From assembly GCA_021513695.1 (NCBI GenBank), contig CP084166.1, forward strand, positions 608,001 through 672,000: 64,000 nucleotides of DNA, read 5' to 3'. The stretch is from Candidatus Heimdallarchaeum aukensis. Lineage in GTDB: Archaea > Asgardarchaeota > Heimdallarchaeia > Heimdallarchaeales > Heimdallarchaeaceae. The notes beneath the pieces are model-generated. The model was not told where the DNA came from. It did no database searches and saw only the letters and a program-made list of their open reading frames with translations. The position numbers and the translations under genes were made by a program. Of this stretch, positions 1 to 64,000 are shown piece by piece. How positions within the stretch are numbered: position 1 is the first letter of the stretch; the number at the start of each line of letters is the position of its first letter.

Positions 1-1
1 T

Positions 2-547
2 ATTTTCAAAATTGTACTTATTGGTGATGGCGCAGTAGGAAAAACTTCTATTAGAATGCAATATATGGGATACGGATTCAATACCAGTCATCTTATGACC
101 CTGGGAGCAGATTTTTCATCTATTGATAAAGAAATTATTCCTAACGAAAAATGGAAATTTCAAATTTGGGATTTAGCAGGACAACAAATGTTTGAACAAG
201 TTCGAGCTCGTTTTTACAAAGGAGCTCAGGGTGCCTTACTTGTCTTTGATATCACTCGCCCTTCCTCTTTTCAAAACCTTCCCATGTGGTTAAACGAATT
301 GTATAAATTCAACGGATCAGGAGTTGTCCCTGTTGTAGTCCTTGCTAATAAGAGTGATTTGAGAGATAGAAAAAGTGTTAAATTCAAACATGTAGAAAAA
401 TATGTTTCTGAATTAAATCTGCGTACCCAACGCTATGGTGTAACTAATTATTGTTTAGAAACAAGTGCCAAGACTGGATTAAACATCGATAGAGCTTTTG
501 AAATTCTCGGGAGAAGCATTCGAGATAAATCAAGCAAAAAAACATAA
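2..547 (+). CDS. Rab/Ras-family small GTPase (5' end cut by window edge)
   Basis: The frame is open from nt 2. Motifs: IFKIVLIGDGAVGKTS (G1 P-loop), TLGADF (switch I), WDLAGQ (G3), LANKSD (G4), ETSAK (G5). YKGAQGALLVFDIT resembles Rab YYRGAxG. There is no C-terminal Cys lipidation motif; the tail is polybasic (KSSKKT). Confidence 0.9.
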   Translation: MFKIVLIGDGAVGKTSIRMQYMGYGFNTSHLMTLGADFSSIDKEIIPNEKWKFQIWDLAGQQMFEQVRARFYKGAQGALLVFDITRPSSFQNLPMWLNELYKFNGSGVVPVVVLANKSDLRDRKSVKFKHVEKYVSELNLRTQRYGVTNYCLETSAKTGLNIDRAFEILGRSIRDKSSKKT

Positions 548-628
548 TACCCAATACATTAATTTTTTATACTTTAAGTGATTCTTTTAAGTATATACTA
601 ATAAACGAAAGATTCTGAGGAAAAACCA

Positions 629-1195
629 ATGCTCACATTTAAGATCCTTTTTATAGGCGATAATAGCGTAGGTAAAACTACTTTATTTAAAAAAATTGTT
701 CAAAATGAAAAAAATAAAGAAAAGATCCCTTCTCTAAAAGCAGAAATAGTAAAAGTTTATCGTACAATCCAAGGAGAAGAAGTAGCTTTTGAACTATATG
801 ATTTACCTGCGAGAGAACTTTTATCATCTCCTCAAAGAACAAAATGGTATTTAGGGACTGATGGAGCGTTTATAGTTTTTGACATTACAAAAGCAGAAAC
901 GTTCAGAAGAGTAACATTCTGGCTAGAACAATTAATAAATTATAACAGAAAAGGGAAGATACCTATAGTATTAGTAGGTAATAAAATAGATATGAGAGAC
1001 AATCCTAATGTGAGAAATAGGACACTAAACCCTATAGATGCTCAAGCTTTCTGTCTTCGACTAAATCGTACATCAGCTAGAGAAGGAATTAATAATGAAT
1101 TCTTCGAAGTCTCAGCAATCTCAGGGAAAGGTTTAACTCAATTACTTGATGCATTAGCTAAAAATATTTATAACCATCACAAAAAAATAAAATAG
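629..1195 (+). CDS. Divergent Ras-superfamily small GTPase with non-canonical G3 (DLPARE)
   Basis: Motifs: FIGDNSVGKTT (G1), GNKIDM (G4), VSAISG (G5). G3 reads YDLPARE instead of DxxGQ. The C-terminus is polybasic (HHKKIK). A GAGG-like motif lies about 10 nt upstream of the ATG. Confidence 0.85.
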   Translation: MLTFKILFIGDNSVGKTTLFKKIVQNEKNKEKIPSLKAEIVKVYRTIQGEEVAFELYDLPARELLSSPQRTKWYLGTDGAFIVFDITKAETFRRVTFWLEQLINYNRKGKIPIVLVGNKIDMRDNPNVRNRTLNPIDAQAFCLRLNRTSAREGINNEFFEVSAISGKGLTQLLDALAKNIYNHHKKIK

Positions 1196-1227
1196 GAAAC
1201 ATAGCTCTACTCGGAGATAAGATTTGA

Positions 1228-1773
1228 ATGTTTTTAGTCGCTCACATTGGATATACTTTATTAACTGCTGAAATACTCGCACACCTATATTATTGGTTGT
1301 TCTTAAAGAAAAAGAATTTGGAGCCTACAGATAGTTGGGGAATAGTTCATTTTGCTTTTCTACCCCTCATAATAGGTGCTCTTGGTCCAGACATTATTGA
1401 TAAATTAATTTCAGAACCTATAACAGGTTATGGCAGGTATATTGGACATTCTATTCCGTTCGCTATATTGATATTTATTTTATTTATAGCCATTTTTTGG
1501 AAGAAACCAACAGTTTATTCAGCTTTGATTCTTGGGTGGATAATGCACATCATTCTGGATACAGCAGGTTTTATTCCCTGGTTTTTCCCTTTTGTAGAAT
1601 ACAACTTTCAATCAAAAACTCAAACATATATTGAGCTTCTTTTTCAACCATATGTTTACAATAACGAAATTGGAGGATTCCTGTGCATACTTTTTCTCGC
1701 AGTTCTTTACTTTAGAAGAGGTTTTACTCTCAGATCTTTTATTCAACATATCTTTACTTTCTCTCCTAAATAA
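1228..1773 (+). CDS. Membrane-bound metal-dependent hydrolase-like protein (YdjM/DUF457-like)
   Basis: Multi-pass hydrophobic protein with conserved-looking polar positions (N-terminal VAHIGY, GPDIIDK, IGHS, MHIILD) as I recall for DUF457. Assigned from memory of the family pattern only. Confidence 0.45.
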   Translation: MFLVAHIGYTLLTAEILAHLYYWLFLKKKNLEPTDSWGIVHFAFLPLIIGALGPDIIDKLISEPITGYGRYIGHSIPFAILIFILFIAIFWKKPTVYSALILGWIMHIILDTAGFIPWFFPFVEYNFQSKTQTYIELLFQPYVYNNEIGGFLCILFLAVLYFRRGFTLRSFIQHIFTFSPK

Positions 1774-1831
1774 TTTGAATAGATTTAAATAGTAGTCCAT
1801 TACTACTATAGTAGTAATAGGGCGATTGAGT

Positions 1832-3067
1832 ATGAAATATTGCACAAAATGTGGAACAAAAACACCAGAAGATGCAGTTTTTTGTTATGTATGTGGAACA
1901 AAAATTGATGATCTATCTGTTGATTTACAAAAATCAACAAAGGACAAAGTAAGCGATCACAGACATTACTATCCTCACTCTTCACAACAAATAGATGATA
2001 AATACTACAAAGATTATACCCACAAAGAACACGTTTTTCTTAAAATCTTAGCTATTGTCTTTATAATTGGAATGATCACTGCTTCTATTTCTTTATTTGC
2101 TGTTTTCAGCTCTTTCAGAATGGATGTCATTGGTACTCAAAATTACTATTTAGAAGAAGCAAACTCTAATGAAGTTTTTCTAAATATTTACAACGGTATT
2201 GGAGACATAGACATTATCTTTACTGATGATACAGACATAATGGTCGAAATAAATGTAATCGTATTAGGCAGAAAAAATGTTGATGAGTCAGAATTTGCGG
2301 AATTTAAAATAAATGATTATGAGAAAAATCTTACCATTGAGTTTGATTCTGGAGAACAAATCTTTTCTTTCTTTAATAAGAAAATTCTTGAATATGATAT
2401 TAGCATTACTTTAAACTCTAAACTAGTTCTATATGCAGATGTTCAGATGGAAACGGGAGACTTTTACTTGGACATCAATTGCCAAACAGCTAATATAAAC
2501 AATTTAAATATTGTAACAAAGACAGGTGATGTTAGCATTTATGCATATTCCACGGAAAATGTAACAATCAACAACGTATATCTAGTTTCCACAACTGGAC
2601 AAATTCAGTTTAGTTTAAGTGATGAAGGAGCAAATTACATCAGCAATGTATTTGCAACCACAACCACAGGAAAAATATTTTTCGATTTTGGTAGGAATAG
2701 TATATACAATGGAAATGAAATAGAACTTACAACAACTACAGGAAAAATAGTCCTATACTGCACTAACATGCAATATTTAGAAAATGTTACTTGGTTAATT
2801 TCTACAAGTACAGGTTCGGTTTATGCAAATATCACTCAAGATTTTATCATTGAAAAACAATTACAAATTTCTTTCTTTATTACAGTTAATACTGGGTCAA
2901 TAGAAATTCTTGCTGAATTCCACGATGATATTGGTTACCTTTTCGAAGCAACAACTGATACTGGAACAATTACAATTCCTGAACAATCTCCAAATTATGA
3001 TACTGCTTTAAACAAGTATTATTTTTCCTTAAGCACTGACACTGGAAACATAATGGCAGAATTGTAA
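1832..3067 (+). CDS. Zinc-ribbon / single-TM / DUF4097-like beta-helical repeat protein
   Basis: N-terminal CTKCGTKTPEDAVFCYVCGTKI zinc ribbon, then one TM (FLKILAIVFIIGMITASISLFAVF). After that come repeated [TS]TG-x-[IV]-x-[FIL] strands (TGDVSIY, TTGQIQF, TTGKIFF, TTGKIVL, STGSVYA, NTGSIEI, DTGTITI, DTGNIMA), typical of DUF4097 putative-adhesin repeats. The track start (TTG 1826) is replaced by the ATG at 1832. Confidence 0.7.
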   Translation: MKYCTKCGTKTPEDAVFCYVCGTKIDDLSVDLQKSTKDKVSDHRHYYPHSSQQIDDKYYKDYTHKEHVFLKILAIVFIIGMITASISLFAVFSSFRMDVIGTQNYYLEEANSNEVFLNIYNGIGDIDIIFTDDTDIMVEINVIVLGRKNVDESEFAEFKINDYEKNLTIEFDSGEQIFSFFNKKILEYDISITLNSKLVLYADVQMETGDFYLDINCQTANINNLNIVTKTGDVSIYAYSTENVTINNVYLVSTTGQIQFSLSDEGANYISNVFATTTTGKIFFDFGRNSIYNGNEIELTTTTGKIVLYCTNMQYLENVTWLISTSTGSVYANITQDFIIEKQLQISFFITVNTGSIEILAEFHDDIGYLFEATTDTGTITIPEQSPNYDTALNKYYFSLSTDTGNIMAEL

Positions 3068-3136
3068 TCTTATGCAGCATTTTTTTCTTTTTTTTGATTA
3101 CAATAAATTAAAAAATGTTCAAAATTAGTTTTTCAT

Positions 3137-4282
3137 ATGACCGATAAATACATTGAACAAATTAGAGAAGATTCTCCTACTTTGAACCAAGTAGCTTTTT
3201 TGAATCATGCGAGCACAGCTCCTTTACATGGAAGAACACAGCAAGCTTTCTATGATTATTTGAATCAATGGTCTAAATACAATTTTACTGAATCAAGAGA
3301 AAAAAGTCAACTCGCTCGTGAAGAATTTGCTAAATTAATTGGAGCTTCAAAAGAAGAAATTCTTTTTACTTCTGATGTTACTCAAGGAACTAATTTAGCA
3401 GTTCACATGTTAGATTATGATGAAAAAAGCAATATTGTCTGCTATTGGAATGATTATGCAGGACAAGTACATAGTGCCCTTTTCTTGCAAAAAAAGAAAA
3501 ATATAGAGTATAGACCTGTTCCAGATCGAGATGGATACATTTATCCTGAGGACTTTGCAGAAAAAATAGACAAAAACACTAAAATTGTTCTTTTGTCTCA
3601 TGTTCAATGGATTACTGGATTTAAGTCTGATATCAAGGAGATAGCTAAAATCGCTCACGAAAACGGTGCAATGATTTTAGTCGATGTAATTCAAAGTTCG
3701 GGTGTTCTCAAGATCGATGTTAGAGATTGGGATATTGATTTTCTTACTTCGGGTGTAGCTAAATGGCTTTTAGGACCTAATCAAACAGGTTTTTTCTATA
3801 TGAGAAAAAGATTCATTGATGAATACGATCCTCCTTTTCCAGGTTACCAAGGAGCAGATTATGGCTCTATTGAGTCTCCTTATTGGAATGTTAAAAAAAT
3901 ACAATACAGAGAAGGGATAGATAAGTTTCAAATTGCAAACATAGGTCCAATGATGTATCAAATTGCCTACGAAGGAATGAAAATAATCACTGATTATGGA
4001 ATAGAAAAAGTAGAGAAAAGAGTTTTAGAACTAACTGCTTATCTTATTAAGAGAATCCAAAATTTAGGCAATTATGAGCTTTTAAGTCCTGTTGAAGATA
4101 AGTATAGAGCTGGGATTGTTAATTTCAAAGTTGATAAAAACATTGAGATAGCCAAAAAACTTGCAGAAGAAAAGATAGTTGTTTCTCCAAGATATGGAGG
4201 AATCAGGATTAGTCCTCATTTCTATAATACAAAGGAAGACTTAGACAAATTTATTGAAAAATTCAAATCTATAAAGAAATAG
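3137..4282 (+). CDS. PLP-dependent aminotransferase class V (cysteine desulfurase / SufS-CsdA-like fold)
   Basis: FLNHASTAP near the N-terminus, LLSHVQWITG, ILVDVIQS, and SGVAKWLLGP (the PLP-lysine context SxxKWL) match class V aminotransferase landmarks. Substrate is not assignable. Confidence 0.75.
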   Translation: MTDKYIEQIREDSPTLNQVAFLNHASTAPLHGRTQQAFYDYLNQWSKYNFTESREKSQLAREEFAKLIGASKEEILFTSDVTQGTNLAVHMLDYDEKSNIVCYWNDYAGQVHSALFLQKKKNIEYRPVPDRDGYIYPEDFAEKIDKNTKIVLLSHVQWITGFKSDIKEIAKIAHENGAMILVDVIQSSGVLKIDVRDWDIDFLTSGVAKWLLGPNQTGFFYMRKRFIDEYDPPFPGYQGADYGSIESPYWNVKKIQYREGIDKFQIANIGPMMYQIAYEGMKIITDYGIEKVEKRVLELTAYLIKRIQNLGNYELLSPVEDKYRAGIVNFKVDKNIEIAKKLAEEKIVVSPRYGGIRISPHFYNTKEDLDKFIEKFKSIKK

Positions 4283-4380
4283 AAGTAGATTATCTCTATC
4301 TTACTTTTTTTGATGCTTACTAATTTTTCTGCCTAAATTTTATATAGTAGTACCATTTTATCCTCTTAATACAAATACAT

Positions 4381-7275
4381 ATGACCAATACGGGTGATTT
4401 AAAAGTGAAAAAAAAGAAACTTGAAGAGCCTGAGGAAGTAAAAGAAGAAGTTTATTGGCATGCGTTAAAAAAAGAAGAAGTCTTTAAGCGCTTGAATACT
4501 TCTGAAAATGGACTTAGCTCTGAAGAAGTCTCAAAAAGACACGAAATATACGGTTTAAACAAGATTGTAATTAAAGAACGTTTTAAAATTCTAAAAATGA
4601 TTATTGAACAATTTCAAGATTTCCTTGTACTCTTACTAGTTGTAGCTGGCACCATAAGTTTAGGTGTAGGTATTTCATATTCTTCTCCTGGAAATATTTC
4701 TACAGAGATCTATGATGCTATTGCCATTTTTGCAATAGTATTACTTAATGCTAGTATAGGATTTGTTCAAGATTACAAGTCTAATCAAGCTTTAGAAAAA
4801 CTAAAAGAGTATTTCGAGCAAGATGTGGTTACTATAAGGAACGGAAAAGAGTTCATTGTTCCTTCTTCAGATCTTGTTCCTGGAGATATAATTGTAATAG
4901 AGGCAGGAGACAAAATCCCAGCAGATTGTAGAATTTTACAATTAAACAATTTAAAAATAGATGAAGCCCCCCTTACTGGAGAATCAAAATCTATAACCAA
5001 GAGCCTAGATCTTGTAGACAAAGATGCAAGAATACACGATAGAAAAAATATGGTTTTTATGGGTACGACTTGTGTTTATGGAAGAGCTAAACTTGTAGTA
5101 GTAAAAACTGGAATGGAAACAGAGATGGGTGAGATCGCCAAACTTACACAAGTTAAAACAGAGATGACTCCTTTACAGAAATCTCTTGATAGGTTTGGTA
5201 AAAGTTTAGGTGCGATAATTCTAGCTTTATCTGCTGTTATTATGATTGTTGAAATTATTTCTGAGATTCATTTTTATGGTTCAGAGAAAACAATCTTCGA
5301 GATTATATTTGAGAGCTTTGAAACCGCTATTGCTTTAGCTATTTCTGCTGTTCCTGAAGGTTTGGCCGCAGCGATAGTTATTACCTTAGCAATAGGAGTT
5401 TCACGTATGGCTAAAAAACGTACAATAGTTTCTAGATTACCAGCGGTTGAAACTTTAGGAAGCGTTAACTACATTTGCTCTGATAAAACAGGAACATTAA
5501 CCAGAAATGAGATGACTGTTAAAGAGATATGGACACCAGATGACAAATATATTGAAGTGGAAGGAAGCGGATATCTAAAAGAAGGAAGATTTATGCAAGA
5601 AGATAAAGTCTTCGATCCTTCAAAATCACCATCGCTAATGAAAGTGTTAGAAATTTCTTATCATTGCAACAATTCTTCTTTGATAAGAAACGGTAATTCT
5701 ATCCAAGTCAGAGGTGACCCTACCGAAGCTGCTCTTCTAGTTGTTGCTGAAAAAGGAGGATTGACTGAAGCTGATAAAAAAGAGAGAATTCATGAACTAT
5801 TTTTTGACAGTGACAGAAAAAGAATGACTACAATCCACAAAGATGGCGAAAAGAATATTGCACTCATGAAAGGTTCTCCACCCATTGTTTTACAAAGATG
5901 TAAATATATTTTAATTAATGGTAAAGTTGAACCTTTAACCGCAGAAATACAAAAGTCTATAGAAGAAGCTAACGTTAACATGTCATCTAAAGCTCTTCGA
6001 GTTTTGGCAATGGCTTACCGCGAGGTTCCTGATGACTTTGACAGAGATGATTATGACTCTATAGAAGTAGATATGATTTTTGTAGGATTAACAGGAATGA
6101 TTGACCCAGCAAGACCAAACGTAAAAGAAGCTATACAAGAGTGCAAAGAAGCTGGTATAACTACAATCATGATTACTGGAGATCAAAAAGAAACTGCTGT
6201 AGCTGTAGCCAAAGAAATAGGAATACTAACTTCTGAAGATGAACTAGTTGTAAATGGAGAAGAATTAGACCTAATGACTGAAGAAGAGTTAGTAGAGAAA
6301 ATAGAGAAAATAAAAGTCTATAGTAGAATGAGTCCCAAAGATAAATACAGAGTGGTCGAGACCTTACAAAAATTAGACAATTTTGTTGCTGTAACTGGAG
6401 ATGGAGTAAATGATGCTCCTGCACTAAAGAAAGCTGATATCGGTGTTGCTATGGGAATCACTGGAACTGATGTAACTAAAGAAGTTGCAGATATGGTTAT
6501 TACAGACGATGCTTTTAACACAATAGTTGATGCAGTAGAAGAAGGAAGAAATATCTTTGCTAACATGAAGCGATTTATAAGATACACTTTAAGTAGTAAT
6601 TTTGATGAATTGTTTGCAGTGTTACTTATTACTTCTTGGTTAGGAGTTTTACCCTTTACCCCCTTACAAATTCTGTTCCTTAACTTATTAACTGATGCCT
6701 TACCAGCTTTAAGTTTATCCTTTGAACCATATGATCCAAAGTTGATGAAGAGACCTCCAAGAGGAAAACATGATTCATTCCTTCGAGAAATGTATTCTTT
6801 CGCAGTTATTTCAGGTATAGTTGCTTTCTTTGCATCTGTTTCAATGTTCTTACTAGTATATTTCCACATGGGTCCTCAAAAGTTCGGTTCAATAGACATC
6901 CCAGAGAACAAGGACCAAATAGTAGCTTATGCCCAATTTATGGCTTTCATTGTAACCCTTACATTTGAATTAGTTTTCGTGTTCATAGCTAGAAATGACA
7001 ACGATGTCAAAGTCTATGAGACTAATCCTTTCAAGAACAAGATGCTCATCTGGGCAGTTATTAGCTCTGTTGTGTTACTTGCCTTAGTAATTTTCATTCC
7101 TGTGCTTCAAAGTATTTTCACTTCGTTCGACAACTATTACTATGTTCCTGATCTGGTAGACTGGGCATGGATAGCTCTCTTCACTGTCGGATTCAATATT
7201 ATTATTGAACTCTTCAGAGAACTTATGATGACAAAGAAGATGAGTAAAATCGCTCACAAAATTGGTTTTGCCTAA
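4381..7275 (+). CDS. P-type ATPase, type IIA (Ca2+-ATPase-like cation pump)
   Basis: Motifs: ICSDKTGTLT (phosphorylation site), LTGES (actuator TGES), MITGDQ, TGDGVNDAPALKKADIG (hinge). M4 is PEGL, M5 is SSNFDE and M6 is NLLTDALPA, resembling SERCA/LMCA1 Ca2+-site residues. The N-terminus is Cation_ATPase_N-like (LSSEEVSKRHEIYGLN). Confidence 0.93.
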   Translation: MTNTGDLKVKKKKLEEPEEVKEEVYWHALKKEEVFKRLNTSENGLSSEEVSKRHEIYGLNKIVIKERFKILKMIIEQFQDFLVLLLVVAGTISLGVGISYSSPGNISTEIYDAIAIFAIVLLNASIGFVQDYKSNQALEKLKEYFEQDVVTIRNGKEFIVPSSDLVPGDIIVIEAGDKIPADCRILQLNNLKIDEAPLTGESKSITKSLDLVDKDARIHDRKNMVFMGTTCVYGRAKLVVVKTGMETEMGEIAKLTQVKTEMTPLQKSLDRFGKSLGAIILALSAVIMIVEIISEIHFYGSEKTIFEIIFESFETAIALAISAVPEGLAAAIVITLAIGVSRMAKKRTIVSRLPAVETLGSVNYICSDKTGTLTRNEMTVKEIWTPDDKYIEVEGSGYLKEGRFMQEDKVFDPSKSPSLMKVLEISYHCNNSSLIRNGNSIQVRGDPTEAALLVVAEKGGLTEADKKERIHELFFDSDRKRMTTIHKDGEKNIALMKGSPPIVLQRCKYILINGKVEPLTAEIQKSIEEANVNMSSKALRVLAMAYREVPDDFDRDDYDSIEVDMIFVGLTGMIDPARPNVKEAIQECKEAGITTIMITGDQKETAVAVAKEIGILTSEDELVVNGEELDLMTEEELVEKIEKIKVYSRMSPKDKYRVVETLQKLDNFVAVTGDGVNDAPALKKADIGVAMGITGTDVTKEVADMVITDDAFNTIVDAVEEGRNIFANMKRFIRYTLSSNFDELFAVLLITSWLGVLPFTPLQILFLNLLTDALPALSLSFEPYDPKLMKRPPRGKHDSFLREMYSFAVISGIVAFFASVSMFLLVYFHMGPQKFGSIDIPENKDQIVAYAQFMAFIVTLTFELVFVFIARNDNDVKVYETNPFKNKMLIWAVISSVVLLALVIFIPVLQSIFTSFDNYYYVPDLVDWAWIALFTVGFNIIIELFRELMMTKKMSKIAHKIGFA

Positions 7276-7469
7276 ATTCTTTTTTCTTTTAATTTTCTTT
7301 AATTTTCTTTAACTTTACTATCTAAAAGATCTTGAAATTCAAAATTCTGCAATTTAATTATTTGAAATGAACTGTTTAACGTTTAAATTAAATAATAAAA
7401 GGGTTTAACCGAATCTATTTATTAACTCTTATATAATAGATGATTCCTTAATTTTCAAGGTATTAAACA

Positions 7470-8513
7470 ATGAATCCTGTCATTGAAATAGAAAATATTG
7501 AGAAAATATATCGTAAAAAAAGTAGAAAAGGTCTATTTAAGCGTGAATTAATAGAAGTTAGGGCTCTTGATAATATTAGTTTTAACGTTGAAGAAGGGAT
7601 TATTTTTTCTCTTCTTGGTCCTAATGGTGCAGGAAAAACTACTTTAATTAAAATTCTTACTACTTTGCTCTTACCCACAGCAGGAAAAGCAAGAATTTTG
7701 GGTTATGATGTTGTTAAAGAGGGAGGAAAAATTAGGAAGCACATTAATGCTATGCTGATGGGAGAGAGAAGTATTTACTGGAAGTTAACAGGTTATCAGA
7801 ATTTAGAGTATTTTGCTTCATTGTATCACATACCTAGAAAAGTTGCAAAAGTTAAAATCGATAAACTATCTGAAAAGTTAGATCTTAGCGATTTTATTAA
7901 TAGAAAAGTGGAAACTTACTCAAGTGGTCAAAAATTTAAGATAGCTTTTGCTAAATCGCTATTAAATGATCCTAAGCTCATTTTTCTAGATGAACCAACT
8001 GCTACTTTAGACCCAAGAGCAGCAAGAGAAGTCAGAGAAATCATTAAACAACTAAATGACGAAGGAACTACTATTTTTCTTACTACACATAATATGAATG
8101 AAGCAGATGAATTATCAGATGAAGTAGCAATTTTGGATTTAGGAAAAATAATCGAAATCGATACCCCTGAGAATCTAAAAGAACAGATTCATACTTCAGA
8201 GAGTATAGTAATCGATGTTCCTTTTATTGAACTAAGAAGTAAAGATAAATTGTTATCTGATATCAGGAGTCTTTCTTTTGTTAGTGATATTGCCTATAGT
8301 CAAGTGGTCAACGGAAACGGGAATAAAGGAGAAGAAAAAACAAAAATAAGGATAACCACTTCAAAAGAGATTAATTTGTCAAATATTGTAAATCTCTTTG
8401 AAAAAAATTCTATTCCTATCTTATCAATTAATCAAGAGAAAATAAGTCTAGAAGATGTATTTCTATCAAAAACAGGAAGATTACTATCAGAGGATACTAG
8501 TAAAAGGGTGTGA
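7470..8513 (+). CDS. ABC transporter ATP-binding protein (ABC-2/DrrA-like) with C-terminal extension
   Basis: Walker A GPNGAGKTT, signature SSGQKFKIAFA, Walker B LIFLDEPT, H-loop TTHNM. The stop overlaps the next gene's start (GTGA). Confidence 0.92.
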   Translation: MNPVIEIENIEKIYRKKSRKGLFKRELIEVRALDNISFNVEEGIIFSLLGPNGAGKTTLIKILTTLLLPTAGKARILGYDVVKEGGKIRKHINAMLMGERSIYWKLTGYQNLEYFASLYHIPRKVAKVKIDKLSEKLDLSDFINRKVETYSSGQKFKIAFAKSLLNDPKLIFLDEPTATLDPRAAREVREIIKQLNDEGTTIFLTTHNMNEADELSDEVAILDLGKIIEIDTPENLKEQIHTSESIVIDVPFIELRSKDKLLSDIRSLSFVSDIAYSQVVNGNGNKGEEKTKIRITTSKEINLSNIVNLFEKNSIPILSINQEKISLEDVFLSKTGRLLSEDTSKRV

Positions 8514-9421
8514 TTCAAATTATTGAGAAACAAGAATCTTTTTCTTATTTTTTCAAGAAAAATCTTATTGTCGTTAAAGGAGTATTTAGACAACAATGGC
8601 AAATAGCAAAGTCTTATCTCTCAAATACTAGTATTGCATTCATTGTACCAATTGTAATGACTGCACTTCCTTTATTACTTATAAGAGCAGTAGGAGTAGA
8701 TGAACAACTTATTGCAGCTAACTTTTTTGGAGGGCATTCTGGGTCTATAAGTGGTTTTATTGCTATCGGGTCTAATATCTGGATGTTAATGCTTGCTATT
8801 CTCTGGGATTTTTCAACTTATTTACGTGATGAGCAAATGACAGGAACACTAGAAACACTACTTATGAGTCCGGCTAAAAGATATTCTATCATCGCTGGAA
8901 GAGCAAGTTTTTCTATCCTTTTTAATGTAATAATAAGCTTTTTTGCAACTATCATCAGTTTATTGATCTTTGCGAGAGATATGCTTTTTGAAATTGGACT
9001 ATTACCATTGTTTTTACTCTTGGTTCTCACTGTGATTGGTTGCTTACCTATGATTGGCCTTTCTTACTTCATTGGTGCATTAGTCCTGAAGTTTAAAGAA
9101 GTTTATTCTTTAGTTAATCTTCTTCAATGGTTTTTTGGTCTTATAATGGGGGTGTATGTTCCAATTACTAGCCTACCTTTGATAGTGAGAGTATTTAGCA
9201 TAATGTTCCCAGCTACATGGAGTGTATCTGATATTAGAGCTATTACTGCAGGTTCTCCACCTATGTTGTTATTATTGGGAATAAAAAATGCAGGATTCCC
9301 TATATTGATAAGCACATTAATAGTTATAGGATTTGCAATCTTTTGGGGAATAATAGGTTTTGTAGTATTTTCAAAATACGAGCTTAAAATCAAGAGAAAT
9401 GAAGGTTTAAGTAAATATTAG
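8510..9421 (+). CDS. ABC-2 type transporter permease
   Basis: Six-TM-like hydrophobic profile. EQMTGTLETLLMSP motif. GTG start overlaps the upstream ATPase stop (translational coupling). Confidence 0.8.
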   Translation: MIQIIEKQESFSYFFKKNLIVVKGVFRQQWQIAKSYLSNTSIAFIVPIVMTALPLLLIRAVGVDEQLIAANFFGGHSGSISGFIAIGSNIWMLMLAILWDFSTYLRDEQMTGTLETLLMSPAKRYSIIAGRASFSILFNVIISFFATIISLLIFARDMLFEIGLLPLFLLLVLTVIGCLPMIGLSYFIGALVLKFKEVYSLVNLLQWFFGLIMGVYVPITSLPLIVRVFSIMFPATWSVSDIRAITAGSPPMLLLLGIKNAGFPILISTLIVIGFAIFWGIIGFVVFSKYELKIKRNEGLSKY

Positions 9422-9432
9422 GAGTTGAAGTT

Positions 9433-10287
9433 ATGGAAAGTTTAGCAAATAAATTCAAGAAAATTAACAATAATATTAATGTTTTAATCAGTCAAATTAA
9501 AAAAGTTATAATTATCCAACTTAACTATCCAATAGACTTTGTTACACAAATATTCACAGCAGTTTTTGTTGGTTTATGGTTCGTCTTTCTTTTCCAGTCA
9601 TTATCTAGTGGAAATGTTTCTGAATCAAGTGATTTTGGAGCTTTTATGGTTTGGGGTTTAGTCGCCTTCTTCTTCTACAGTACAGCTTTATGGTCTATAG
9701 GTAGATTCGTAAGAAGAGAACAATTAACAGGAACTTTGGAATCTATTTGGATTACACCAAATAATAAAAATTGGGTAATTATTTCGAATGGAGTGGGAGA
9801 ATACTTCATTTTTGCTGCTGCAAACCTATTTATAATTACAGCTTTCTCACTTTTTGTTAAAATACCTTTTAACAATCTTGGAATGGGAATAATTATCTTA
9901 TTTTTAGAGTTTGTTCAATCTATTGGATACGGTCTATTTTATGGAGCTCTTGTCTTCAAAATAAAAAATGCTAATGCAATAAGTAACTTAGTACAGTTTG
10001 GTTCTATAATAATATGTGCAGTTTTCTTTCCCTTTAGCGTTTTCCCAGATTGGATGATATGGATATCTCGACTTCATCCTTTTAGTTGGGTAGTTGATTC
10101 TTTAAGATCTAATATGATGGGTAAAGAGCCTGAACTCATAAATAAAGGTATATGGGGACTAACAGCTTTGCAAACAGAGATTGTTATTCAAATTCTGATA
10201 AATATGGCACTTTTAGCTATTGGTCTGCTACTATTCAATTGTGTAAAAAAGAAAGCTTTAGTTGATGGAACTTTATCTCATTATTAG
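9433..10287 (+). CDS. ABC-2 type transporter permease (second subunit)
   Basis: Paralogous motif REQLTGTLESIWITP, multi-TM profile, and the same operon as the two upstream genes. Confidence 0.8.
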   Translation: MESLANKFKKINNNINVLISQIKKVIIIQLNYPIDFVTQIFTAVFVGLWFVFLFQSLSSGNVSESSDFGAFMVWGLVAFFFYSTALWSIGRFVRREQLTGTLESIWITPNNKNWVIISNGVGEYFIFAAANLFIITAFSLFVKIPFNNLGMGIIILFLEFVQSIGYGLFYGALVFKIKNANAISNLVQFGSIIICAVFFPFSVFPDWMIWISRLHPFSWVVDSLRSNMMGKEPELINKGIWGLTALQTEIVIQILINMALLAIGLLLFNCVKKKALVDGTLSHY

Positions 10288-10298
10288 TTCCATCTCAA

Positions 10299-10883
10299 CT
10301 ATTTTCCAAACAACAATCTAATTTTAGTTTCTATTTCTTTAACCTCTTGCTCTTTTCCCTCTTGTGATAAAACTTTTGCGAGAAGTGATAAAATATCCTT
10401 TGAACCAGGGTTTATTTCTATTGCTTTTTTAAGCAAAGTTTCTGCTTTTGCTAGTTCTTTTTTTTCAACTTTTAGTTTAGCTAATTCAAAAAGCGCAGAA
10501 CTGTTTGTACTATCACTTTCTACTGCTTTTGCAAAAGCATTCTCTGCTTCTTCAACATTTTCAAGTTTTAAATAACAGATACCCAAGTTAAACCAAGTTA
10601 TAGTATCGGAATTGTTAATACTGAGAGCCTTGTTATAAAGTTCTAAAGCTTTTTCAAGATCTCCTTTCTTTTCAGTCAAAACTCCTAAGTTAGTTAAACA
10701 TTGAACATAGCTTGGTTCATACTCTAAAGCAGTTTTATAAGCATGAATGGCTTCATCTATTTCTCCTTTTGACTCGAGAATTGCTCCTAGATTAAACCAC
10801 CCAAAAGGATCTGATGGATTTTCTCTTATATATTCCTTAAGATCTTCTATTATTTCGGACATTTCTTCATCCATTTTTATCAC
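10299..10883 (-). CDS. TPR repeat protein
   Basis: Repeated 34-aa units of the W-x-NLG-x-Y-x6-A-x3-Y-x2-AL-x2-P type (WFNLGAILESKGEIDEAIHAYKTALEYEP, etc.). Confidence 0.85.
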   Translation of the reverse strand: MIKMDEEMSEIIEDLKEYIRENPSDPFGWFNLGAILESKGEIDEAIHAYKTALEYEPSYVQCLTNLGVLTEKKGDLEKALELYNKALSINNSDTITWFNLGICYLKLENVEEAENAFAKAVESDSTNSSALFELAKLKVEKKELAKAETLLKKAIEINPGSKDILSLLAKVLSQEGKEQEVKEIETKIRLLFGK

Positions 10884-11000
10884 TGAACTATTGAACTAGG
10901 AGCTTTTCTCTTTTTCTTTTATATATTTTGCCTATATAAATTTAGGTAGTGTCTAGTTTTCTTCCGACAAAAATATTTGTGGGGACTCTAATAGTAAGAT

Positions 11001-11195
11001 ATGAAAACACAAAAACTATCTGCTCTTTTTAAGAGATGCAGAGTCCCCAAAAAAATAATAATAAAAGCTATTTATGAATATATTGGTTCAAAGAATGGTT
11101 TGAAGACAGTAGCATGGAAGAATGGTTTAACGCATCAAACATTATGCTATTGGGTAAAGAAGTTCAGGCTCTTTAGGGAACGTTTAAAAAAATAA
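11001..11195 (+). CDS. Small standalone helix-turn-helix protein (transposase-OrfA-like HTH), uncertain
   Basis: The 64-aa ORF has NGLTHQTLCYWVKKF, resembling the recognition helix plus W-x-K-K/R-F/Y of IS630/IS3-type N-terminal HTH domains. There is no adjacent DDE domain. It could be a remnant or a spurious ORF. Confidence 0.3.
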   Translation: MKTQKLSALFKRCRVPKKIIIKAIYEYIGSKNGLKTVAWKNGLTHQTLCYWVKKFRLFRERLKK

Positions 11196-11312
11196 CTTTT
11201 TGATTCCAATAAACATTTAATACATTACCTTTTTTATTAATGTACAATTAGATTACAACAACAATTAAATATTAGTCATGCATCTAGTTTATTTGGTAAA
11301 AAAGGGGTAGAA

Positions 11313-13883
11313 ATGTCTTCTAAAGATAAAAAACAATCTTCAGAACTAGAAAAAGCGATATTAGAAGCAAAATCAAGATTACAAAAAGTTGTTTCAAAGA
11401 AAGAAGGAAAATATATAAGAAAAAACGAATTAGAAAATGCGATTAATGAAGCTATTAGGAGTTTAAAACCTGTTTCTGAAGAATTAATTAATAAAAAAAT
11501 GAAAAACAGTGCTTTTAAAGAAGAACTATTAAAAGCAAAGTCTGAACTAAAACAAGTAAAACAAGCAAAGAAGAGAGTAACAAAGAACGAAATGGAATTA
11601 GCTATTAAAGAGGCTATTAAAAATCTAAAACCAATAACTGAAAAAGGAAAAAAACAAATGACTTCAAAAGGAGAACTAGAATTAGCCATTTTAGACGCTT
11701 TTTCTAAACTCATAGAAGTTTCAGAAGAAGAGAAAAACTATGCATTAACTAAAAAAGAACTGGAAATAATAATAAGAGATGCAAAGAGTAAATTGAAAAA
11801 AGTGCCAGGAAAAGAACTTAGGCACGCATTATCTAAAAAAGAGATTGAGCACGAACTAAGAGACCTAAAAAGAAAATTAAAACCTGTTCCAGAACAAGTA
11901 AAAGTTCCAGAACTCTCAGTTAAACAACTTAGAACAGCAATTAAAGAAGCAAAAGTAAGATTAAAACCAGTTCCAGAGAATTTAAAAAGCATAAGTTCTA
12001 TCTCAGTGGGAAGATCAATCAAGAAAGAAGGAGAGAAAATAAAAAGGAAACTTCTTCCAATTCCAGGAGACGCAAAAACTTTTGAAATACAAAATATCGA
12101 ACATATTAAACTCTTTTCTGCAGAAAGATTGGATTTCAAGAAGTTCTTAATAAAACTAGAAAAACAGAAACAACAACCACTACTAAAAATAATAATCAAT
12201 CCAAAAACAAAGTTCTGTAAGATAGAATTAATGAACAAAGATAACCCCACTTCTCCATACAACATTACGGCGGGAGGAGATATTTTAGAATTCACATATA
12301 CTTATCGTTTCTTATTTAAACACGGTTACATAAAAATAGAGAATAACTACCCTCTACTCCTTTCAGATAAACAATGGATTGTGTGGTATCTGAGAGAAAA
12401 AATAGAATTAACTTTCGTGGATATAGCCTTTGCAATGGACGAAACAGTAAGAAACGTGAGAAACTTGTTCAATCAAGCAGAAAAAAGAATAAATCAAATA
12501 CTAGACTTCGTTGTAAATGAAGAGCATTACCAGCTAGTTGCAGCACATGCAATGAAAAGAAAAGGAGTAAGAATACAACAGATTGGAGATACAATAATAG
12601 AGCCAAAAATTACAGAAAAATATCTGATTGAACAACAACAACTAGAAGAGCTAACACATATTGAAGAACTTGAAAAGAAAGTAGAAATACCAAGAGAGTG
12701 GGTAATAAAAACAGCTTATAAAATAGAAACACTAAAGGGAGGATATTATCTGTGGAAAGAGTTTCTAGGAGCACTAAACAAAGATTCCCTGTTGATGATA
12801 GAGAACGACAGCTTACCCCACGAAGAAGAATACTTGATAAACGCAATAGGTTTAGGAGGAGAGATAATTCCTGACATCAAGAGCAACTTCAAAAAACTCA
12901 TAGACATATTCTCAGAAGCTCCAGATGAACTAGTAAAAATAGGAGATACAGCCTTTTTCATGGGTTATATGGATAACATTTATTCTAGCCAATTTTGGAA
13001 TATAAGAAACTTCGTTAAAGGAAACAGGAAAAATTGGAAAAAAGATTTCGTAAAAATAGCAATAAAAGCATATTCAAAAGCTCTAGAAAAAATTAACCCA
13101 GCAGTTTATCCTATAAAGTACGGAGTGCTAAAAAACGATTTAGGAGTGTTCTACTTTTTTCTATCAGAACTAGAGCAAACTAAAAAGAATACTCTAGAAG
13201 CAATCAAAAATATGCAAGAAGCAAAAAATGCATTACCTTTAGAATTCTTTAAAACAAAACATAGCGATATATGCTACAATTTAGGACTAGCCCACTTATT
13301 AATTTCAAAAATAGAAAACAAAGAAGAGAACATAAAACAGGCAATTCTAAATTTCAATTTTGCCCTACAAGGAAGAACATTAAGAATGTACCCTCTAAAA
13401 TACGCGATAACGGAAGTAAATCTAGGAATAGTCTACCAAAAACTGGCAGAAATAGAAGAAACGTCATTAAACTGCACACTAAGTATAGAATCTTATAACA
13501 ACGCTCTACGATCAAACACACTAGACATAATGCCCACAGAAGCAGCAATGATATACAACAACATAGGACTAGCTTATTGCACATTATCAAAAGAACAAGA
13601 AACAGAATACAATATTTCACAAGCATTAATAGTACTAAACGATGCTTTAACAATAAGAAATGAAGCACAGTTCCCAGTTGAATACGCAATAACAACAAGT
13701 ATTTTAGGAAAAGCTTACACAATTTTAGCTACAGTCAAAGAAACAAAAAAGAATTACGAAAAAGCTATATCTGCATTTAACAAAGCAATTAGAATATTTA
13801 TCAAGAAATACGAAGATTTCTATCAAGCTATAATTCATGAAAAGGAGAAAATTGAAGAAAAACTAATAGATATTTCACAATAG
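11313..13883 (+). CDS. Multidomain protein: 9x 28-aa helix-LK[KP]V repeats + sigma70-region-4/LuxR-like HTH + TPR_12-like repeats
   Basis: The N-terminal K/E-rich periodic repeats are listed as a separate feature. The centre has LSDKQWIVWYLREKIELTFVDIAFAMDETVRNVRNLFNQAEKRI, which fits the HTH pattern LSxxxxxVxxL...xxxIAxxxxxSxxTVxxxxxxAxxKL. The C-terminus has 5 or more units of the fP-x-xYA-x-T-x-x-NLG-x-x-Y type, as seen in STAND/CHAT-associated TPRs. Confidence 0.85.
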   Translation: MSSKDKKQSSELEKAILEAKSRLQKVVSKKEGKYIRKNELENAINEAIRSLKPVSEELINKKMKNSAFKEELLKAKSELKQVKQAKKRVTKNEMELAIKEAIKNLKPITEKGKKQMTSKGELELAILDAFSKLIEVSEEEKNYALTKKELEIIIRDAKSKLKKVPGKELRHALSKKEIEHELRDLKRKLKPVPEQVKVPELSVKQLRTAIKEAKVRLKPVPENLKSISSISVGRSIKKEGEKIKRKLLPIPGDAKTFEIQNIEHIKLFSAERLDFKKFLIKLEKQKQQPLLKIIINPKTKFCKIELMNKDNPTSPYNITAGGDILEFTYTYRFLFKHGYIKIENNYPLLLSDKQWIVWYLREKIELTFVDIAFAMDETVRNVRNLFNQAEKRINQILDFVVNEEHYQLVAAHAMKRKGVRIQQIGDTIIEPKITEKYLIEQQQLEELTHIEELEKKVEIPREWVIKTAYKIETLKGGYYLWKEFLGALNKDSLLMIENDSLPHEEEYLINAIGLGGEIIPDIKSNFKKLIDIFSEAPDELVKIGDTAFFMGYMDNIYSSQFWNIRNFVKGNRKNWKKDFVKIAIKAYSKALEKINPAVYPIKYGVLKNDLGVFYFFLSELEQTKKNTLEAIKNMQEAKNALPLEFFKTKHSDICYNLGLAHLLISKIENKEENIKQAILNFNFALQGRTLRMYPLKYAITEVNLGIVYQKLAEIEETSLNCTLSIESYNNALRSNTLDIMPTEAAMIYNNIGLAYCTLSKEQETEYNISQALIVLNDALTIRNEAQFPVEYAITTSILGKAYTILATVKETKKNYEKAISAFNKAIRIFIKKYEDFYQAIIHEKEKIEEKLIDISQ
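11340..12065 (+). repeat. Nine tandem 84-nt (28-aa) coding repeats, consensus [KT]K-x-ELE-x-AI-x-EA-x-x-x-LK[PK]V[PS]E
   Basis: The Leu of the terminal L-K-x-V element falls at protein residues 23, 51, 79, 105, 133, 161, 189, 217 and 247 (counted by hand). Spacings are 28, 28, 26, 28, 28, 28, 28, 30. Confidence 0.85.
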
Positions 13884-13983
13884 TTTTTTCTTTCTTCTAT
13901 TTTCAATTTGCTAAATGTTTAATTAGTATACTGAGACAAATTTTAGGTATTTACTTGATTTATTGGTAGTATTTTTACTTATG

Positions 13984-13993
13984 TTTATAAATA
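13984..13993 (+). promoter_or_regulatory. Candidate archaeal TATA box for the gene starting at 14018
   Basis: tttataaata is centred about 30 nt upstream of the ATG. This is weak evidence because the whole window is AT-rich. Confidence 0.3.
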
Positions 13994-14017
13994 AAAAATA
14001 CTATATTTTATTGCAAA

Positions 14018-16018
14018 ATGAAAAGTTTTTTACCTAAATTTCTGCTTAATGAAATCGATCTTTATTTAGATGATTCTCAGAAGTCTATTTTTGAAGAGAA
14101 GGTTAAAAGTATTGTAAGTAATGCTTCTGACTATGATACGATTTCCAAGGACATTACTGCCTTTCTTTTGAATGAAGATTTTACTGATTTAACGACTTAT
14201 GATCAAATGCTTATTCTTGTTTCAATTCTTCTAAATTACTGGAAAAAGGATTATTCTCTTATTTTTAGCATCTATGACAAATTTCATTCTTTTGATTTAC
14301 CTCTTAGCGTTATGATTTGTTTTCTTCTATTTTTTCAAGAATCTTTTGATTTAACCACTTTTAACCTTTGGAGAGAGAAGATAGAAGAGTACATTACAAA
14401 CATTTCTGATTCTACTGAAAAAGAATTTCTTAAAACTGCTATTGAGCAATTTGCTTCTAAGCTTGAGCAAAGGCCTGAGGTTGGTTATCGTTCTATGAAT
14501 CAGCTTATTCGTTCTCTTGAGGAGAATGAGCATATTTCTTATCGATATCCTTTTGTTTTCGAGGCTTTAGAGATTGATCTTATTCAGTACTCTAACATTT
14601 TAGCTGATGAAGTTTTTTCTGAAATCTGGATTGAGTCCGCTAGAAGAAGAGCTGAAGTTATGGAAAACTATGGCATGTTAGTTCAAGTTAACAGCCTTCT
14701 TGCTAGTATTTTAGTTAAAGAGTATCATCTTGAAAAAGCTAAAGAGAAAATTGAGGAGGGGTTAGAGATTGCTAAGAGGATCAATTCTCCTATTTTAGCT
14801 GCTCAAATTGAGTTGAACAAGGCCTTGTTATTGAAGATGCAAGGTAAGTTGGACGAAGCTTTGAAGTTATATGAAAAAATTGCTAAAGTTAAGAATCTTC
14901 CTCAAACTTTTCAATTGGATATTTACAGTAAAATAGGTGAAATTTATCTCAACAAGGACGAGATAGTTAAAGCTGAAGAATACTACCTTAAAGCTCACGA
15001 GATTAATAAGAAACTTAATTTTATCAATCCTCTTGTTGAAATAGTTATAGGTTACATTAACCTGATTTTAGAGAAAGATAAGGGGGAAGCTTTAGATGAG
15101 GGGTTGAAGATTGCTGAAGAACAGTTTGATTTTTCTTCTATTCCTTACTACTACTTCTACAAAGGTATTTATGAGCAACAAAGGGTTAACTTATCCTTAT
15201 CTATTGAATACCTTGAACAAGCTTTGAACTCTTTTGAGCACCAAAAGAACTTTGAGGGTATTGTTTATACTAACGGTGCATTGGCAGAGTCTTATCTTCA
15301 GATTTACAAGCTTCTTCACGATAACAAATATTCTTCTCGGTTCCTCTATTATATTGACAATCTTATTGAAATACTAAAGGAGTTAAACAATCCTTTGTAT
15401 GTTGAAGCAATAAAGACTAAAGCAGGTTACTATTTAGATAAAGGTTTAATTAAAAATGCTGAAGATCTGTTTATTGATGGAATAGAATTTGCTAGGACAC
15501 GAGGATTAAAAGAGGAAGAAATATATCTTAAGGAATCGCTTACTAACAAGAAGAATTTAACAAAAATAACTTTAGAAGGTACTCAAATACTCTTTAGAAA
15601 AATAAGGATGTTCAGCTTTGGTAAGCATAAAACTGTTCCCACCAAATTATACTTACTTTTAGCCATTAATGAAGCTGGAATTCCTTTAGTTTCTCACTCT
15701 TTTACTGAAGAAGAGATGGTAGATGATCTTTTAGTTTCAGGGTTAATTTCAGCTATAATTAATTTCTCTTCTGAAGTTCTAGGAAAAGGAGGAGAAACCT
15801 TACGATCAATAAATCATGAGGGCAAAGCTGTTATAGTAGAGAAAAAGGACAATGTGATGGGTATCTTAGTTGCTGAAGATGAGAATTTCGAGATGAGACT
15901 GGAACTTAGACAGTTTTTGCAGAAAGCGCTTGATAAGTTAGTTTCTGGACTTCCTATTGTCAGAGAAAACGACAGTGAGATTTTTTCTATTATAGAAGAA
16001 GTTTTTGAGAGAAAATAA
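14018..16018 (+). CDS. TPR-like helical repeat protein with C-terminal longin-like alpha/beta module
   Basis: The central region has TPR-like units (e.g. LNKALLLKMQGKLDEALKLYEKIA, IYSKIGEIYLNKDEIVKAEEYYLKAHEI). The C-terminal 125 aa are KLYLLLAINEAGIPLVSHSF..DDLLVSGLISAIINFSSEVLG..TLRSINHEGKAVIVEKKDNVMGILVAED..FEMRLELRQFLQKALDKL. Confidence 0.8.
   Translation: MKSFLPKFLLNEIDLYLDDSQKSIFEEKVKSIVSNASDYDTISKDITAFLLNEDFTDLTTYDQMLILVSILLNYWKKDYSLIFSIYDKFHSFDLPLSVMICFLLFFQESFDLTTFNLWREKIEEYITNISDSTEKEFLKTAIEQFASKLEQRPEVGYRSMNQLIRSLEENEHISYRYPFVFEALEIDLIQYSNILADEVFSEIWIESARRRAEVMENYGMLVQVNSLLASILVKEYHLEKAKEKIEEGLEIAKRINSPILAAQIELNKALLLKMQGKLDEALKLYEKIAKVKNLPQTFQLDIYSKIGEIYLNKDEIVKAEEYYLKAHEINKKLNFINPLVEIVIGYINLILEKDKGEALDEGLKIAEEQFDFSSIPYYYFYKGIYEQQRVNLSLSIEYLEQALNSFEHQKNFEGIVYTNGALAESYLQIYKLLHDNKYSSRFLYYIDNLIEILKELNNPLYVEAIKTKAGYYLDKGLIKNAEDLFIDGIEFARTRGLKEEEIYLKESLTNKKNLTKITLEGTQILFRKIRMFSFGKHKTVPTKLYLLLAINEAGIPLVSHSFTEEEMVDDLLVSGLISAIINFSSEVLGKGGETLRSINHEGKAVIVEKKDNVMGILVAEDENFEMRLELRQFLQKALDKLVSGLPIVRENDSEIFSIIEEVFERK
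15641..16015 (+). other. Longin-like (beta-beta-alpha-beta-beta-beta-alpha) domain, copy 1
   Basis: The order of hydrophobic strand and helix segments, read from the sequence, matches the longin/SNARE-like fold rather than Roadblock (which begins with a helix). It is shared with 25497..25904 and 33719..34033. Confidence 0.5.
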
Positions 16019-16101
16019 AACTAAAATTAAAACTAAAATTGAAATTAAAAGCAAAATTGAAATTATAAAATCAAAGAAGGTAAAAATTAGGAAAAAAGAG
16101 A

Positions 16102-18084
16102 TTAGGAAACTAAAGGTCTAACTTGATACTTTAGTCCTATAATTTTCATTATATCTACTGCATCTTCAATGGTGTTTGCTGATACTTCTAGTTCTTCAAT
16201 TATTTGATCTATATAGAGTATTTCTACTGTACTCATCTTTTCTGTCTCTGGAAGAAGTTTTTCTAGAGCTTTATGATTATTTATGTCTAATTCATGTTCT
16301 ATAGCATGTACATCGTTAAATATTGGATGAGAAGCAAGTGGTTGAATGCATACTACTTCTAATACTTCTACTGCTTTGTCGATCAAGTCGCATAGTAAAT
16401 CACACTCTTTTCTCAAGTATTGGGCAAAATAATCTTCTATTTTCTCTCTTGGAATATAGAGTATTTTCCTTAGAGAGCGTAAGATGTAACCTATCGCTTT
16501 ATCGAGTGTTGTTGTAAGTTTGTAAAAGTGGTAGTCATCTGGAGCAGGTCTAACACTGCTGTACATTACTTGAGTAACCTTAAATACAAGATCATCTGCA
16601 CGCCTTTCTTCTTCTTTTGCTTCCCTCATAAGTTTAATGGCTTGTTCTTTATCGCCATCCAAATATTTCTTAAATGACTGAGCTAGTAAATGAATTGTTT
16701 TCTGTACTTTTTCTGCGTGTTTTATTGAATGAGAGGCTTGCACCCATCCTGGTCTTGTTTCTATTGCTAATATTAAGAATGATAAGCCAAGAATGATTAA
16801 TAGTATTCCACTTACTAAGAAAGGAAATTTGAAGACATTACTAACTACACTATTGCCTAGAAACTGTAATGATTCAAAATTTACTACTAGTCCTGCTAAA
16901 CCGAGTACAAGTAAAGGTCCAGTGAAGTAGCCTGAATCTAAAGATGAGCGATAAACACCTATACTTTTTTCTCTTTTTATTATAGGAACAACATCCTTTG
17001 TTATACTTGGAAGAGAAGGATAATACAGAGAAGTACCTAGTCCAGCAAGCAAAGTTAATAATACTACAACTCCAAAAACATCAGTGAATATAATCAGTAT
17101 AATACTAGATCCAGCAAGAATAAATCCAAGTATCATAGGTGTTTTTCTTCCAATTCTATCGCTTAATTTACCCGTGAAAGGCATACTTATTGACCAAGCT
17201 AAAGTGAAAACTGAGGTGGCTATACCAATTTGTACATTAGAAAAACCGTAAACAGTTGATAATAGGAGCGGAAAAATCAAAACTAGAATACTATCTGTTA
17301 TTCTAGAAATGTGTCCTCCCAAATTTGCTAAGATTAGTGTTGGAACTCTAAAAATATTTTTTGTACTCCATCTACTTTCCACTTTTGTTGCATCCAACAG
17401 TACTGAATCTTTTGTTCCTGCAACCAGATCTGTAGTTTCTACATTCTTAATAAATACAAAACCAAAAGCTAGAGCTGTTCCTGCAATTATTAAAGCAAAG
17501 ATGAAAGTTTCAGCAAAACCTAAGTTATTTGCTATCACACCTGCTAAGAATGAACCTAAACTTGAGCCTAAGTACACTGAAAATTCCATTGAACCCACTG
17601 AAAAAGCTGCTCCTTCGTAACCTGCAATATCAGTGAGTGCTGACATAGTCGAAGTAAAGAGTAAACCTAATCCCCCTCCGATGAAAGCGTTACCTAAAGG
17701 TAAAGCCCATAAGTTTCTTGAAAATGCTAAAGCGAATGAACCACAAAGAAGCAATATTAGTCCTATTCTAATAGTCCATTTTCGTTGATATTTGTCACTA
17801 ATAGATGAGCTAAAGAATCCTGCTATACCTTTAAATAGCCCATAAGCTATTACAGCAGAAGATATTTGGAGAAAAACTATGAAACTTTTTTGGAAATTTT
17901 CTTTTGATTCAAAGAGAGGAAAATCGGTAAATGATTCACCAAAGAGAGAAAGAGAGGTTCTTTGAACACCATAAGCTATACCTGCAAAAAGTAGTACAGT
18001 AATTATTGGTCCCCACTTGGAGATAGACTTTAAAAATGAGAAACTTTCCAGCTTTTTTTCTTTCATTTCCATACAATTATTCAA
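16102..18084 (-). CDS. MFS transporter fused to a C-terminal PhoU_div/DUF47-like helical domain
   Basis: Twelve-TM-like profile with MFS motif A in both halves (SDKYQRKWTIRIG, LSDRIGRKTPMILG). The C-terminal ~210 aa are soluble and helical: KLMREAKEEERRADDLVFKVTQVMYSSVRPAPDDYHFYKLTTTLDKAIGYI, resembling the DUF47 pattern E-x-E-x-x-AD...P-x-D-x-x...L-x-x-x-LD-x-I. Confidence 0.75.
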   Translation of the reverse strand: MNNCMEMKEKKLESFSFLKSISKWGPIITVLLFAGIAYGVQRTSLSLFGESFTDFPLFESKENFQKSFIVFLQISSAVIAYGLFKGIAGFFSSSISDKYQRKWTIRIGLILLLCGSFALAFSRNLWALPLGNAFIGGGLGLLFTSTMSALTDIAGYEGAAFSVGSMEFSVYLGSSLGSFLAGVIANNLGFAETFIFALIIAGTALAFGFVFIKNVETTDLVAGTKDSVLLDATKVESRWSTKNIFRVPTLILANLGGHISRITDSILVLIFPLLLSTVYGFSNVQIGIATSVFTLAWSISMPFTGKLSDRIGRKTPMILGFILAGSSIILIIFTDVFGVVVLLTLLAGLGTSLYYPSLPSITKDVVPIIKREKSIGVYRSSLDSGYFTGPLLVLGLAGLVVNFESLQFLGNSVVSNVFKFPFLVSGILLIILGLSFLILAIETRPGWVQASHSIKHAEKVQKTIHLLAQSFKKYLDGDKEQAIKLMREAKEEERRADDLVFKVTQVMYSSVRPAPDDYHFYKLTTTLDKAIGYILRSLRKILYIPREKIEDYFAQYLRKECDLLCDLIDKAVEVLEVVCIQPLASHPIFNDVHAIEHELDINNHKALEKLLPETEKMSTVEILYIDQIIEELEVSANTIEDAVDIMKIIGLKYQVRPLVS

Positions 18085-18179
18085 AAAAAATAAATAATAA
18101 AGGTTGTTATCTGAATAAAAAGAAAAATCAAAGAAAATGCAATAAATTTAAATTAAAAAATGAGTTTGCCAAATCGGAA

Positions 18180-19007
18180 ATGACGAGACAAAAAAAGAAA
18201 AAGGATTATTTTGTAAAGAAATTCTCTGTTAGCAGACAAATTTTAGCAGATTATAACGATGTCGCAGCTACTTTCCCCAGAGTAAGAGGACATTTAGAAT
18301 ACGACATTACAAATGCAAAGAAAAGAATAGAAGAGATAAAAAAAGTAGATAAGTACGACATTTCTTATACTGCTTGGATTGCAAAATGTATTAGTCGAGC
18401 AGTTAAAGAAGATTTAAGATTCAACTCCTATAGAAAAGGCAGAAAAATCATTGTCTTTGAAAAAATTGATATTAGTATAATCGTGGAAATTACAACTAAA
18501 GAAGGAAAGAAAGTGCCTTTTAACTATGTTATTAGAGATGTAGAGAGTAAAAGTGTAAAGGAGATAACAGAGGAAATACGTGCAGTTCAAAAGAGAAAAA
18601 TAGAAGAGACAGAACAGCTCACAAGAGATAACTCGAGTAAATTTTCTTCTCTTTACTTGCTTATTCCACGCTTTATAAGAAAAATGGTCATAAAATCAAT
18701 TTTGAAGAACCCATTTAAATTAAAGAAACTAATAGGTACAGTAGGTATAACTTCTCTTGGAATGTTCGTTCAAAACTTTGCAGGATGGGCTATTCCTTTT
18801 GCTGACAAAACCTTAAATGTAGCAGTTGGGGGAATGAAAAAAACTGTAGGTCTAGAAAATGGAGAATTAAAAGAAAAAACATTATTGTGTATAACCTTTT
18901 TAGTAGATCATAACCTTATAGATGGAGCGCCAATAGCTAGATTTGTTGCTAGAGTTGGTGATTTAATGAAAGAAGCAACTTTTCTTGAGGATATAAGCAA
19001 ACCTTAA
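18180..19007 (+). CDS. 2-oxoacid dehydrogenase acyltransferase (E2) catalytic-domain-only protein
   Basis: The C-terminal motif LVDHNLIDGAPIARF matches the E2/CAT-fold DHRxxDG active site. There is no lipoyl or E3-binding domain. I moved the start from the track's 18036 to the ATG at 18180 because 18036 would overlap the divergent MFS gene's start. Confidence 0.7.
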   Translation: MTRQKKKKDYFVKKFSVSRQILADYNDVAATFPRVRGHLEYDITNAKKRIEEIKKVDKYDISYTAWIAKCISRAVKEDLRFNSYRKGRKIIVFEKIDISIIVEITTKEGKKVPFNYVIRDVESKSVKEITEEIRAVQKRKIEETEQLTRDNSSKFSSLYLLIPRFIRKMVIKSILKNPFKLKKLIGTVGITSLGMFVQNFAGWAIPFADKTLNVAVGGMKKTVGLENGELKEKTLLCITFLVDHNLIDGAPIARFVARVGDLMKEATFLEDISKP

Positions 19008-19493
19008 TCACCTTCACAACTCTTTTTTTCGAAAATAACAAAACAAATTTTTTTTCTCAATTTCTGAAATTAGCAATCTATACAAAAATTAAAAGAAAAA
19101 GTTATTAAAACAGAAATAAGGTTACAGGTTCTGATAGGAAAATAGAAAAAGACTCTACGTTATTGGAATATTTTCTGTTTAACAAAAATCTACTTTTGAA
19201 AAATAAAGTGTAGTTTTCAAGAAAAACAAAGAGAAGCCTTACAAGAGAACTTTGAATAAAGAACTTCTAAAAATTGTAATCAACTCAAAAAAATCTAATT
19301 CTTTTATTATTTTCTTCAATTTTTATCCTTTTTCTTCATATTCTTAGAGTATATCTCTTCTATCTTGTAAACAATTTTCTTAAAATCTAAGAATTCTATC
19401 TTTCTATTTTAACCATAAGTATTTGTAAAAAAGAAACTTTAATATAAGGATTACCAGATAGAGTAACAGTAACAAACTTGTTAGTGGAGCAGA

Positions 19494-20171
19494 ATGAACA
19501 AACAATATGAAGATGTATTACATTTTAATCAGAAGCAAATATTGGTTCTAAATGAAAAACAAACAGAATTAATTCGTGACCCCCAATACTCTCCTATAAC
19601 AAGAGTTCTTCGTTCTGGTCCTTTAACAGTTCAAGAAATAACTGAAGAATATAACAAACTAATACTCATGAATTGCCAAATTGATAACGAAAATAATGGT
19701 AATTTTGAAAAATTAAAAAGATCAGAGAAATCTATCTATAGATATCTTCGAGATCTTGAGGAATCAGGATTAGTTACTGTAGCTGGTCAAAGAGTCATTT
19801 TTGGTCAAACAGCTACACAAAAGCTATGGTCGAGAACAGCAAAAATTTTTGTTTTTAAAACACAAACTGTTAATTTTTGGAAAACAGAAGAAGGTTTGAA
19901 ATACGCAGAGAAAATTAATGATTTACTGCATATTATTTTTGAAGATTATGACAAAGAGTGTAAATACACCCAGGAGTTATTAATTCGCTTAAATAAAATC
20001 GCTGAAGAATCAATTTTAAATATTTTTACAAAAAATCCCAAGAAAATTGATGAAATAATTGGGGGGTGTGATTTCGAAGATCTAAATCACATTCTTAAAG
20101 AACTTCATCTTTTAATTTTATTACTAAAAAAGGATGAAGTTGAAGCTTTACTACAAAGTTGTTTTGACTAA
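19494..20171 (+). CDS. Winged-helix (ArsR/PadR-like) DNA-binding protein
   Basis: PITRVLRSGPLTVQEITEEYN ... SIYRYLRDLEESGLVTVAGQR is a classic wHTH (H2-turn-H3 plus wing). Confidence 0.6.
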   Translation: MNKQYEDVLHFNQKQILVLNEKQTELIRDPQYSPITRVLRSGPLTVQEITEEYNKLILMNCQIDNENNGNFEKLKRSEKSIYRYLRDLEESGLVTVAGQRVIFGQTATQKLWSRTAKIFVFKTQTVNFWKTEEGLKYAEKINDLLHIIFEDYDKECKYTQELLIRLNKIAEESILNIFTKNPKKIDEIIGGCDFEDLNHILKELHLLILLLKKDEVEALLQSCFD

Positions 20172-20182
20172 TTTGAATTTAT

Positions 20183-22399
20183 TTACCCTAATACTAGTTC
20201 TTTTTCTGGTTTTGACTTCTGTTTAGTCTTTTTTGTATCTATTGTTTTTTTCTCTATTTCTGTATCTTTTTTCTTAACTATATCATCTTTCTGTTGATCT
20301 AGGGATGTTTCTACTTTCTCTTTCTTTTCTTTAATATACTTAGCTTCTTCTACACTTACTTCTTCTGTCTCTTTTGTATCATTTTGTTGTTTTTTCTCTT
20401 TGATTTCTTCTTTAGAAGGAACAACTTTTTTTGAAATCCTCTCTTTTCTAGTATCTTTTGCTTCTTGTCTCGTTTCTTTTTTTACCTTTGTCATTATTTT
20501 AGGTTCTGACTTTTGTTCTTTCTCTTTTTCTAGTTCTTCAACTATTTTAATTTGCATTTCTTTTTTGACTCTTTCATATAAATTGACTGACCAAGGTAAA
20601 TTCTCTTGAATTGAAATATTAGAGAGAGAACGAAGAATCTCTATAACAAATTTTTTCTGTGTTTCCTTGTTACTTGAAAGCTTGTTATATGCATTTGACA
20701 AAATAGAATAAACTTTTTCTTCCTCAGTGTAAAGAAACAACATATTTCTGATTACTGTTGAAAGATCTCTATTTTTCTCAAATTGGAAAATGTTCTTGCA
20801 TATTATATCTTCAAATACTTTTTTAAGGGTAGAATCATTTTTTTCTACTGTTTTTAGATCAAAACAAGTTTGAATACTTTCAATAGTTAAGTTTTGTAAA
20901 GAGTTAGAAATGAAACCCTTTTTTTGATTTAATGTTGTGATTACTCCATTTAGGAAGTTTGTGCTCAAGGTTTCTGCGCAAATAGATAACAGTTCATTTT
21001 TTTGATTAGTAAAAACTAATTCACTCTTTAGATTTTGTAAAATGACTACAACTTCTTCTACATCAAAGTCTCCTGAAATCTTGTTTTTTATTGATTCCTC
21101 TGAAAAGAATACTGAATAATAATAGAATTTTTCACTTAACTCTGATAACGTAGGATCTTTACTTTTATTCATATCTTTTATATTCATTGAAAGTGCAACT
21201 AACAACCCTCGAATAATTTTTTCAAAATCTCTTTTTTCTTCTTCTTTTGAAACTTGGAGTTTAAATAACATTATAATTAGTTTATTGATTTGTAAAAGAA
21301 CTAGTTCTTTTTCTTTTAATGTTAAATCTGATAACTCGGTATCTATTGCAATTACTGATTTATCTAATAAAAAGTTTAGATTTTCTCTTGTCTTTGAATT
21401 AAGTTTGCTTTCTTTACCTAAAGCATGAAAATAAGCAAAAGTGCTAATAGCAAATAAATTAATTCTCTCTTCTAGTCTATTTAAAAAAACTTCAAAGTTT
21501 CTAACTATTTTATCTAATTTTTCTTCAGGTTTATCTTGCTGCTCTAAACCTATTTTAAAGCTATTTAGGTAGTCTATTGAACATTTTGAAGAAAAGATGT
21601 ACAATATTGTTGGATAAAAAGTTAGATATTCAAGGAGCTCTTTCTTAATCAAATTAATGTCAAAGAAATAGTTAGATGCTCCCATTAAAAGTGCAAAATC
21701 AGTAAGAAATTGTGCTTTCTCAATAGGTAAAAATTTTAACAAATCGTTTTCTAAATACTCAAATCGAATGAGTTTTCTTCCGCAAGAAGGGCAAGACTCT
21801 TCATTAACTATTTTTTGTCCACATATTGAGCATAAAACAGTCTTTTTTCTTATTTGTATTCCACATTGATTACAATAATTGCTGTCAGGGTGATTAGAAG
21901 AATCACAGTTTAAACATTTAACAACCTTAAAAGAAGGTTTTTCTTTTCTTTCAAAGTATTCTTCTTTTTGTTCTTGTTCGATACTTGTCTCTTTCTGGTG
22001 AATGTCAAATTTTAAACCACAATATTTACAAAAACGAGCGTTTGGAGGATTAACAGTTTGACAGTTTGAACAAATCAAAATGTTTGGTTCACTTTTTTTC
22101 TCTGTAAATCTTGCACCACATTGGGTACAAAATTTTGCATCAATTTTTTGCATAGATCTACAAAAAGGACAAGCTTTTGTCTGTGAGCTACTTTTATTTT
22201 TCTTGTTTCTTTCATTAGCAAAGTTGTATCCACATTTAGAACAAAACAGAGCTTCATTTCGAACATATTTCTGACAAACAGGACATTGTTTAAGAAGTGT
22301 ATATTCAGTAGGAGTATCGATTTTATTTCCACAGTGAGTACAATAAGAAACTTCTTTTTTATTCAGAAGACCACATCTATTGCACATCTTTTGTATCAT
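20183..22399 (-). CDS. Protein with six N-terminal zinc ribbons, a long helical body and a K/E-rich tail
   Basis: There are six CxxC-x(9-14)-CxxC units in residues 6-208: CNRC..CTHC, CPVC..CSKC, CPFC..CTQC, CSNC..CKYC, CLNC..CNQC, CSIC..CPSC. The C-terminal ~125 aa are dominated by K/E. Confidence 0.8.
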   Translation of the reverse strand: MIQKMCNRCGLLNKKEVSYCTHCGNKIDTPTEYTLLKQCPVCQKYVRNEALFCSKCGYNFANERNKKNKSSSQTKACPFCRSMQKIDAKFCTQCGARFTEKKSEPNILICSNCQTVNPPNARFCKYCGLKFDIHQKETSIEQEQKEEYFERKEKPSFKVVKCLNCDSSNHPDSNYCNQCGIQIRKKTVLCSICGQKIVNEESCPSCGRKLIRFEYLENDLLKFLPIEKAQFLTDFALLMGASNYFFDINLIKKELLEYLTFYPTILYIFSSKCSIDYLNSFKIGLEQQDKPEEKLDKIVRNFEVFLNRLEERINLFAISTFAYFHALGKESKLNSKTRENLNFLLDKSVIAIDTELSDLTLKEKELVLLQINKLIIMLFKLQVSKEEEKRDFEKIIRGLLVALSMNIKDMNKSKDPTLSELSEKFYYYSVFFSEESIKNKISGDFDVEEVVVILQNLKSELVFTNQKNELLSICAETLSTNFLNGVITTLNQKKGFISNSLQNLTIESIQTCFDLKTVEKNDSTLKKVFEDIICKNIFQFEKNRDLSTVIRNMLFLYTEEEKVYSILSNAYNKLSSNKETQKKFVIEILRSLSNISIQENLPWSVNLYERVKKEMQIKIVEELEKEKEQKSEPKIMTKVKKETRQEAKDTRKERISKKVVPSKEEIKEKKQQNDTKETEEVSVEEAKYIKEKKEKVETSLDQQKDDIVKKKDTEIEKKTIDTKKTKQKSKPEKELVLG

Positions 22400-22542
22400 A
22401 GAACCCCAGCGCTAACTTCTATTTAGAAAGTACCATACAAGTATATATAACTAGTTTTTTAAGATTGGATTTAGAATTAGATTTATCACAATTTTTGTTG
22501 TACAATCACTTGTACAAACTATTAATCACGATGTACAAAGTC

Positions 22543-22554
22543 TTTATATAAATA
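22543..22554 (+). promoter_or_regulatory. Candidate archaeal TATA box for the gene starting at 22577
   Basis: tttatataaata is centred about 28 nt upstream of the ATG, which would imply a leaderless or very short-leader transcript. The AT-rich background weakens this call. Confidence 0.3.
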
Positions 22555-22576
22555 GAATGAAATTTCAAAGTAATAT

Positions 22577-24934
22577 ATGAAAAAACGAACGAACATTAAA
22601 AAAATAAATTTCATATTGTTCTTAATTTTTGTTCTTTTTGCAAGTTTTGCAATTGAACATGTTACAATAAAAGCTTCAGATAGCACCAACATAGGAAACC
22701 AGAAACATTTCGTTGATGACAACGCTGAGATCTTAATTATTTCAGATAATGATTTTGTTAAATATGGTTTTCCAGGGGATGGTTCTGTAGATAATCCATA
22801 TATTATCAGCAACCTAGATTTAAATACATCGAAAATGTTTGGTATATTTATTTCTAATGTAAGTTCATATTTTGTAATAGAAAACTGTTTTATTAGATCT
22901 TCTTATTACGGAATATCAGTTAGTGGTCTTGAAGAAAACAGAGCTACTATAAGAAACAATACCTTTTACAAAAGTATTGTAGCTGTTGAAATTAGCCATT
23001 CTCCAGGAATAACAATAATTAACAATAATTTCACTGAAAACAGAGATTATGGGATTTTTATTGAATATTCACCTGATTCCGTTTTGAACTCAAATTACTT
23101 TTTCAAGAATGGCGTGGGTTATTCCGGAAATGGTCTAATTATTAAAGAATCTGAAAATTCAACAATTACCAATAACTCTTTTGTTAGGGATGGTTTAGCT
23201 ATAGAGCCCTCAAATTTTGACATTAAATTGAGCTTATTTAATAATACAGTTAATAATAAACTAATTGGCTACTTCACTAAACAGAACAATATAGTAGTAG
23301 ATCAGTCTATTTATGGTCAAATACTTATCATTGAATGCTCAAATGTTTTTATTTCAAATCAAACGATTTCAGAAACTAATGTTGCTATTTCTGTTTATAA
23401 CTCAAATAGTATACTTATTTCAAATAATACTCTTATGAGCAATGATAAAGGGATTTTCTTATTTCAAACCTATGACTTTGCAATAGAGAGAAACTTTCTA
23501 GAAAATAATTCATTGAATGGATTAGAAATCAACGATTGTACTAAATTCAACATCGTAGATAATGAGATAATCAACAACAGGAAAGGGATTGAGTTATTTA
23601 TTGTCGATGGTTACTCAATTTCTAACATTAATAAGAACACAATTAAGGAGAATTTAGAAGAAGGACTTTCATTAAACACTGTAAATAATTTAAACATAAG
23701 CGAGAATTTCATATACAAAAATTTAGTAGGAATATATGCTTATTATTCTTCTAATGTCTATATAGTTGCTAATTCATTTGAAGTTAATTACCTTTATGCT
23801 ATAACTTTAATGGAAAGTGTAAACAACTTCTATATTTATTATAATCTCTTTGCAACCAATAATCTTGAAAACAAAAACGAATCCCAGTGTTTAGATAATG
23901 GAGTAAATAATCTATGGTACAATCCAGATACAGAAAAAGGAAATTATTGGACAGATCTTAATGACCAAAAGGTTTACTCAATAGGAGGTTCTGCAGGAAG
24001 TATTGATGCATATCCTATGGACCCATTTATAGTCGATTATCCTCCTTTATTTAATTGGCAACTTTACCTGATTCTTCCACTTACTTTAACAACCCTTTTA
24101 TCTGCAGGAGCTTATTTCTTGATCAAAAAAAGAGAAAGAAGAAATTCCAATCTTTCTGATTACAAGAAAGAGCTGAAAAAAGAGAAAGAGTGGGCTAGTG
24201 CTATTACAGAGAAAAAAGATAAAGTAGGTTCTCCAATTAGTAATCTAAACAAACAGATTAGAAAACATTTGGTAAAGAACTTTTCTAAATGGTTTATAGT
24301 AGGTTCAATTTCAGTACTTGTTATTAGCTCTGGATTTTTAGCTTACAAACTTTCGGTCTCTCCTGATAATACTAACCAAAACGGTGCAATGGTAAAATAT
24401 GCCCAAGCTCTTCAACAATCTATTCCTGAAGCTGTCTATATAGAGATTATAGGTAATGCTACATCGGCAATACATGAGAGTTTAATGGATGCACATATTT
24501 ATCGTATAAGCCCCTATCCAGATTTGACTTGGGAAGTTACAGCTAATATTCTCAAATTTGATGATGAAGGAAGAGCTTACCTTGAAGAAATTTCTTTCAC
24601 TCTCGACAGTTATGTAATTGATGAAATCGGACAAAATCTCTTCGAATCTCTCAACAACACCGTGATTTTAGGACATTACGGAGAAAAACCCTACAACGAT
24701 GAAGATACTTACAACATAAATATTAAATGGGGTTTAAGATTTTTCTTGGAAAATACTACAATAATTGAGTTGATTGTACTAGAGAATGGTCTTGTAGTAT
24801 ATGCAAAAGGCTACTGGGTAACTTTTTCTAATTATTCAACAAACATGATCGGAGCTTTAATTATTGGACCAGAATCTGCTTTTGACAATACTATTCGAAT
24901 TCTAAGAGAGATTTTTGAGGAAAATATAAATTAG
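22577..24934 (+). CDS. Secreted/membrane-anchored right-handed parallel beta-helix (PbH1/NosD-like) repeat protein
   Basis: N-terminal signal/anchor (INFILFLIFVLFASFAI). About 15 repeats of roughly 22 aa have N-x-[IF]-x-x-N and G-I-x-[IL] patterns (ISHSPGITIINNNFTENRDYGIFIEYS, etc.). There are many N-x-S/T sequons and two later TM segments that flank a basic loop. Confidence 0.8.
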   Translation: MKKRTNIKKINFILFLIFVLFASFAIEHVTIKASDSTNIGNQKHFVDDNAEILIISDNDFVKYGFPGDGSVDNPYIISNLDLNTSKMFGIFISNVSSYFVIENCFIRSSYYGISVSGLEENRATIRNNTFYKSIVAVEISHSPGITIINNNFTENRDYGIFIEYSPDSVLNSNYFFKNGVGYSGNGLIIKESENSTITNNSFVRDGLAIEPSNFDIKLSLFNNTVNNKLIGYFTKQNNIVVDQSIYGQILIIECSNVFISNQTISETNVAISVYNSNSILISNNTLMSNDKGIFLFQTYDFAIERNFLENNSLNGLEINDCTKFNIVDNEIINNRKGIELFIVDGYSISNINKNTIKENLEEGLSLNTVNNLNISENFIYKNLVGIYAYYSSNVYIVANSFEVNYLYAITLMESVNNFYIYYNLFATNNLENKNESQCLDNGVNNLWYNPDTEKGNYWTDLNDQKVYSIGGSAGSIDAYPMDPFIVDYPPLFNWQLYLILPLTLTTLLSAGAYFLIKKRERRNSNLSDYKKELKKEKEWASAITEKKDKVGSPISNLNKQIRKHLVKNFSKWFIVGSISVLVISSGFLAYKLSVSPDNTNQNGAMVKYAQALQQSIPEAVYIEIIGNATSAIHESLMDAHIYRISPYPDLTWEVTANILKFDDEGRAYLEEISFTLDSYVIDEIGQNLFESLNNTVILGHYGEKPYNDEDTYNINIKWGLRFFLENTTIIELIVLENGLVVYAKGYWVTFSNYSTNMIGALIIGPESAFDNTIRILREIFEENIN

Positions 24935-24946
24935 AAGGTGCGTATA

Positions 24947-25423
24947 ATGAATATTGTGGCAAAAGAGAAACAAGATATCATCGCTGAACTTAACGGAACA
25001 GCGCTACGTATTTTCCTTTTTCTTTTAAAAAACAATGAAATAGGAATACGAGACGCTCAAAGAAAATTAGGCCTTAAGAGTGCTAGCCATGTACAGTACC
25101 ATCTACAAAGATTTGAGCATTTAGGTATAGTGGAAAAGATGCCTAATAGCAGATATTGTCTTACAGAAAAATATTCTGAACTTCGAAGCATAAAACTAGG
25201 TCTTTTAACTGAAATATACATCTACAAAGGTGTTATAATTCCTTCTATTGGTTTTTTTTCTGGTGCTCTATTTACAACATTAATTATTTCTTTAATTTTT
25301 TACTTTCAAGTAAACAAGCTTTCAGGATTTCTAATTAGTATAATCGGAGTCTTTGCTACAGCAGTATATTTTCTAATCCAAGCTATTCAAATACTTAAAA
25401 ACTTTAGAGAGAATGAAAAATAA
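24947..25423 (+). CDS. Membrane-tethered winged-helix protein
   Basis: wHTH (ALRIFLFLLKNNEIGIRDAQRKLGLKSASHVQYHLQRFEHLGIVEK) followed by two TM helices. The ATG at 24947 is preferred; a GTG at 24938 is also possible. It lies immediately downstream of the beta-helix surface protein. Confidence 0.65.
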   Translation: MNIVAKEKQDIIAELNGTALRIFLFLLKNNEIGIRDAQRKLGLKSASHVQYHLQRFEHLGIVEKMPNSRYCLTEKYSELRSIKLGLLTEIYIYKGVIIPSIGFFSGALFTTLIISLIFYFQVNKLSGFLISIIGVFATAVYFLIQAIQILKNFRENEK

Positions 25424-25460
25424 CCACAATATTTGAATTGACCAAACGATAAAAAAATAC

Positions 25461-25490
25461 AAAAAAGAATGAGAAACTTTCTCTTTTTTT
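25461..25490. terminator. Putative bidirectional terminator between convergent genes
   Basis: aaaaaagaatGAGAAactTTCTCttttttt: a 5-bp stem (25471-25475 with 25479-25483) is flanked by an A-run on one side and a T7 run on the other. This gives an oligo-T signal on both strands. Confidence 0.35.
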
Positions 25491-25493
25491 GAA

Positions 25494-27419
25494 TTAATTA
25501 ATATATGTTAGAATGAAAGAATCTTGTATAAGATCTTCTATTTTCTTTTCTTCTATTTTGTCAAAAAACTTACCTGTTTTTGGAATGGAAGTTAGTTTAT
25601 GCCATAATTCCTCGAATTTTCCAATGTTATTAACAAAGTTATCTATCTTTTTATTGGCAGTGAAAGAAGAGCCTTTGAACACATAACAAAAGATTATTCC
25701 TTCCTTGTTTTTGAACGTCAAAAAGTAGTCATGATATTCTACTTGCTTGATTGAACCTTCTGTTGCTAAAACCTCTTTTAATATGTTATTTAAAGCAGAA
25801 AGGAATCCTGAAAATAGAATACTGTCATATTTCTCCTCACTAAAGTTATAACTGTAAAGTGGTATTCCATGTTCATTTAGAATAAGCAACATAACTGGAG
25901 TGTCTTTTTCTATTACTTCGAGTTCGTAGCTAACCCTTTGTATCATCTGCGAAACTAAAGTGTCAACTTGTGTTTTTTCTATTCTTTTCTTTATACTCAC
26001 ATCAGAATTAAGAATTGCTTTCCATTTATTATGTTCTCTTACAATTGAATCATATTCTAAACTTATTTTTTGAGCTAAATTGTCTAATCCTTGAGAAAAA
26101 GCTATCTCCTGCGCTTTTAATAAATCCTCTTGAGCTTCATCAAGATTTAGTTGAATTAGATTAATCTTTCCTTTTAACCAGTAAGCTTCTGCTAAGAGAG
26201 ACCTAGATATTTGCATTTCTGCAATTTTTAATAGCTGAATGTTTATATCCTTTAGTTCATCTATAATTTCGCTTTCATTAAAAATAGTAAGCTCTTCTAG
26301 CAATATTTCAGTAAGGTTTAACATCGCATGAATATTTATCTCATTGTAAATTTCATTCGTTCTAATAATAGAATGAAGAAGAGAGATAGCTTTCGCTTGT
26401 GAAACAAATCTTTTTCGCTCTTTTAATACACTTGCTTCTGTTAGTTTAGCATAAAAACTCAAAAACTTGTTTTTTTCCTTTCTAGATAATTTTTTTAATT
26501 CTTTCAAGTATTCCTGAGCTTTCGATATTTGCCCTAGTAAAATGTGTAACTTAGTCAAATAATAGGTGGATTCAGCTATAATATAGTTAAATTTAACTAA
26601 TTTTGCATAATTTATACTTTTATCGAAAAAATCTAAAGCTAGATTAAACTCTCCTTTACTGAAATAAACGATGCCTATATTATTGAAAACTTGTGAAATT
26701 CCAAAAATATTTTCTTTTTCTTGATAGTTAATTAAAGCATCGTTATATAGTTCAACCGCTTTATTTAGATTTCCTTTTAATCTATAAATCTCACCTATAG
26801 AAATTAAAGTATTGTTAATTATTTGCTTCGAGTTTAAAAATTCACCATAAACAAGACACTCTTCAAAACAAGCAAGGCTTTGATTTAGATTTCCTTTTTG
26901 GGCATTTATTTTTCCTTCTCTATATTTTAAAAAAGCATAAATTTTGGTCTCATTCTTCTCTTTAACTAATTGTAAAGATTTTTTTACTAAATTCAGTGCT
27001 CGTGGTAGATCTTTATAGATAACCAGTAAAGCTTGGCAGAGATTGAAAATGGCATTAACTTCATTTTTATCTTTCTTAATTACCTTTGATTTTGTTTTTT
27101 TGAAGTGTAATAAAATTTCTTCACTTTTTTTGTTTTGTGATAAAAGGAGAGAAAAAACCTCTATCAAATAATAGTAAACATAGAAATCATTAGCCATAAG
27201 TTCTTTCTCATTTTCAAGGTAACTTAAAAGTTGAAGGCCAAATACTTTGCAATCCTCTACTTTACCAAACTCATAAGCTGTTTCAACTTTGTGATTTAAT
27301 AAACTTCTTTTTTCAATTGAAGGTTGTTTTCTCTCTTCTTCATGGTTATTTATTTGGGTAATAATTTCAGAATATTTGGTTGAATCTAGAATTTTTTCGT
27401 TTTCTATGAAATCTATCAC
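25494..27419 (-). CDS. TPR repeat protein with C-terminal longin-like module (paralogue of 14018..16018)
   Basis: Multiple canonical TPRs (e.g. ISIGEIYRLKGNLNKAVELYNDALINY, NNIGIVYFSKGEFNLALDFFDKSINYA). The C-terminus is PVMLLILNEHGIPLYSYNF..DSILFSGFLSALNNILKEVL..GSIKQVEYHDYFLTFKNKEGIIFCYVF. Confidence 0.85.
   Translation of the reverse strand: MIDFIENEKILDSTKYSEIITQINNHEEERKQPSIEKRSLLNHKVETAYEFGKVEDCKVFGLQLLSYLENEKELMANDFYVYYYLIEVFSLLLSQNKKSEEILLHFKKTKSKVIKKDKNEVNAIFNLCQALLVIYKDLPRALNLVKKSLQLVKEKNETKIYAFLKYREGKINAQKGNLNQSLACFEECLVYGEFLNSKQIINNTLISIGEIYRLKGNLNKAVELYNDALINYQEKENIFGISQVFNNIGIVYFSKGEFNLALDFFDKSINYAKLVKFNYIIAESTYYLTKLHILLGQISKAQEYLKELKKLSRKEKNKFLSFYAKLTEASVLKERKRFVSQAKAISLLHSIIRTNEIYNEINIHAMLNLTEILLEELTIFNESEIIDELKDINIQLLKIAEMQISRSLLAEAYWLKGKINLIQLNLDEAQEDLLKAQEIAFSQGLDNLAQKISLEYDSIVREHNKWKAILNSDVSIKKRIEKTQVDTLVSQMIQRVSYELEVIEKDTPVMLLILNEHGIPLYSYNFSEEKYDSILFSGFLSALNNILKEVLATEGSIKQVEYHDYFLTFKNKEGIIFCYVFKGSSFTANKKIDNFVNNIGKFEELWHKLTSIPKTGKFFDKIEEKKIEDLIQDSFILTYIN
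25497..25904 (-). other. Longin-like domain, copy 2
   Basis: It aligns by eye with copy 1: hydrophobic strand + G-I-P-L-x-S/Y-x-x-F, then D-x-(I/L)-L-x-SG-(L/F)-(I/L)-SA-(I/L)-x-N, then G-x-(L/I)-(R/K)-x-(I/V)-x-(H/Y). Confidence 0.5.
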
Positions 27420-27679
27420 CTTAACAAAGAATTTAATAAATTCGCTTCCTTCAACTTAAAGAATATTTCTATTTACGTGCGTGATTTGTATTATAATGAA
27501 ATTATTGATTTTTAAACCTATAACTAAATTATTCTTAAGCTTCTACTTCTCTTTTTTTAATTTGAAAGATTTAAATAGATTCAAGTCACAAAATTACCAA
27601 TAAATTGGAAAAAATAAATAAATGCATCTAAAAATTGGATTTTATTCAGTTAAAAATAGAATTTTAAAGAGTTGATAAG

Positions 27680-30600
27680 ATGAAAAAGAAGACAATAACT
27701 TTGATCTTTATACTGTTAATAATGATTCAAGTATCTTCTTTATTTATAGAAACAGAAGCTTCAAATTACATATATACTCAACTTAAGTGGAGAAAAATAT
27801 CAAGCTACAATTATGGAGAAGCTTCTTTCTTTGACTATGATAAAGACGGAAAATTAGATGTTTTTTTTAAAACAGCAGAAGGCATAGAAATTTACAATCA
27901 TAAAGGAAATCTATTAAAGAAAATTCATGGTTATTTCCAATATACCCCCACAATTACAGACCTAGAAAAAGATGGAGATTTAGAGTTTATTACTCAAAAC
28001 TACTATGGAATAGAAATATACGATTCTACCGGACAATTAAAAGAACAGAACTTAACTTTATATAGTGCCTACGCGAGAATTGTGGTTGCAGACATTAACA
28101 ATGACGGGATACAAGAAATAATTTATCATTCCACAGGTGATATAATATGCTTCAACAATCAATTAGAAGAAATTTGGAGCTATAAATTTGAAAATCCAGA
28201 CTATTATGGAAGTATTTATGATCTCGTAGTTAATTCAGATGCAGATTCTGAAAAAGAAATTGTAGTTTATTATGACAACTCGATTTATCTATTTAATACA
28301 GATGGTGAAAAAAAATGGTCAAAATCCTTACCTTCTGAAGGAATTGTCGCTTATGATTTTAATGATGATGGTATAGATGAAATAATTGGAACCAAATCAT
28401 CAGATTACACAATTTACTCTTTAAACAGTCAAGATGGTTCTGAATTGTGGATTAATGAAATGGCTGTAAACTTAAACCCTTTGCCTATTGACCTTGATCA
28501 AGATGGAATTGTAGAATTAATAGCTCTTTCTACTGATAATGACAAGTCTGAATCTTATATTAATTATATCAATGGAAAAACAGGAGAAGTAGAAGAACAG
28601 GTAACTGTAGATCAAAGATTCTTTACTAATTCATATTACGAATTCTTTCCTGAAACTCCAGCTGTAGGAGATTTTGATGGTAATGGGGTGTTGGACCTTA
28701 TCTTTCTTGCTTTTTCATATGCTTATAGTGTTGCTACACTGATTTATTCTGCAGATGGGTATAGAATAGCAGAATTTGACGAGGGTTCACTAACAACTCC
28801 AACAATTGTTGACCTGGATGGTAATGGAAGAACAGAAATAATGATACGTGATTATTCAGGAATATTCTGCTATGAGGTTACTGGATCAACTTCTGGAAAA
28901 AATATCTGGTATAAAGAAAGAGGAAATATAGCTAATACAATGGTAGTAGATACAGATGGAGACTTGCTAGATGATATAAGCGAAGAATTTTATGGTTCAG
29001 ATAAAGGAAAAGAAGATACTGACGGTGATACCCTTTTAGACGGAATAGAGATAATTGGTTCTGGTTCTTCACCTATAAAACAAGACACTGATGGAGATGG
29101 TTTAACAGATGATGTTGAATATGAATTAGGTTTCAACCCAAGATTAAATGACTTAGATTTGGATTATGATGATGATAGTTTAACCAATTATGATGAAGTA
29201 TTTGTTTATTCAACAAATCCTATGTCTAATGATACAGATAACGATTTACTACTTGATAATGAAGAAATTAATACTTATGGAACGTCTCCAACAAACAACG
29301 ACACAGATGCAGATGGTGTTATTGATGGAGAAGAAGTACATACTTACGGAACATCACCATTAGATAATGATTCAGATGACGATGGAATGGAAGACGGATA
29401 TGAAGTCTTATACAACTTAGATCCTCTTGTAAATGATAGTTATGGAGATATTGACTCAGATGGTTTGTTAAATATTGAAGAGTTTACATACAATTCAAAC
29501 AGTTCAAATGTAGACACAGATAATGACACAATTTCAGATGGTGATGAAGTTCATACTTATGGAACGTCTCCAACAAACAATGATTCTGATGGAGATAATC
29601 TCACAGATAATGAAGAAATTTATACTTATGGAACGTCTCCAACAAACAACGACACAGACGCAGATATTATGTGGGATGGTTGGGAGATTGAATATGGATT
29701 TAATCCCTTAATCGACGATGGAGATGAAGATTTAGATTCTGACGGTCTTTCCAATGCTGAAGAATTTATTTATTCAACAGAGCCTAACAATACTGACTCA
29801 GATTCTGACCAACTCCTTGATGGAGAAGAAGTACATACTTATGGAACAGACCCTGCTAAAATTGATAGTGACGAGGATGAGCTTACTGATTATGAAGAAG
29901 TTATAGTTTATACAACAAATCCTGTGTCTAACGATACTGATAATGACTTAATGGGTGATTATTATGAGGTTAATCATGGTTTAAACCCCCTTGTAAACGA
30001 TACTTTAGGCGATCTTGACAATGATACTCTAACAAATTATGAAGAATTTTTACTTGGTACTTTACCTAATAACAATGATACTGATGGAGATGGAATGAGT
30101 GATGGTTTTGAGTATCAATATGGACTAATTTTAACTGACAATGATTCTTCATTGGACAAGGATAAGGATGGTTTATCTAACCTTGACGAATTTTTACATA
30201 ATACCAACCCTCTCTCTAATGATACTGATGGAGATGGAATGTTTGATGGTTTTGAAGTGCAATATAACCTTAACCCAAATTTAAATGATTCTGCAGGAGA
30301 CCCTGATGCTGATGGAATATCAAATATTGATGAAATGAAATATGGTTCATCACCAATTAGCTCTGATACAGACAGTGACCGTCTAACCGATCCTGAAGAG
30401 ATATTCATCTATCACTCTAATCCTGCAATAAAAGATACAGATGGAGATGGTTTAGAAGATGGAGAAGAAGTACTTGATTTTGGTACAAGCCCAACTAACG
30501 AGGATACAGACGGGGACACTCTTAGTGACTATGTAGAGATTTATGTTTTCCTCACTGACCCAACAGACCCTGATACAGATAACGATGGAATGAATGATGG

Positions 30601-31624
30601 AGAAGAAATAGAAATAGGAAAAGATCCGCTTACTAAAAACTACTACACACCACTTTCTAAACTTCTACTTATATTGCCTATTGTTGGAGGAATAGTCCTC
30701 TTTGGTGGCTTAATATATGGAGCTATGATTTTTTCTAAGAAAATTAAAGAGAGAAAGCGTAAAGAGATAGTAGAAAAAGAGATTCTGTTGCTTAAATCTG
30801 AGCATCTAAATTTAGATGACAGGATAAACATTCTAGCAAAAAAAGAATCTATTTTTACTGATAAAATCACTTTTCGCTCTTTGGTTGATGTGACTAAACT
30901 CTATTTCAACTTTCTTGCAAAATTTGACGATAAATACACTTTAATTACTAAATTCAAAGAAGTTGGTAATCTTCAGGAATGGAATGAAGTGAAGGAGAAA
31001 GCTTTTTCATCCTTTGAACGGCTATTAAATACAATAAAAGACAATCTCCATTCCTTTGACATAAACGACATAATAAAGAATCAGTATCCTTCACTAATAA
31101 ATCTTGAAAAGAAAGGCGAACTAACAGCAAAAGAACTCTTACAAGTTCATTCTGATGGAAAAGATTTACACCTCTATGTTGAAGAATTCAAAAAATATCT
31201 AAAGATTTTACTAAGAAGATTGAACGCTTTAGAATCTCTCTTTTCAACTAAAGATGAGCTTTTGGATATTGTTGCTTCAAGTTCAATTATTACTGCTCTA
31301 AAAGAAAAAGATTCATTAATTACTCAACTAGAGAGGAACGAGATCAAATATGTTCGAGAAAAAATAAATGCAGAAAATCATTGTATTTACTGTGGTATTC
31401 AACTACATGATGATGCTAAAACATGTTCAAACTGCCAACGCACTCTTCCTTCTTGCCCTATTTGTAAAAATACTTTCAGATTCTTTGATGAAGTCTATAC
31501 TTGTCCCGAATGCTTTTCAAAGATTCATAAAGATGAACTGGAGATTTGGTTAGGAGATAAAGGAACTTGTCCTAAATGTAACAAATCTATTACTTTATAC
31601 AACTTAGATGTTGAAATAATCTAA
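27680..31624 (+). CDS. Giant type-I membrane protein: FG-GAP/integrin-alpha-like propeller + thrombospondin-type-3-like Ca-binding repeats + TM + coiled-coil + Cys-rich zinc module
   Basis: Signal peptide (ITLIFILLIMIQVSS). Seven or more D-x-[DN]-x-DG-x-x-[DE] FG-GAP-type loops (DYDKDGKLDV, DLEKDGDLEF, DINNDGIQEI, DFNDDGIDEI, DLDQDGIVEL, DFDGNGVLDL, DLDGNGRTEI). About 25 D-[TS]-D-x-D-x-[LMI]-x-D-x-x-E repeats. TM is LLLILPIVGGIVLFGGLIYGAMIF. The C-terminal zinc module is listed separately. Confidence 0.9.
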   Translation: MKKKTITLIFILLIMIQVSSLFIETEASNYIYTQLKWRKISSYNYGEASFFDYDKDGKLDVFFKTAEGIEIYNHKGNLLKKIHGYFQYTPTITDLEKDGDLEFITQNYYGIEIYDSTGQLKEQNLTLYSAYARIVVADINNDGIQEIIYHSTGDIICFNNQLEEIWSYKFENPDYYGSIYDLVVNSDADSEKEIVVYYDNSIYLFNTDGEKKWSKSLPSEGIVAYDFNDDGIDEIIGTKSSDYTIYSLNSQDGSELWINEMAVNLNPLPIDLDQDGIVELIALSTDNDKSESYINYINGKTGEVEEQVTVDQRFFTNSYYEFFPETPAVGDFDGNGVLDLIFLAFSYAYSVATLIYSADGYRIAEFDEGSLTTPTIVDLDGNGRTEIMIRDYSGIFCYEVTGSTSGKNIWYKERGNIANTMVVDTDGDLLDDISEEFYGSDKGKEDTDGDTLLDGIEIIGSGSSPIKQDTDGDGLTDDVEYELGFNPRLNDLDLDYDDDSLTNYDEVFVYSTNPMSNDTDNDLLLDNEEINTYGTSPTNNDTDADGVIDGEEVHTYGTSPLDNDSDDDGMEDGYEVLYNLDPLVNDSYGDIDSDGLLNIEEFTYNSNSSNVDTDNDTISDGDEVHTYGTSPTNNDSDGDNLTDNEEIYTYGTSPTNNDTDADIMWDGWEIEYGFNPLIDDGDEDLDSDGLSNAEEFIYSTEPNNTDSDSDQLLDGEEVHTYGTDPAKIDSDEDELTDYEEVIVYTTNPVSNDTDNDLMGDYYEVNHGLNPLVNDTLGDLDNDTLTNYEEFLLGTLPNNNDTDGDGMSDGFEYQYGLILTDNDSSLDKDKDGLSNLDEFLHNTNPLSNDTDGDGMFDGFEVQYNLNPNLNDSAGDPDADGISNIDEMKYGSSPISSDTDSDRLTDPEEIFIYHSNPAIKDTDGDGLEDGEEVLDFGTSPTNEDTDGDTLSDYVEIYVFLTDPTDPDTDNDGMNDGEEIEIGKDPLTKNYYTPLSKLLLILPIVGGIVLFGGLIYGAMIFSKKIKERKRKEIVEKEILLLKSEHLNLDDRINILAKKESIFTDKITFRSLVDVTKLYFNFLAKFDDKYTLITKFKEVGNLQEWNEVKEKAFSSFERLLNTIKDNLHSFDINDIIKNQYPSLINLEKKGELTAKELLQVHSDGKDLHLYVEEFKKYLKILLRRLNALESLFSTKDELLDIVASSSIITALKEKDSLITQLERNEIKYVREKINAENHCIYCGIQLHDDAKTCSNCQRTLPSCPICKNTFRFFDEVYTCPECFSKIHKDELEIWLGDKGTCPKCNKSITLYNLDVEII
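27800..28930 (+). other. FG-GAP (integrin-alpha-like) beta-propeller region
   Basis: Periodic Ca-binding loops as listed for the parent CDS. Boundaries are approximate. Confidence 0.6.
28949..30640 (+). repeat. Thrombospondin type 3-like calcium-binding repeat array (coding)
   Basis: Repeated DTDGDGLxDGxE / NDTDNDxLxDxxE units. It includes three 28-nt identical DNA copies at 29271, 29553 and 29622. Confidence 0.8.
31382..31600 (+). other. Cytoplasmic Cys-rich zinc-binding module (zinc ribbon + RING-like element)
   Basis: CIYC-x11-CSNC is followed by CPIC-x12-CPEC-x4-H-x13-CPKC. The segment IHKDELEIWLGDKGTCPKC resembles the C-terminal half of RING-H2 fingers (H..C/x..WL....CPxC). Confidence 0.5.
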
Positions 31625-31722
31625 CTTTTTCTTTTCTTTTATAGGTTTTATTACTTTCAGTTACCTCTCTCTCTGTTACTGAAAATAGGTAAATATTTAA
31701 CCTTAAAAAACTAATAACTCTT

Positions 31723-32745
31723 ATGCCTATCAAATTCGATTTTTCTGCTTATTATGCGTTTAAAGAATTAATAAAAAAGAAAGTAGGAAAAGAAAAAATC
31801 AACAAAGAGTTAGAAGAATTATTTTCGATAAAAGGATATGAGCTATTATTTGAACGAGAGTATAACAAAGAATTTTTCTCAAATGTATTTAAATTTGTCC
31901 TATATCCTGAATTAGCTGAAGTTACAGAGAAAAATCAACTAAAAAGATATGAAAGGTACATTAATCATTTTAATAATATTATTTCTATTCAAGAACAAAT
32001 CGATGAAGGAATTGAGAGCATAAAAAAACAAACTAGTAAATTTCAATCTAACATCACAAATAGAGCTTTCTCTCTTCTTCCATTTGTTAAAGAACAAGAT
32101 ATTTCTGTTTTCATCACTGTTTTTGATATTGATGCAAGAGGAGTAAAAGGTAATAACATTGTAATTGACCCTGTTTTTTGTTCTCATACAGAAAGCTTTG
32201 CAGCAATTTTAGCTCATGAATTACACCATGTTTACAGAAACAAACTTCTTTGCTTTGATTCATCAAAAATAAAAGATGAAGATAAAGAACTTATATGGTT
32301 ATTGGATCAACTTCAAGGAGAAGGAGTAGCAGACCAAATAGACAAAGAATATTTTATTTTTTCAAAAGAAAAAACCGTTTTTCCTAATGAATATGTGACA
32401 CAGTTTACACATGCTTTTAACTCAGCACGAGAAACAATTTCTTTAATCAATAATTATATCGAAAAAGTTTCTACAGCAGATAACTCTAACGAAAAGAGAG
32501 AGATATTGAAAGAAATGCGTGGTAAAATTCCTTTAGGAGGACATCCTACAGGTTTTTACATGACAATGATTATTATTAAAGAAATGCTTTATGATAATCT
32601 AATCAAAGATGTAGGTAACCCTTTTGCATTTATCAGGCTTTATAACCAAGCAGCTTCTAGAGATAGAGAACCTTTGCCTATTTTTTCTAACAAGTCTCTA
32701 GAATACCTTAACAAGCTAGAAGAAGAATACTGCATAAAAACTTGA
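31723..32745 (+). CDS. Putative zinc metallopeptidase-like protein (HExxH)
   Basis: There is a single HELHH motif (AAILAHELHHVYRN), with a downstream acidic QGEGVAD as a possible third ligand. Nothing else is recognisable. No signal peptide. Confidence 0.4.
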   Translation: MPIKFDFSAYYAFKELIKKKVGKEKINKELEELFSIKGYELLFEREYNKEFFSNVFKFVLYPELAEVTEKNQLKRYERYINHFNNIISIQEQIDEGIESIKKQTSKFQSNITNRAFSLLPFVKEQDISVFITVFDIDARGVKGNNIVIDPVFCSHTESFAAILAHELHHVYRNKLLCFDSSKIKDEDKELIWLLDQLQGEGVADQIDKEYFIFSKEKTVFPNEYVTQFTHAFNSARETISLINNYIEKVSTADNSNEKREILKEMRGKIPLGGHPTGFYMTMIIIKEMLYDNLIKDVGNPFAFIRLYNQAASRDREPLPIFSNKSLEYLNKLEEEYCIKT

Positions 32746-32825
32746 ACTATCGATATTTTCTTTTTTATTATACAATAAAGAGTAAAAAGAATAGGTTTTT
32801 ATTTTGCTATTGTTTTTTATTTTCA

Positions 32826-33389
32826 ATGAGTTCTAAAGACACAAATGATGTTTTATCAAAGCTTGTTGATAATTTTTTAAGTAAAGTTGGAGATGAGAAT
32901 CCACTTGATTTAGTAAACTATTTACTCAACAATGGTAAAAAAGAAGGTTCATTTAACTTAGATCTAGCAAGAAACTTCTTACATATACTAGAGAAACACT
33001 CTAAAAAAGATATGAATAGCGCTTGGAAATTGGCGCTAAAACTTGCCCAATTCCCTTTTGAAAAAATACCAGATGAGAGTAAAGATAATTATGATTTCAT
33101 CATTTTCTTGGGTACATGGAGTTTGGGTTTGATTGCAGGGTTAAATCCAGCTTACTTAGAATTGGCTACTCCTATAATTCAATCTCTAGCCAATGACCCA
33201 AAAACAAAAAAGGCAATCAAACAAGCAAAAAAGGGTATAAATCGTGCAATTGCTAATACAAAAGAAGAAAAAGAGAAAGTACTTCTGAAAACAAAAGAAA
33301 TTATTGACAAATTAAGTTTTCAGGAAAAAATAGAAGATAAAACAAATAAGTTTATTTCTAGATTTAAGAAAAAAGAAAAGAAAAAATAA
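32826..33389 (+). CDS. Hypothetical helical protein with K-rich tail
   Basis: I moved the ORF start to the ATG at 32826; the track's upstream extension is F/Y/C-rich junk that overlaps the previous gene's end. No recognisable motifs. Confidence 0.5.
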   Translation: MSSKDTNDVLSKLVDNFLSKVGDENPLDLVNYLLNNGKKEGSFNLDLARNFLHILEKHSKKDMNSAWKLALKLAQFPFEKIPDESKDNYDFIIFLGTWSLGLIAGLNPAYLELATPIIQSLANDPKTKKAIKQAKKGINRAIANTKEEKEKVLLKTKEIIDKLSFQEKIEDKTNKFISRFKKKEKKK

Positions 33390-33433
33390 TTGAGAATAGA
33401 TAATTGAATAACTTAAAAACTAGTTATACTATA

Positions 33434-36400
33434 TCATTTTTTTATTTCTAAATAGCCTAAATTGTAAAGAATTTGGAGATAAGATAGAGTTTTTCCTCTT
33501 TCTATGTCATCTTCAATTTTATTAATTAACTCTTCAATGAGGAAAAAGTCATTTTTATTCAGATATTTTTCTAGTTGTTTTTCTAAATACTTGCTTTGCT
33601 TAATTTTTTTAGAATCTCTAACTTTTATGGGGTTCTTCATCCATAAGTAAAGAAATGAGTTACATTTTTCTATAATTTCCTCCTTTTTACCATTAAATAC
33701 AGATGGATCCCCATTCCAACCTTCCGCATAGCTGTGAAAATTAGCTTCAAACCAAAGAATAATTGATTGAATGCTTAAATCTATGTCTAAAGTAATATCA
33801 GTTTCTGAAAACACATAAATCACAAAATGATCAGTTCGTGCGCTAGTCACTACAAAATTTTGATATTGAATCTTTCTTATATCTCCGGAACCTTTCTCTG
33901 TTAATTCATTTCCTATTGAAGAAATTGCTTGAAAGAAGCCTGATATAAGTGTTGAATCTCTTTGGAAGTCTGAACCCAAATCCACTTCAAAAATAGAAAT
34001 GGATGTTTCTTGATGGACAATTATTATCTTTTTTATTGAGTTAATCTTTAAATAATCATTATATGTAGAAATGTAAAATTCATTTGCTTTTCTTTTCCTA
34101 ATAACAAGCAAATAGAAAATTAGGAAAGCAATAGAAGAGGTTAGAATTGGTAAAATTATAAATAATAACATTTTTACTAAAAATAAATATGGATCTTTCC
34201 CATTTGGTGAATTAGGATTTGTAGGAGAGGGGGGAGATGTAGGAGTAACAGGATTAACAATTAGTTTAAAACCTAAAGTGATTTCAGAAGAGGAGGTATT
34301 AAGTTTAAAGTTTTCTTTTGTAATTTCTAAATCTAGAGAAAAGTTCCCTGATTGTATTCCTAATTTTGAGATATTTAAGGAAATATTTGTGTATTCATCA
34401 GTATTGATTACATTATAATATTCTGATAAGACTGTAATTCCATTCATTTTAATCTTTATATTTTCGCTAAATATAGGAATGATATTTTTATCATTGTCAG
34501 TTTCATTTGTAATCCTAAATGAAATATTTGCTATCAAATTCTGTTCTAATACAAACTCATTTTCTAAAGGATATAAGAGAGAGAAACCCATTTTGAAAAA
34601 GATTCTTAAGTAAATTGTCTTTGATTGATTATGATAATAAGAACTATTAAAAATAATGTCTATTGACTGAATTCCTACAGGAGAACTCAGAGAAACATTG
34701 GTGAAATAATAGTCTCCTAAATAAGAAAATTCTCCATTCGTCTTCCAGCTTGTATTAAACAGAATCTTTTCATTACTGATATATGTGAAAGAATAATTTG
34801 AATTCAGATTAGAAAGAGAGTAAATCCAACTTCTTATTGATAATTTCTCTCCACTAAATCGTTCCACAAGTGTTTCATTTGTCCAATTATCAGAAAAAGA
34901 TTCTACTTGCCATATAGTTTCAAGTCTTGCATAAGCTTTAACCTCTACACTTTTAGTTAGAAAACCAACTTCAGTCCCATTTTTCCAGTAAACAAAGATA
35001 GTCCATTCTCCAGGTGTATCAGAATTTTCAAATGAAGGATCGAGAGTAATATTTGTATAGAATTGATTATTCGATGAATCTAAACTACCAATAGTTGTAT
35101 AGCTAGAATTGTCAATATATTTTAATAAAGAAGAGATATTTGCTTTTATTGGGCTAATTTCTCCGTTTGGATTAAATAATGTAAAATTGATTATTCCAGA
35201 GCTTTCATTGTTTAACAAACTAGTGGAAAGATCTAGTTTAGAACCTTCATAACCATAAAAGTAATTATCTCCTTTTATCCAATATCCGAGATTGATTTCA
35301 TTTTGATCACTAGAAAAAACAGTAAGGCTGGTAACATAGTTAGGACTAGTTGTTTGTAAAGTAAAGTTACAAGCTTCTAAAGAATTATTAAGTTGAAGTC
35401 TATAGATATTATTTAATTTTAAGGTTGAGAGAGAGAAAGTTTTATTCATAACAGTTCGAGCATCATTAACAGACCAATCTTCTTGTGAAAAAATATCGAT
35501 TACTCTCTCGAATAGGAAGTAGGAAGTCACATTTGCTGAAGGCAGTTCCCAAAATATTTCCCAGTTAATTTCTCTTTCAGTAGTTTCATTACTTACACTA
35601 TAGAAAGAAATAGCATCCATGTCTCTGTAAAAAAGATAAGTGTTATTTATCTCTAAAATAATTGAAGTATTTGCTGTGACTACTTGAACACCAGAATTAG
35701 AAAGAGGGCTATTAAAAGATAAAATTTGTTCTCCATTAACTTGTAAATATAGTTCAAGAGGATTATTGAATAAAAGGTTATTTCCATTTTCGTCTGTTGG
35801 ACATATATCCACTATCAAAGACAAATCAAAAGAAGCTACAAATGGTTGCCAACCTCCGCTTTCTTCAAAATAAAAAGTTTTTCCATCATCAGAAGCCTTT
35901 CTTCCTCTCCAGATGAAAGAACTATCGCTACTATTGTCTATAATTGATAAATTAGCAACTAAAAAATATTGGCCTTTCTCTAATACTGTGGGGTTAAATT
36001 CATAATATGAAAAACTTCCTCCTAATAAGTTGTAATTTGATTCATTAAAAGGATTAGACAAAGCTTCAGTAAGAATATGATTCATATCAGGATATCCTGT
36101 CTGATTAGCCTTAACAACAAATAGATCAAGAGAATTATTTCCTAATCCTGTACCATAATCTACTTCTAAACTTATATTTATTCCATAAAACATTGCGTGA
36201 TCCCAAAAAATTTCAAATTCTTGAGCAAGCCCTATATAATCGAAATAAGAGATTGTACCATCAGTTTTCAAGTCGTCTCCCTCTATTACGTAGAAGTCTC
36301 TAATCCCTTCTATTTTTTCAATCATTAGTGTTAGGTCTTCATTAGGAAAATCGGATATTGGTTCGATAACAAAACTATTAGATCGTGAATTAGCTAAATC

Positions 36401-36667
36401 TAAAGTAAGATTCTCATATTGAGAAGTGATTATTGTGTCATAAACTGACAAATTTTTGCCTTTATCTGAAATAGAATTTATCTGAATATTATTTATAAAG
36501 ACAAGGTTTTCATCTATGTTTGTGGGTGAATAGTCTGTTTTGGGAGTAAAATTATTTTCTTTCATCTTTGAATTGAAAAAGTTTCCTTTTAAGGTAGAAA
36601 AAGGTAAAAGTATGGCAATAATAAAGAACACAATAAATAATACTTTTTTCCTTTTTACACCTTGCAA
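33434..36667 (-). CDS. Giant surface protein (signal anchor, ~800-aa N-glycosylation-sequon-rich ectodomain, Pro-rich stalk, TM) with cytoplasmic longin-like module
   Basis: N-terminal anchor VLFIVFFIIAILLPF. Dozens of N-x-S/T sequons. Stalk PVTPTSPPSPTNPNSPNG. TM LLFIILPILTSSIAFLIFYLLVI followed by RKRK (positive-inside). The cytoplasmic tail is IIIVHQETSISIFEVDL..STLISGFFQAISSIGNEL..IRKIQYQNFVVTSARTDHFVIYVF. Confidence 0.85.
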   Translation of the reverse strand: MQGVKRKKVLFIVFFIIAILLPFSTLKGNFFNSKMKENNFTPKTDYSPTNIDENLVFINNIQINSISDKGKNLSVYDTIITSQYENLTLDLANSRSNSFVIEPISDFPNEDLTLMIEKIEGIRDFYVIEGDDLKTDGTISYFDYIGLAQEFEIFWDHAMFYGINISLEVDYGTGLGNNSLDLFVVKANQTGYPDMNHILTEALSNPFNESNYNLLGGSFSYYEFNPTVLEKGQYFLVANLSIIDNSSDSSFIWRGRKASDDGKTFYFEESGGWQPFVASFDLSLIVDICPTDENGNNLLFNNPLELYLQVNGEQILSFNSPLSNSGVQVVTANTSIILEINNTYLFYRDMDAISFYSVSNETTEREINWEIFWELPSANVTSYFLFERVIDIFSQEDWSVNDARTVMNKTFSLSTLKLNNIYRLQLNNSLEACNFTLQTTSPNYVTSLTVFSSDQNEINLGYWIKGDNYFYGYEGSKLDLSTSLLNNESSGIINFTLFNPNGEISPIKANISSLLKYIDNSSYTTIGSLDSSNNQFYTNITLDPSFENSDTPGEWTIFVYWKNGTEVGFLTKSVEVKAYARLETIWQVESFSDNWTNETLVERFSGEKLSIRSWIYSLSNLNSNYSFTYISNEKILFNTSWKTNGEFSYLGDYYFTNVSLSSPVGIQSIDIIFNSSYYHNQSKTIYLRIFFKMGFSLLYPLENEFVLEQNLIANISFRITNETDNDKNIIPIFSENIKIKMNGITVLSEYYNVINTDEYTNISLNISKLGIQSGNFSLDLEITKENFKLNTSSSEITLGFKLIVNPVTPTSPPSPTNPNSPNGKDPYLFLVKMLLFIILPILTSSIAFLIFYLLVIRKRKANEFYISTYNDYLKINSIKKIIIVHQETSISIFEVDLGSDFQRDSTLISGFFQAISSIGNELTEKGSGDIRKIQYQNFVVTSARTDHFVIYVFSETDITLDIDLSIQSIILWFEANFHSYAEGWNGDPSVFNGKKEEIIEKCNSFLYLWMKNPIKVRDSKKIKQSKYLEKQLEKYLNKNDFFLIEELINKIEDDIERGKTLSYLQILYNLGYLEIKK
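33719..34033 (-). other. Longin-like domain, copy 3 (cytoplasmic tail of surface protein)
   Basis: It has the same strand-strand-helix(SGF-x-x-AI)-strand-strand-strand layout as copies 1 and 2. Confidence 0.45.
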
Positions 36668-36811
36668 TAAGAAGTCCTCTTTCTAATTTTATTGAGAGTT
36701 TTTTTTTCATTTTACTTAAATATTTTGTATAAATTAAAGTAATTAAAATTCTCTTTAAATAAAAAAAAGCAAAAAGAAAAAACATGATTAAGAAAGAAGT
36801 AAAAAATGAAT

Positions 36812-37975
36812 TCACAATAACCTTTCTTTTAATCTAAAAATAGCTTCTTCTAATGTCTCAATTTTTTGCGAGAAAGAAAATCTAACATAGTTACAGACTA
36901 TATTTTCATCATTTTCGGTGTGATAAAAACTTGAGCCTGGAACTACAGCAACACCTTTGTTTTTTACTAAGAAATCAGCAAAATCTGTGTCTCTCGTTTT
37001 AAAATTACTAATATCTGAAAACATATAATATGCGCCTTTAGGAATAATGGTTTTGAAACCTAGCTCATTTAATGATTTACTCAAGTAGTCTCTATTTTTT
37101 TGATATCTTTTTACTAGTTGGGAGAAATAGTCATCTTTAAGATCAAATGCTTTAATAGCAGCTTCTTGTAAAATTGAAGGAGCACAAACAGTCAGATAAT
37201 CGTGAACTTTTCTTATTCCTTTCATTAGTTTCTTTTCTGCAGCTACATAACCTATTCTCCATCCTGTAATTGAAAAAGTCTTACTAAAACCACTTATTGT
37301 TATTGTTCTTTCCTCCATCCCGGGAATACTTCCGAGACTTATGTGTTTTTCACCATCGTAGATGATATATTCGTAAATTTCATCTGTAATGGCGATAATA
37401 TCGTTATCTATACAAATGTCTGCAATAAGTTTCATTTCTTTAGAAGAAAATACTTTTCCTGAAGGATTATGGGGAGAATTGACAATTATAGCTTTAGTTT
37501 TTTTAGTTATTTCTTCTTTTAGTTTCTCTTCATCTATCGAAAAATCTTCTTGTTTCAATTGAACATATTTAGGTACTCCTTCTGCAATGTGTGTAATAGG
37601 AGTATAATTTTCGTACCAAGGTTCAAAAATAATCACTTCATCTGCAGGATTAAGAATAGAAAGAATACTACTACTTATTCCTTCACTAGCCCCACAACAA
37701 ACTGTTATTTCATCTTCGGGATCAACCTCTATTCCATTGTATCCTCTCAATTTTTCACTGATTTTCTCTCTTAAATTATAATTACCATAAGTTATAGAAT
37801 ACTGATGTTCTTTTTTTTCAATAGCTTCTATTATACCTTCAATAAGCTCTTGAGGGGGTTCAAAATCAGGCATGCCTTGAGAGAGGTTAATTGCTTGGTT
37901 GACTATAGCCTTTCTAGTCATTTCACGGATAGTGCTCTCTTCAAAACCTTCAAGTTTTTTGGCAAATTTAAGCAT
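36812..37975 (-). CDS. Aminotransferase class I/II (KAT/YbdL methionine-aminotransferase-like subfamily)
   Basis: INLSQGMPDFEPP (subfamily N-terminal motif), NSPHNPSG, ITDEIYE, SGFSKTFSITGWRIGY (PLP lysine), and RFSF near the C-terminus. Confidence 0.88.
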   Translation of the reverse strand: MLKFAKKLEGFEESTIREMTRKAIVNQAINLSQGMPDFEPPQELIEGIIEAIEKKEHQYSITYGNYNLREKISEKLRGYNGIEVDPEDEITVCCGASEGISSSILSILNPADEVIIFEPWYENYTPITHIAEGVPKYVQLKQEDFSIDEEKLKEEITKKTKAIIVNSPHNPSGKVFSSKEMKLIADICIDNDIIAITDEIYEYIIYDGEKHISLGSIPGMEERTITISGFSKTFSITGWRIGYVAAEKKLMKGIRKVHDYLTVCAPSILQEAAIKAFDLKDDYFSQLVKRYQKNRDYLSKSLNELGFKTIIPKGAYYMFSDISNFKTRDTDFADFLVKNKGVAVVPGSSFYHTENDENIVCNYVRFSFSQKIETLEEAIFRLKERLL

Positions 37976-38047
37976 GAACTCTTTTAGTGCTAATTTATTA
38001 AAACTCTTTTCTTAGTTTTTAAAAAGTAATAGTAATAGTAAAAAAGT

Positions 38048-38953
38048 TCAGTCAGTAATGGTAATAAACTCAATTTTCTCAATATTTAGGAATCCAAGTT
38101 GAGATAATTCATTTACAATTGTGATAAAATCCTCAAAAGATATATTTTTTGCTAATTTCTGTTGATATACATCAAGTAAGGTTTTATGTTGATTACCAAT
38201 ACAATGAGTGATTATTTTTTCATAATTTGAAAAATTCTTAAAAGTTAATGTATCAATGATATTGTTCCATTGTCTTCTAAAAACAGAATAAAATTTCAGT
38301 GTTGAATGAGGATAAGCACTTTTAGCATGAAGTATTAAATCTAATTCTAAAATTTCATCAGTTGAAGGATTTTTTTCTAAATTGGGGTCTAAATATAAGA
38401 TTAGGTAAGAAAGCATTTCTTCATCTAGAAGAATAATTGCTTCCAAGATTGAAGCTAGTTTAGATAACCATTCTTTAGCTCTCTCTAATTCTATTTGTTT
38501 ATTTATTTGAGCTTTAATATCAATGTAACCAAGTTCTGAATTTGATTCTACTTCTACACCTTGACTTCCATCTAAAACAAATTTCGATTGTCTTAATCTA
38601 TCATTTATTTCAATTGTTTTTAGGTTCTTTCCTTTAAAACTCTTTAATTTAGAAATTTTTTTAGTAGAGAGATCAACTTTTTGTGGAGTTGGAATATTAA
38701 AAGAGGTTATTTGTTCAGTTCTTGCATCAGTGCCTAGTTTAACTGGAACTTGTGATCTTACAGTCAGACTTTTATCAACATATAAAATAATAGCATTTAA
38801 TTTTGAATCAGCACAGTTGTGCAAGTCTACATATTCTGTATATCCTTTAGAATCTACCTCAGAATGAAGAGTAGGATCAACGTAAATTACTCTTGTTTTT
38901 CGGCAGAGGTTGCACTCATATTCAATTTTTACTTTTTTATTATGAATAGTCAA
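38048..38953 (-). CDS. Hypothetical protein (possible N-terminal CxxC...HxC metal site, C-terminal winged-helix-like end)
   Basis: Long ORF with normal composition. Has CNLC-x27-HNC. No family recognised. Confidence 0.55.
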   Translation of the reverse strand: MTIHNKKVKIEYECNLCRKTRVIYVDPTLHSEVDSKGYTEYVDLHNCADSKLNAIILYVDKSLTVRSQVPVKLGTDARTEQITSFNIPTPQKVDLSTKKISKLKSFKGKNLKTIEINDRLRQSKFVLDGSQGVEVESNSELGYIDIKAQINKQIELERAKEWLSKLASILEAIILLDEEMLSYLILYLDPNLEKNPSTDEILELDLILHAKSAYPHSTLKFYSVFRRQWNNIIDTLTFKNFSNYEKIITHCIGNQHKTLLDVYQQKLAKNISFEDFITIVNELSQLGFLNIEKIEFITITD

Positions 38954-39051
38954 ATATATCCAAACCCCAGTGTATATTAAATCTATCTTTCAAAAAGATT
39001 TTATAAATCTTACTAGAGATTCTGAAAGTCCTAACGTGTAACTTTTTTCAA

Positions 39052-39930
39052 CTATAATTTACGAACAGTATTTTTTGTTATCTTTTCTTCTATGAAATTT
39101 ACAAGCAATTTTTCTAACTCTTTTCTTTTTTTTGCCAAAACAAAAACTCCGTTTCCTAGCATTATCTGACCTACATATAATTCAGAATAATCTTTGGATT
39201 GTTCTACTATCTCTTTTACTTTTGCTGTTTCCAAACCACATTTTTCAGTAAAGAATTGTATGTTCTTGGCAAAGACTGAAACAGAAGGATTTGCATATAA
39301 TTTGGACAGAACTTTTTTTCCAGCATTGATAATATTTTTCTTTTTTTCAGCATTTCGTATTATATCTTTAGTTTTTAGAGGACCAAAAGCTTTAGTAGCA
39401 ATAATATATTTCTCATCTTCAATCAAAGGTTCTGTTATTCCTATTCCCGGAGCTCCTTCTTTTCTTCGTAGCTCCCACCCAGCTTGATAAAGACCTATTA
39501 TATCTCCCAACCCTCCTCCTTCTTCTACTTCTGCAATGTGAGCTATCTGGAATATTTTTTCTTTAGATAAACCTAGATCGAAGAAATCATTTAAACAAAA
39601 AGATAAACTTAAAGCTCCTGCTGCACTTGCTCCAAATCCAGAAGAAAGGGGAACTTCAAAGGTATGAAACACATTTATATCTAGAAACTGTTTTTCTACT
39701 TTTAATAACTTGGCGAACTGAGTAAGTACATTTTCACTTACTTTTGCATCTTTTTTTTCAACTTCATCAAAATAAACATGATTTCCATCTTCTGAATGCT
39801 CAACTTCAGTTATTATTCCACGATTTATTGAAAAACCTGCTCCCTTCGACCCTACATATAAAGGGTTAGTTTGTTCATCACATATTTCAAATATTCCCGT
39901 AATATGTCCAGCTACCCAGTATTTTACCAA
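39052..39930 (-). CDS. Pantoate kinase (archaeal CoA pathway, GHMP kinase family)
   Basis: GHMP motif II PLSSGFGASAAGALSLS and an N-terminal AGHITGIF as I recall for COG1829 pantoate kinases. The ~290-aa size fits. It lies immediately downstream of, and co-oriented with, ketopantoate reductase. Confidence 0.65.
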   Translation of the reverse strand: MVKYWVAGHITGIFEICDEQTNPLYVGSKGAGFSINRGIITEVEHSEDGNHVYFDEVEKKDAKVSENVLTQFAKLLKVEKQFLDINVFHTFEVPLSSGFGASAAGALSLSFCLNDFFDLGLSKEKIFQIAHIAEVEEGGGLGDIIGLYQAGWELRRKEGAPGIGITEPLIEDEKYIIATKAFGPLKTKDIIRNAEKKKNIINAGKKVLSKLYANPSVSVFAKNIQFFTEKCGLETAKVKEIVEQSKDYSELYVGQIMLGNGVFVLAKKRKELEKLLVNFIEEKITKNTVRKL

Positions 39931-39969
39931 ATCCTATCAGTCCCTAATTATTGTATTTTCTTTAATTGC

Positions 39970-40977
39970 TTATAATTTTACTACCGATTGAATAGCCTTC
40001 AATTCTATAGTTGCTTGTTCTCTTGTTGTTTTCTTCGATTCCAGCTCAATTATTAAGTTTACTAAATAGTTATTCAGAGGTAAAGTTAATCCTAGATTTT
40101 GTCCTAAACGAATTATTGCCCCATTTATACTATCAATCTCTGTTTTTACCCCCTTATTGATATCTTGAAGCATACTGCAATAGTTTGCAGAAGTTACATT
40201 AATTACTTCAAGAACTTTCTTGTAAGCTTCTTCGAAAGATATTTCAACAAATTCTTGTGCGACAGGAAGAATCTCTTTTATTAACCCTTTAACAACCTTT
40301 AACAAAAATTCATTTTCTTTTATTTTTCCATTTCTAATTCCTAAAATTGCTCCAATGGGGTTTATACATGAATTAACAATAGCTTTCATCCATACATCTT
40401 TTTGGATATTTTTTGATATTTCACATTCTAACCCTGATTTGCTTAATATCTCTTTCCAAAGAAGTATATTTGTTTGATCAGAATGATTAACAGGTCCAAT
40501 AAAAGTTTGACCTTTGGCTGTTTCTTCAATTATATTACCATCTTTTCTGTTTGAACCTATAGAAGAAACGGCTCTAGTAATTTTCCATTTAGGATTAGCT
40601 TTAACGTAAAATTTTTCATTTTCTAGTCCATTTTGAAAAATAAGAATAGAAGCATTTTCTAACAATACTTCTGCTAAATATGGAGCAAGAATTTTATTAT
40701 TATAACTTTTTGTGGCTACAATACACTTTGAAATTTTTCCTTTAAACTTTTCAGGCAAATTAGAAAAAACAGTAGGATAATAACGTTTTGGTGCAATGTT
40801 TTCTGATAGTTTCACTGATATTCCTTTTTCTAGTGCAAGTTGAGTTCCTCTTTCTGAAGTTAGACTAATACATTTGAAAATACCTAAAGAATCAATCCGT
40901 ACATAAAGAACGCTTCCGATTGCTCCAAGTCCTGCAACTAAAAGTAAAGGTTTGTTACTCACAGATATATAATTCAA
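39970..40977 (-). CDS. panE: 2-dehydropantoate 2-reductase (ketopantoate reductase)
   Basis: N-terminal Rossmann motif VAGLGAIGS, then FQNGLENE, VWMKAIVNSCINPIGAI, and SMLQDINKGVKTEIDSINGAI. These are all hallmark PanE/ApbA segments. Confidence 0.85.
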   Translation of the reverse strand: MNYISVSNKPLLLVAGLGAIGSVLYVRIDSLGIFKCISLTSERGTQLALEKGISVKLSENIAPKRYYPTVFSNLPEKFKGKISKCIVATKSYNNKILAPYLAEVLLENASILIFQNGLENEKFYVKANPKWKITRAVSSIGSNRKDGNIIEETAKGQTFIGPVNHSDQTNILLWKEILSKSGLECEISKNIQKDVWMKAIVNSCINPIGAILGIRNGKIKENEFLLKVVKGLIKEILPVAQEFVEISFEEAYKKVLEVINVTSANYCSMLQDINKGVKTEIDSINGAIIRLGQNLGLTLPLNNYLVNLIIELESKKTTREQATIELKAIQSVVKL

Positions 40978-41023
40978 TACATAATAAAAAATTTTTATTT
41001 AGATACTAAATATTAGTGAGAGA

Positions 41024-43123
41024 ATGAGTAATACTGACAAAAAAATAGAGATTTTTAATAATCTTTTTTTAAAAATCAAAAAACAGATAATAGATAACCA
41101 GAGCAGTTCTAAACTTAAATTTGATGAAAGAGAAGTATTACTCAACTCATTTATTGTCTCAATAAAAACTCTTCTTATCAAAGAAATGTTTCTTAAGGAA
41201 GAAAAAGTTGAGATAGAAAAAAAAATTAATTTGAATTACTTTTTCATAGAATTAGATAATATCTTTAGAGAAATATTTACCGATGGCTCTTTCCGAAAAG
41301 CTGATTTAGAAATCATTAGAGAAAAATCAATACAACAACTGATTTTACAATACTTAGAAAGCAAAGACTCGATAATTATTGATTTAGCAGGAAAGGATTT
41401 ATTCTCTCAAATATATGAAACTGCCCTCAACAAAAATGAAAAAGATCAACTAGGCTTATTTTATACTCCTGAAATTATCGTTAATTATATCCTAAATTTA
41501 GTAAATTATAAGACTGATTCAGAAATTGTAAACAAAAAGATACTTGATCCAAGCTGTGGTTCAGGAAGTTTTCTAGTCAAATCTGTAAATAGGTTATTAC
41601 AAGCGTTAAAGAAAGAAAATTTAGAAGAAAGTGAAATTCTATACAAGATAAGAAATGCTGTTTTTGGTATAGACATTGATCCTATAGCTGTTTTTCTTTC
41701 TAAAACTAATATCCTATTCCAGATTTTTCCTTTATTTATCACCCTCTACAAAAAAAGAACTTTGACACAATTTCCTCCTTTGCATGTTTATTGTTTTGAT
41801 TCTCTAAACAAAAAAAGTAGAAATAAAGATACAACTTCTTTTAAGATTATTAATAGAGAAAAAGAGTTTACCTCAGGTTTTGATTTTATTGTTGGAAATC
41901 CTCCTTATATTGAATCTAAAAAAATGGATATTGAAACAAAGAAAAAATGTATAGAGAACTTTCCTGAAATTTGTAAAGGAGCTTTTGATATATACATCTG
42001 TTTTATTCAACTTGGTTTAGACTTACTTAGTGTAAATGGAAAGTTAGGTTTTATTATTCCAAACAAATTTCTTTCTGCTAACTATTCTAAAGCACTAAGA
42101 AAGAAGATTATCTATGAATTTGACATTCTACATCTAGTAGACCTTTCTTCTTCAAATATTTTTAAAAATGCAAGTGTTTATCCTATAATTATTTCAATTA
42201 AAAAAAGGAAATCTAAATCCGAAGGCATAAAAAATAACTTTTTGATAAGTAAAGTAGAAGGACAAATTACGAATATTGAGGAAATCAAAGGAATACCAAT
42301 AAATCAATCTTTTTTCAAAAAAACTGTTAATAACTTTATTTTTTCTTTTCCAAATGATTTAGACGAAGCAGAACTTGTAAAACGTTTAATTATGACTAGC
42401 CCTTTTAAACTTGGAGAATTCCTTAAGATTAGCTGGTCAGTTTCTTTCCATAGAAAAGGATTAAGAGAACAATTTGTTTTTACTAAAAATGTTGATGGTA
42501 ACTTTAGAAAAATTTTAGGTGGAAAGAAGTTTGGAGGAAATTCTGAAGTCAAAAGATATTTGATACAATGGGATGGTCATTGGATTGACTACAATAGAGA
42601 AAAAGCAAAAAGACTGAATAATCCCTTTCCTCCATTAAGTTTATTTAACAATGAAAAAATAATCATCTGTCAAAATAGCAAAAGAATTCGAGCTGTTCTA
42701 GACAAAGAAGGTTTCATTTGCAAAGATATTTTCTTTGTAGCTAAAATTACTCCAAAGACGCTAAATACAAGTCTAAATTATGAAGTGATATTATCTGTAA
42801 TTAATAGTAAACTAATGAGCTATTTATACGATAGAATTTTTTCTAGTACTCACGTTTCAGGAAGATATTTACACTATTTACCAACTTATTTACATTCACT
42901 TCCTTTTCCTAAACTGTCTGAAATAGAAAAAAAACAGTTACATGAGCTCACGAAGAAAATAATGAAAAAAGAGATAACAGAAAAGGATTTTATTAAAATA
43001 GATAAAGAAATTGATAAGATAATTTACAATGCATTTGGATTAGAAAATCATGAAATAGAAATAGTAGAAAAATATGTTTCATCGTATATGTCTTTAAAAA
43101 AATTAAAGGATATAAGAAAATAA
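41024..43123 (+). CDS. N6-adenine DNA methyltransferase, Eco57I/TaqI-like (gamma class) with C-terminal target-recognition domain
   Basis: LGLFYTPEIIVNYIL (motif X), ILDPSCGSGSFLV (motif I), FGIDIDPIAV, FDFIVGNPPYI (motif IV, NPPY). I recognised no PD-(D/E)xK nuclease motif and there is no neighbouring restriction gene. Confidence 0.85.
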   Translation: MSNTDKKIEIFNNLFLKIKKQIIDNQSSSKLKFDEREVLLNSFIVSIKTLLIKEMFLKEEKVEIEKKINLNYFFIELDNIFREIFTDGSFRKADLEIIREKSIQQLILQYLESKDSIIIDLAGKDLFSQIYETALNKNEKDQLGLFYTPEIIVNYILNLVNYKTDSEIVNKKILDPSCGSGSFLVKSVNRLLQALKKENLEESEILYKIRNAVFGIDIDPIAVFLSKTNILFQIFPLFITLYKKRTLTQFPPLHVYCFDSLNKKSRNKDTTSFKIINREKEFTSGFDFIVGNPPYIESKKMDIETKKKCIENFPEICKGAFDIYICFIQLGLDLLSVNGKLGFIIPNKFLSANYSKALRKKIIYEFDILHLVDLSSSNIFKNASVYPIIISIKKRKSKSEGIKNNFLISKVEGQITNIEEIKGIPINQSFFKKTVNNFIFSFPNDLDEAELVKRLIMTSPFKLGEFLKISWSVSFHRKGLREQFVFTKNVDGNFRKILGGKKFGGNSEVKRYLIQWDGHWIDYNREKAKRLNNPFPPLSLFNNEKIIICQNSKRIRAVLDKEGFICKDIFFVAKITPKTLNTSLNYEVILSVINSKLMSYLYDRIFSSTHVSGRYLHYLPTYLHSLPFPKLSEIEKKQLHELTKKIMKKEITEKDFIKIDKEIDKIIYNAFGLENHEIEIVEKYVSSYMSLKKLKDIRK

Positions 43124-43321
43124 CAGTTAACTGTTGTATAAGCTAATTTCTGCTTATAATGCAAAAATTCTATCTGATTATTTTTCAATGTCCTATCGTT
43201 ACTTATAATTTAAAAAGGTAAAAAATTAAAGGATTAAATGATTATTTCTCAAAATTAAAAAAAAGAGAAATAAATTATAAAAGAGTATTAACTCATATCT
43301 TTGTTTACTTTCTCTGTAACT

Positions 43322-43817
43322 TTATCTAAAACTCCTACCTATTAGTTTATCTTTATTATATAGCTCTATTTCTTCTTTGACAGTAAGTGGGCTTTCTTGT
43401 GATAAATCTTGTTTATTTATAAGAATTAACAATGGTTTTCTGCTATCCACTATTAAAAACATGTAATCCAAAGAAAAAACGAGAAACTTCAAACGCATCA
43501 CTTTCAGATGAAGGTTTTATTGTTCCATCAATAACATAAATAACTGCATCGGCTTGAGTTACTCCTAAAGCCAACAGACTTTCCCGATAAAGTTCTTGTC
43601 CTCCTACATCGATAGCTGATAACTCCCAATCAGCAATTTTTATAGGTTGTTACCTAATATCTATCCCAAGAGTAGTACGTGGATCATCTAACACTGATTT
43701 TCCCGTCTCTAACTATCTAACAAGAGTAGTTTTTCCCGCACCAAAAGCTCATAATAATACAATATTTGCTTCTTTAGAAATATTTTTCTTTAAAAAAATG
43801 CTTCCTAACCAACTCAT
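43322..43817 (-). pseudogene. Arf/Sar-family small GTPase pseudogene (3 in-frame stops + at least 1 frameshift)
   Basis: Hand translation of the minus strand gives MSWLGSIFLKKNISKEANIVLL*AFGAGKTTLVR*LETGKSVLDDPRTTLGIDIR*QPIKIADWELSAIDVGGQELYRESLLALGVTQADAVIYVIDG. After a frame change near a T6 run it continues ..VDSRKPLLILINKQDLSQESPLTVKEEIELYNKDKLIGRSFR*. P-loop GAGKTT, Arf-type DVGGQ and NKQD are present. Stops are TGA (43749-43751), TAG (43713-43715) and TAA (43650-43652). Confidence 0.8.
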
Positions 43818-43939
43818 TAAGCTCAGCTAAAAATTTAATCACTATTTTAAAAACATTCTTTCTTTCCAAATCACTAGTTTATCTGTTGTTTCATTTATTT
43901 CGGAAAAAGTTAAAATCATAAAAATATAAATTGTAATTA

Positions 43940-45670
43940 ATGTCAAAAAACCAAAGTAACTTAGATACTAATCTTAAACAAAAGAAAGAGCTGAATAGCG
44001 AAAAAAAGAAATCTACAAAAAAGAATAGTAAAAACAAAGAAAAATGGTATATTAGATGGTCATTCAACATTTTATCAGTTTTTTTTGCAATTATCTCATT
44101 GATTGGTAGTTTTATTTTACTAATTTACGACATTTTTGTTCCTCGAACATTAAGAGAACTAGTTCCGATTTTGAATATGTTTAGAAAATATATCTTAATT
44201 GCAGCAGAACTTTTTTCGGGTAAAAAAAGCAAAGAAGTAGCAGAAGTTGTTTCAGAGCTAGAAGAGATAAAAATGAAAGAAGAAAAAATAATGAAGAACT
44301 ATCCTATTCGTCGAGGAATAGGAGAGGCTATTAACCTTGGTCTTCATCCCGTAATCATTTTTGCTATTCCAACAGCAATATGGGGAAAAAATCTTCATCA
44401 ATTGTTTGAAAGTTGGGGAATACCTGTTTCATTAGGCATATTATTGTTTGGAACAGGTCTATTATGTATTTCTTGGATAGCTACCATATTTGGGCCTATT
44501 TACGCATTATTTCATGAGTGCAGTATCTTTATGCTCAAAAGAGGGTCTTATCGTTGGGCAGAATTTTTTCAAGATTTAGAGAACCTTTTTGCTTTACCTT
44601 ATTACACTGCGAGGTCTAGTTTCAGCATTCTTGATGCTCCACCTATCTCTGCTGAAACTCTTGAAGAATTCAAGCTTGATATAATGGATGACATCGGACA
44701 AATAAAAAATAGAATTGCAGATATTCTTTCTCTTGATGCCACTCAAGTTCCAGAAAGATCAAAACAAATGTTACAAGAATTGCTAATCGAAACTCAACAA
44801 TCACTAGGTTCTATTAACATATCTGAAATAAAAGAAGTAACAGCAAGACAATTTGCACTCCTTATTTGGAATAAAGAAGGATCAATGTTCCCATGGAGGA
44901 GAAATGAAGCTCTAGAAGAATTTGCGAAGAAAAACAACATGTCTGTAAAGGAAGCAAAAAAAACTATTCAACTCATTGCAAAGAAAGCAGTTGAAGGATT
45001 TACTTCTAAAGACTTGTATTTTAGTATAATGATAACTGGAGCTTTAAAAGGAATTGCTGAACTAGAAGAAAAATATAAACAATTCATGAGTGATATAGAA
45101 TATACTTCTACTGCACTTTCACTTTCTTTAGGGGCACAACAATACATCATAGATACTTTTACAGAAAAACCATTCTACAAGAAATTACTTAAGGTTCTTG
45201 TAGATAGTTTTATAGCACTATTCTTACCTTATATAATGTTACTTGTTGTTATTTTCAAATACTTTAAACATGTAGTAGGCCAAACGATAAGAAATATTGT
45301 TAGCATTAAAGACTTAAAAAAGAAGAAAATATTTAGGAACAAGATAAAAGAAATTAAAGAAACACTTTACAGTTCTTATCATTCAATAGGAGATTCAAAA
45401 TTTAGCCTAAAAGAGACCTTTGACATAGATTTTGGAGAATTTTTCAAAAAACTCGGTAAATTTTTCGTAAAAGTTCTACTTTTAGTTCCTCTCCTATTTT
45501 GGAGTCTAATAAAGGCTATCTACATAAGAATACAAAAGTTGTTGAGAAGAAGAACGGAAGAGGAAAAGAACAAGAGAAAGTTTGAGAAAGAATTAGCAAC
45601 AAAAACTTTAGTAGCAATGTACGAAGAACTCTATGAAAAAATTGTTTTAAGCAACTTGTACTATACATAG
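43940..45670 (+). CDS. Hypothetical multi-pass membrane protein with K-rich N-terminus
   Basis: Several TM segments (ILSVFFAIISLIGSFILLIY, PVIIFAIPTAIW, GILLFGTGLLCISWIATIFGPIYAL, ALFLPYIMLLVVIF, VLLLVPLLFWSLI) are separated by helical soluble regions. No family recognised. Confidence 0.6.
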   Translation: MSKNQSNLDTNLKQKKELNSEKKKSTKKNSKNKEKWYIRWSFNILSVFFAIISLIGSFILLIYDIFVPRTLRELVPILNMFRKYILIAAELFSGKKSKEVAEVVSELEEIKMKEEKIMKNYPIRRGIGEAINLGLHPVIIFAIPTAIWGKNLHQLFESWGIPVSLGILLFGTGLLCISWIATIFGPIYALFHECSIFMLKRGSYRWAEFFQDLENLFALPYYTARSSFSILDAPPISAETLEEFKLDIMDDIGQIKNRIADILSLDATQVPERSKQMLQELLIETQQSLGSINISEIKEVTARQFALLIWNKEGSMFPWRRNEALEEFAKKNNMSVKEAKKTIQLIAKKAVEGFTSKDLYFSIMITGALKGIAELEEKYKQFMSDIEYTSTALSLSLGAQQYIIDTFTEKPFYKKLLKVLVDSFIALFLPYIMLLVVIFKYFKHVVGQTIRNIVSIKDLKKKKIFRNKIKEIKETLYSSYHSIGDSKFSLKETFDIDFGEFFKKLGKFFVKVLLLVPLLFWSLIKAIYIRIQKLLRRRTEEEKNKRKFEKELATKTLVAMYEELYEKIVLSNLYYT

Positions 45671-45676
45671 GATTTA

Positions 45677-46645
45677 CTAATCTGGAAGAAAGTCAGGGTG
45701 ATAAACAAGTTTATCCAGATCTCTAGGTGGAGCGTGAGCTAAAAATCCATCTTGATAAGCCAGAGGGTAAAAAGTTCGTACTCTAGAATAAAGTGTAGGA
45801 TAATCAATTATCATTACAATTTTGTTCTCTTGTGTAAGTAATTTTAGCAATGAAGTAACTTCTTCAATCACATTTTTAGGTCGTTTGATATTATTTAGAA
45901 AATAGACATCTTCTCTACCTATCCCATCTATTGCTTGCCTGTATTCATCGCTTTCAAGCAGAACTTCACCATTTTGAGGAATAACTAAAAAGCTTGGTTT
46001 CTTTGATTTTGCGTATTTACTGATTGAAATAACAAAATCAATCATTTCTTCTTTAGCTGTTGGTCTTTCATCTTCATAATACTCAAAAGCGTCTATAATG
46101 TCTAAATAACAACCGTCAAAACCTGCTGCAATAATTCTATCTAAATAACTTTCATTTGTTCCAAAAATAATCCTCTGCCATTCAGGATTCCAATATTTAA
46201 CTTTATAATTGCCCTCCCAATCAGGATTCTCAACATCTAGCCATTCAGGAGCATTATCATCAGGTATTCCATCATTATCTACATCCCAGCTATTATCCCA
46301 ATAAAAACGGTATGTTTCAGCTTCTCCTATACTCATATAACTGAGAAGTATTTTCTTTTCATTTCCTTCTCTCATGTATGAAACTTGACTATTATTATAT
46401 TCTAGTTCTTCACTTCCGTCTGCAGAGTAATCAATGATAATAAGGTCGTACTTGGAATTTGAAATTTCTTCAATGTCAATATTTTGAAGCTGATAGGCAA
46501 AATCATTAACAATAAATCCATTAACATTAAATTGTGGGGGGTTTTGAGTTTCCATATTGGGAAAATAGAAGAAATAAAAGTACAAACTTGTAATTATTAA
46601 AGAAAAAACAATTAAAAATATTAAAAATATGAAACGTTTTTTCAC
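45677..46645 (-). CDS. MJ1477/TM1410-family putative glycoside hydrolase (GH114 endo-alpha-1,4-polygalactosaminidase-like TIM barrel), membrane-anchored
   Basis: N-terminal anchor. YDLIIIDYS, LSYMSIGEAE, WNPEWQRII, GFDGCYLDIIDAFEY and QNG match my memory of the Glyco_hydro_114-like family pattern. Confidence 0.55.
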   Translation of the reverse strand: MKKRFIFLIFLIVFSLIITSLYFYFFYFPNMETQNPPQFNVNGFIVNDFAYQLQNIDIEEISNSKYDLIIIDYSADGSEELEYNNSQVSYMREGNEKKILLSYMSIGEAETYRFYWDNSWDVDNDGIPDDNAPEWLDVENPDWEGNYKVKYWNPEWQRIIFGTNESYLDRIIAAGFDGCYLDIIDAFEYYEDERPTAKEEMIDFVISISKYAKSKKPSFLVIPQNGEVLLESDEYRQAIDGIGREDVYFLNNIKRPKNVIEEVTSLLKLLTQENKIVMIIDYPTLYSRVRTFYPLAYQDGFLAHAPPRDLDKLVYHPDFLPD

Positions 46646-46720
46646 ATGTGTGATATAGCTATTATCCTTTATTAGTTTTGAGAATGATTTTTATAGATTA
46701 ATTAATCCTCCAGTTAAAAG

Positions 46721-48052
46721 CTACTCCTCCGTCCTCAGATTCTCAACTTCTTCTGTCTCATAATTTCCTTCTTTTATAAATAGAAGAAAGAATGTACCTA
46801 TAAAATAGATAGATCCTGTAATGTAAAAAGCTAATTGGAAATTGAAGGGTTTATCGTATTTGTTTAGAATAACTCCTCCAATAGGTTGACTAATACTGTT
46901 AAAGGCTGTAAAAGCTAAAGCGTCAATAGCACTAAAAGTTGCTCTTTGACTAGAAGGTAAGAGATCCATTACTATAGCATTAATTAAAGGCCACCCAGCA
47001 TTCATAAAAGCCTGTCTAAGAATGTAGATAACAAGTACAACAGAGAAGGGAGGAATAAAAGCAAATCCAAAAATAAGAACTACAGCAATAAACTCTAAAA
47101 AGAAAACTGCTTTAGCACGACCAAATTTCTTAGCAAATCTTAAAGCAATGGCTGAAAGAATAGCAGTTATTAATGGAGCTAAAGAGAATATAAGTGTAAG
47201 TTCAGAAATTGTTCGACCATAAATTGCTTCAAAAAAGCGTGGAAGAAAAGGAATAGATATACCAGCTCCAAAAGCAATTAGAAAATCTGCTAGTACGATT
47301 ATTAAAGGAGTTCTATAGAATGATAATTTTTCTCTAAAGGTTTTACAGTTTTTATATTTAGATAAAATTAAAGCGTCTTTTTTCTTTTCTTCCAATATCT
47401 CTTTAGTCTCAATTTGACCTTTAGAGTGAATAGACCTTTTATCGTGAATAAAGAAACCTAAAAATGCTGCAAAGATTATTACTGAAGCATAGATTTTAAT
47501 CACAGGAAGAATAACTTCTTCAGAATAAAGATCACCTAAATACCTGTAGATAAAGAAACCTACAACACCACCAATAGCTGTACATAACTGTTGAATAATA
47601 GACATAATCGTAAAAATCTTTGTTCGTGTACCTTTAGTTGTACAATCAGCAACTAAAGCTGACCCTGCAGGCATCATTAAAGAATTAGCTAAAGCAAAAA
47701 GGAATTGAATTACATATAGATAGGTCAAAGAATTAGCAAAAAAGTAGATTATCATCCCAGCTATGAAAAGAAAATTTGAAATCCAGATGAAGGCATCTCT
47801 TCTCCATCTATCAGAAAGAATACCAGAGACAATTAATCCTATAATTCCTACTAAACTAGTTGTTCCAAAAATCAATCCTACATCTATGTCTGTACCTCCC
47901 CATACATACACTAAAAAGAGCGTAGCTATATAGAAAGGAGTTTGAACTAATGAATAAATTGCAAATGCTCCAAAATATAGTTTCAAATTCAGGTTTAAGT
48001 TCTTTAATAATGAGATTTGTGCTCTGATATTCGCCCCTATCATAGTCTCCAA
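46721..48052 (-). CDS. MFS transporter
   Basis: Twelve-TM-like profile. Motif A-like GILSDRWRRDAFI. Confidence 0.8.
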   Translation of the reverse strand: METMIGANIRAQISLLKNLNLNLKLYFGAFAIYSLVQTPFYIATLFLVYVWGGTDIDVGLIFGTTSLVGIIGLIVSGILSDRWRRDAFIWISNFLFIAGMIIYFFANSLTYLYVIQFLFALANSLMMPAGSALVADCTTKGTRTKIFTIMSIIQQLCTAIGGVVGFFIYRYLGDLYSEEVILPVIKIYASVIIFAAFLGFFIHDKRSIHSKGQIETKEILEEKKKDALILSKYKNCKTFREKLSFYRTPLIIVLADFLIAFGAGISIPFLPRFFEAIYGRTISELTLIFSLAPLITAILSAIALRFAKKFGRAKAVFFLEFIAVVLIFGFAFIPPFSVVLVIYILRQAFMNAGWPLINAIVMDLLPSSQRATFSAIDALAFTAFNSISQPIGGVILNKYDKPFNFQLAFYITGSIYFIGTFFLLFIKEGNYETEEVENLRTEE

Positions 48053-48170
48053 CTCTTCGTTTATATAAATTTTTTAATGAATATAAAAACGTGTGTTAAT
48101 ACGAATAGTTTGACTATTAAACCAATCAATTAAAGCTAACAATTAAAAATATACAAATTTCAAAAAAATT

Positions 48171-48329
48171 CTACCTCTCTAACCAAATTTCTAAAGCTTC
48201 ACGTATCGTATCAAGAGCATCCTCAATATTTTCTGCGACTAGATCTCTTCTTTCTAAAAATGGACTGCTAATAAATAGAATATTATCTTCATCTTTTGAT
48301 ATCAGAATTGGTAATTCTTTTAATTGCAT
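48171..48329 (-). CDS. HicB-like (UPF0150) small protein, 52 aa, below the ORF-track cutoff
   Basis: Hand translation gives MQLKELPILISKDEDNILFISSPFLERRDLVAENIEDALDTIREALEIWLER*. It follows the HicB N-terminal-domain pattern (V-I-x-K-D-E-D-G-x-(Y/F)-x-A.. P-x-L.. G-x-T-x-E-E-A-x-x-N-x-x-E-A-(I/L)-E-x-x-L-E). No HicA partner is seen. Confidence 0.4.
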   Translation of the reverse strand: MQLKELPILISKDEDNILFISSPFLERRDLVAENIEDALDTIREALEIWLER

Positions 48330-48436
48330 AACATTTGTATTGTATGAAGATATTTAAACCTAAAACCAGTTACTCTTTTTCGGATAACCAAACTTAAATA
48401 TTGTTACCGTTTTTGCTGAATTGACGAGGAATTAAA

Positions 48437-49525
48437 ATGGATTCAAGAAAAGGAGATAAAATTTATGGACCTATAATTGTTTCTGCAGCAAATGCAGCAA
48501 GATCTTTTGATGCACCAGTAAGATATCCTCTATTGTTCAACTCTCCAGACGTCTTTGTAAAACCAATGGCTATGCCCAGAGCTTCTTCTTTCATTACTTT
48601 AATTGAGCATTTTCTAGGATTGTTAATTTTATTACCAATTCTTCTAATAAAAAGAGGAACAAAGCAAGTTTTTGGTGTTTTCAAGGAGTTTGATAGAAGA
48701 GACTGGATTTCTTTAATTTTCATTTCTGCTGGTGGTTCAGCTTTAGGGTTATTTTTCTTCCTAATTTCATTGGGATTAGGAAACCCTACAGTAGCGATAT
48801 TAATTCAAAAATCTCAACCACTCATAACACTGATTTTTGCAATTTTTATATTAAAAGAGAAACCAAGTCTACGTTTCTACGTTGTTCTTCTATTAGCAAT
48901 AACTGGTATTGGTCTGATAGCTTGGCCAGATATTTCAAAAAGTGTTCAAACTCTAGAGTTTACAGGACTAATTGCCATTCTTTGCTCACTTTTAGCAGCT
49001 GTTTTTTGGGGTGGTAGCACAGTTTTTGGAAGAATATTAACAAAAAAAGTTGATTATTGGAATTTAACCCTATTTAGGTATATTGGAGGATTTTTCTTTT
49101 TATTGGTCTTCAATATTTTTACTTTCACCTATAACTCAACCTATTTTGGGCTGCTTACACAAAAAATAAATGTTTTTGGACATTATGTGGATGGGTCATT
49201 TGTTCCTTTAGATTGGCAGTGGATAGGAATCCTTTGTATTCTCTACGCAGCTATACTTACTGGAGGAGTGCTTCCTTTAGCTCTCTATTATTTTGGTCTC
49301 ACAAGGTCCAAAGCTTCAGTAGCAGGGCTGGCAGAACTAGCTTTCCCTATTCTATCGATATTTATTAATTATTATTTCTTGGGATTTGGGTTAGAACCAA
49401 TACAAATTGTAGGAGCAATAATATTATTAGCAAGCGTTTCAACACTATCTTACATTAATGCTAAAGAGTTTGAACGAGATCAACAAATTCTTTTAGAAAA
49501 AGATAGAATGAAAGAAAAAAATTAA
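48437..49525 (+). CDS. EamA/DMT-superfamily transporter
   Basis: Ten-TM-like profile with two EamA-like halves (SAGGSALGLFFFLISLGLGNPTVAILIQKSQPLITLIFAIFILKEKP ; ...LALYYFGLTRSKASVAGLAELAFPILSIFINYYFLGFGLEPIQIVGAIILLASV). The true start may be internal. Confidence 0.75.
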   Translation: MDSRKGDKIYGPIIVSAANAARSFDAPVRYPLLFNSPDVFVKPMAMPRASSFITLIEHFLGLLILLPILLIKRGTKQVFGVFKEFDRRDWISLIFISAGGSALGLFFFLISLGLGNPTVAILIQKSQPLITLIFAIFILKEKPSLRFYVVLLLAITGIGLIAWPDISKSVQTLEFTGLIAILCSLLAAVFWGGSTVFGRILTKKVDYWNLTLFRYIGGFFFLLVFNIFTFTYNSTYFGLLTQKINVFGHYVDGSFVPLDWQWIGILCILYAAILTGGVLPLALYYFGLTRSKASVAGLAELAFPILSIFINYYFLGFGLEPIQIVGAIILLASVSTLSYINAKEFERDQQILLEKDRMKEKN

Positions 49526-49582
49526 ACTATTTCTTCTCTCTTTTTCCCTTAACTTTTTTTAGGAGAACATTATTGGAAAAGT

Positions 49583-50578
49583 ATGGAAATAATTCCGTTG
49601 GCATGTGAATCATTAGGAACTAGATCTTTTTCTCATTTAGTCATAACAGAAGATGTGAAAATATTAATTGACCCTTCAGTTTCTCTTGCACCTAGAAGAT
49701 TTAGACTCAACCCTCACCCTTTAGAGATAGCAGCATCGTGGATTTCGAGAGAAACAATCCTGAAAGCAGTATCTTTGAGTGAAATAATTATACAAACACA
49801 TTATCATGCAGATCATTTTACTCTACCAGAACGCAGAATCTATGAGTTTACTAACAAAAATGTTTTTGAAAAGATTTATTCTAAAGAAAAGACAATTTAT
49901 GCTAAAGATCCAGAAAATAATATTAATTATAATCAAAAAAGAAGAGCAAAATATCTTTGGAAAACAAAAAAGAGAAAATTGTTCGAAGCTGAAGGGATTT
50001 CTTTCCAAATCGGAAATACGAGAATAAAGTTTTCTGAAGCTGTTCCACATAATATTGATGAAAGATTAGGTTTTGTTTTTGAAACAGTAATTGACGATGG
50101 AAAAACAAAGTATCTCTACACTTCAGATGTTAGTGGGCCTGTTTCAGAAAAAGCAACAGAGTTTATATTAAACGAAGAACCAGATATTTTAGTTCTAGAT
50201 GGCCCCACATATTATCATCCTAGGGTTTCTAAAAAAGAAAAAGAGATAGCATTCAAAAACCTAAATATAATAGTAGAATCAATAGAAGAAATTTATATCG
50301 AACATCACTTTTTAAGGAAAAAAAATTGGAAAGAAAAACTAGAAAAAGAAGTTGAAACCAAGCTTCCTGCTTTTAGCCAAATAATCAATTTAGAACCAAT
50401 TATATTAGAAGCTATGAGAAAAGAACTTTTTAAAGAAATAGAAGTTCAAGAAGAATTTTATTCTTTACTTGAACAAGGATTAGTTAATACTGATTTTTAT
50501 CTTAAAATACTAAAAGAGAACAACATAGATACTTATTGGCAAAAAATTAGAAAAAAAATAGAGAAATATTGTTGTTAA
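49583..50578 (+). CDS. Metallo-beta-lactamase-fold hydrolase, archaeal UPF0282/COG2248-like
   Basis: MEIIPLACESLGTRSFSHLVITEDVKILIDPSVSLAPRRFRLNPHP matches the UPF0282 N-terminus as I recall it. Has the HYHADH (HxHxDH) metal motif. Confidence 0.7.
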   Translation: MEIIPLACESLGTRSFSHLVITEDVKILIDPSVSLAPRRFRLNPHPLEIAASWISRETILKAVSLSEIIIQTHYHADHFTLPERRIYEFTNKNVFEKIYSKEKTIYAKDPENNINYNQKRRAKYLWKTKKRKLFEAEGISFQIGNTRIKFSEAVPHNIDERLGFVFETVIDDGKTKYLYTSDVSGPVSEKATEFILNEEPDILVLDGPTYYHPRVSKKEKEIAFKNLNIIVESIEEIYIEHHFLRKKNWKEKLEKEVETKLPAFSQIINLEPIILEAMRKELFKEIEVQEEFYSLLEQGLVNTDFYLKILKENNIDTYWQKIRKKIEKYCC

Positions 50579-50583
50579 AAAGG

Positions 50584-52170
50584 TTAAATTTTAGGCTCTA
50601 ATATTTCTCCTTTCGGATATTTTATGATATAGGAAATATTGATCTTTTCTTCTTTTCCTGGTTCAATAGATATTTTCCACTCCAACACTCCTTGATTCTG
50701 CTTTCTAGGTTCTGGAGAGATTTCCTTAGTGATTACCTCAATATTTGGATCTTGGGGATATGGAATTCGCTCTATTACTTTTAGTTCAGCTTTTTCTTCA
50801 ATTTGATTCTTAATTTTTATTTGATAGTGGAAGTCTATTTGTTCTTTTCCTTTAGTAATTCCTGCTTTTGCTACTTCTCGTTTGAGCAACTTTCTTTCTA
50901 TCTTCAAATCATAGCTTTCAATTAAACCAACAGTAAATTCATCTTTAGGATGGATTAAATCCAAGTGACTCTGACTAATAAATTCTCCATCAATGAAAAC
51001 TTTAGCATCTCCTTCCAATAAAAATTGATCTTCATTCTTTAATTTGTGAGTTAGAATAAGCTTTTCATCGAGAGAGCTCCAATAATACTGCTTTTCTACT
51101 TTTACTTTAAAGCTATCCAAGTACAAAGTTTTAGGTGTTTTTCCTGAAGGAATGTCATGCTTTCCACTAAGTTCAAACCTTTGGTGTCCTACTACACTTG
51201 TACTCTTAGCAGTTTCAACATAAAGATCGTCTAATTCTGCTTCAGGTACAGGAGCTGGAGCTGGCTTCATCAATTCTTTTTCAGCAATAGCCATAGCTTT
51301 AGGTCTCATAGCTCTTTTAACGCCATAATCTTGTTTCTTTACTCTAGATGCACTTACAGGATATACAGGTTCATATAAATAGAGGTATAAAGGATCAACT
51401 TCTTCAATTGAGATGGGTTTCCGATTAGCAGTAGAAATTGTAACTTTGGTCTTATCCCAATCAATTCTAGTCCTATTATAGACTTTAGCTAATCGTTGTA
51501 TTAGTGCTTCACCTTTAGTTAGTTCAATCATGTAAACAGGAGTCCATGAAGCTTGAGACACAGTATAGCTTAATTCTAATTCTATTTCACAATCTTCTTG
51601 AGCATCTAAAATAATATTTATCTCGTAAAACTCATTTTCAAGATATTGCATCTGATTCTTTTTTTCTTTTAGAGAATTAAGCAACTTATTTAATTCTATA
51701 ATTTCGTGCTCTAATTGAATTTTTTTAGCATTCTCAGCCTCTATTTGACTTTGATAGAAAGAATAATACTCTCGAAAATCATCAACAGTTTTATTCTTAA
51801 TCATTCCATAGCGACCAAATCCTTCTGCAATACTCTTAATGGTAGTTGTAAGGGCGTTAATTGAAACCTTCAAAGATTCTAACCTTAAGTTCCTCTGTTC
51901 GATTTCTTTTTCTGTCTTCAAGATTTCTTTCTCAATTTCAATTAAATTTTCTTCATCTCTATAGATGTGCTGGAGAACAGGAGAAATATCAACAAGTTTA
52001 ACTTTACCAGTCCCTCTAACTTTTATAGAATCCTCATCTAAAAACTCAGATAATTCAGTAACAGTTAAAGTTTGCTCGCCTTTTACTAATTTAACCTTTT
52101 TCTGTCTTGTAATTAAAGCTCCATCAGTTAAAACAGTTACTTCTTTGATTGGAAGAGTTATTTTCTTCAT
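50584..52170 (-). CDS. DUF4139/DUF4140 (TIGR02231, 'mucoidy inhibitor A'-like) protein
   Basis: The N-terminus, EVTVLTDGALITRQKKVKLVKGEQTLTVTELSEFLDEDSIKVRGTG, is typical of DUF4140. A coiled-coil segment follows, then a large beta-rich C-terminal domain. Confidence 0.6.
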   Translation of the reverse strand: MKKITLPIKEVTVLTDGALITRQKKVKLVKGEQTLTVTELSEFLDEDSIKVRGTGKVKLVDISPVLQHIYRDEENLIEIEKEILKTEKEIEQRNLRLESLKVSINALTTTIKSIAEGFGRYGMIKNKTVDDFREYYSFYQSQIEAENAKKIQLEHEIIELNKLLNSLKEKKNQMQYLENEFYEINIILDAQEDCEIELELSYTVSQASWTPVYMIELTKGEALIQRLAKVYNRTRIDWDKTKVTISTANRKPISIEEVDPLYLYLYEPVYPVSASRVKKQDYGVKRAMRPKAMAIAEKELMKPAPAPVPEAELDDLYVETAKSTSVVGHQRFELSGKHDIPSGKTPKTLYLDSFKVKVEKQYYWSSLDEKLILTHKLKNEDQFLLEGDAKVFIDGEFISQSHLDLIHPKDEFTVGLIESYDLKIERKLLKREVAKAGITKGKEQIDFHYQIKIKNQIEEKAELKVIERIPYPQDPNIEVITKEISPEPRKQNQGVLEWKISIEPGKEEKINISYIIKYPKGEILEPKI

Positions 52171-52246
52171 AAATTAAACTTTAATTCAAAGTAAATAAAA
52201 GTATTGTAGAGAGAAAGAAAAAATCAATTAATTCTTTCTTTAATTC

Positions 52247-53026
52247 CTATTCTTCTGTTGTTGAAAGACCACCTAAGAAAGTAGAAATAAACTGAATAAA
52301 TCTTTCTTCTTCAGGAACACCCTCTTCATCCATCTCTTTCAAGAACTCTTTTTGTAGTTCTGTAACTTTCCTGTAAAAGTCTCTAACTGTTTCTGCTAAT
52401 TTTATTACATGTGCAAATTTAGATAGTTTAATTGTTCTAACAATCAAAGATGTCTCTGAACGTGGATATTTGAAATGCTCTTTCAAGTAATCCAACCCTT
52501 TTTTCTCTAGAGTTTCTTTTACTTTGAATTCAATATCAATTAGTTCATTTGCTATAGATGTCTCAATATTATGAATAAAAGAAAGATATTGCTTAAACGA
52601 TTGTGAAAATGATTTTTCTCCTTCACTTTTTAACAACTTTTCCAATATTTCTTTTTCTATTTCTCTTTCAGATAATTCTTTGTATTTTTTCAATTTCTTG
52701 TCAAAATCACTTTCTTCTTTTACATAATCTTCAATATTCTTTCGATATAAAGAAGCAATGTTTTCTTCTAATCTGTAAAATTTGCCCCATGATGAAGCAG
52801 TTTTTTCAGCATCTACTTCAACCATATTATCATCAAGTAACTGTTTTAAATACCTTAATGTAGTCGTTTCAGGTTTTCCTATCAAAGTGCTTAACTTCTT
52901 TAGATTCAAAGATCCATACCAACTTAAAGCTGTAATTATCGCAAATTTGTTTGGATCATCGACCCACAATTTTTCGTATTTTTCTTCAATTTCCTTGATT
53001 TTTTCTTCTTCAGCCATTCTTTTCAA
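52247..53026 (-). CDS. Winged-helix DNA-binding protein with long helical C-terminal region
   Basis: FAIITALSWYGSLNLKKLSTLIGKPETTTLRYLKQLLDDNMVEV is an ArsR/TrmB-like wHTH. Confidence 0.55.
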   Translation of the reverse strand: MKRMAEEEKIKEIEEKYEKLWVDDPNKFAIITALSWYGSLNLKKLSTLIGKPETTTLRYLKQLLDDNMVEVDAEKTASSWGKFYRLEENIASLYRKNIEDYVKEESDFDKKLKKYKELSEREIEKEILEKLLKSEGEKSFSQSFKQYLSFIHNIETSIANELIDIEFKVKETLEKKGLDYLKEHFKYPRSETSLIVRTIKLSKFAHVIKLAETVRDFYRKVTELQKEFLKEMDEEGVPEEERFIQFISTFLGGLSTTEE

Positions 53027-53297
53027 TTAAATGTTTGTTCAAACATATATAATTTTTTCCATTGTGAAATTATTTCCATTATAACAATATATTTATATAC
53101 CAGTTTGGCATAATTATCACAACAGAAAAAATTCCAATTTGGAATTAATTCATAGGTGGTGAGAAAAAAATGAAAGAAAGAAGGAAAAGAGAAAACAGAA
53201 TTAGAGAGACAAATAACACAATATGGACATTTAATGGTCACTTTTGTTCAGTAAGTTCTTCAAGAGTGAACAATCAAAGAATAAATAGGGATCAACG

Positions 53298-54710
53298 ATG
53301 AGTCTAGAGGAAGAAAATATAACTAAAAAACCTAGAGCAATATCATTGCTGAAAAGTTGGGACTTTTCAGCTCTCTTTTTTGGTGGCTTTATAAATAATG
53401 TTGGGTCATATTTTACTTTCATTGGAATAGTCTTCTTTGCATTGGAATTAACAAAAGATCTTCCAAAAGAAGTAGCTACACAGGAAGTAGCACTCATATC
53501 TACTTTTACCTTGATTCCGATGCTTTTACTTGGCCCTATTGGCGGAGCAATAGCTGACAGAATTGATAGAAAGAAAATATTGTATTTAGCTGATTTACTT
53601 GGAGGATTGGCAGCATTTAGTCTATTTTTTTCAAATAAGATATGGCATCTCTATATCTTTAGTATAGTTAATGCTGCAGTAAGGCAATTTTTCTACCCTG
53701 CTAAACAAGCTTCATTGCCAAAAATCGTGAAACGAGAACAATTACTGAGTGCAAATGGCTTTATACAGTCTACTCAACAATTATCGAGAATTATAGGGCC
53801 ATTAGCTGCAGGATTTACAGTAGCTGCTTTTGGGCTAAAGATCGCCTTCCTTGTTGATGGAGTTTCTTATCTGATTTCAAGTATAATGATTATGACAATC
53901 CGTACTGACTTAAGACCTAAAAAGAATGGAGAAAGTATTACTATCAGCAACGTTTTCACTGACCTTAAAGACGGTTTTAAAATGGTAATAACCGACAATA
54001 TTCTTCGATTTATAATAATAATATTCTTCTTCACAATACTAGCAATTGGGTTCTTGGATCCATTATTTGTTCCTTATATTGACTTTGAATTTGGATTGGG
54101 TGAAAGAGACTTTGGTATATTAATGAGTTTTTCAGCAGTAAGTGGAATAATATCAGCTTTGCTTATTTCAGCCAAAAAACAGATGAAACGAAAGATTATG
54201 TTTATGCTTGTTACAATCGTGATACTTGGAACAATGACGACAATTATTGGTATAGCACCTTATATACCTGGAAGCATAATATGGCTATTTGCAGGATTTT
54301 CATTAATTGGGATGATTAATGTAGGTTTCAATGTTCCTTTCAGCACTTTACTTCAAAAAATCGTAAGAAATGAACATTTAGGAAAAATAAGCGGAATCAT
54401 CGACACTGTACTAACTATTGCATCACTACTAGCGAGTGTTTTTGCAGTCATTCTAGCTAGATATATTTCGATAAGTACAATATTTATGATTGTTTCTGCA
54501 GTAATAATCGCTGCAGGAATTCTAGGATTGTTCCTTAATAAGGTAAATCAATATGACAAAATTGCAATGAAGAGAGAAAAACAGATGACTGAAGAATTAG
54601 CTAAAGAAGAAAGAGAAATTTCAGATAGTCAAATAACCAATAAGATAGAAGAAGGTTATTCAGATAATGTTAATCCTTATCCAATAACAGAGCCAGCTCA
54701 TTATGATTGA
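53298..54710 (+). CDS. MFS transporter (EntS/MFS_3-like) with acidic C-terminal tail
   Basis: Twelve-TM-like profile. GPIGGAIADRIDRKKILY is MFS motif A. Confidence 0.8.
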   Translation: MSLEEENITKKPRAISLLKSWDFSALFFGGFINNVGSYFTFIGIVFFALELTKDLPKEVATQEVALISTFTLIPMLLLGPIGGAIADRIDRKKILYLADLLGGLAAFSLFFSNKIWHLYIFSIVNAAVRQFFYPAKQASLPKIVKREQLLSANGFIQSTQQLSRIIGPLAAGFTVAAFGLKIAFLVDGVSYLISSIMIMTIRTDLRPKKNGESITISNVFTDLKDGFKMVITDNILRFIIIIFFFTILAIGFLDPLFVPYIDFEFGLGERDFGILMSFSAVSGIISALLISAKKQMKRKIMFMLVTIVILGTMTTIIGIAPYIPGSIIWLFAGFSLIGMINVGFNVPFSTLLQKIVRNEHLGKISGIIDTVLTIASLLASVFAVILARYISISTIFMIVSAVIIAAGILGLFLNKVNQYDKIAMKREKQMTEELAKEEREISDSQITNKIEEGYSDNVNPYPITEPAHYD

Positions 54711-54750
54711 GAATTCTTCATTAAATTTTTTACCCTTTTTTTGCTCTTTA

Positions 54751-55975
54751 TATAGTACTTCCGCAATAACTTAGACTCTCTCACCTCCATACAAACTTGA
54801 ACGTAAACACCTCAAGGTGAAATAGAGAGTAACAGGTCTTGAGCGTTTCAAGAGCGGTTTGTCAGACGGGGGAGTGAAAAAAGGAGGGATAACAGAAGAG
54901 CGAAAACAGACATATAAAGCGAGGACGAGAAGAGAAAAACAAAGATACAAGAACCTGACGGTGGCATTATTCGTAGTTGTAGAAACACTAATACTCTTGA
55001 GAAGACGGTAGGACGTCTCTATACCCCACCGATGACAATAATCGTAGATCTGTTGCTCTGAAGAGATATGCCAACTGATACAAACAAACCAGTCTTTCCG
55101 CTTTGGGAGCCAATAAGCATGCAACATAACTTCTGTAGTTAGTTTCACCTTGTCCACTTTTCATAGTGTAAGGAACAGAAGTTATTTTACCTGTTTTAGG
55201 AAAGGTTTCCAGGTATGACCTAATCTTCTTATTTTTCCGTGCCCCAATGACGAAAGGAATAGTGTATTCTTGTAGTAGTTTCACTACTTCAACAGAATAA
55301 AAACCTCTATCTGCATACAACACCTTTATGCTCCTGTTTTTAAGACTAAACTTGTTGAAGAGCGATTCTAATAGTCCCTCTTTAGAATCAAAAGTTGACA
55401 CGGTAAATGCACCTAAAGGAAGAGCACCATAAGATGATTTAACTGTTGACACCGTGATATATCGATAAAATCATTCATTTTTATACTGGTGAATATACTC
55501 ATCTCTTCTTTTCCCATAATATCGTATGTCCATCGTGTCTACTGCTAGTATTAATGGACTCTTTATTTTCTTCTTTCTTTTCAATAGTTCCCCACACTGC
55601 TGAAATGAAGAGATGAAAACCTCTGATATGCCGTTTATATCCAATTTGTTCAAGTGATAACGTATTGTATCTCCGTCTTTAGTCGAAAATTGTTCAGCTG
55701 ACTGCTCGATAGATGTTTGTTCCACCACTGCTCCCAAGACGGTCTTCTTAACCTCTTCTTTTGTTTCCCCTCTTTTCCTCTGTCCTTTGTGTGGAAAATC
55801 CATCTTTCTTATCCAGTGACAAACTTTTATACTTGTTTTCCTATCTTCTCTTGTGGGTTGAAAGCGTTTTTCTAAAAAACTTTTGACCGATTTTAATAAG
55901 CTGAAGTTAGAATTGTTCATATTATTATTGTCGGGCTTTCAACCCATAACTTTTACGATAATTCGGAAGTACTAT
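54751..55975 (-). mobile_element. Insertion sequence (IS4-superfamily DDE type), decayed, ~1.2 kb
   Basis: Perfect 12-bp terminal inverted repeats: atagtacttccg at 54752..54763 and cggaagtactat at 55964..55975. They enclose the broken transposase. The interior is visibly more G+C-rich than the flanks. It is inserted in the intergenic space between the MFS gene and the TPR gene. Confidence 0.75.
54771..55920 (-). pseudogene. DDE transposase, disrupted by one in-frame TGA and one +1 frameshift
   Basis: The track ORFs 55471..55920 and 54988..55452 share a frame and are separated only by a TGA at 55471-55473. The third piece (54771..55157) is reached by a 1-nt shift at the run ATGAAAAGTGG (~55150). 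Catalytic landmarks: LAVDTMDIRYYG (D), VLYADRGFYS (D), YDYCHRWGIETSYRLLK (Y-x2-R-x3-E-x6-K). Confidence 0.8.
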
Positions 55976-56019
55976 TATATAAAAAAAATTTAAATATTAA
56001 ATATTTAAAATATTGTAGA

Positions 56020-57513
56020 TTGCTTTCGCCATATACTAAAGAATTCCTGAAACAGTTTAGAGATTCTCCAAAAAAAACTATTAACAAATTAAAGTCTAAA
56101 TTATCAAAAACAGAAAATGCAATAGATAAAATAAATATTCTCTTAACTTTATCCTTTTTTTGTATATCACAGGGTAATTTTCTCGAATCTTTAGAATATG
56201 CTAAAAAAGCTTTAGATCTCTCAAGGAAAGAGAAGGATGTATTTTTAGAAATACAATCTTTTTTGTTAATTGCAGAAGCTTATTTCTTCCTTGGTAAGCT
56301 AGATATAGCTTCTCAAAATATTGAATTAATTGAAATCTTACTGCATGAAGATGCCTTTAAAGACGAGAAAAACCTTTATACTGAACTTCTTGCTCATTTA
56401 TGTAAAATTAAGGGGAACATTTCTTTTAGCAAGAGAGAATATAGTAATGCACTTGATTTGTATAAAAAATGTAGTAAATTGTACAAAAAAATAGATAATA
56501 AAGAAGCTGAAGCAAAAATACTTTCTAATCTAGGTGTAGTAAACCAAAATATAGGGAAATATGATCAAGCAATCAGCTATCTTAACCAAGCAAAAGAAAT
56601 TTATGAAGAAGTTGATGATCATAGAGGAATTGGAATCTGTTTAAACAACATTGCAGAAGTTTATAGAATTCAACATAAATATAAAAAAGCTATTGAATAC
56701 TATAAACAATCTTTAGAAATTGGTACAAATAGAAATAGCAATTTTATTAGTTTTCTTGCTTATTTTAACCTAGGTTTAACTTACATGACTATACAAGATT
56801 ACAATAAAGCAAAAATGTATTTTGAAAATAGTGTGAAATTGTGTAATGAAATAGGAAATACTAGTTATCTAGCAATGTCATATTTTTATTTAGGAAGAAT
56901 AATGGTTAATCTATTAGATTCAAAAAATGTATCTAACTTCATTTTAGAATTAGAGGAACAAGTGTCTATCCACAATTCATCTGAACTAAAATATGTTCAT
57001 AAGATTTTACTAGCTTTACTCAAATTAAATTCTGGAAAGAGGATAGAAAGATGTAAAGCAATAAAAATATTTGATGACTTACTCAATACTGAAACAAATA
57101 TCCAAGAATTCTATTTCTACACAGGAATACAACTTTGTAATTTTTTCTTTGATGAATTATATGCTTTTGAAAAAGAAGAAATATTGGATGAGTTAAACAG
57201 TTTCTTCAATCAAATTTTAGAAAAAATTAATGAACATGAGGATTTCATTCTGGGATTACAAATTGTCCTATTATACATCCATTTTCTAGCTTTGGTAGAT
57301 GAGAGAACAACGATGAATAATTATTACAATAGGACAAGAAAGATGCTTAATAATAAGAATTTAACAAATTTCGAGAAAATAATGGAAGAATATTGGAAAA
57401 TTATTCAAGAAGCAATTGAAGATATAAATTGGAGAGATTACACAATTAAAGAGAGAATGGAATTACTTGGTATTAAAGAACTATTAGAAAACATAATAGA
57501 AAGATTTGTTTAG
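56020..57513 (+). CDS. TPR repeat protein
   Basis: Canonical TPRs (LSNLGVVNQNIGKYDQAISYLNQAKEIYEE, LNNIAEVYRIQHKYKKAIEYYKQSLEI, YFNLGLTYMTIQDYNKAKMYFENSVKL). The TTG start comes from the track and is uncertain. Confidence 0.8.
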   Translation: MLSPYTKEFLKQFRDSPKKTINKLKSKLSKTENAIDKINILLTLSFFCISQGNFLESLEYAKKALDLSRKEKDVFLEIQSFLLIAEAYFFLGKLDIASQNIELIEILLHEDAFKDEKNLYTELLAHLCKIKGNISFSKREYSNALDLYKKCSKLYKKIDNKEAEAKILSNLGVVNQNIGKYDQAISYLNQAKEIYEEVDDHRGIGICLNNIAEVYRIQHKYKKAIEYYKQSLEIGTNRNSNFISFLAYFNLGLTYMTIQDYNKAKMYFENSVKLCNEIGNTSYLAMSYFYLGRIMVNLLDSKNVSNFILELEEQVSIHNSSELKYVHKILLALLKLNSGKRIERCKAIKIFDDLLNTETNIQEFYFYTGIQLCNFFFDELYAFEKEEILDELNSFFNQILEKINEHEDFILGLQIVLLYIHFLALVDERTTMNNYYNRTRKMLNNKNLTNFEKIMEEYWKIIQEAIEDINWRDYTIKERMELLGIKELLENIIERFV

Positions 57514-57564
57514 CTTATCTACTATTTTTTGGCAAATATATTAATGAAAAAGAATTTATCTTTA

Positions 57565-58395
57565 TTATTTGAGTTTTTTGCTCAATAGCCAGTAATTATT
57601 CAGTAATTGAATCAGTTCTTCATAAACTTCCTGCATTTCTTTATTAGCTCCAATAATAGGTAATTCAATATTTAGTTGATGCTTATCTGAAAAATAGTTA
57701 AAGTATAAATCGTCAAATATTGAAATATCCATTCTAAAATACTCAAAATCTATTAAAGAAACTTGATTTCCATTCACAATTATATTCAAAGGCACTAAGT
57801 CCCCGTGTATATAACTAACTTTCAATCCTTCAATCTGTAAATTCTCATATAAATTCTTCAATTTATTTTCTAATTTTGGAATTTTTGCAGACATATACTC
57901 AGGAACATTTAGATTCATTTTTTCATAATTATCAAAAACTCTAAAATAAAAGGATTGTAACTTTGAAAATTGTTTTTTAGCTTTCTTAATTTTTTTGTTA
58001 GTATAACCATGAATAAAATCAATAGTCTTTCGAAGTTCTTCTTCTATGTTCTTTCTTTCTTCATTTGTTAGGTTTGTTATTTCCTTTCCTATAATGTAAT
58101 TATAACAAAGAATTTTAGAATTATCAGTCCAAATTAATTTTGGAGCAATTTTTCCTCCAAAGAGCTCTAAAGCTCTTTTTTCGTTTTGAAGTCTTTTTTC
58201 AGCAGGAATAGCTTGATCTTTTTCATAAATCTTACAAACTGCAATGGGAGAATTATCTTTTGATTCTATCAAAAACTTTGTATTAGATAGACCTTTTTCC
58301 ATTTTCTGCCATTTTAGCTTTACTGAAGAACTGAGATGAAAATAATTTCTGATTCTTTTATTTATTTTTTCTATTTGTTTTTCTGATAAAATCAT
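57565..58395 (-). CDS. APH/choline-kinase-fold small-molecule kinase, proposed thiamine kinase (ThiK-like) from context
   Basis: Brenner motif YIHGDLVPLNIIV and Mg-binding LIDFEY. It is ~276 aa, like E. coli ThiK. Its ATG overlaps the stop of the upstream ABC ATPase (ATGA), making it the last gene of the thiB-thiP operon. Confidence 0.55.
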   Translation of the reverse strand: MILSEKQIEKINKRIRNYFHLSSSVKLKWQKMEKGLSNTKFLIESKDNSPIAVCKIYEKDQAIPAEKRLQNEKRALELFGGKIAPKLIWTDNSKILCYNYIIGKEITNLTNEERKNIEEELRKTIDFIHGYTNKKIKKAKKQFSKLQSFYFRVFDNYEKMNLNVPEYMSAKIPKLENKLKNLYENLQIEGLKVSYIHGDLVPLNIIVNGNQVSLIDFEYFRMDISIFDDLYFNYFSDKHQLNIELPIIGANKEMQEVYEELIQLLNNYWLLSKKLK

Positions 58396-59489
58396 AGCAA
58401 AACCACTTTTTCTGAAGCAATTTCAAGGGTTACATTTTGATTCGTTTTTAGATAGTTAACAAGTTCTTTATTTTCTGTGTCTACTTTTAGATATTCTATA
58501 TTTTCTCCTTGTATTTCAACCACTATTCTAAAAAGACTTTTTCCTATTTCAATTACTGATTTTATTATTCCTTTCTTAATTACACTTTCTTTTTCTTCAC
58601 TTAACTTCTTTTCTATTGTTGATATTTTAATTTCAGTGGGAGGAATTTTTATTCCAGTAATCTTTTTCCTTCTCTGCGTATCTGATAACGGTATTTTCAT
58701 TTGCCCAATTGTTGTATCTACTATAACAAAATTATCATTCTCTTTATTAATAGAATAGAATGAAACAGGAAATACGTTTAGACTCCCCATTATTTTTGCA
58801 GTGAGATAATTTAATGGCTTTCTATCTACTTCTATTATTTTTCCTATTTGTTGTACTTTTCCATCATACATTATCGCTACTCTATCTCCAATTAATCTTG
58901 CTTCTTCTTGGTTATGGGTAACATACAGTGTAGTAGTTTCTGTTTCTTTCTGGATTCTTCTAATTGTTAAAGCAAGAGCTTCTCTTCCTGAAGCATCGAT
59001 ACTCGAGAGGGGTTCATCTAAAAGAAGTATTTTGGGGTTAGTTACCATGCTTCTTGCTAAAGCCACTCTTTGTTTCTGCCCTCCACTTATTTCATGGGGA
59101 TATCGATCTAGTAAATCTTTAATTTCTGTAAGGTTCACTATCCACTCTAATTTCTCTTTAATCTGTTCTCTAGGTAGCTTTTTTGCTTTTAAACCAAAAA
59201 TAACATTATCTTTTACTTTCATATGAGGAAAGAGTATTTGTCCTTGAGGAACATAACCGATATTTCTTTTCTGAGGTGAAAGGTTTGAAATATCAACACC
59301 ATCAACAAAAATGCGCCCTGTTTCATGTTCTAAGATTCCAGCTATAACTTTCAACAATGATGTTTTTCCACAGCCAGATTCACCTAAAATGACTACTAAT
59401 TCTCCTGATTCTACTTCGAGACATAGATTGTCCAATATGTATTTTCTCTGATATCGCATTGAAAGATCTTTGATTTCTAACTTTGTCAT
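58392..59489 (-). CDS. ABC transporter ATP-binding protein with C-terminal TOBE-like domain (thiamine importer ATPase by context)
   Basis: Walker A GESGCGKTS, Q-loop YVPQG, signature ISGGQKQRVALARS, Walker B LLLDEPLS, H-loop YVTHN. It is longer than E. coli ThiQ, so it is PotA/FbpC-like in architecture. Confidence 0.9.
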   Translation of the reverse strand: MTKLEIKDLSMRYQRKYILDNLCLEVESGELVVILGESGCGKTSLLKVIAGILEHETGRIFVDGVDISNLSPQKRNIGYVPQGQILFPHMKVKDNVIFGLKAKKLPREQIKEKLEWIVNLTEIKDLLDRYPHEISGGQKQRVALARSMVTNPKILLLDEPLSSIDASGREALALTIRRIQKETETTTLYVTHNQEEARLIGDRVAIMYDGKVQQIGKIIEVDRKPLNYLTAKIMGSLNVFPVSFYSINKENDNFVIVDTTIGQMKIPLSDTQRRKKITGIKIPPTEIKISTIEKKLSEEKESVIKKGIIKSVIEIGKSLFRIVVEIQGENIEYLKVDTENKELVNYLKTNQNVTLEIASEKVVLL

Positions 59490-59495
59490 TTATTT

Positions 59496-61265
59496 CTACA
59501 CCTTCAACTCTATATCACCAAGTTTCTGAATTATGAGAAACGATAGCACAGTAAGAATTATCAATATAGTTGCCATTGTAGCAGGGAGTTGTATCGTCTG
59601 TGATATAATAAGCTTGTAAATTGCAATAGACAATGTACCAAAACTTCCACGAACTAAAAAGTTTGTTGCTCCAAATTCTCCTAAACTTATAGCAAAAGAG
59701 AATATTCCTCCAACAATTAAACTCTTCCCAATTAGAGGAAATTCAATTTTTTTGAAAATGAAGAATCTTGAAGCTCCTAAAGTAGAAGCAACGTTTAACA
59801 TTTCCACATCGATTCTATTATAAGCTGCAAGAATAGAACGAGTGGCAAAGGGTATGCTAATTAACACATGAGAGAGTATAATCAAAATCCATACATAGTT
59901 TAGATAAACTTCTGTTGTCCTATACTTCAAAAATAGCCCTAAAGCTAGTGTGATTGAAGAAGTGGCCATAGGTAAAATTATCAAGTAAGAAATGAAGTTT
60001 TCAACTATTGATTGTTTATAATTTCTCAATTTATTATATCGAATTCGCAGAATTAGAACTATCAATAACGAAAAGAATAGAGTTATTATTGTTGCTGAAA
60101 AAGAAAAGATAATCGTATTAATAAACATTCTAAATGGAGAATTTCCGAGAATGGCCATATATTCTGAAGAAAGAAGAGTAAGATATCCCCATAGAGGAGA
60201 AATACCTTTAGTGTATGGAATGAAAGATTCAATGATTACTGCGATCATTGGAGAAAAACTAAAAAGCATTACAAATAGTGTAATTAAACTCAAAAAAATA
60301 AAACTAATTTTTTCCTTTAAGGGGGTGTTTTTTAATTTAATAGGTTTAGGTTTTATTCCTTTTTCTTTTCCTCTAGCCATTTGTCTTGTTTTATTTTCAA
60401 AAAATAGGTAAATAATTATTATCAGGGTATTGATTAATAGTTGTATTATAGCTAGCGAAGAACCTTCTGTGAATTTTAGAGAATTCTTTATCAGTTTATA
60501 GATTCTTACTTCAAGAGTTTGGTATTTTACTTCTCCCAGATATAATACTATAGCAAAACTATTGAAACAATATATAAAAACTAGTAGAGCAGCAGAAACA
60601 ATAAAATTGATTAGTTGAGGAAAAACTATTTTTCTAAAGATTGTAAAGTTTTTTACACCTAAAGTCTTAGAAACTTCAACTTGTTCATAATCTAGGTTCA
60701 TCCAAGCAGGAATCATTAATCTAATTATTACTGATAAGTTATAGAAAACATGAGCTGCAATAATTCCTTCTACTGTTCCAAAAATTTTAAACAATGATCT
60801 ATCAGTCTGAAAGACTGTCTTCCATACACTATTCAACCAGCCGTTTTCTCCATAGGTTATTATAAAACCCAAAAGAACAACTATTGGTGGTAAAACAAAA
60901 GGAACTGTTAATAAGTTTATAACTAGATCTTTTCCTTTAAACTTATATTGTGCAAAAAAATAGCTCACTGGAAGTCCAAAAACTAAACAAATAATTGTTG
61001 AAATTAATGCTTGATTAAAACTAAAAGATAAAAATCTGATATTACTTGATTGAGTAACTGTGCTCCAAAAAACAGAAAAAACACTTTCGTCTCCTATTTC
61101 TCCATTTTTTTGAAAAGCATAAGAAAGAATTTTAAATAAAGGTAAATAAAAGAAAGAAAGAAGAAAAGAGAACAAAGCAATAAGAGCTAGTACCATGACC
61201 GCTCTTTCAACTTGTTTGTCAATATTTCTTTCCATTCTTCTTCTAAATGACAGTAAAATAATCAC
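59496..61265 (-). CDS. thiP: Thiamine ABC transporter permease (duplicated 6+6 TM, ThiP/FbpB-type)
   Basis: Two tandem ABC type-1 transmembrane domains, each with an EAA-like loop (VEVSKTLGVKNFTIFRKIVFPQL ; VEMLNVASTLGASRFFIFKKIEFPLI). An alternative ATG start lies at 61235. Confidence 0.8.
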   Translation of the reverse strand: MIILLSFRRRMERNIDKQVERAVMVLALIALFSFLLSFFYLPLFKILSYAFQKNGEIGDESVFSVFWSTVTQSSNIRFLSFSFNQALISTIICLVFGLPVSYFFAQYKFKGKDLVINLLTVPFVLPPIVVLLGFIITYGENGWLNSVWKTVFQTDRSLFKIFGTVEGIIAAHVFYNLSVIIRLMIPAWMNLDYEQVEVSKTLGVKNFTIFRKIVFPQLINFIVSAALLVFIYCFNSFAIVLYLGEVKYQTLEVRIYKLIKNSLKFTEGSSLAIIQLLINTLIIIIYLFFENKTRQMARGKEKGIKPKPIKLKNTPLKEKISFIFLSLITLFVMLFSFSPMIAVIIESFIPYTKGISPLWGYLTLLSSEYMAILGNSPFRMFINTIIFSFSATIITLFFSLLIVLILRIRYNKLRNYKQSIVENFISYLIILPMATSSITLALGLFLKYRTTEVYLNYVWILIILSHVLISIPFATRSILAAYNRIDVEMLNVASTLGASRFFIFKKIEFPLIGKSLIVGGIFSFAISLGEFGATNFLVRGSFGTLSIAIYKLIISQTIQLPATMATILIILTVLSFLIIQKLGDIELKV

Positions 61266-61266
61266 C

Positions 61267-62514
61267 TTATCTATTTTTCTTCTTTGTGATAATGTATGCT
61301 AGTGAAACGAAGCTCAAAGACAATATAATGAAACTAAATGTAGTGTAATCAGTTTTCTTCGTGCCTTCGATTATCACTGTTTCCCAATCAGTTTTCCACA
61401 TATCTAAGTTGTCATGCATAACAGTGGGTGAGATTATATCATTCAGTATATCCACATCATCAGGGTTTATAGCTGCATTTAGGAAACATTCAGGAACATT
61501 AGCATTTTTATTCGCAGGATACATCCATTGATTAAGAGGAATTTGATCTTGTAATTCTGTACTTAAAAACCAATCTATGAACTTCTTAGCGTTTTCTTCA
61601 TGAGGAGCATTATTAACAAGCCCTATCCCCTCAATTTGTAACCATGCGTTATTCTTTCCTTGTTCATGTGTAACAATAGCCTTAGAAGGTTGCTCTACTC
61701 CTGGTCCTACTCCCCATTGAGGGTGACAAACATCATAAGCAGGACTTGTTCCATAGCTTATCATAATCGGCCTATCCTCTGATTCAGAATAATAGATGTC
61801 AAAAGCTGCCCCCCAACTAGGAGCAATTCGAAGATCATCAGAAGTCATTCTCCACCAATCTCTCCAATCTTGATCTAACAAACCATTTAGATTTATTTTT
61901 GGGTCTCCATAAACAGCTATCGTCCATAGAAGAAAACCTAACCCAGGAGAGCTTAGTGTTGGATCCTCAACTACAAGTTTCTTATCCAAGTCATTTTCAA
62001 TTATTCCTTCTAATGTTAAGTCTTCAAGAGCAGGTGTAGAAGTTGTGTTTATTCTACTTCTGTCATACCATAAAGCAATAATTCCGTAATCATAAGGTAA
62101 AACATATTTTTCTGGATCTAAATTTTGAACGAGTTCAGAAGATATATTTACTAAAGTAGGTGATTCATAAGATTGCAATATTCCTTCATCTTTTGCAGTG
62201 TGAATTAGTACATTGTCGATTCCTATTAAAACATCAGCAACAGGATTCTCTTTTTCGAGAGAAGCTTGAGTTACAATTGTATTTGCATCCTCCAATAAAA
62301 CTAGCTTTATCTTCTCTTTTGGGATACCACTATAATTTGCAAAAGCTCCTATATAGTCAAAACCAGGGTCAGCAAGCAAGGACTCGTAAGTATAAATGAT
62401 CAGATCATAATCTTCAGCATTAATATTAGTATGTCCATCAACTAAACTACCGTTATAAAACAAAGTAAAAACTAACATTATACAAATTACCAAATTCTTA
62501 TTTTTTAGTTTCAT
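61267..62514 (-). CDS. thiB: Thiamine/TPP-binding ABC substrate-binding protein with C-terminal TM anchor
   Basis: It matches E. coli ThiB/TbpA segments as I remember them. YTYESLLADPGFD matches YTYDSFAADWGPG. VLLEDANT matches VALEDGVS. ADVLIGIDNVLIHTA matches ADVVLGLDNNLLDAA. DPTLSSPGLGFLLW matches DPRTSTPGLGLLLW. SYGTSPAY matches SYTTSPAY. NQWMYPAN matches GNWMYPVA. It has an N-terminal signal sequence and a C-terminal hydrophobic anchor + KKKNR. Confidence 0.8.
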   Translation of the reverse strand: MKLKNKNLVICIMLVFTLFYNGSLVDGHTNINAEDYDLIIYTYESLLADPGFDYIGAFANYSGIPKEKIKLVLLEDANTIVTQASLEKENPVADVLIGIDNVLIHTAKDEGILQSYESPTLVNISSELVQNLDPEKYVLPYDYGIIALWYDRSRINTTSTPALEDLTLEGIIENDLDKKLVVEDPTLSSPGLGFLLWTIAVYGDPKINLNGLLDQDWRDWWRMTSDDLRIAPSWGAAFDIYYSESEDRPIMISYGTSPAYDVCHPQWGVGPGVEQPSKAIVTHEQGKNNAWLQIEGIGLVNNAPHEENAKKFIDWFLSTELQDQIPLNQWMYPANKNANVPECFLNAAINPDDVDILNDIISPTVMHDNLDMWKTDWETVIIEGTKKTDYTTFSFIILSLSFVSLAYIITKKKNR

Positions 62515-62630
62515 GTTTTAACCTTCTGATCTCTATTTAAAAAATATATGCTCCCTCTATATATCCCCTATATGAGATTGTTCGACAAAAAGCGGAAAAA
62601 TATAAATAATTAGTCAAAGAATAAAAATCT

Positions 62631-62921
62631 ATGTCAAAATCGTTTAAACTTCCTCCATATAAAAAAGAAGCAAGTTGTACGCAATTTTGCCTAGTAAGAC
62701 CAATAATGAATATTGTATACGGTATAGTTGCATTTTTCGTTTTGGCCATTTATGGGATAATAATAGGAATCACTTCTTTCATAAACTGTTTCACAGTAGT
62801 ATGTACAAAATCGAGATGGGAAACTCATTACAACGTTGTGGCTAAATTAGCTTATTGGTCAGCTCACTTTAGTATGTATTTATCAAACGCTACAGATGAT
62901 ACTCCACCTTTATGCCCATAA
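62631..62921 (+). CDS. Small 2-TM membrane protein (DUF4389-like), uncertain
   Basis: The 96-aa ORF has a central hydrophobic hairpin and a C-terminal segment W-x-x-H-x-x-V-x-x-L-x-Y-W...Y-L-S-N-A-T-D-x-x-P-P that is reminiscent of DUF4389. Coding is plausible but unverified. Confidence 0.4.
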   Translation: MSKSFKLPPYKKEASCTQFCLVRPIMNIVYGIVAFFVLAIYGIIIGITSFINCFTVVCTKSRWETHYNVVAKLAYWSAHFSMYLSNATDDTPPLCP

Positions 62922-62973
62922 ACCTTTTTTTATTTTTTCTAAATATTTAAAATAGATAGTTATAGTGTATCTT

Positions 62974-63666
62974 ATGCGAGATTTAATCAAAGAAGAAATT
63001 GAAAGCCCCTATCTTGATGATGAAATTCATTTAAACAAACTCACTCCTTTACATGTATATTGGGAGCTAATTAAAATTTCAGCTTGGAAAAACTTTGCTC
63101 ATCATCCGACTTGTAGTGTATATAAAAATCATTATTTTAATATTGGGGGTTTAAAACTCTGCGTTGGTTGTACAAGTCTATACTCTGCTTTAATAATAGA
63201 AATAATTCTTTATTTTGTTTATAGTAGCTTTTTTGTCAACTACATTGTTTATGTAACAATCATTGGCTTAATTGGATTTAGTGTTGCAGTAATTCAATAT
63301 TTCATTAAACCAGAAAATAAATGGATAAAAGCGATGTTTAGGTTTATTTTGGGAATAGGAATAGGTAGTTATTTAATAATTGTTCTTATAACACCAAGAT
63401 GGTGGTTACAACTAATTCTGGGTTCAATTCTTATTTTAAGTGGAGCATTATATAACATTATGAGAGGAAAAGCAAATGTTCAATACTGTGACATATGTCC
63501 TTTACACAATGCAGAGCCTTACTGTGATCCATTTGAAAATACCAGGATAAAAGCAGAAAAAATACATAAAATTGTTGACGATCAAATCAGAATAATTCAA
63601 GAAAAAAAGGCAGAAAAGTGGCGAATGAAACAGGAAAAAAAGATTGAAAAAGATAAAGAAGAATAA
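62974..63666 (+). CDS. Hypothetical membrane protein with Cys/His clusters and K/E-rich tail
   Basis: HHPTCSVY...CVGCT precedes four TM segments, and CDICPLHNAEPYCD follows them. The ATG at 62974 is preferred over the track's GTG at 62965. Confidence 0.55.
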   Translation: MRDLIKEEIESPYLDDEIHLNKLTPLHVYWELIKISAWKNFAHHPTCSVYKNHYFNIGGLKLCVGCTSLYSALIIEIILYFVYSSFFVNYIVYVTIIGLIGFSVAVIQYFIKPENKWIKAMFRFILGIGIGSYLIIVLITPRWWLQLILGSILILSGALYNIMRGKANVQYCDICPLHNAEPYCDPFENTRIKAEKIHKIVDDQIRIIQEKKAEKWRMKQEKKIEKDKEE

Positions 63667-63687
63667 ATTTACTTATTTCACTTTTTC

Positions 63688-64000
63688 CTAATCACTCATT
63701 CGATCTTTAACTGTTATCAATGCTAATACAAAGAAAATTATTATCATTCCTGTTAGGATAACAAAATCTAACCATAGCTCTTTAAATCCCCAACCTTTCA
63801 GCATTATTCCCTTTATGATATTTACTCCATAAGTTAGAGGAAAGACGAATGAAAGGGGTTCAAGCCAATCAGGAAGACTGTAAATGGGTATTAACATTCC
63901 ACTAACTGCCATTCCAGGAATGACAATAATAGGCGTAAATTGAATTGCTTGGAACTCATTTTCTGCATAGTTAGAGAGAAATAGAGATAAAAAGATATGA
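63688..64000 (-). CDS. ABC-2 type transporter permease, C-terminal part (5' end beyond window)
   Basis: The minus-strand frame stays open from 63912 to the window end, with no tta/cta/tca triplets in frame. The translation ..FQAIQFTPIIVIPGMAVSGMLIPIYSLPDWLEPLSFVFPLTYGVNIIKG.. is typical of an ABC-2 permease C-terminus. Confidence 0.75.
   Translation of the reverse strand, partial: HIFLSLFLSNYAENEFQAIQFTPIIVIPGMAVSGMLIPIYSLPDWLEPLSFVFPLTYGVNIIKGIMLKGWGFKELWLDFVILTGMIIIFFVLALITVKDRMSD

Follow-up and report, generated by a model that had tools for sequence, protein, structure and literature searches.

The gene, its product and its relatives

The window analysed here, a stretch of 64,000 nucleotides from Candidatus Heimdallarchaeum aukensis, carries at 33434–36667 on the minus strand a real gene for a protein of 1077 amino acids, the features of which are listed in Table 1. 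Upstream of its start codon, TTG, stand GAGG at a distance of about 8 nt and TTTATA at about 60 nt. In an NCBI copy with 99% identity the annotation begins at M35 and thus omits the signal anchor. Scans for promoters and terminators revealed no enrichment over shuffled sequence, the consensus being bacterial and uninformative for an archaeon. The immediate neighbours code for an aminotransferase, a GHMP kinase, a ketopantoate reductase, a DUF5700 peptidase and an RM methylase; their order is syntenic at the locus of an orthologue with 66% identity and holds no functional information. Since full-length orthologues are conserved, an artefact of gene calling was rejected. The comparison with orthologues that the earlier note had called for showed the same architecture at 66% and 31% identity.

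Table 1. Features of the 1077-aa protein and of two related TPR proteins (positions in the window)
Feature	Residues	Position	Strand	Evidence and remarks
Signal peptide or signal anchor, MQGVKRKK + VLFIVFFIIAILLPFSTL	1–26	36590..36667	-	TTG start; hydropathy peak 2.5; AF2 helix aa 3–24
Variable low-confidence linker	27–59	36491..36589	-	AF2 pLDDT <50 for aa 21–59
All-beta multi-domain ectodomain (about 745 aa)	60–805	34253..36490	-	34 of 35 N-x-S/T sequons
Pro/Ser/Thr-rich stalk, PVTPTSPPSPTNPNSPNG	806–823	34199..34252	-	Sequence; AF2 pLDDT <50 for aa 806–834
Transmembrane helix	~827–856	34100..34189	-	Hydropathy peak 2.6; within long AF2 helix aa 828–876
RKRK positive-inside cluster	857–860	34088..34099	-	Read from sequence
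Juxtamembrane helix alpha0	861–876	34040..34087	-	AF2 helix, tail residues 2–17, pLDDT ~94
Longin-type domain, order b1-b2-a1-b3-b4-b5-a2-a3	878–1011	33635..34036	-	
C-terminal winged-helix-like segment	1014–1077	33437..33628	-	AF2: three helices and terminal strand
Longin-like module, C-terminus of TPR protein 14018–16018		15668..15919	+	Family HMM E=6.8e-12; Fuz_longin_1 sub-threshold, E=0.028
Longin-like module, C-terminus of TPR protein 25494–27419		25512..25889	-	Family HMM E=1.5e-11; Fuz_longin_1 sub-threshold, E=0.0042

The N-terminal segment (aa 1–26) is conserved in P0002, P0003 and P0004. The linker behind it aligns poorly between orthologues and holds, at aa 39, the one sequon that falls before the ectodomain proper.

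The protein belongs to an Asgard family without annotation, found mainly in Heimdallarchaeia, its named sources being Heimdall and Loki archaea. The longin-like module of its tail is present in 111 cluster representatives, 70 of which possess a transmembrane helix just upstream. Related loci were collected with a degenerate DNA pattern for W-x-N-G-T-E-x-G-F, giving 110 DNA stretches; among 112 fetched loci 31 bore the family, and many of the remainder were bacterial records. A word-indexed profile search added just 7 proteins, and GTDB representatives searched with a single protein returned no relative. Giant paralogues often stand in tandem arrays in Heimdall genomes, sometimes with shorter genes beside them that encode a soluble tail alone (about 220 aa). 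The module is also found with unrelated ectodomains, in polytopic membrane proteins, on a HerA-like ATPase and ahead of PCI/UFL1-type winged-helix (WH) repeats.

Within the window the same module closes two TPR proteins, a match which the earlier note had read from the letters and which the family profile confirms for both (Table 1). Pairwise BLASTP between the tail and these proteins is marginal (E=3e-4 and 0.033). Besides the two TPR C-termini, the tail-family profile found nothing below E=0.01 among all ORFs of the window. The small GTPases, which the earlier note had placed in the neighbourhood, are encoded at 56–1195, more than 32 kb from the gene, and are not neighbours; no Ras-like GTPase ORF occurs in the 31 related family loci. 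The source genome does encode Ras-superfamily GTPases.

Membrane topology and the ectodomain

Hydropathy analysis revealed exactly two hydrophobic segments, at aa ~3–26 (after KRKK) and aa ~827–856 (followed by RKRK, 857–860). The N-terminal signal anchor, the Pro-rich stalk and the transmembrane helix running into RKRK are thus all present as originally described. The ectodomain was said to be packed with N-x-S/T sequons, and the count of 35 agrees with this, since 2000 shuffles that preserved composition gave 16.8±3.5 and never as many as 35. None was found in the tail among the 192 residues counted after RKRK (aa 886–1077); the whole cytoplasmic tail is 218 aa long.

Across the family, the 15 residues after the transmembrane helix hold on average 5.5 lysines and arginines versus 0.79 in those before it, the module side being the positive one in 70/70 members. 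Sequons number 3.5 per 100 aa outside, which is 2.3 times the expectation from composition, and 0.46 per 100 aa inside, which is the expectation (1.05 times); the enrichment is thus confined to the N-terminal side of the helix. A signal sequence, one further transmembrane segment, a positive-inside flank and sequon asymmetry together mark a type I surface protein, with the ectodomain N-out and the tail C-in, and the proposed orientation holds for the target as well as for its family. Both the positive-inside rule and the uneven distribution of sequons speak against an extracellular tail, which was rejected for these reasons.

To judge from its sequons, the ectodomain is probably glycosylated. 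Its structural matches are generic, being to beta-sandwich surface, S-layer and phage-tail proteins. We infer that it may be an adhesin or a ligand-binding surface module, and since the matches are generic a ligand-binding role is an analogy only.

The longin-type domain and winged-helix-like end of the tail

The AF2 model of the tail (pLDDT 85, pTM 0.82) contains, in tail numbering, E19–26, E32–37, H46–63, E73–76, E79–85, E89–95, H101–122 and H130–147, all of which are reproduced in the full-length model. There, the juxtamembrane helix runs on from the transmembrane helix. As modelled, these elements form the longin/Roadblock (LD/RD) fold, in which five antiparallel strands make a beta-meander, flanked by a single helix on one face and by further helices on the opposite one. 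Solved LD/RD domains are significantly similar in structure to the model. The model aligns with longins over 122–146 residues and with Roadblocks over 91–105, lengths which fit the longin order bb-a-bbb-aa. Matches to longins of the SNARE and SR-alpha type score below those to TRAPP, AP and COPI longins and to Roadblocks. The prediction therefore supports a longin/Roadblock-superfamily fold for the first half of the tail, as had been proposed from its sequence.

At the sequence level, the target matches none of the curated Pfam families Longin, Robl_LC7, Sybindin, Fuz_longin_1 and NPR2/NPR3 above gathering score, and neither Pfam nor NCBIfam yielded a match above threshold for the whole protein, its tail or its ectodomain. 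Sybindin appears below threshold in one of 20 relatives (E=0.001). Sequence-profile searches of the PDB, whether from the tail or from the full-length alignment, returned insignificant matches only (BlaI, E=0.17; PCNA, E=0.33). Among 118 matched family domains, a few of the proteins coming from more than one search, the most conserved elements are alpha1 (2.82 bits), with the signature D-x-x-L-[IV]-S-G-F-[LF]-x-A-[IV]-S, and beta3 (2.56 bits). According to Levine et al. 2013 (PMC3747258), longins dimerise through these two elements, which also make up their single-helix GTPase face.

The C-terminal end, earlier read as winged-helix-like, resembles such a domain in the AF2 model (H167–177, H185–190, H195–210 and E214–216 in tail numbering), although the protein ends after one short strand where a winged helix has a beta-hairpin wing behind its three-helix bundle. 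Its sequence matches are all sub-threshold, namely the BlaI repressor wHTH (E=0.17) and HTH_24 in 2/20 members, so that the assignment is supported by the model topology and not at the sequence level. The three helices and strand, together with these weak matches, would suit a membrane-tethered one-component regulator like ToxR or CadC, with a DNA-binding winged helix and an ectodomain that responds to signals from outside. Against this, the segment carries a net charge of anywhere between -6 and +8 (mean 0), its helix 3, which would be the recognition helix, is hydrophobic or acidic with no conserved basic character, and no conserved target locus lies nearby. The equivalent WH that Pfam recognises in paralogues is of the PCI/UFL1/DDRGK protein-interaction type, and PCI/UFL1-type WH repeats take this same C-terminal position in paralogous architectures. 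On charge and conservation, we regard a DNA-binding regulator as very unlikely; the winged helix probably adds a PCI-type protein-protein contact instead.

Possible function and comparison with known systems

Tentatively, we take the most likely function of the protein to be that of an adhesin or receptor whose tail serves as a longin docking platform; in eukaryotes it is small GTPases that dock on the longin fold. The tail would be more than a passive anchor. Solved longin/Roadblock complexes dimerise, and bind their partners, through alpha1 and beta3. As these are also the most conserved elements of the family, the tail would probably use them to pair with another receptor tail or else with a soluble tail-only paralogue. 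Such pairing would create a membrane-attached longin platform, which might recruit a cytoplasmic partner where the ectodomain is engaged. The candidate partner would be a small Ras-superfamily GTPase, for which, to our knowledge, every well-studied longin/Roadblock dimer sets a precedent; such GTPases are encoded in the genome.

For the platform we counted the anatomy, the longin fold, the conservation of alpha1 and beta3, the recurrence of the module and the non-basic winged helix. Counted against it were the lack of genomic linkage to a GTPase, in the window and in the 31 loci alike, the failure to reach any curated longin/Roadblock Pfam family at the sequence level, and the continuity of the juxtamembrane and transmembrane helices in the model, which bears on the geometry of a membrane-proximal dimer. 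Longins also have roles unrelated to GTPases, as in SNARE regulation and in the sigma and mu subunits of AP complexes, and this too counts against it.

Possible as well, if somewhat doubtful, is a purely structural surface protein, that is an S-layer-like, sheath or adhesin component whose tail is an anchor, an oligomerisation module or a tag for assembly or sorting, with no part in signalling or GTPase docking. The resemblance of the ectodomain to surface, S-layer and phage-tail proteins, its high sequon density, the tandem arrays of diverging paralogues (typical of variable surface proteins) and the missing GTPase linkage all speak for such a component. The tail, however, is at least as conserved as the ectodomain (29–38% versus about 27–35% identity), and a folded two-domain tail of 218 aa far exceeds what an anchor needs. 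Moreover, its conserved surface is the known partner face, and the occurrence of the module on soluble TPR proteins and enzymes suggests a portable interaction function.

The docking-platform reading can be extended to a more specific and rather improbable proposal. Transmembrane receptors of Heimdallarchaeia would, on contact or ligand-driven pairing of their ectodomains, assemble a cytoplasmic longin dimer, to which a soluble tail-only paralogue might contribute the second protomer, and this dimer would recruit or regulate an Asgard GTPase of the Ras superfamily. If true, the eukaryotic links between surface receptors and GTPases, or between cargo and adaptors, would here have a prokaryotic precursor in which the membrane protein brings its own longin platform.

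The source lineage is that of the archaea closest to eukaryotes. Asgard archaea, cells without endomembranes, count longin and Roadblock domains among their signature eukaryote-like proteins. The present family sets a longin-type domain at the cytoplasmic side of the cell membrane, joined to a large, probably glycosylated surface domain, and its tails, being small, confidently modelled and easy to express, offer a testable entry point. Should they dock GTPases, longin platforms would have coupled the cell surface to GTPases before eukaryotic trafficking arose; should they not, the family would represent a structural use of the longin fold unrelated to GTPases. The earlier note knew of no described archaeal example. 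For the architecture itself this stands, as a transmembrane-anchored longin receptor in Asgard archaea was not found described in the searchable literature, the coverage of which is incomplete and leaves absence unproven; it does not extend to the domains, since Asgard Roadblock/longin proteins and many fusions of them are well documented (PMC10933270; bioRxiv 10.1101/2020.10.19.343400).

The tethered longin had at first been likened to an SR-alpha-type or SNARE-type arrangement, that is a membrane-tethered longin acting in protein targeting or membrane fusion. The likeness does not hold, and we consider this the least probable explanation of all. In SNAREs the longin is N-terminal and is followed by the SNARE motif and a C-terminal transmembrane or lipid anchor, with no ectodomain. 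The target differs from the longin SNAREs Sec22b, VAMP7 and Ykt6 in that its longin lies C-terminal to the transmembrane helix, the opposite orientation, with a three-helix WH-like domain behind it and a large ectodomain on the other side. Pfam found no Synaptobrevin or SNARE match in it, and it has neither a SNARE heptad motif nor an SRP54-type NG domain. The SRX domain of SR-alpha is not membrane-integral and precedes an NG GTPase domain; SR-alpha itself is peripheral and held at the membrane by SR-beta, so that the target is not of this type either. The lower structural scores of both longin types point the same way.

The TRAPP longins Bet5/TRAPPC1 and Trs23/TRAPPC4 (synbindin) are small and soluble and work within a multisubunit Rab GEF, whereas the longin of the target belongs to the cytoplasmic tail of a giant protein that spans the membrane once at the cell surface, with a winged-helix-like segment behind it; near the gene there is no TRAPPC3/Bet3 partner. 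Roadblock/MglB proteins, including the solved Asgard Roadblocks (PDB 9jue, 9jq8 and 7f8m; PMC10933270), align over the shorter length only and, unlike the target, possess an N-terminal helix, lack the two C-terminal helices and are small and soluble. The CHiPS longins (Fuzzy, Mon1 and HPS1; Fuz_longin_1, PF19036) are matched below the Pfam cut-off by the TPR relatives and not by the target tail, and are soluble tri-longin GEF subunits, again unlike the target. With NPRL2/NPRL3 of GATOR1 the target appears to share the domain order, a longin followed by one or more winged-helix domains, and Asgard NPRL2-like longins have been reported in fusion with many signalling domains (10.1101/2020.10.19.343400; PMC3747258).

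Gene structure, topology and ectodomain

The target gene is the sole long ORF at its place and, from a TTG start, specifies 1077 amino acids. GAGG lies ~8 nt and a TTTATA element ~60 nt 5' of this codon, in a window with a G+C content of ~30%. The closest database copy (P0001; 99% identity), from a Candidatus Heimdallarchaeaceae MAG, is annotated by NCBI as starting at Met35, with loss of the signal anchor. Since the N-terminal hydrophobic segment is retained in orthologues at 66% and 31% identity, TTG, at which the 66% orthologue likewise starts, is the better start call. All database copies are labelled 'hypothetical protein'.

Hydropathy analysis revealed exactly two hydrophobic segments. 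Between these are 35 N-x-S/T sequons, against 16.8±3.5 in composition-preserving shuffles (0 of 2000 attained 35), and the 192 residues of the tail counted past RKRK contain none. The signal anchor, sequon-rich ectodomain, stalk, transmembrane (TM) helix and RKRK listed in the earlier note were all found.

Searched exhaustively by phmmer, the 218-aa tail matched 111 cluster representatives at E≤1e-3, of which 39 reached E≤1e-10. In 70 of the 111, a TM helix lies ≤90 aa upstream of the module (longin-type domain plus winged-helix-like, WH, segment), and all 70 show a positive bias after it, with a mean K+R per 15 residues of 5.5 compared to 0.79 before. Sequon density in these members is 3.53 per 100 aa N-terminal of the TM, 2.3x the expectation from composition, and 0.46 per 100 aa, equal to expectation, C-terminal of it. 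From the K+R bias and sequon asymmetry, the module is cytoplasmic and the large N-terminal part extracytoplasmic, the topology first proposed. Judging from its sequence, that part is probably N-glycosylated; the tail is inside the cell whether or not the N-terminal segment is cleaved.

The ~750-aa ectodomain and the tail are both common to ~28 representatives. In the full-length AlphaFold2 model (pLDDT 80), residues ~65-804 are entirely beta, with disordered linkers at 21-59 and 806-834. Fold matches, all with high rmsd, were to phage phi812 baseplate protein, PBCV-1 capsid protein, Bxb1 tail spike, the Cwp84 lectin-like domain, OST48, filamin Ig domains and archaeal S-layer proteins; on the model, they point to surface modules of a generic beta-sandwich or jelly-roll kind. 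There was no enzyme fold among these structural matches. In the main rival explanation, which is credible if somewhat doubtful, the protein has a structural part at the surface and its tail serves just as an anchor or assembly tag.

The tail and its family

Pairwise BLASTP of the tail against the two TPR proteins was marginal (E=3e-4 and 0.033), while the modules of the latter match one another at E=6e-9. An HMM built from 20 of the 111 representatives matched both TPR C-termini at E ~1e-11 and nothing else in the window below E=0.01. The homology is therefore real, and the first half of the tail matches, as originally read, the longin-like module of the TPR proteins.

The AlphaFold2 tail model, based on the family alignment, was confident (pLDDT 85, pTM 0.82) and comprises a juxtamembrane helix, a b1-b2-a1-b3-b4-b5-a2-a3 domain and a three-helix segment with a short final strand. 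Among the Foldseek matches listed at E≤1e-3, all were of the longin/Roadblock fold class anticipated in the earlier note, aligning over 122-146 residues for longins and 91-105 for Roadblocks. These lengths, with the strand and helix order, make the domain longin-type, and by its modelled fold the module sits firmly in the longin/Roadblock superfamily. Nothing in Pfam or NCBIfam scored above threshold, and no curated sequence family there covers the domain; sub-threshold Pfam hints were confined to Fuz_longin_1 for the two TPR proteins and to Sybindin for a single relative.

The proposed winged-helix-like end is supported by model topology, but its sequence matches are weak (BlaI, E=0.17; HTH_24 in 2/20 members). 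Such an end might suggest a tethered transcription factor. This is improbable: the segment is neutral on average across the family (net charge -6 to +8), helix 3 in it is hydrophobic or acidic, and in paralogues its position is occupied by a PCI-type domain. We favour protein-protein contact over DNA binding.

Distribution and genomic neighbourhood

Using a DNA pattern for the conserved ectodomain motif, with confirmation by HMM, 31 loci carrying family members were found. Most archaeal records among the pattern matches are Heimdallarchaeota MAGs; also among them is a complete genome, that of Ca. Heimdallarchaeum endolithica PR6 (CP084167.1). Borrarchaeum and a Thorarchaeote gave weaker matches, to the tail only, and in Loki/Promethearchaeota the module lies behind other ectodomains. 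Further fusion partners of the module are a HerA-like ATPase (P0052), winged-helix repeats of PCI/UFL1/DDRGK type (P0049, P0058) and polytopic membrane proteins in which several TM segments are predicted (P0065, P0092). Giant paralogues are often tandem, with arrays like that of locus L001 in L010, L016, L025, L081, L089 and L100. Soluble tail-only proteins of ~220 aa (longin plus WH, no TM) directly adjoin giant paralogues in other Heimdall genomes and are possible dimer partners; the family HMM found no such gene in this window.

Coordinates of the target, its relatives and nearby genes
Feature	Position	Strand	Remarks
Target gene	33434-36667	-	
TTG start to Met35	36565-36667	-	
N-terminal hydrophobic segment	aa ~3-26		KRKK before it
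Pro-rich stalk	begins aa 806		
TM segment	aa ~827-856		followed by RKRK
TPR proteins	14018-16018; 25494-27419	+; -	C-terminal longin-like module
Ras/Roc/Arf-like small GTPases	56-547; 629-1195	+	adjacent, at window edge; first probably truncated by it; pair ~13 kb from nearer TPR-longin gene
Zinc-ribbon protein	20183-22399	-	738 aa; ≥4 N-terminal double zinc ribbons, long Lys/Glu-rich low-complexity C-terminus
Right-handed beta-helix (NosD-like) surface protein	22577-24934	+	785 aa; signal peptide, two more TM, 18 sequons; probably another glycosylated surface protein
Receptor-like protein	27680-31624	+	1314 aa; signal peptide, FG-GAP/TSP3 (integrin-like) ectodomain, TM at aa ~995, ~300-aa cytoplasmic tail ending in double zinc ribbon or RING-like motif
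Eco57I/MmeI-type N6-adenine methyltransferase	41024-43123	+	TaqI-like specificity domain; type IIG/IIL restriction-modification kind
Three giant paralogues	L001 8001-18754	one strand	1084, 1199, 1199 aa; each ectodomain-TM-tail; preceded by 226-aa soluble tail-only gene
Tail-only genes	L001 7194-7874; L012 4686-5381, 5522-6184; L089 6466-7176		
PR6 orthologue	L082 3129-6353	-	one in-frame stop, HYF*VANLS (QYFLVANLS in window): pseudogene, sequencing error or recoding event

The genes flanking the target are metabolic or unrelated, in an order syntenic in the locus of the 66% orthologue (L002). The receptor-like gene, 1.8 kb from the target, and the methyltransferase gene are both syntenic there. 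The 'neighbouring small GTPases' of the earlier note, the two Ras-like genes of the window, are in fact >32 kb away, and no Ras-like ORF occurs in the 31 family loci. Because Asgard GTPases generally lie outside operons with Roadblock or longin genes (Tran et al., PMC10933270), this lack of linkage is uninformative and does not refute a GTPase partner.

Proposed role and known systems

Conservation across the family is highest in alpha1 (2.82 bits) and beta3 (2.56 bits), with the signature D-x-x-L-[IV]-S-G-F-[LF]-x-A-[IV]-S. Since in solved longin/Roadblock complexes the dimer interface and the GTPase-binding face on the single-helix side are built from these two elements (PMC3747258), the tail most likely serves for both pairing and docking. 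Its partner in the pair would be either the tail of another receptor or one of the soluble tail-only paralogues, and together they would create a membrane-attached longin platform, for which we infer, wholly by precedent, a small GTPase as the most probable class of client.

The observation first made was thus confirmed and its interpretation only partly supported. The SR-alpha-type or SNARE-type role suggested by a longin-like domain tethered beneath a receptor-like ectodomain is very improbable, the defining features of both having been tested and found absent from the target, which is neither a SNARE longin nor an SR-alpha. A literature search found no paper on a longin domain as the cytoplasmic tail of a giant type I surface protein, just as the earlier note knew of no described archaeal example. 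We regard the architecture, topology, fold and modularity of the target family as established. With this family, the lineage of archaea nearest to eukaryotes offers a concrete link from the cell surface to a GTPase-platform fold of eukaryote type, one that can be expanded and is amenable to experiment.

In Asgard archaea the longin/Roadblock superfamily is known to be both abundant (130 asCOGs) and heavily shuffled, with many fusions in which, for instance, NPRL2-like longins are attached to signalling domains (10.1101/2020.10.19.343400); since Asgard longins are already known to be diverse, the find is not shocking. In its longin-then-WH order the tail is reminiscent of NPRL2/NPRL3 (PMC3747258), but its sequence does not place it among them and its structural scores to them are below those to TRAPP and AP longins. 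The target is, in our view, a new architecture and a new sequence family within the known longin/Roadblock kind.

Follow-up and report, generated by a model that had tools for sequence, protein, structure and literature searches.

The GTPase families of Asgard archaea are expanded. Those of the ArfR type have been described and crystallised, HodArfR1 (PDB code, 8OUL) being an example (Vargova et al., bioRxiv 10.1101/2024.02.28.582541), and PMC11914678 covers 'AArfs'; in neither main text did searches turn up any mention of gene neighbourhood, operons or pseudogenes at the locus considered here. A separate Asgard-specific group, ArfL (Klinger et al. 2016; re-analysis in Vargova et al.), likewise displays the DxGGQ and NKQD motifs. 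Fusions of roadblock or longin domains with GTPases have been described by Tran et al. (PMC10933270); according to the same work, genes for small GTPases in the Lokiarchaeon MK-D1 generally do not share an operon with longin or roadblock genes.

The locus lies in a window of 64,000 nucleotides, the whole stretch of DNA that was analysed, and is flanked by two genes: (i) a divergent, head-to-head neighbour encoding a 576-aa membrane protein with no Pfam or NCBIfam match, and (ii) a convergent methyltransferase gene. The flanking proteins match exactly UJG41351.1 and UJG41352.1 of Candidatus Heimdallarchaeum aukensis, whose chromosome comprises 3,081,793 bp, and thus confirm the Asgard host implied by an earlier note on this DNA. 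The description of the methyltransferase as an orphan is plausible, a nuclease gene being absent from the adjacent positions and the place being kept in relatives. Elsewhere, the window contains two genes for Ras-type GTPases, at 56-547 and 629-1195. As the earlier note stated, no ORF of at least 60 aa lies wholly within 43124-43939, the longest there comprising 59 aa. The stretch is very probably a non-functional remnant, a unitary pseudogene, of an ArfR-type gene of the Arf GTPase family. Three JGI metagenome contigs from other samples (L014, L015 and L016) show ~99% identity to this locus, and the syntenic locus of the sister species Ca. H. endolithica (L001) comprises, in order, the 576-aa gene, the Arf gene, an extra ORF, a gene for an Eco57I-type methylase, and ApbA. 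The features of the window copy and its surroundings are as follows:

43845..43857, minus strand: A/T-rich promoter-like element AATGTTTTTAAAA, 13 nt, located 40 nt upstream of the ATG
43328..43817, minus strand: pseudogene of a small GTPase of the Arf family, assigned to the ArfR type by similarity; codons 1-163, from the ATG at 43817-43815 to GRSF
43749..43751, minus strand: in-frame TGA at codon 23, the first Gly of the P-loop; also in L014, L015 and L016
43713..43715, minus strand: in-frame TAG at codon 35; TAA at this place in L014
43650..43652, minus strand: in-frame TAA at codon 56; also in L014-L016
43474..43479, minus strand: T6 run with a 1-nt insertion; T5 in endolithica, T6 common to L014-L016
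43322..43501, minus strand: residual ORF of 59 aa, GTG start, covering the NKQD part
43327..43337, minus strand: junction of the ~1.1-kb deletion, 11 nt, TAGGAGTTTTA, aligning to both flanks (blastn)
43288..43329, minus strand: what is left of the downstream partner gene: its 13 final codons, LDKVTEKVNKDMS, and TAA, matching partner C-termini

Read on the minus strand from the ATG, the frame gives MSWLGSIFLKKNISKEANIVLL, a stop, AFGAGKTTLVR, a stop, LETGKSVLDDPRTTLGIDIR, a stop and QPIKIADWELSAIDVGGQ, and after the frame change it runs to KPLLILINKQDLSQESPLTVKEEIELYNKDKLIGRSFR and a stop. The longer reading past the third stop gives QPIKIADWELSAIDVGGQELYRESLLALGVTQADAVIYVIDGTIKPSSESDAFEVSRF and, following a one-base shift, SLDYMFLIVDSRKPLLILINKQDLSQESPLTVKEEIELYNKDKLIGRSFR and a stop, with the terminal TAA of the dead GTPase reading at 43324-43322. 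The signature motifs comprise G1, a stop followed by AFGAGKT(T); G3, AIDVGGQ; and G4, INKQD, the last one after the frameshift. The P-loop pattern GxxxxGK[ST] is still recognisable, its first Gly codon now being TGA where the relatives display GASGAGKTT.

The three stop codons lie exactly at the coordinates reported in the earlier note. In intact relatives codon 23 encodes Gly without exception (118/118), codon 35 encodes Tyr in 70 and Phe in 48 of the same 118 proteins, and codon 56 encodes Gln in 85 of them. Since the close relatives carry GGN at codon 23, TAT or TAC at codon 35 and CAA at codon 56, each stop corresponds to a single base change. The frameshift was correctly attributed to the T6 run, which lies at 43479-43474 and thus slightly off the earlier estimate of about 43465-43475; it precedes the DYM...NKQD segment, and taking one T from the run restores the frame, giving SRFSLDYMFLIVD as compared with SRFSFDYMLSIVD in the family. 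The L014-L016 contigs share the 3' deletion junction with the window, and L015 displays an additional 1-nt deletion in a T7 run. Because these contigs carry the lesions, the lesions are fixed and predate the divergence of the ~99%-identical populations. The residual ORF, which gene callers enter in other assemblies as a hypothetical protein of 58 aa, is retained in all four populations and lacks G1-G3.

The identification of the remnant as an Arf-type small GTPase, advanced in the earlier note together with a search against Arf profiles as the way to check it, is supported by the Pfam match, homologues, alignment and structure matches. The repaired translation of 164 aa matches PF00025 far more closely than chance would allow, with an E value of 1.4e-14 and a score of 54.4 bits where the cut-off is 22.3, covering profile positions 10-142 of 174, and Arf is the top match among six GTPase families in Pfam. 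A search of 5.8 billion proteins returned 169 homologues, the best of which (P0001; 83% identity, E 9.6e-82) is an intact protein of 188 aa from a related lineage, in which its gene occupies the syntenic position. Among the best 120 of the 169, most comprise 188-198 aa, the named sources are Heimdallarchaeota, Hodarchaeota, Promethearchaeota or the Asgard group, and the labels read 'ADP-ribosylation factor-like', 'GTP-binding protein' or similar. The best 60 solved-structure matches of P0001 all belong to the Arf family, with HodArfR1 (8OUL) at the top. In a blastp comparison that included two ArfL examples listed by Vargova et al. in Table S3, P0001 scores 82 bits with HodArfR1, 56 with human ARF1, 36-40 with the ArfL examples and 32 with Rab1A; phmmer gives 69 bits for P0001 against 8OUL. 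Since this similarity ranking, which is not a tree, puts HodArfR1 first, the ancestral gene is filed as ArfR type rather than in the separate ArfL group of Asgard archaea.

Comparison with these groups highlights common elements and differences. P0001 resembles HodArfR1 in the N-terminal extension before strand 1, the DVGGQ and NKQD motifs, and the SAK motif and C-terminal helix ending in WL, although the identity reaches only ~32%, the Trp that precedes DVGGQ is replaced by Ile throughout the subfamily, and the window copy is dead, with three stops, a frameshift and no G5. The P0001 family is found mainly in Heimdallarchaeia. The eukaryotic Arl1, Arl3, Arf6 and Arf1 follow HodArfR1 among the PDB matches, with ~27% identity, and share PF00025, the DxGGQ and NKQD motifs and a comparably long N-terminal extension, whereas a Gly2 myristoylation site is missing in the P0001 family. 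The ArfL examples, as given in Table S3, lack both the N-terminal extension and the SAK...WL C-terminus of P0001. The extension itself comprises 16 residues, MSWLGSIFLKKNISKE, with W3, L4, I7 and F8 spaced i, i+1, i+4 and i+5; its Eisenberg hydrophobic moment over residues 2-12 is low, 0.12-0.14 versus 0.57 for ARF1, an ambiguous outcome of a simple calculation that did not confirm the amphipathic character assigned to the N-terminus in the earlier note.

The 3' end of the gene is missing. Alignment of the window with L001 by blastn yields two segments, (i) window 43997-43327 versus L001 7770-8471 at 75% identity and (ii) window 43337-43268 versus L001 9573-9643 at 82% identity, which overlap by 11 nt in the window; the deleted segment corresponds to L001 8472-9572, with a junction microhomology of 9-11 nt. 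The deletion removed the Arf codons from ~164 to the end, after GRSF, including the G5 SAK motif and the C-terminal helix, together with nearly all of a downstream gene encoding a 349-aa partner protein. The G5 motif and C-terminal helix, absent from the window copy, are present in P0001, in the endolithica copy and in the orthologue P0002, and their absence is a lesion of the pseudogene, not evidence against Arf ancestry. The remnant of the partner gene matches the C-termini LLEFLDKITEKVKKEMG followed by a stop in L001 and ILEFLDKIVESIGKKV in P0123. A tail VTEKVNKDMS read in another frame had been considered as the Arf C-terminus and was rejected, the DNA alignment assigning it to the 3' end of the partner gene. 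The 3' truncation and the ~1.1-kb deletion had been overlooked in the earlier reading.

Intact homologues of the partner (P0122-P0125) comprise 348-349 aa, and an exhaustive HMMER search groups the protein into 63 representative clusters, with no match in Pfam or NCBIfam. At three intact loci (L006, L007 and L017) the partner gene follows an ArfR gene of the same subfamily at a distance of 4-17 nt, and the genes preceding the pair encode a conserved membrane protein and another protein, 182-298 aa long; the 283- and 298-aa upstream proteins of L006 and L007 have no homologue in the window or L001 by tblastn. The AlphaFold2 model of the partner (pLDDT 87.8) comprises three parts: (i) an N-terminal domain with the order beta-beta-alpha-beta-beta-beta-alpha-alpha, predicted to adopt the longin fold known from GTPase-activating (GAP) complexes of eukaryotes; (ii) a middle helix of ~45 residues; and (iii) a C-terminal alpha/beta domain, for which the best Foldseek matches are HodArfR1-GDP, Sar1 and Arf1. 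The sequence of this GTPase-like domain contains no P-loop, DxxG or NKxD and, because these motifs are missing, the domain is regarded as an Arf-like pseudoGTPase; this feature also separates the partner from the Asgard longin/roadblock-GTPase fusions (PMC10933270). The near-invariant residues comprise G19, G58-P59-L60-P61, D84 and R86. Compared to the longin subunits of the GAP complexes FLCN-FNIP, GATOR1 and C9orf72-SMCR8, the partner carries its GPLP in strand 3, not in the 'GP motif' region of strands 1-2 (PMC12290439).

The same gene pair is broken in Ca. H. endolithica. The protein annotated in strain PR6 as '50S ribosome-binding GTPase' (P0099, CP084167.1) is the positional orthologue of the window copy, located between the 576-aa gene and the Eco57I-type methylase gene; it shares 75% nucleotide identity with the window copy and is likewise a pseudogene, although annotated as a protein of 123 aa. 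It begins with MSWL, a stop and SIF, the TGA replacing codon 5; further along, one nucleotide is deleted ahead of KPLLILINKQD and codon 148 reads TAA, none of these lesions being common to the window copy; on the other hand, the SAK C-terminus and a damaged partner gene are kept. This partner gene carries a TAA at codon 21 and two frameshifts. In L008, a 95%-identical relative of endolithica, the TAA at codon 21 occurs without the two frameshifts, and these may thus be strain-specific or a Nanopore residue in the PR6 assembly, so that the nonsense codons are the robust evidence for decay in endolithica. Because the same gene pair at the same locus carries different lesions, the decay is parallel in the two species. 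A comparison with relatives, suggested in the earlier note, did reveal an intact copy at the orthologous locus: a 188-aa gene in L002. In this third lineage (L002/L003) the divergent neighbour upstream is again the same; the contig includes 313 aa of it, which show 91% identity to the counterparts in aukensis and in endolithica. No partner gene is found within 285 bp downstream of the intact orthologue in L003, so the pair is not kept adjacent in that intact lineage.

Ancestral codons were inferred from the three lineages and the outgroup L004. Branch pN/pS amounts to 0.22 for aukensis and 0.25 for endolithica versus 0.09 for the intact lineage (Fisher p ~0.02-0.04, with small counts), a signal of relaxed selection that is based on few substitutions. 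Because the whole-branch ratios are well below 1, most of each branch was under selection; assuming a ratio of 1 after a background of 0.09, the pseudogene phase would occupy ~15% of each branch, again from small counts. Of 54 positions conserved in at least 95% of the family, the pseudogene violates five and the orthologue none, the average of 118 intact members being 0.56; the violations include Trp82 to Leu and Phe116 to Leu, both specific to the window strain. Among aukensis-like populations the remnant diverges by 1.3-2.1% per site, and in the same populations the flanking genes diverge by 1.7-4.1% at synonymous and 0.2-0.65% at non-synonymous sites; the divergence of the remnant resembles the synonymous, not the non-synonymous, rate. 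The decay had been called recent in the earlier note, which is a relative term: it followed the split from the two sister lineages and is older than the divergence of the ~99%-identical populations.

An intact gene disguised by sequencing or assembly errors would be one rival account of the locus. The published genome did involve Nanopore scaffolding after multiple-displacement amplification (PMC8813620), and one of the lesions lies in a homopolymer. The contigs of Ca. H. aukensis, however, were assembled from Illumina PE150 reads with SPAdes, Nanopore data serving for scaffolding only (Wu et al. 2022, PMC8813620), and a separate Logan assembly of SRR15988954 is 100% identical across window 38024-48670 (10.6 kb). 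Moreover, the three JGI metagenomes carry the three stops, codon 35 being TAA in L014, the T6 run and the junction, and the missing G5 region reflects a 1.1-kb deletion, which is no base-calling error. Since the second assembly is identical and the metagenome contigs have the lesions, sequencing error is excluded as an explanation and its probability is practically nil: the lesions are genuine.

It is extremely unlikely that a protein is still made, whether by recoding (readthrough, programmed frameshifting, or insertion of selenocysteine or pyrrolysine) or in the form of working fragments, for instance from the 59-aa ORF. Such a reading could draw on the conserved promoter-like element and on the retention of the 58-59-aa ORF, which is gene-called in four assemblies. 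All three stop types occur, however, and the long neighbouring genes use the standard genetic code, on which grounds an alternative code or recoding was rejected; TAG has changed to TAA in one population and an extra frameshift has arisen in another; nothing remains of the P-loop Gly, of the conserved Trp82 or of the G5 region as a whole; and the 59-aa fragment is devoid of G1-G3, while the remnant diverges roughly as fast as synonymous sites in the flanking genes. Retention of the remnant for a non-coding role, as a promoter, UTR or antisense element acting on the 576-aa or methyltransferase gene, is very improbable as well. In its favour, all three lineages conserve the first 45 nt beside the 576-aa gene and the 13-nt element, with variation in the middle of the spacer, but this conservation is limited to the intergenic spacer: the coding body shares only 75% identity with endolithica compared to a genome-wide ANI of 88%, and the scan of the window returned no Rfam family and no tRNA. 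The promoter-like element is identical in both pseudogene-bearing species and the intact-gene lineage and presumably acts as a promoter; because it is perfectly conserved, transcription of the remnant may persist.

The non-functional remnant of an ArfR-type gene is thus the preferred reading, and the question arises whether it represents a redundant copy. The earlier note viewed it as one member of an expanded family; the Asgard expansion is indeed known, whereas the remnant does not look like a redundant copy, no closer intact paralogue from aukensis occurring among the best 120 of the 169 matches. Within these 120 matches, of at least 55% identity, the only one from a contig larger than 1 Mb is the truncated endolithica protein, which suggests that close intact paralogues of the subfamily are missing from both complete genomes. 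A search of genome contigs with P0001, in a collection without the aukensis genome, recovered two loci from Chloroflexota and, apart from these, Ca. H. endolithica alone. The case reads as loss of a subfamily rather than pruning of a duplicate.

The most likely course of events is as follows. The ancestor carried an ArfR gene head-to-head with the 576-aa membrane-protein gene, with the 349-aa longin and pseudoGTPase partner directly after it, the pair probably forming a two-gene module of GTPase switch and regulator. This module would have become dispensable in the genus Heimdallarchaeum. The aukensis lineage acquired three single-base nonsense mutations (Gly23 to TGA, Tyr35 to TAG and Gln56 to TAA), the 1-nt insertion in the T run, and the microhomology-flanked deletion of ~1.1 kb that took the guanine-recognition G5 end and the partner gene. 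All five lesions were in place before the present populations diverged, and the sequence has since drifted neutrally.

The pseudogene itself is real but ordinary, in an informative context. Counts of eukaryotic signature proteins in both circularised Heimdallarchaeum genomes should leave out this ArfR locus, and the parallel, lesion-independent loss in two sister species implies that the ArfR subfamily is dispensable for Heimdallarchaeum. As far as the searches show, the pairing of an ArfR gene with a longin/pseudoGTPase gene and its parallel loss appear to be undescribed. Adjacency, fold and co-decay point to the partner as a candidate regulator of the adjacent ArfR, to which it may have been functionally linked in the ancestor; since GTPase genes outside operons, as in MK-D1, make the matching of regulators difficult, the gene pair offers a testable candidate for an ArfR regulator. 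More tentatively, the dead gene might mark the loss of a two-gene module in which the longin-pseudoGTPase was the cognate regulator of ArfR, GAP-like or as a heterodimer, a possibility that we consider somewhat less likely than not. If true, the genome itself would pair an Asgard Arf with a longin like those of FLCN, GATOR1 and SMCR8, which touches on a question posed in PMC12290439, namely the identity of the GTPase served by the GAP-like longins of Asgard archaea. That both genes decayed independently in two species of Heimdallarchaeum would in that case constitute co-elimination evidence for a functional link.

In intact Heimdallarchaeia contigs the ArfR-type Arf-family GTPase gene is followed, after 4-17 nt, by a partner gene of 348-349 aa, as found at three loci:

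L006 1205-2846, intact ArfR and partner gene pair, Heimdallarchaeia contig
L007 2328-3966, intact ArfR and partner gene pair, Heimdallarchaeia contig
L017 1971-3600, intact ArfR and partner gene pair, Heimdallarchaeia contig

The partner protein has no match in a Pfam search; its predicted structure combines a longin domain with an Arf-like pseudoGTPase domain and also has a long helix. Upstream of the pair, all three loci carry two further genes, one for a conserved membrane protein of 275-283 aa and one for a protein of 182-298 aa; downstream, L017 additionally has an ORF of 81 aa and another Arf-type GTPase, its second.

In the sister species Ca. H. endolithica (CP084167.1, locus L001), the ArfR orthologue (7983-8567) and the partner gene (8573-9622) are both pseudogenes, with lesions that differ from those in the window; their present annotations are a GTPase of 123 aa and a hypothetical protein of 300 aa. 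In L008 (1-1174), a relative ~95% identical to endolithica, the only lesion of the partner gene is a TAA at codon 21, the frameshifts being absent, and unrelated sequence precedes the Arf 3' end right at the contig end, which may reflect an insertion or rearrangement, or simply an assembly break. In L018 (1-618), an intact partner gene is preceded by an ORF whose N-terminal half is GyrA-like and whose C-terminal half is that of an Arf. This ORF terminates in ...LVGR*, without SAK, and may be a chimera of the assembly or one more copy that has been rearranged or has decayed.

Two other small GTPases were recorded in the window, and ArfR-like proteins in Chloroflexota genomes:

window 56-547 (+), Ras-family small GTPase (Pfam Ras, E 4e-31), first of a tandem pair and perhaps truncated at the edge of the window
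window 629-1195 (+), second tandem Ras-family small GTPase (Pfam Ras, E 6e-26)
L010 4001-4486 and L011 4001-4486, ArfR-like proteins, Chloroflexota (Ardenticatenaceae, Promineifilum)

The Chloroflexota proteins share ~30% identity with Heimdallarchaeial ArfR over nearly the full length and are possible bacterial Arf-like GTPases.

Two features flank the dead gene:

window 43845-43857 (-), 13-nt element AATGTTTTTAAAA, located 40 nt upstream of the ATG of the dead gene
window 41024-43123 (+), 699-aa Eco57I/N6_Mtase/TaqI_C methylase

The element is identical across aukensis, endolithica and the lineage with an intact gene, even though the surrounding spacer carries indels. The methylase falls under all NCBIfam cut-offs, its best partial matches being BREX PglX methyltransferases, and has no adjacent nuclease gene. 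Endolithica, L004 and L008 all have it at the corresponding position, so the enzyme is probably solitary and a long-standing resident of the locus.

In L004, a more distant relative (GCA_054001415.1; loci compared, 8001-8588 versus 13959-16588), a 581-aa gene directly adjoins the methylase, with a spacing of 55 bp, and an intact ArfR with 71% identity sits beside a DUF4139 gene at a distance of 5.4 kb. This separation indicates that the ArfR gene moved within the neighbourhood during evolution.
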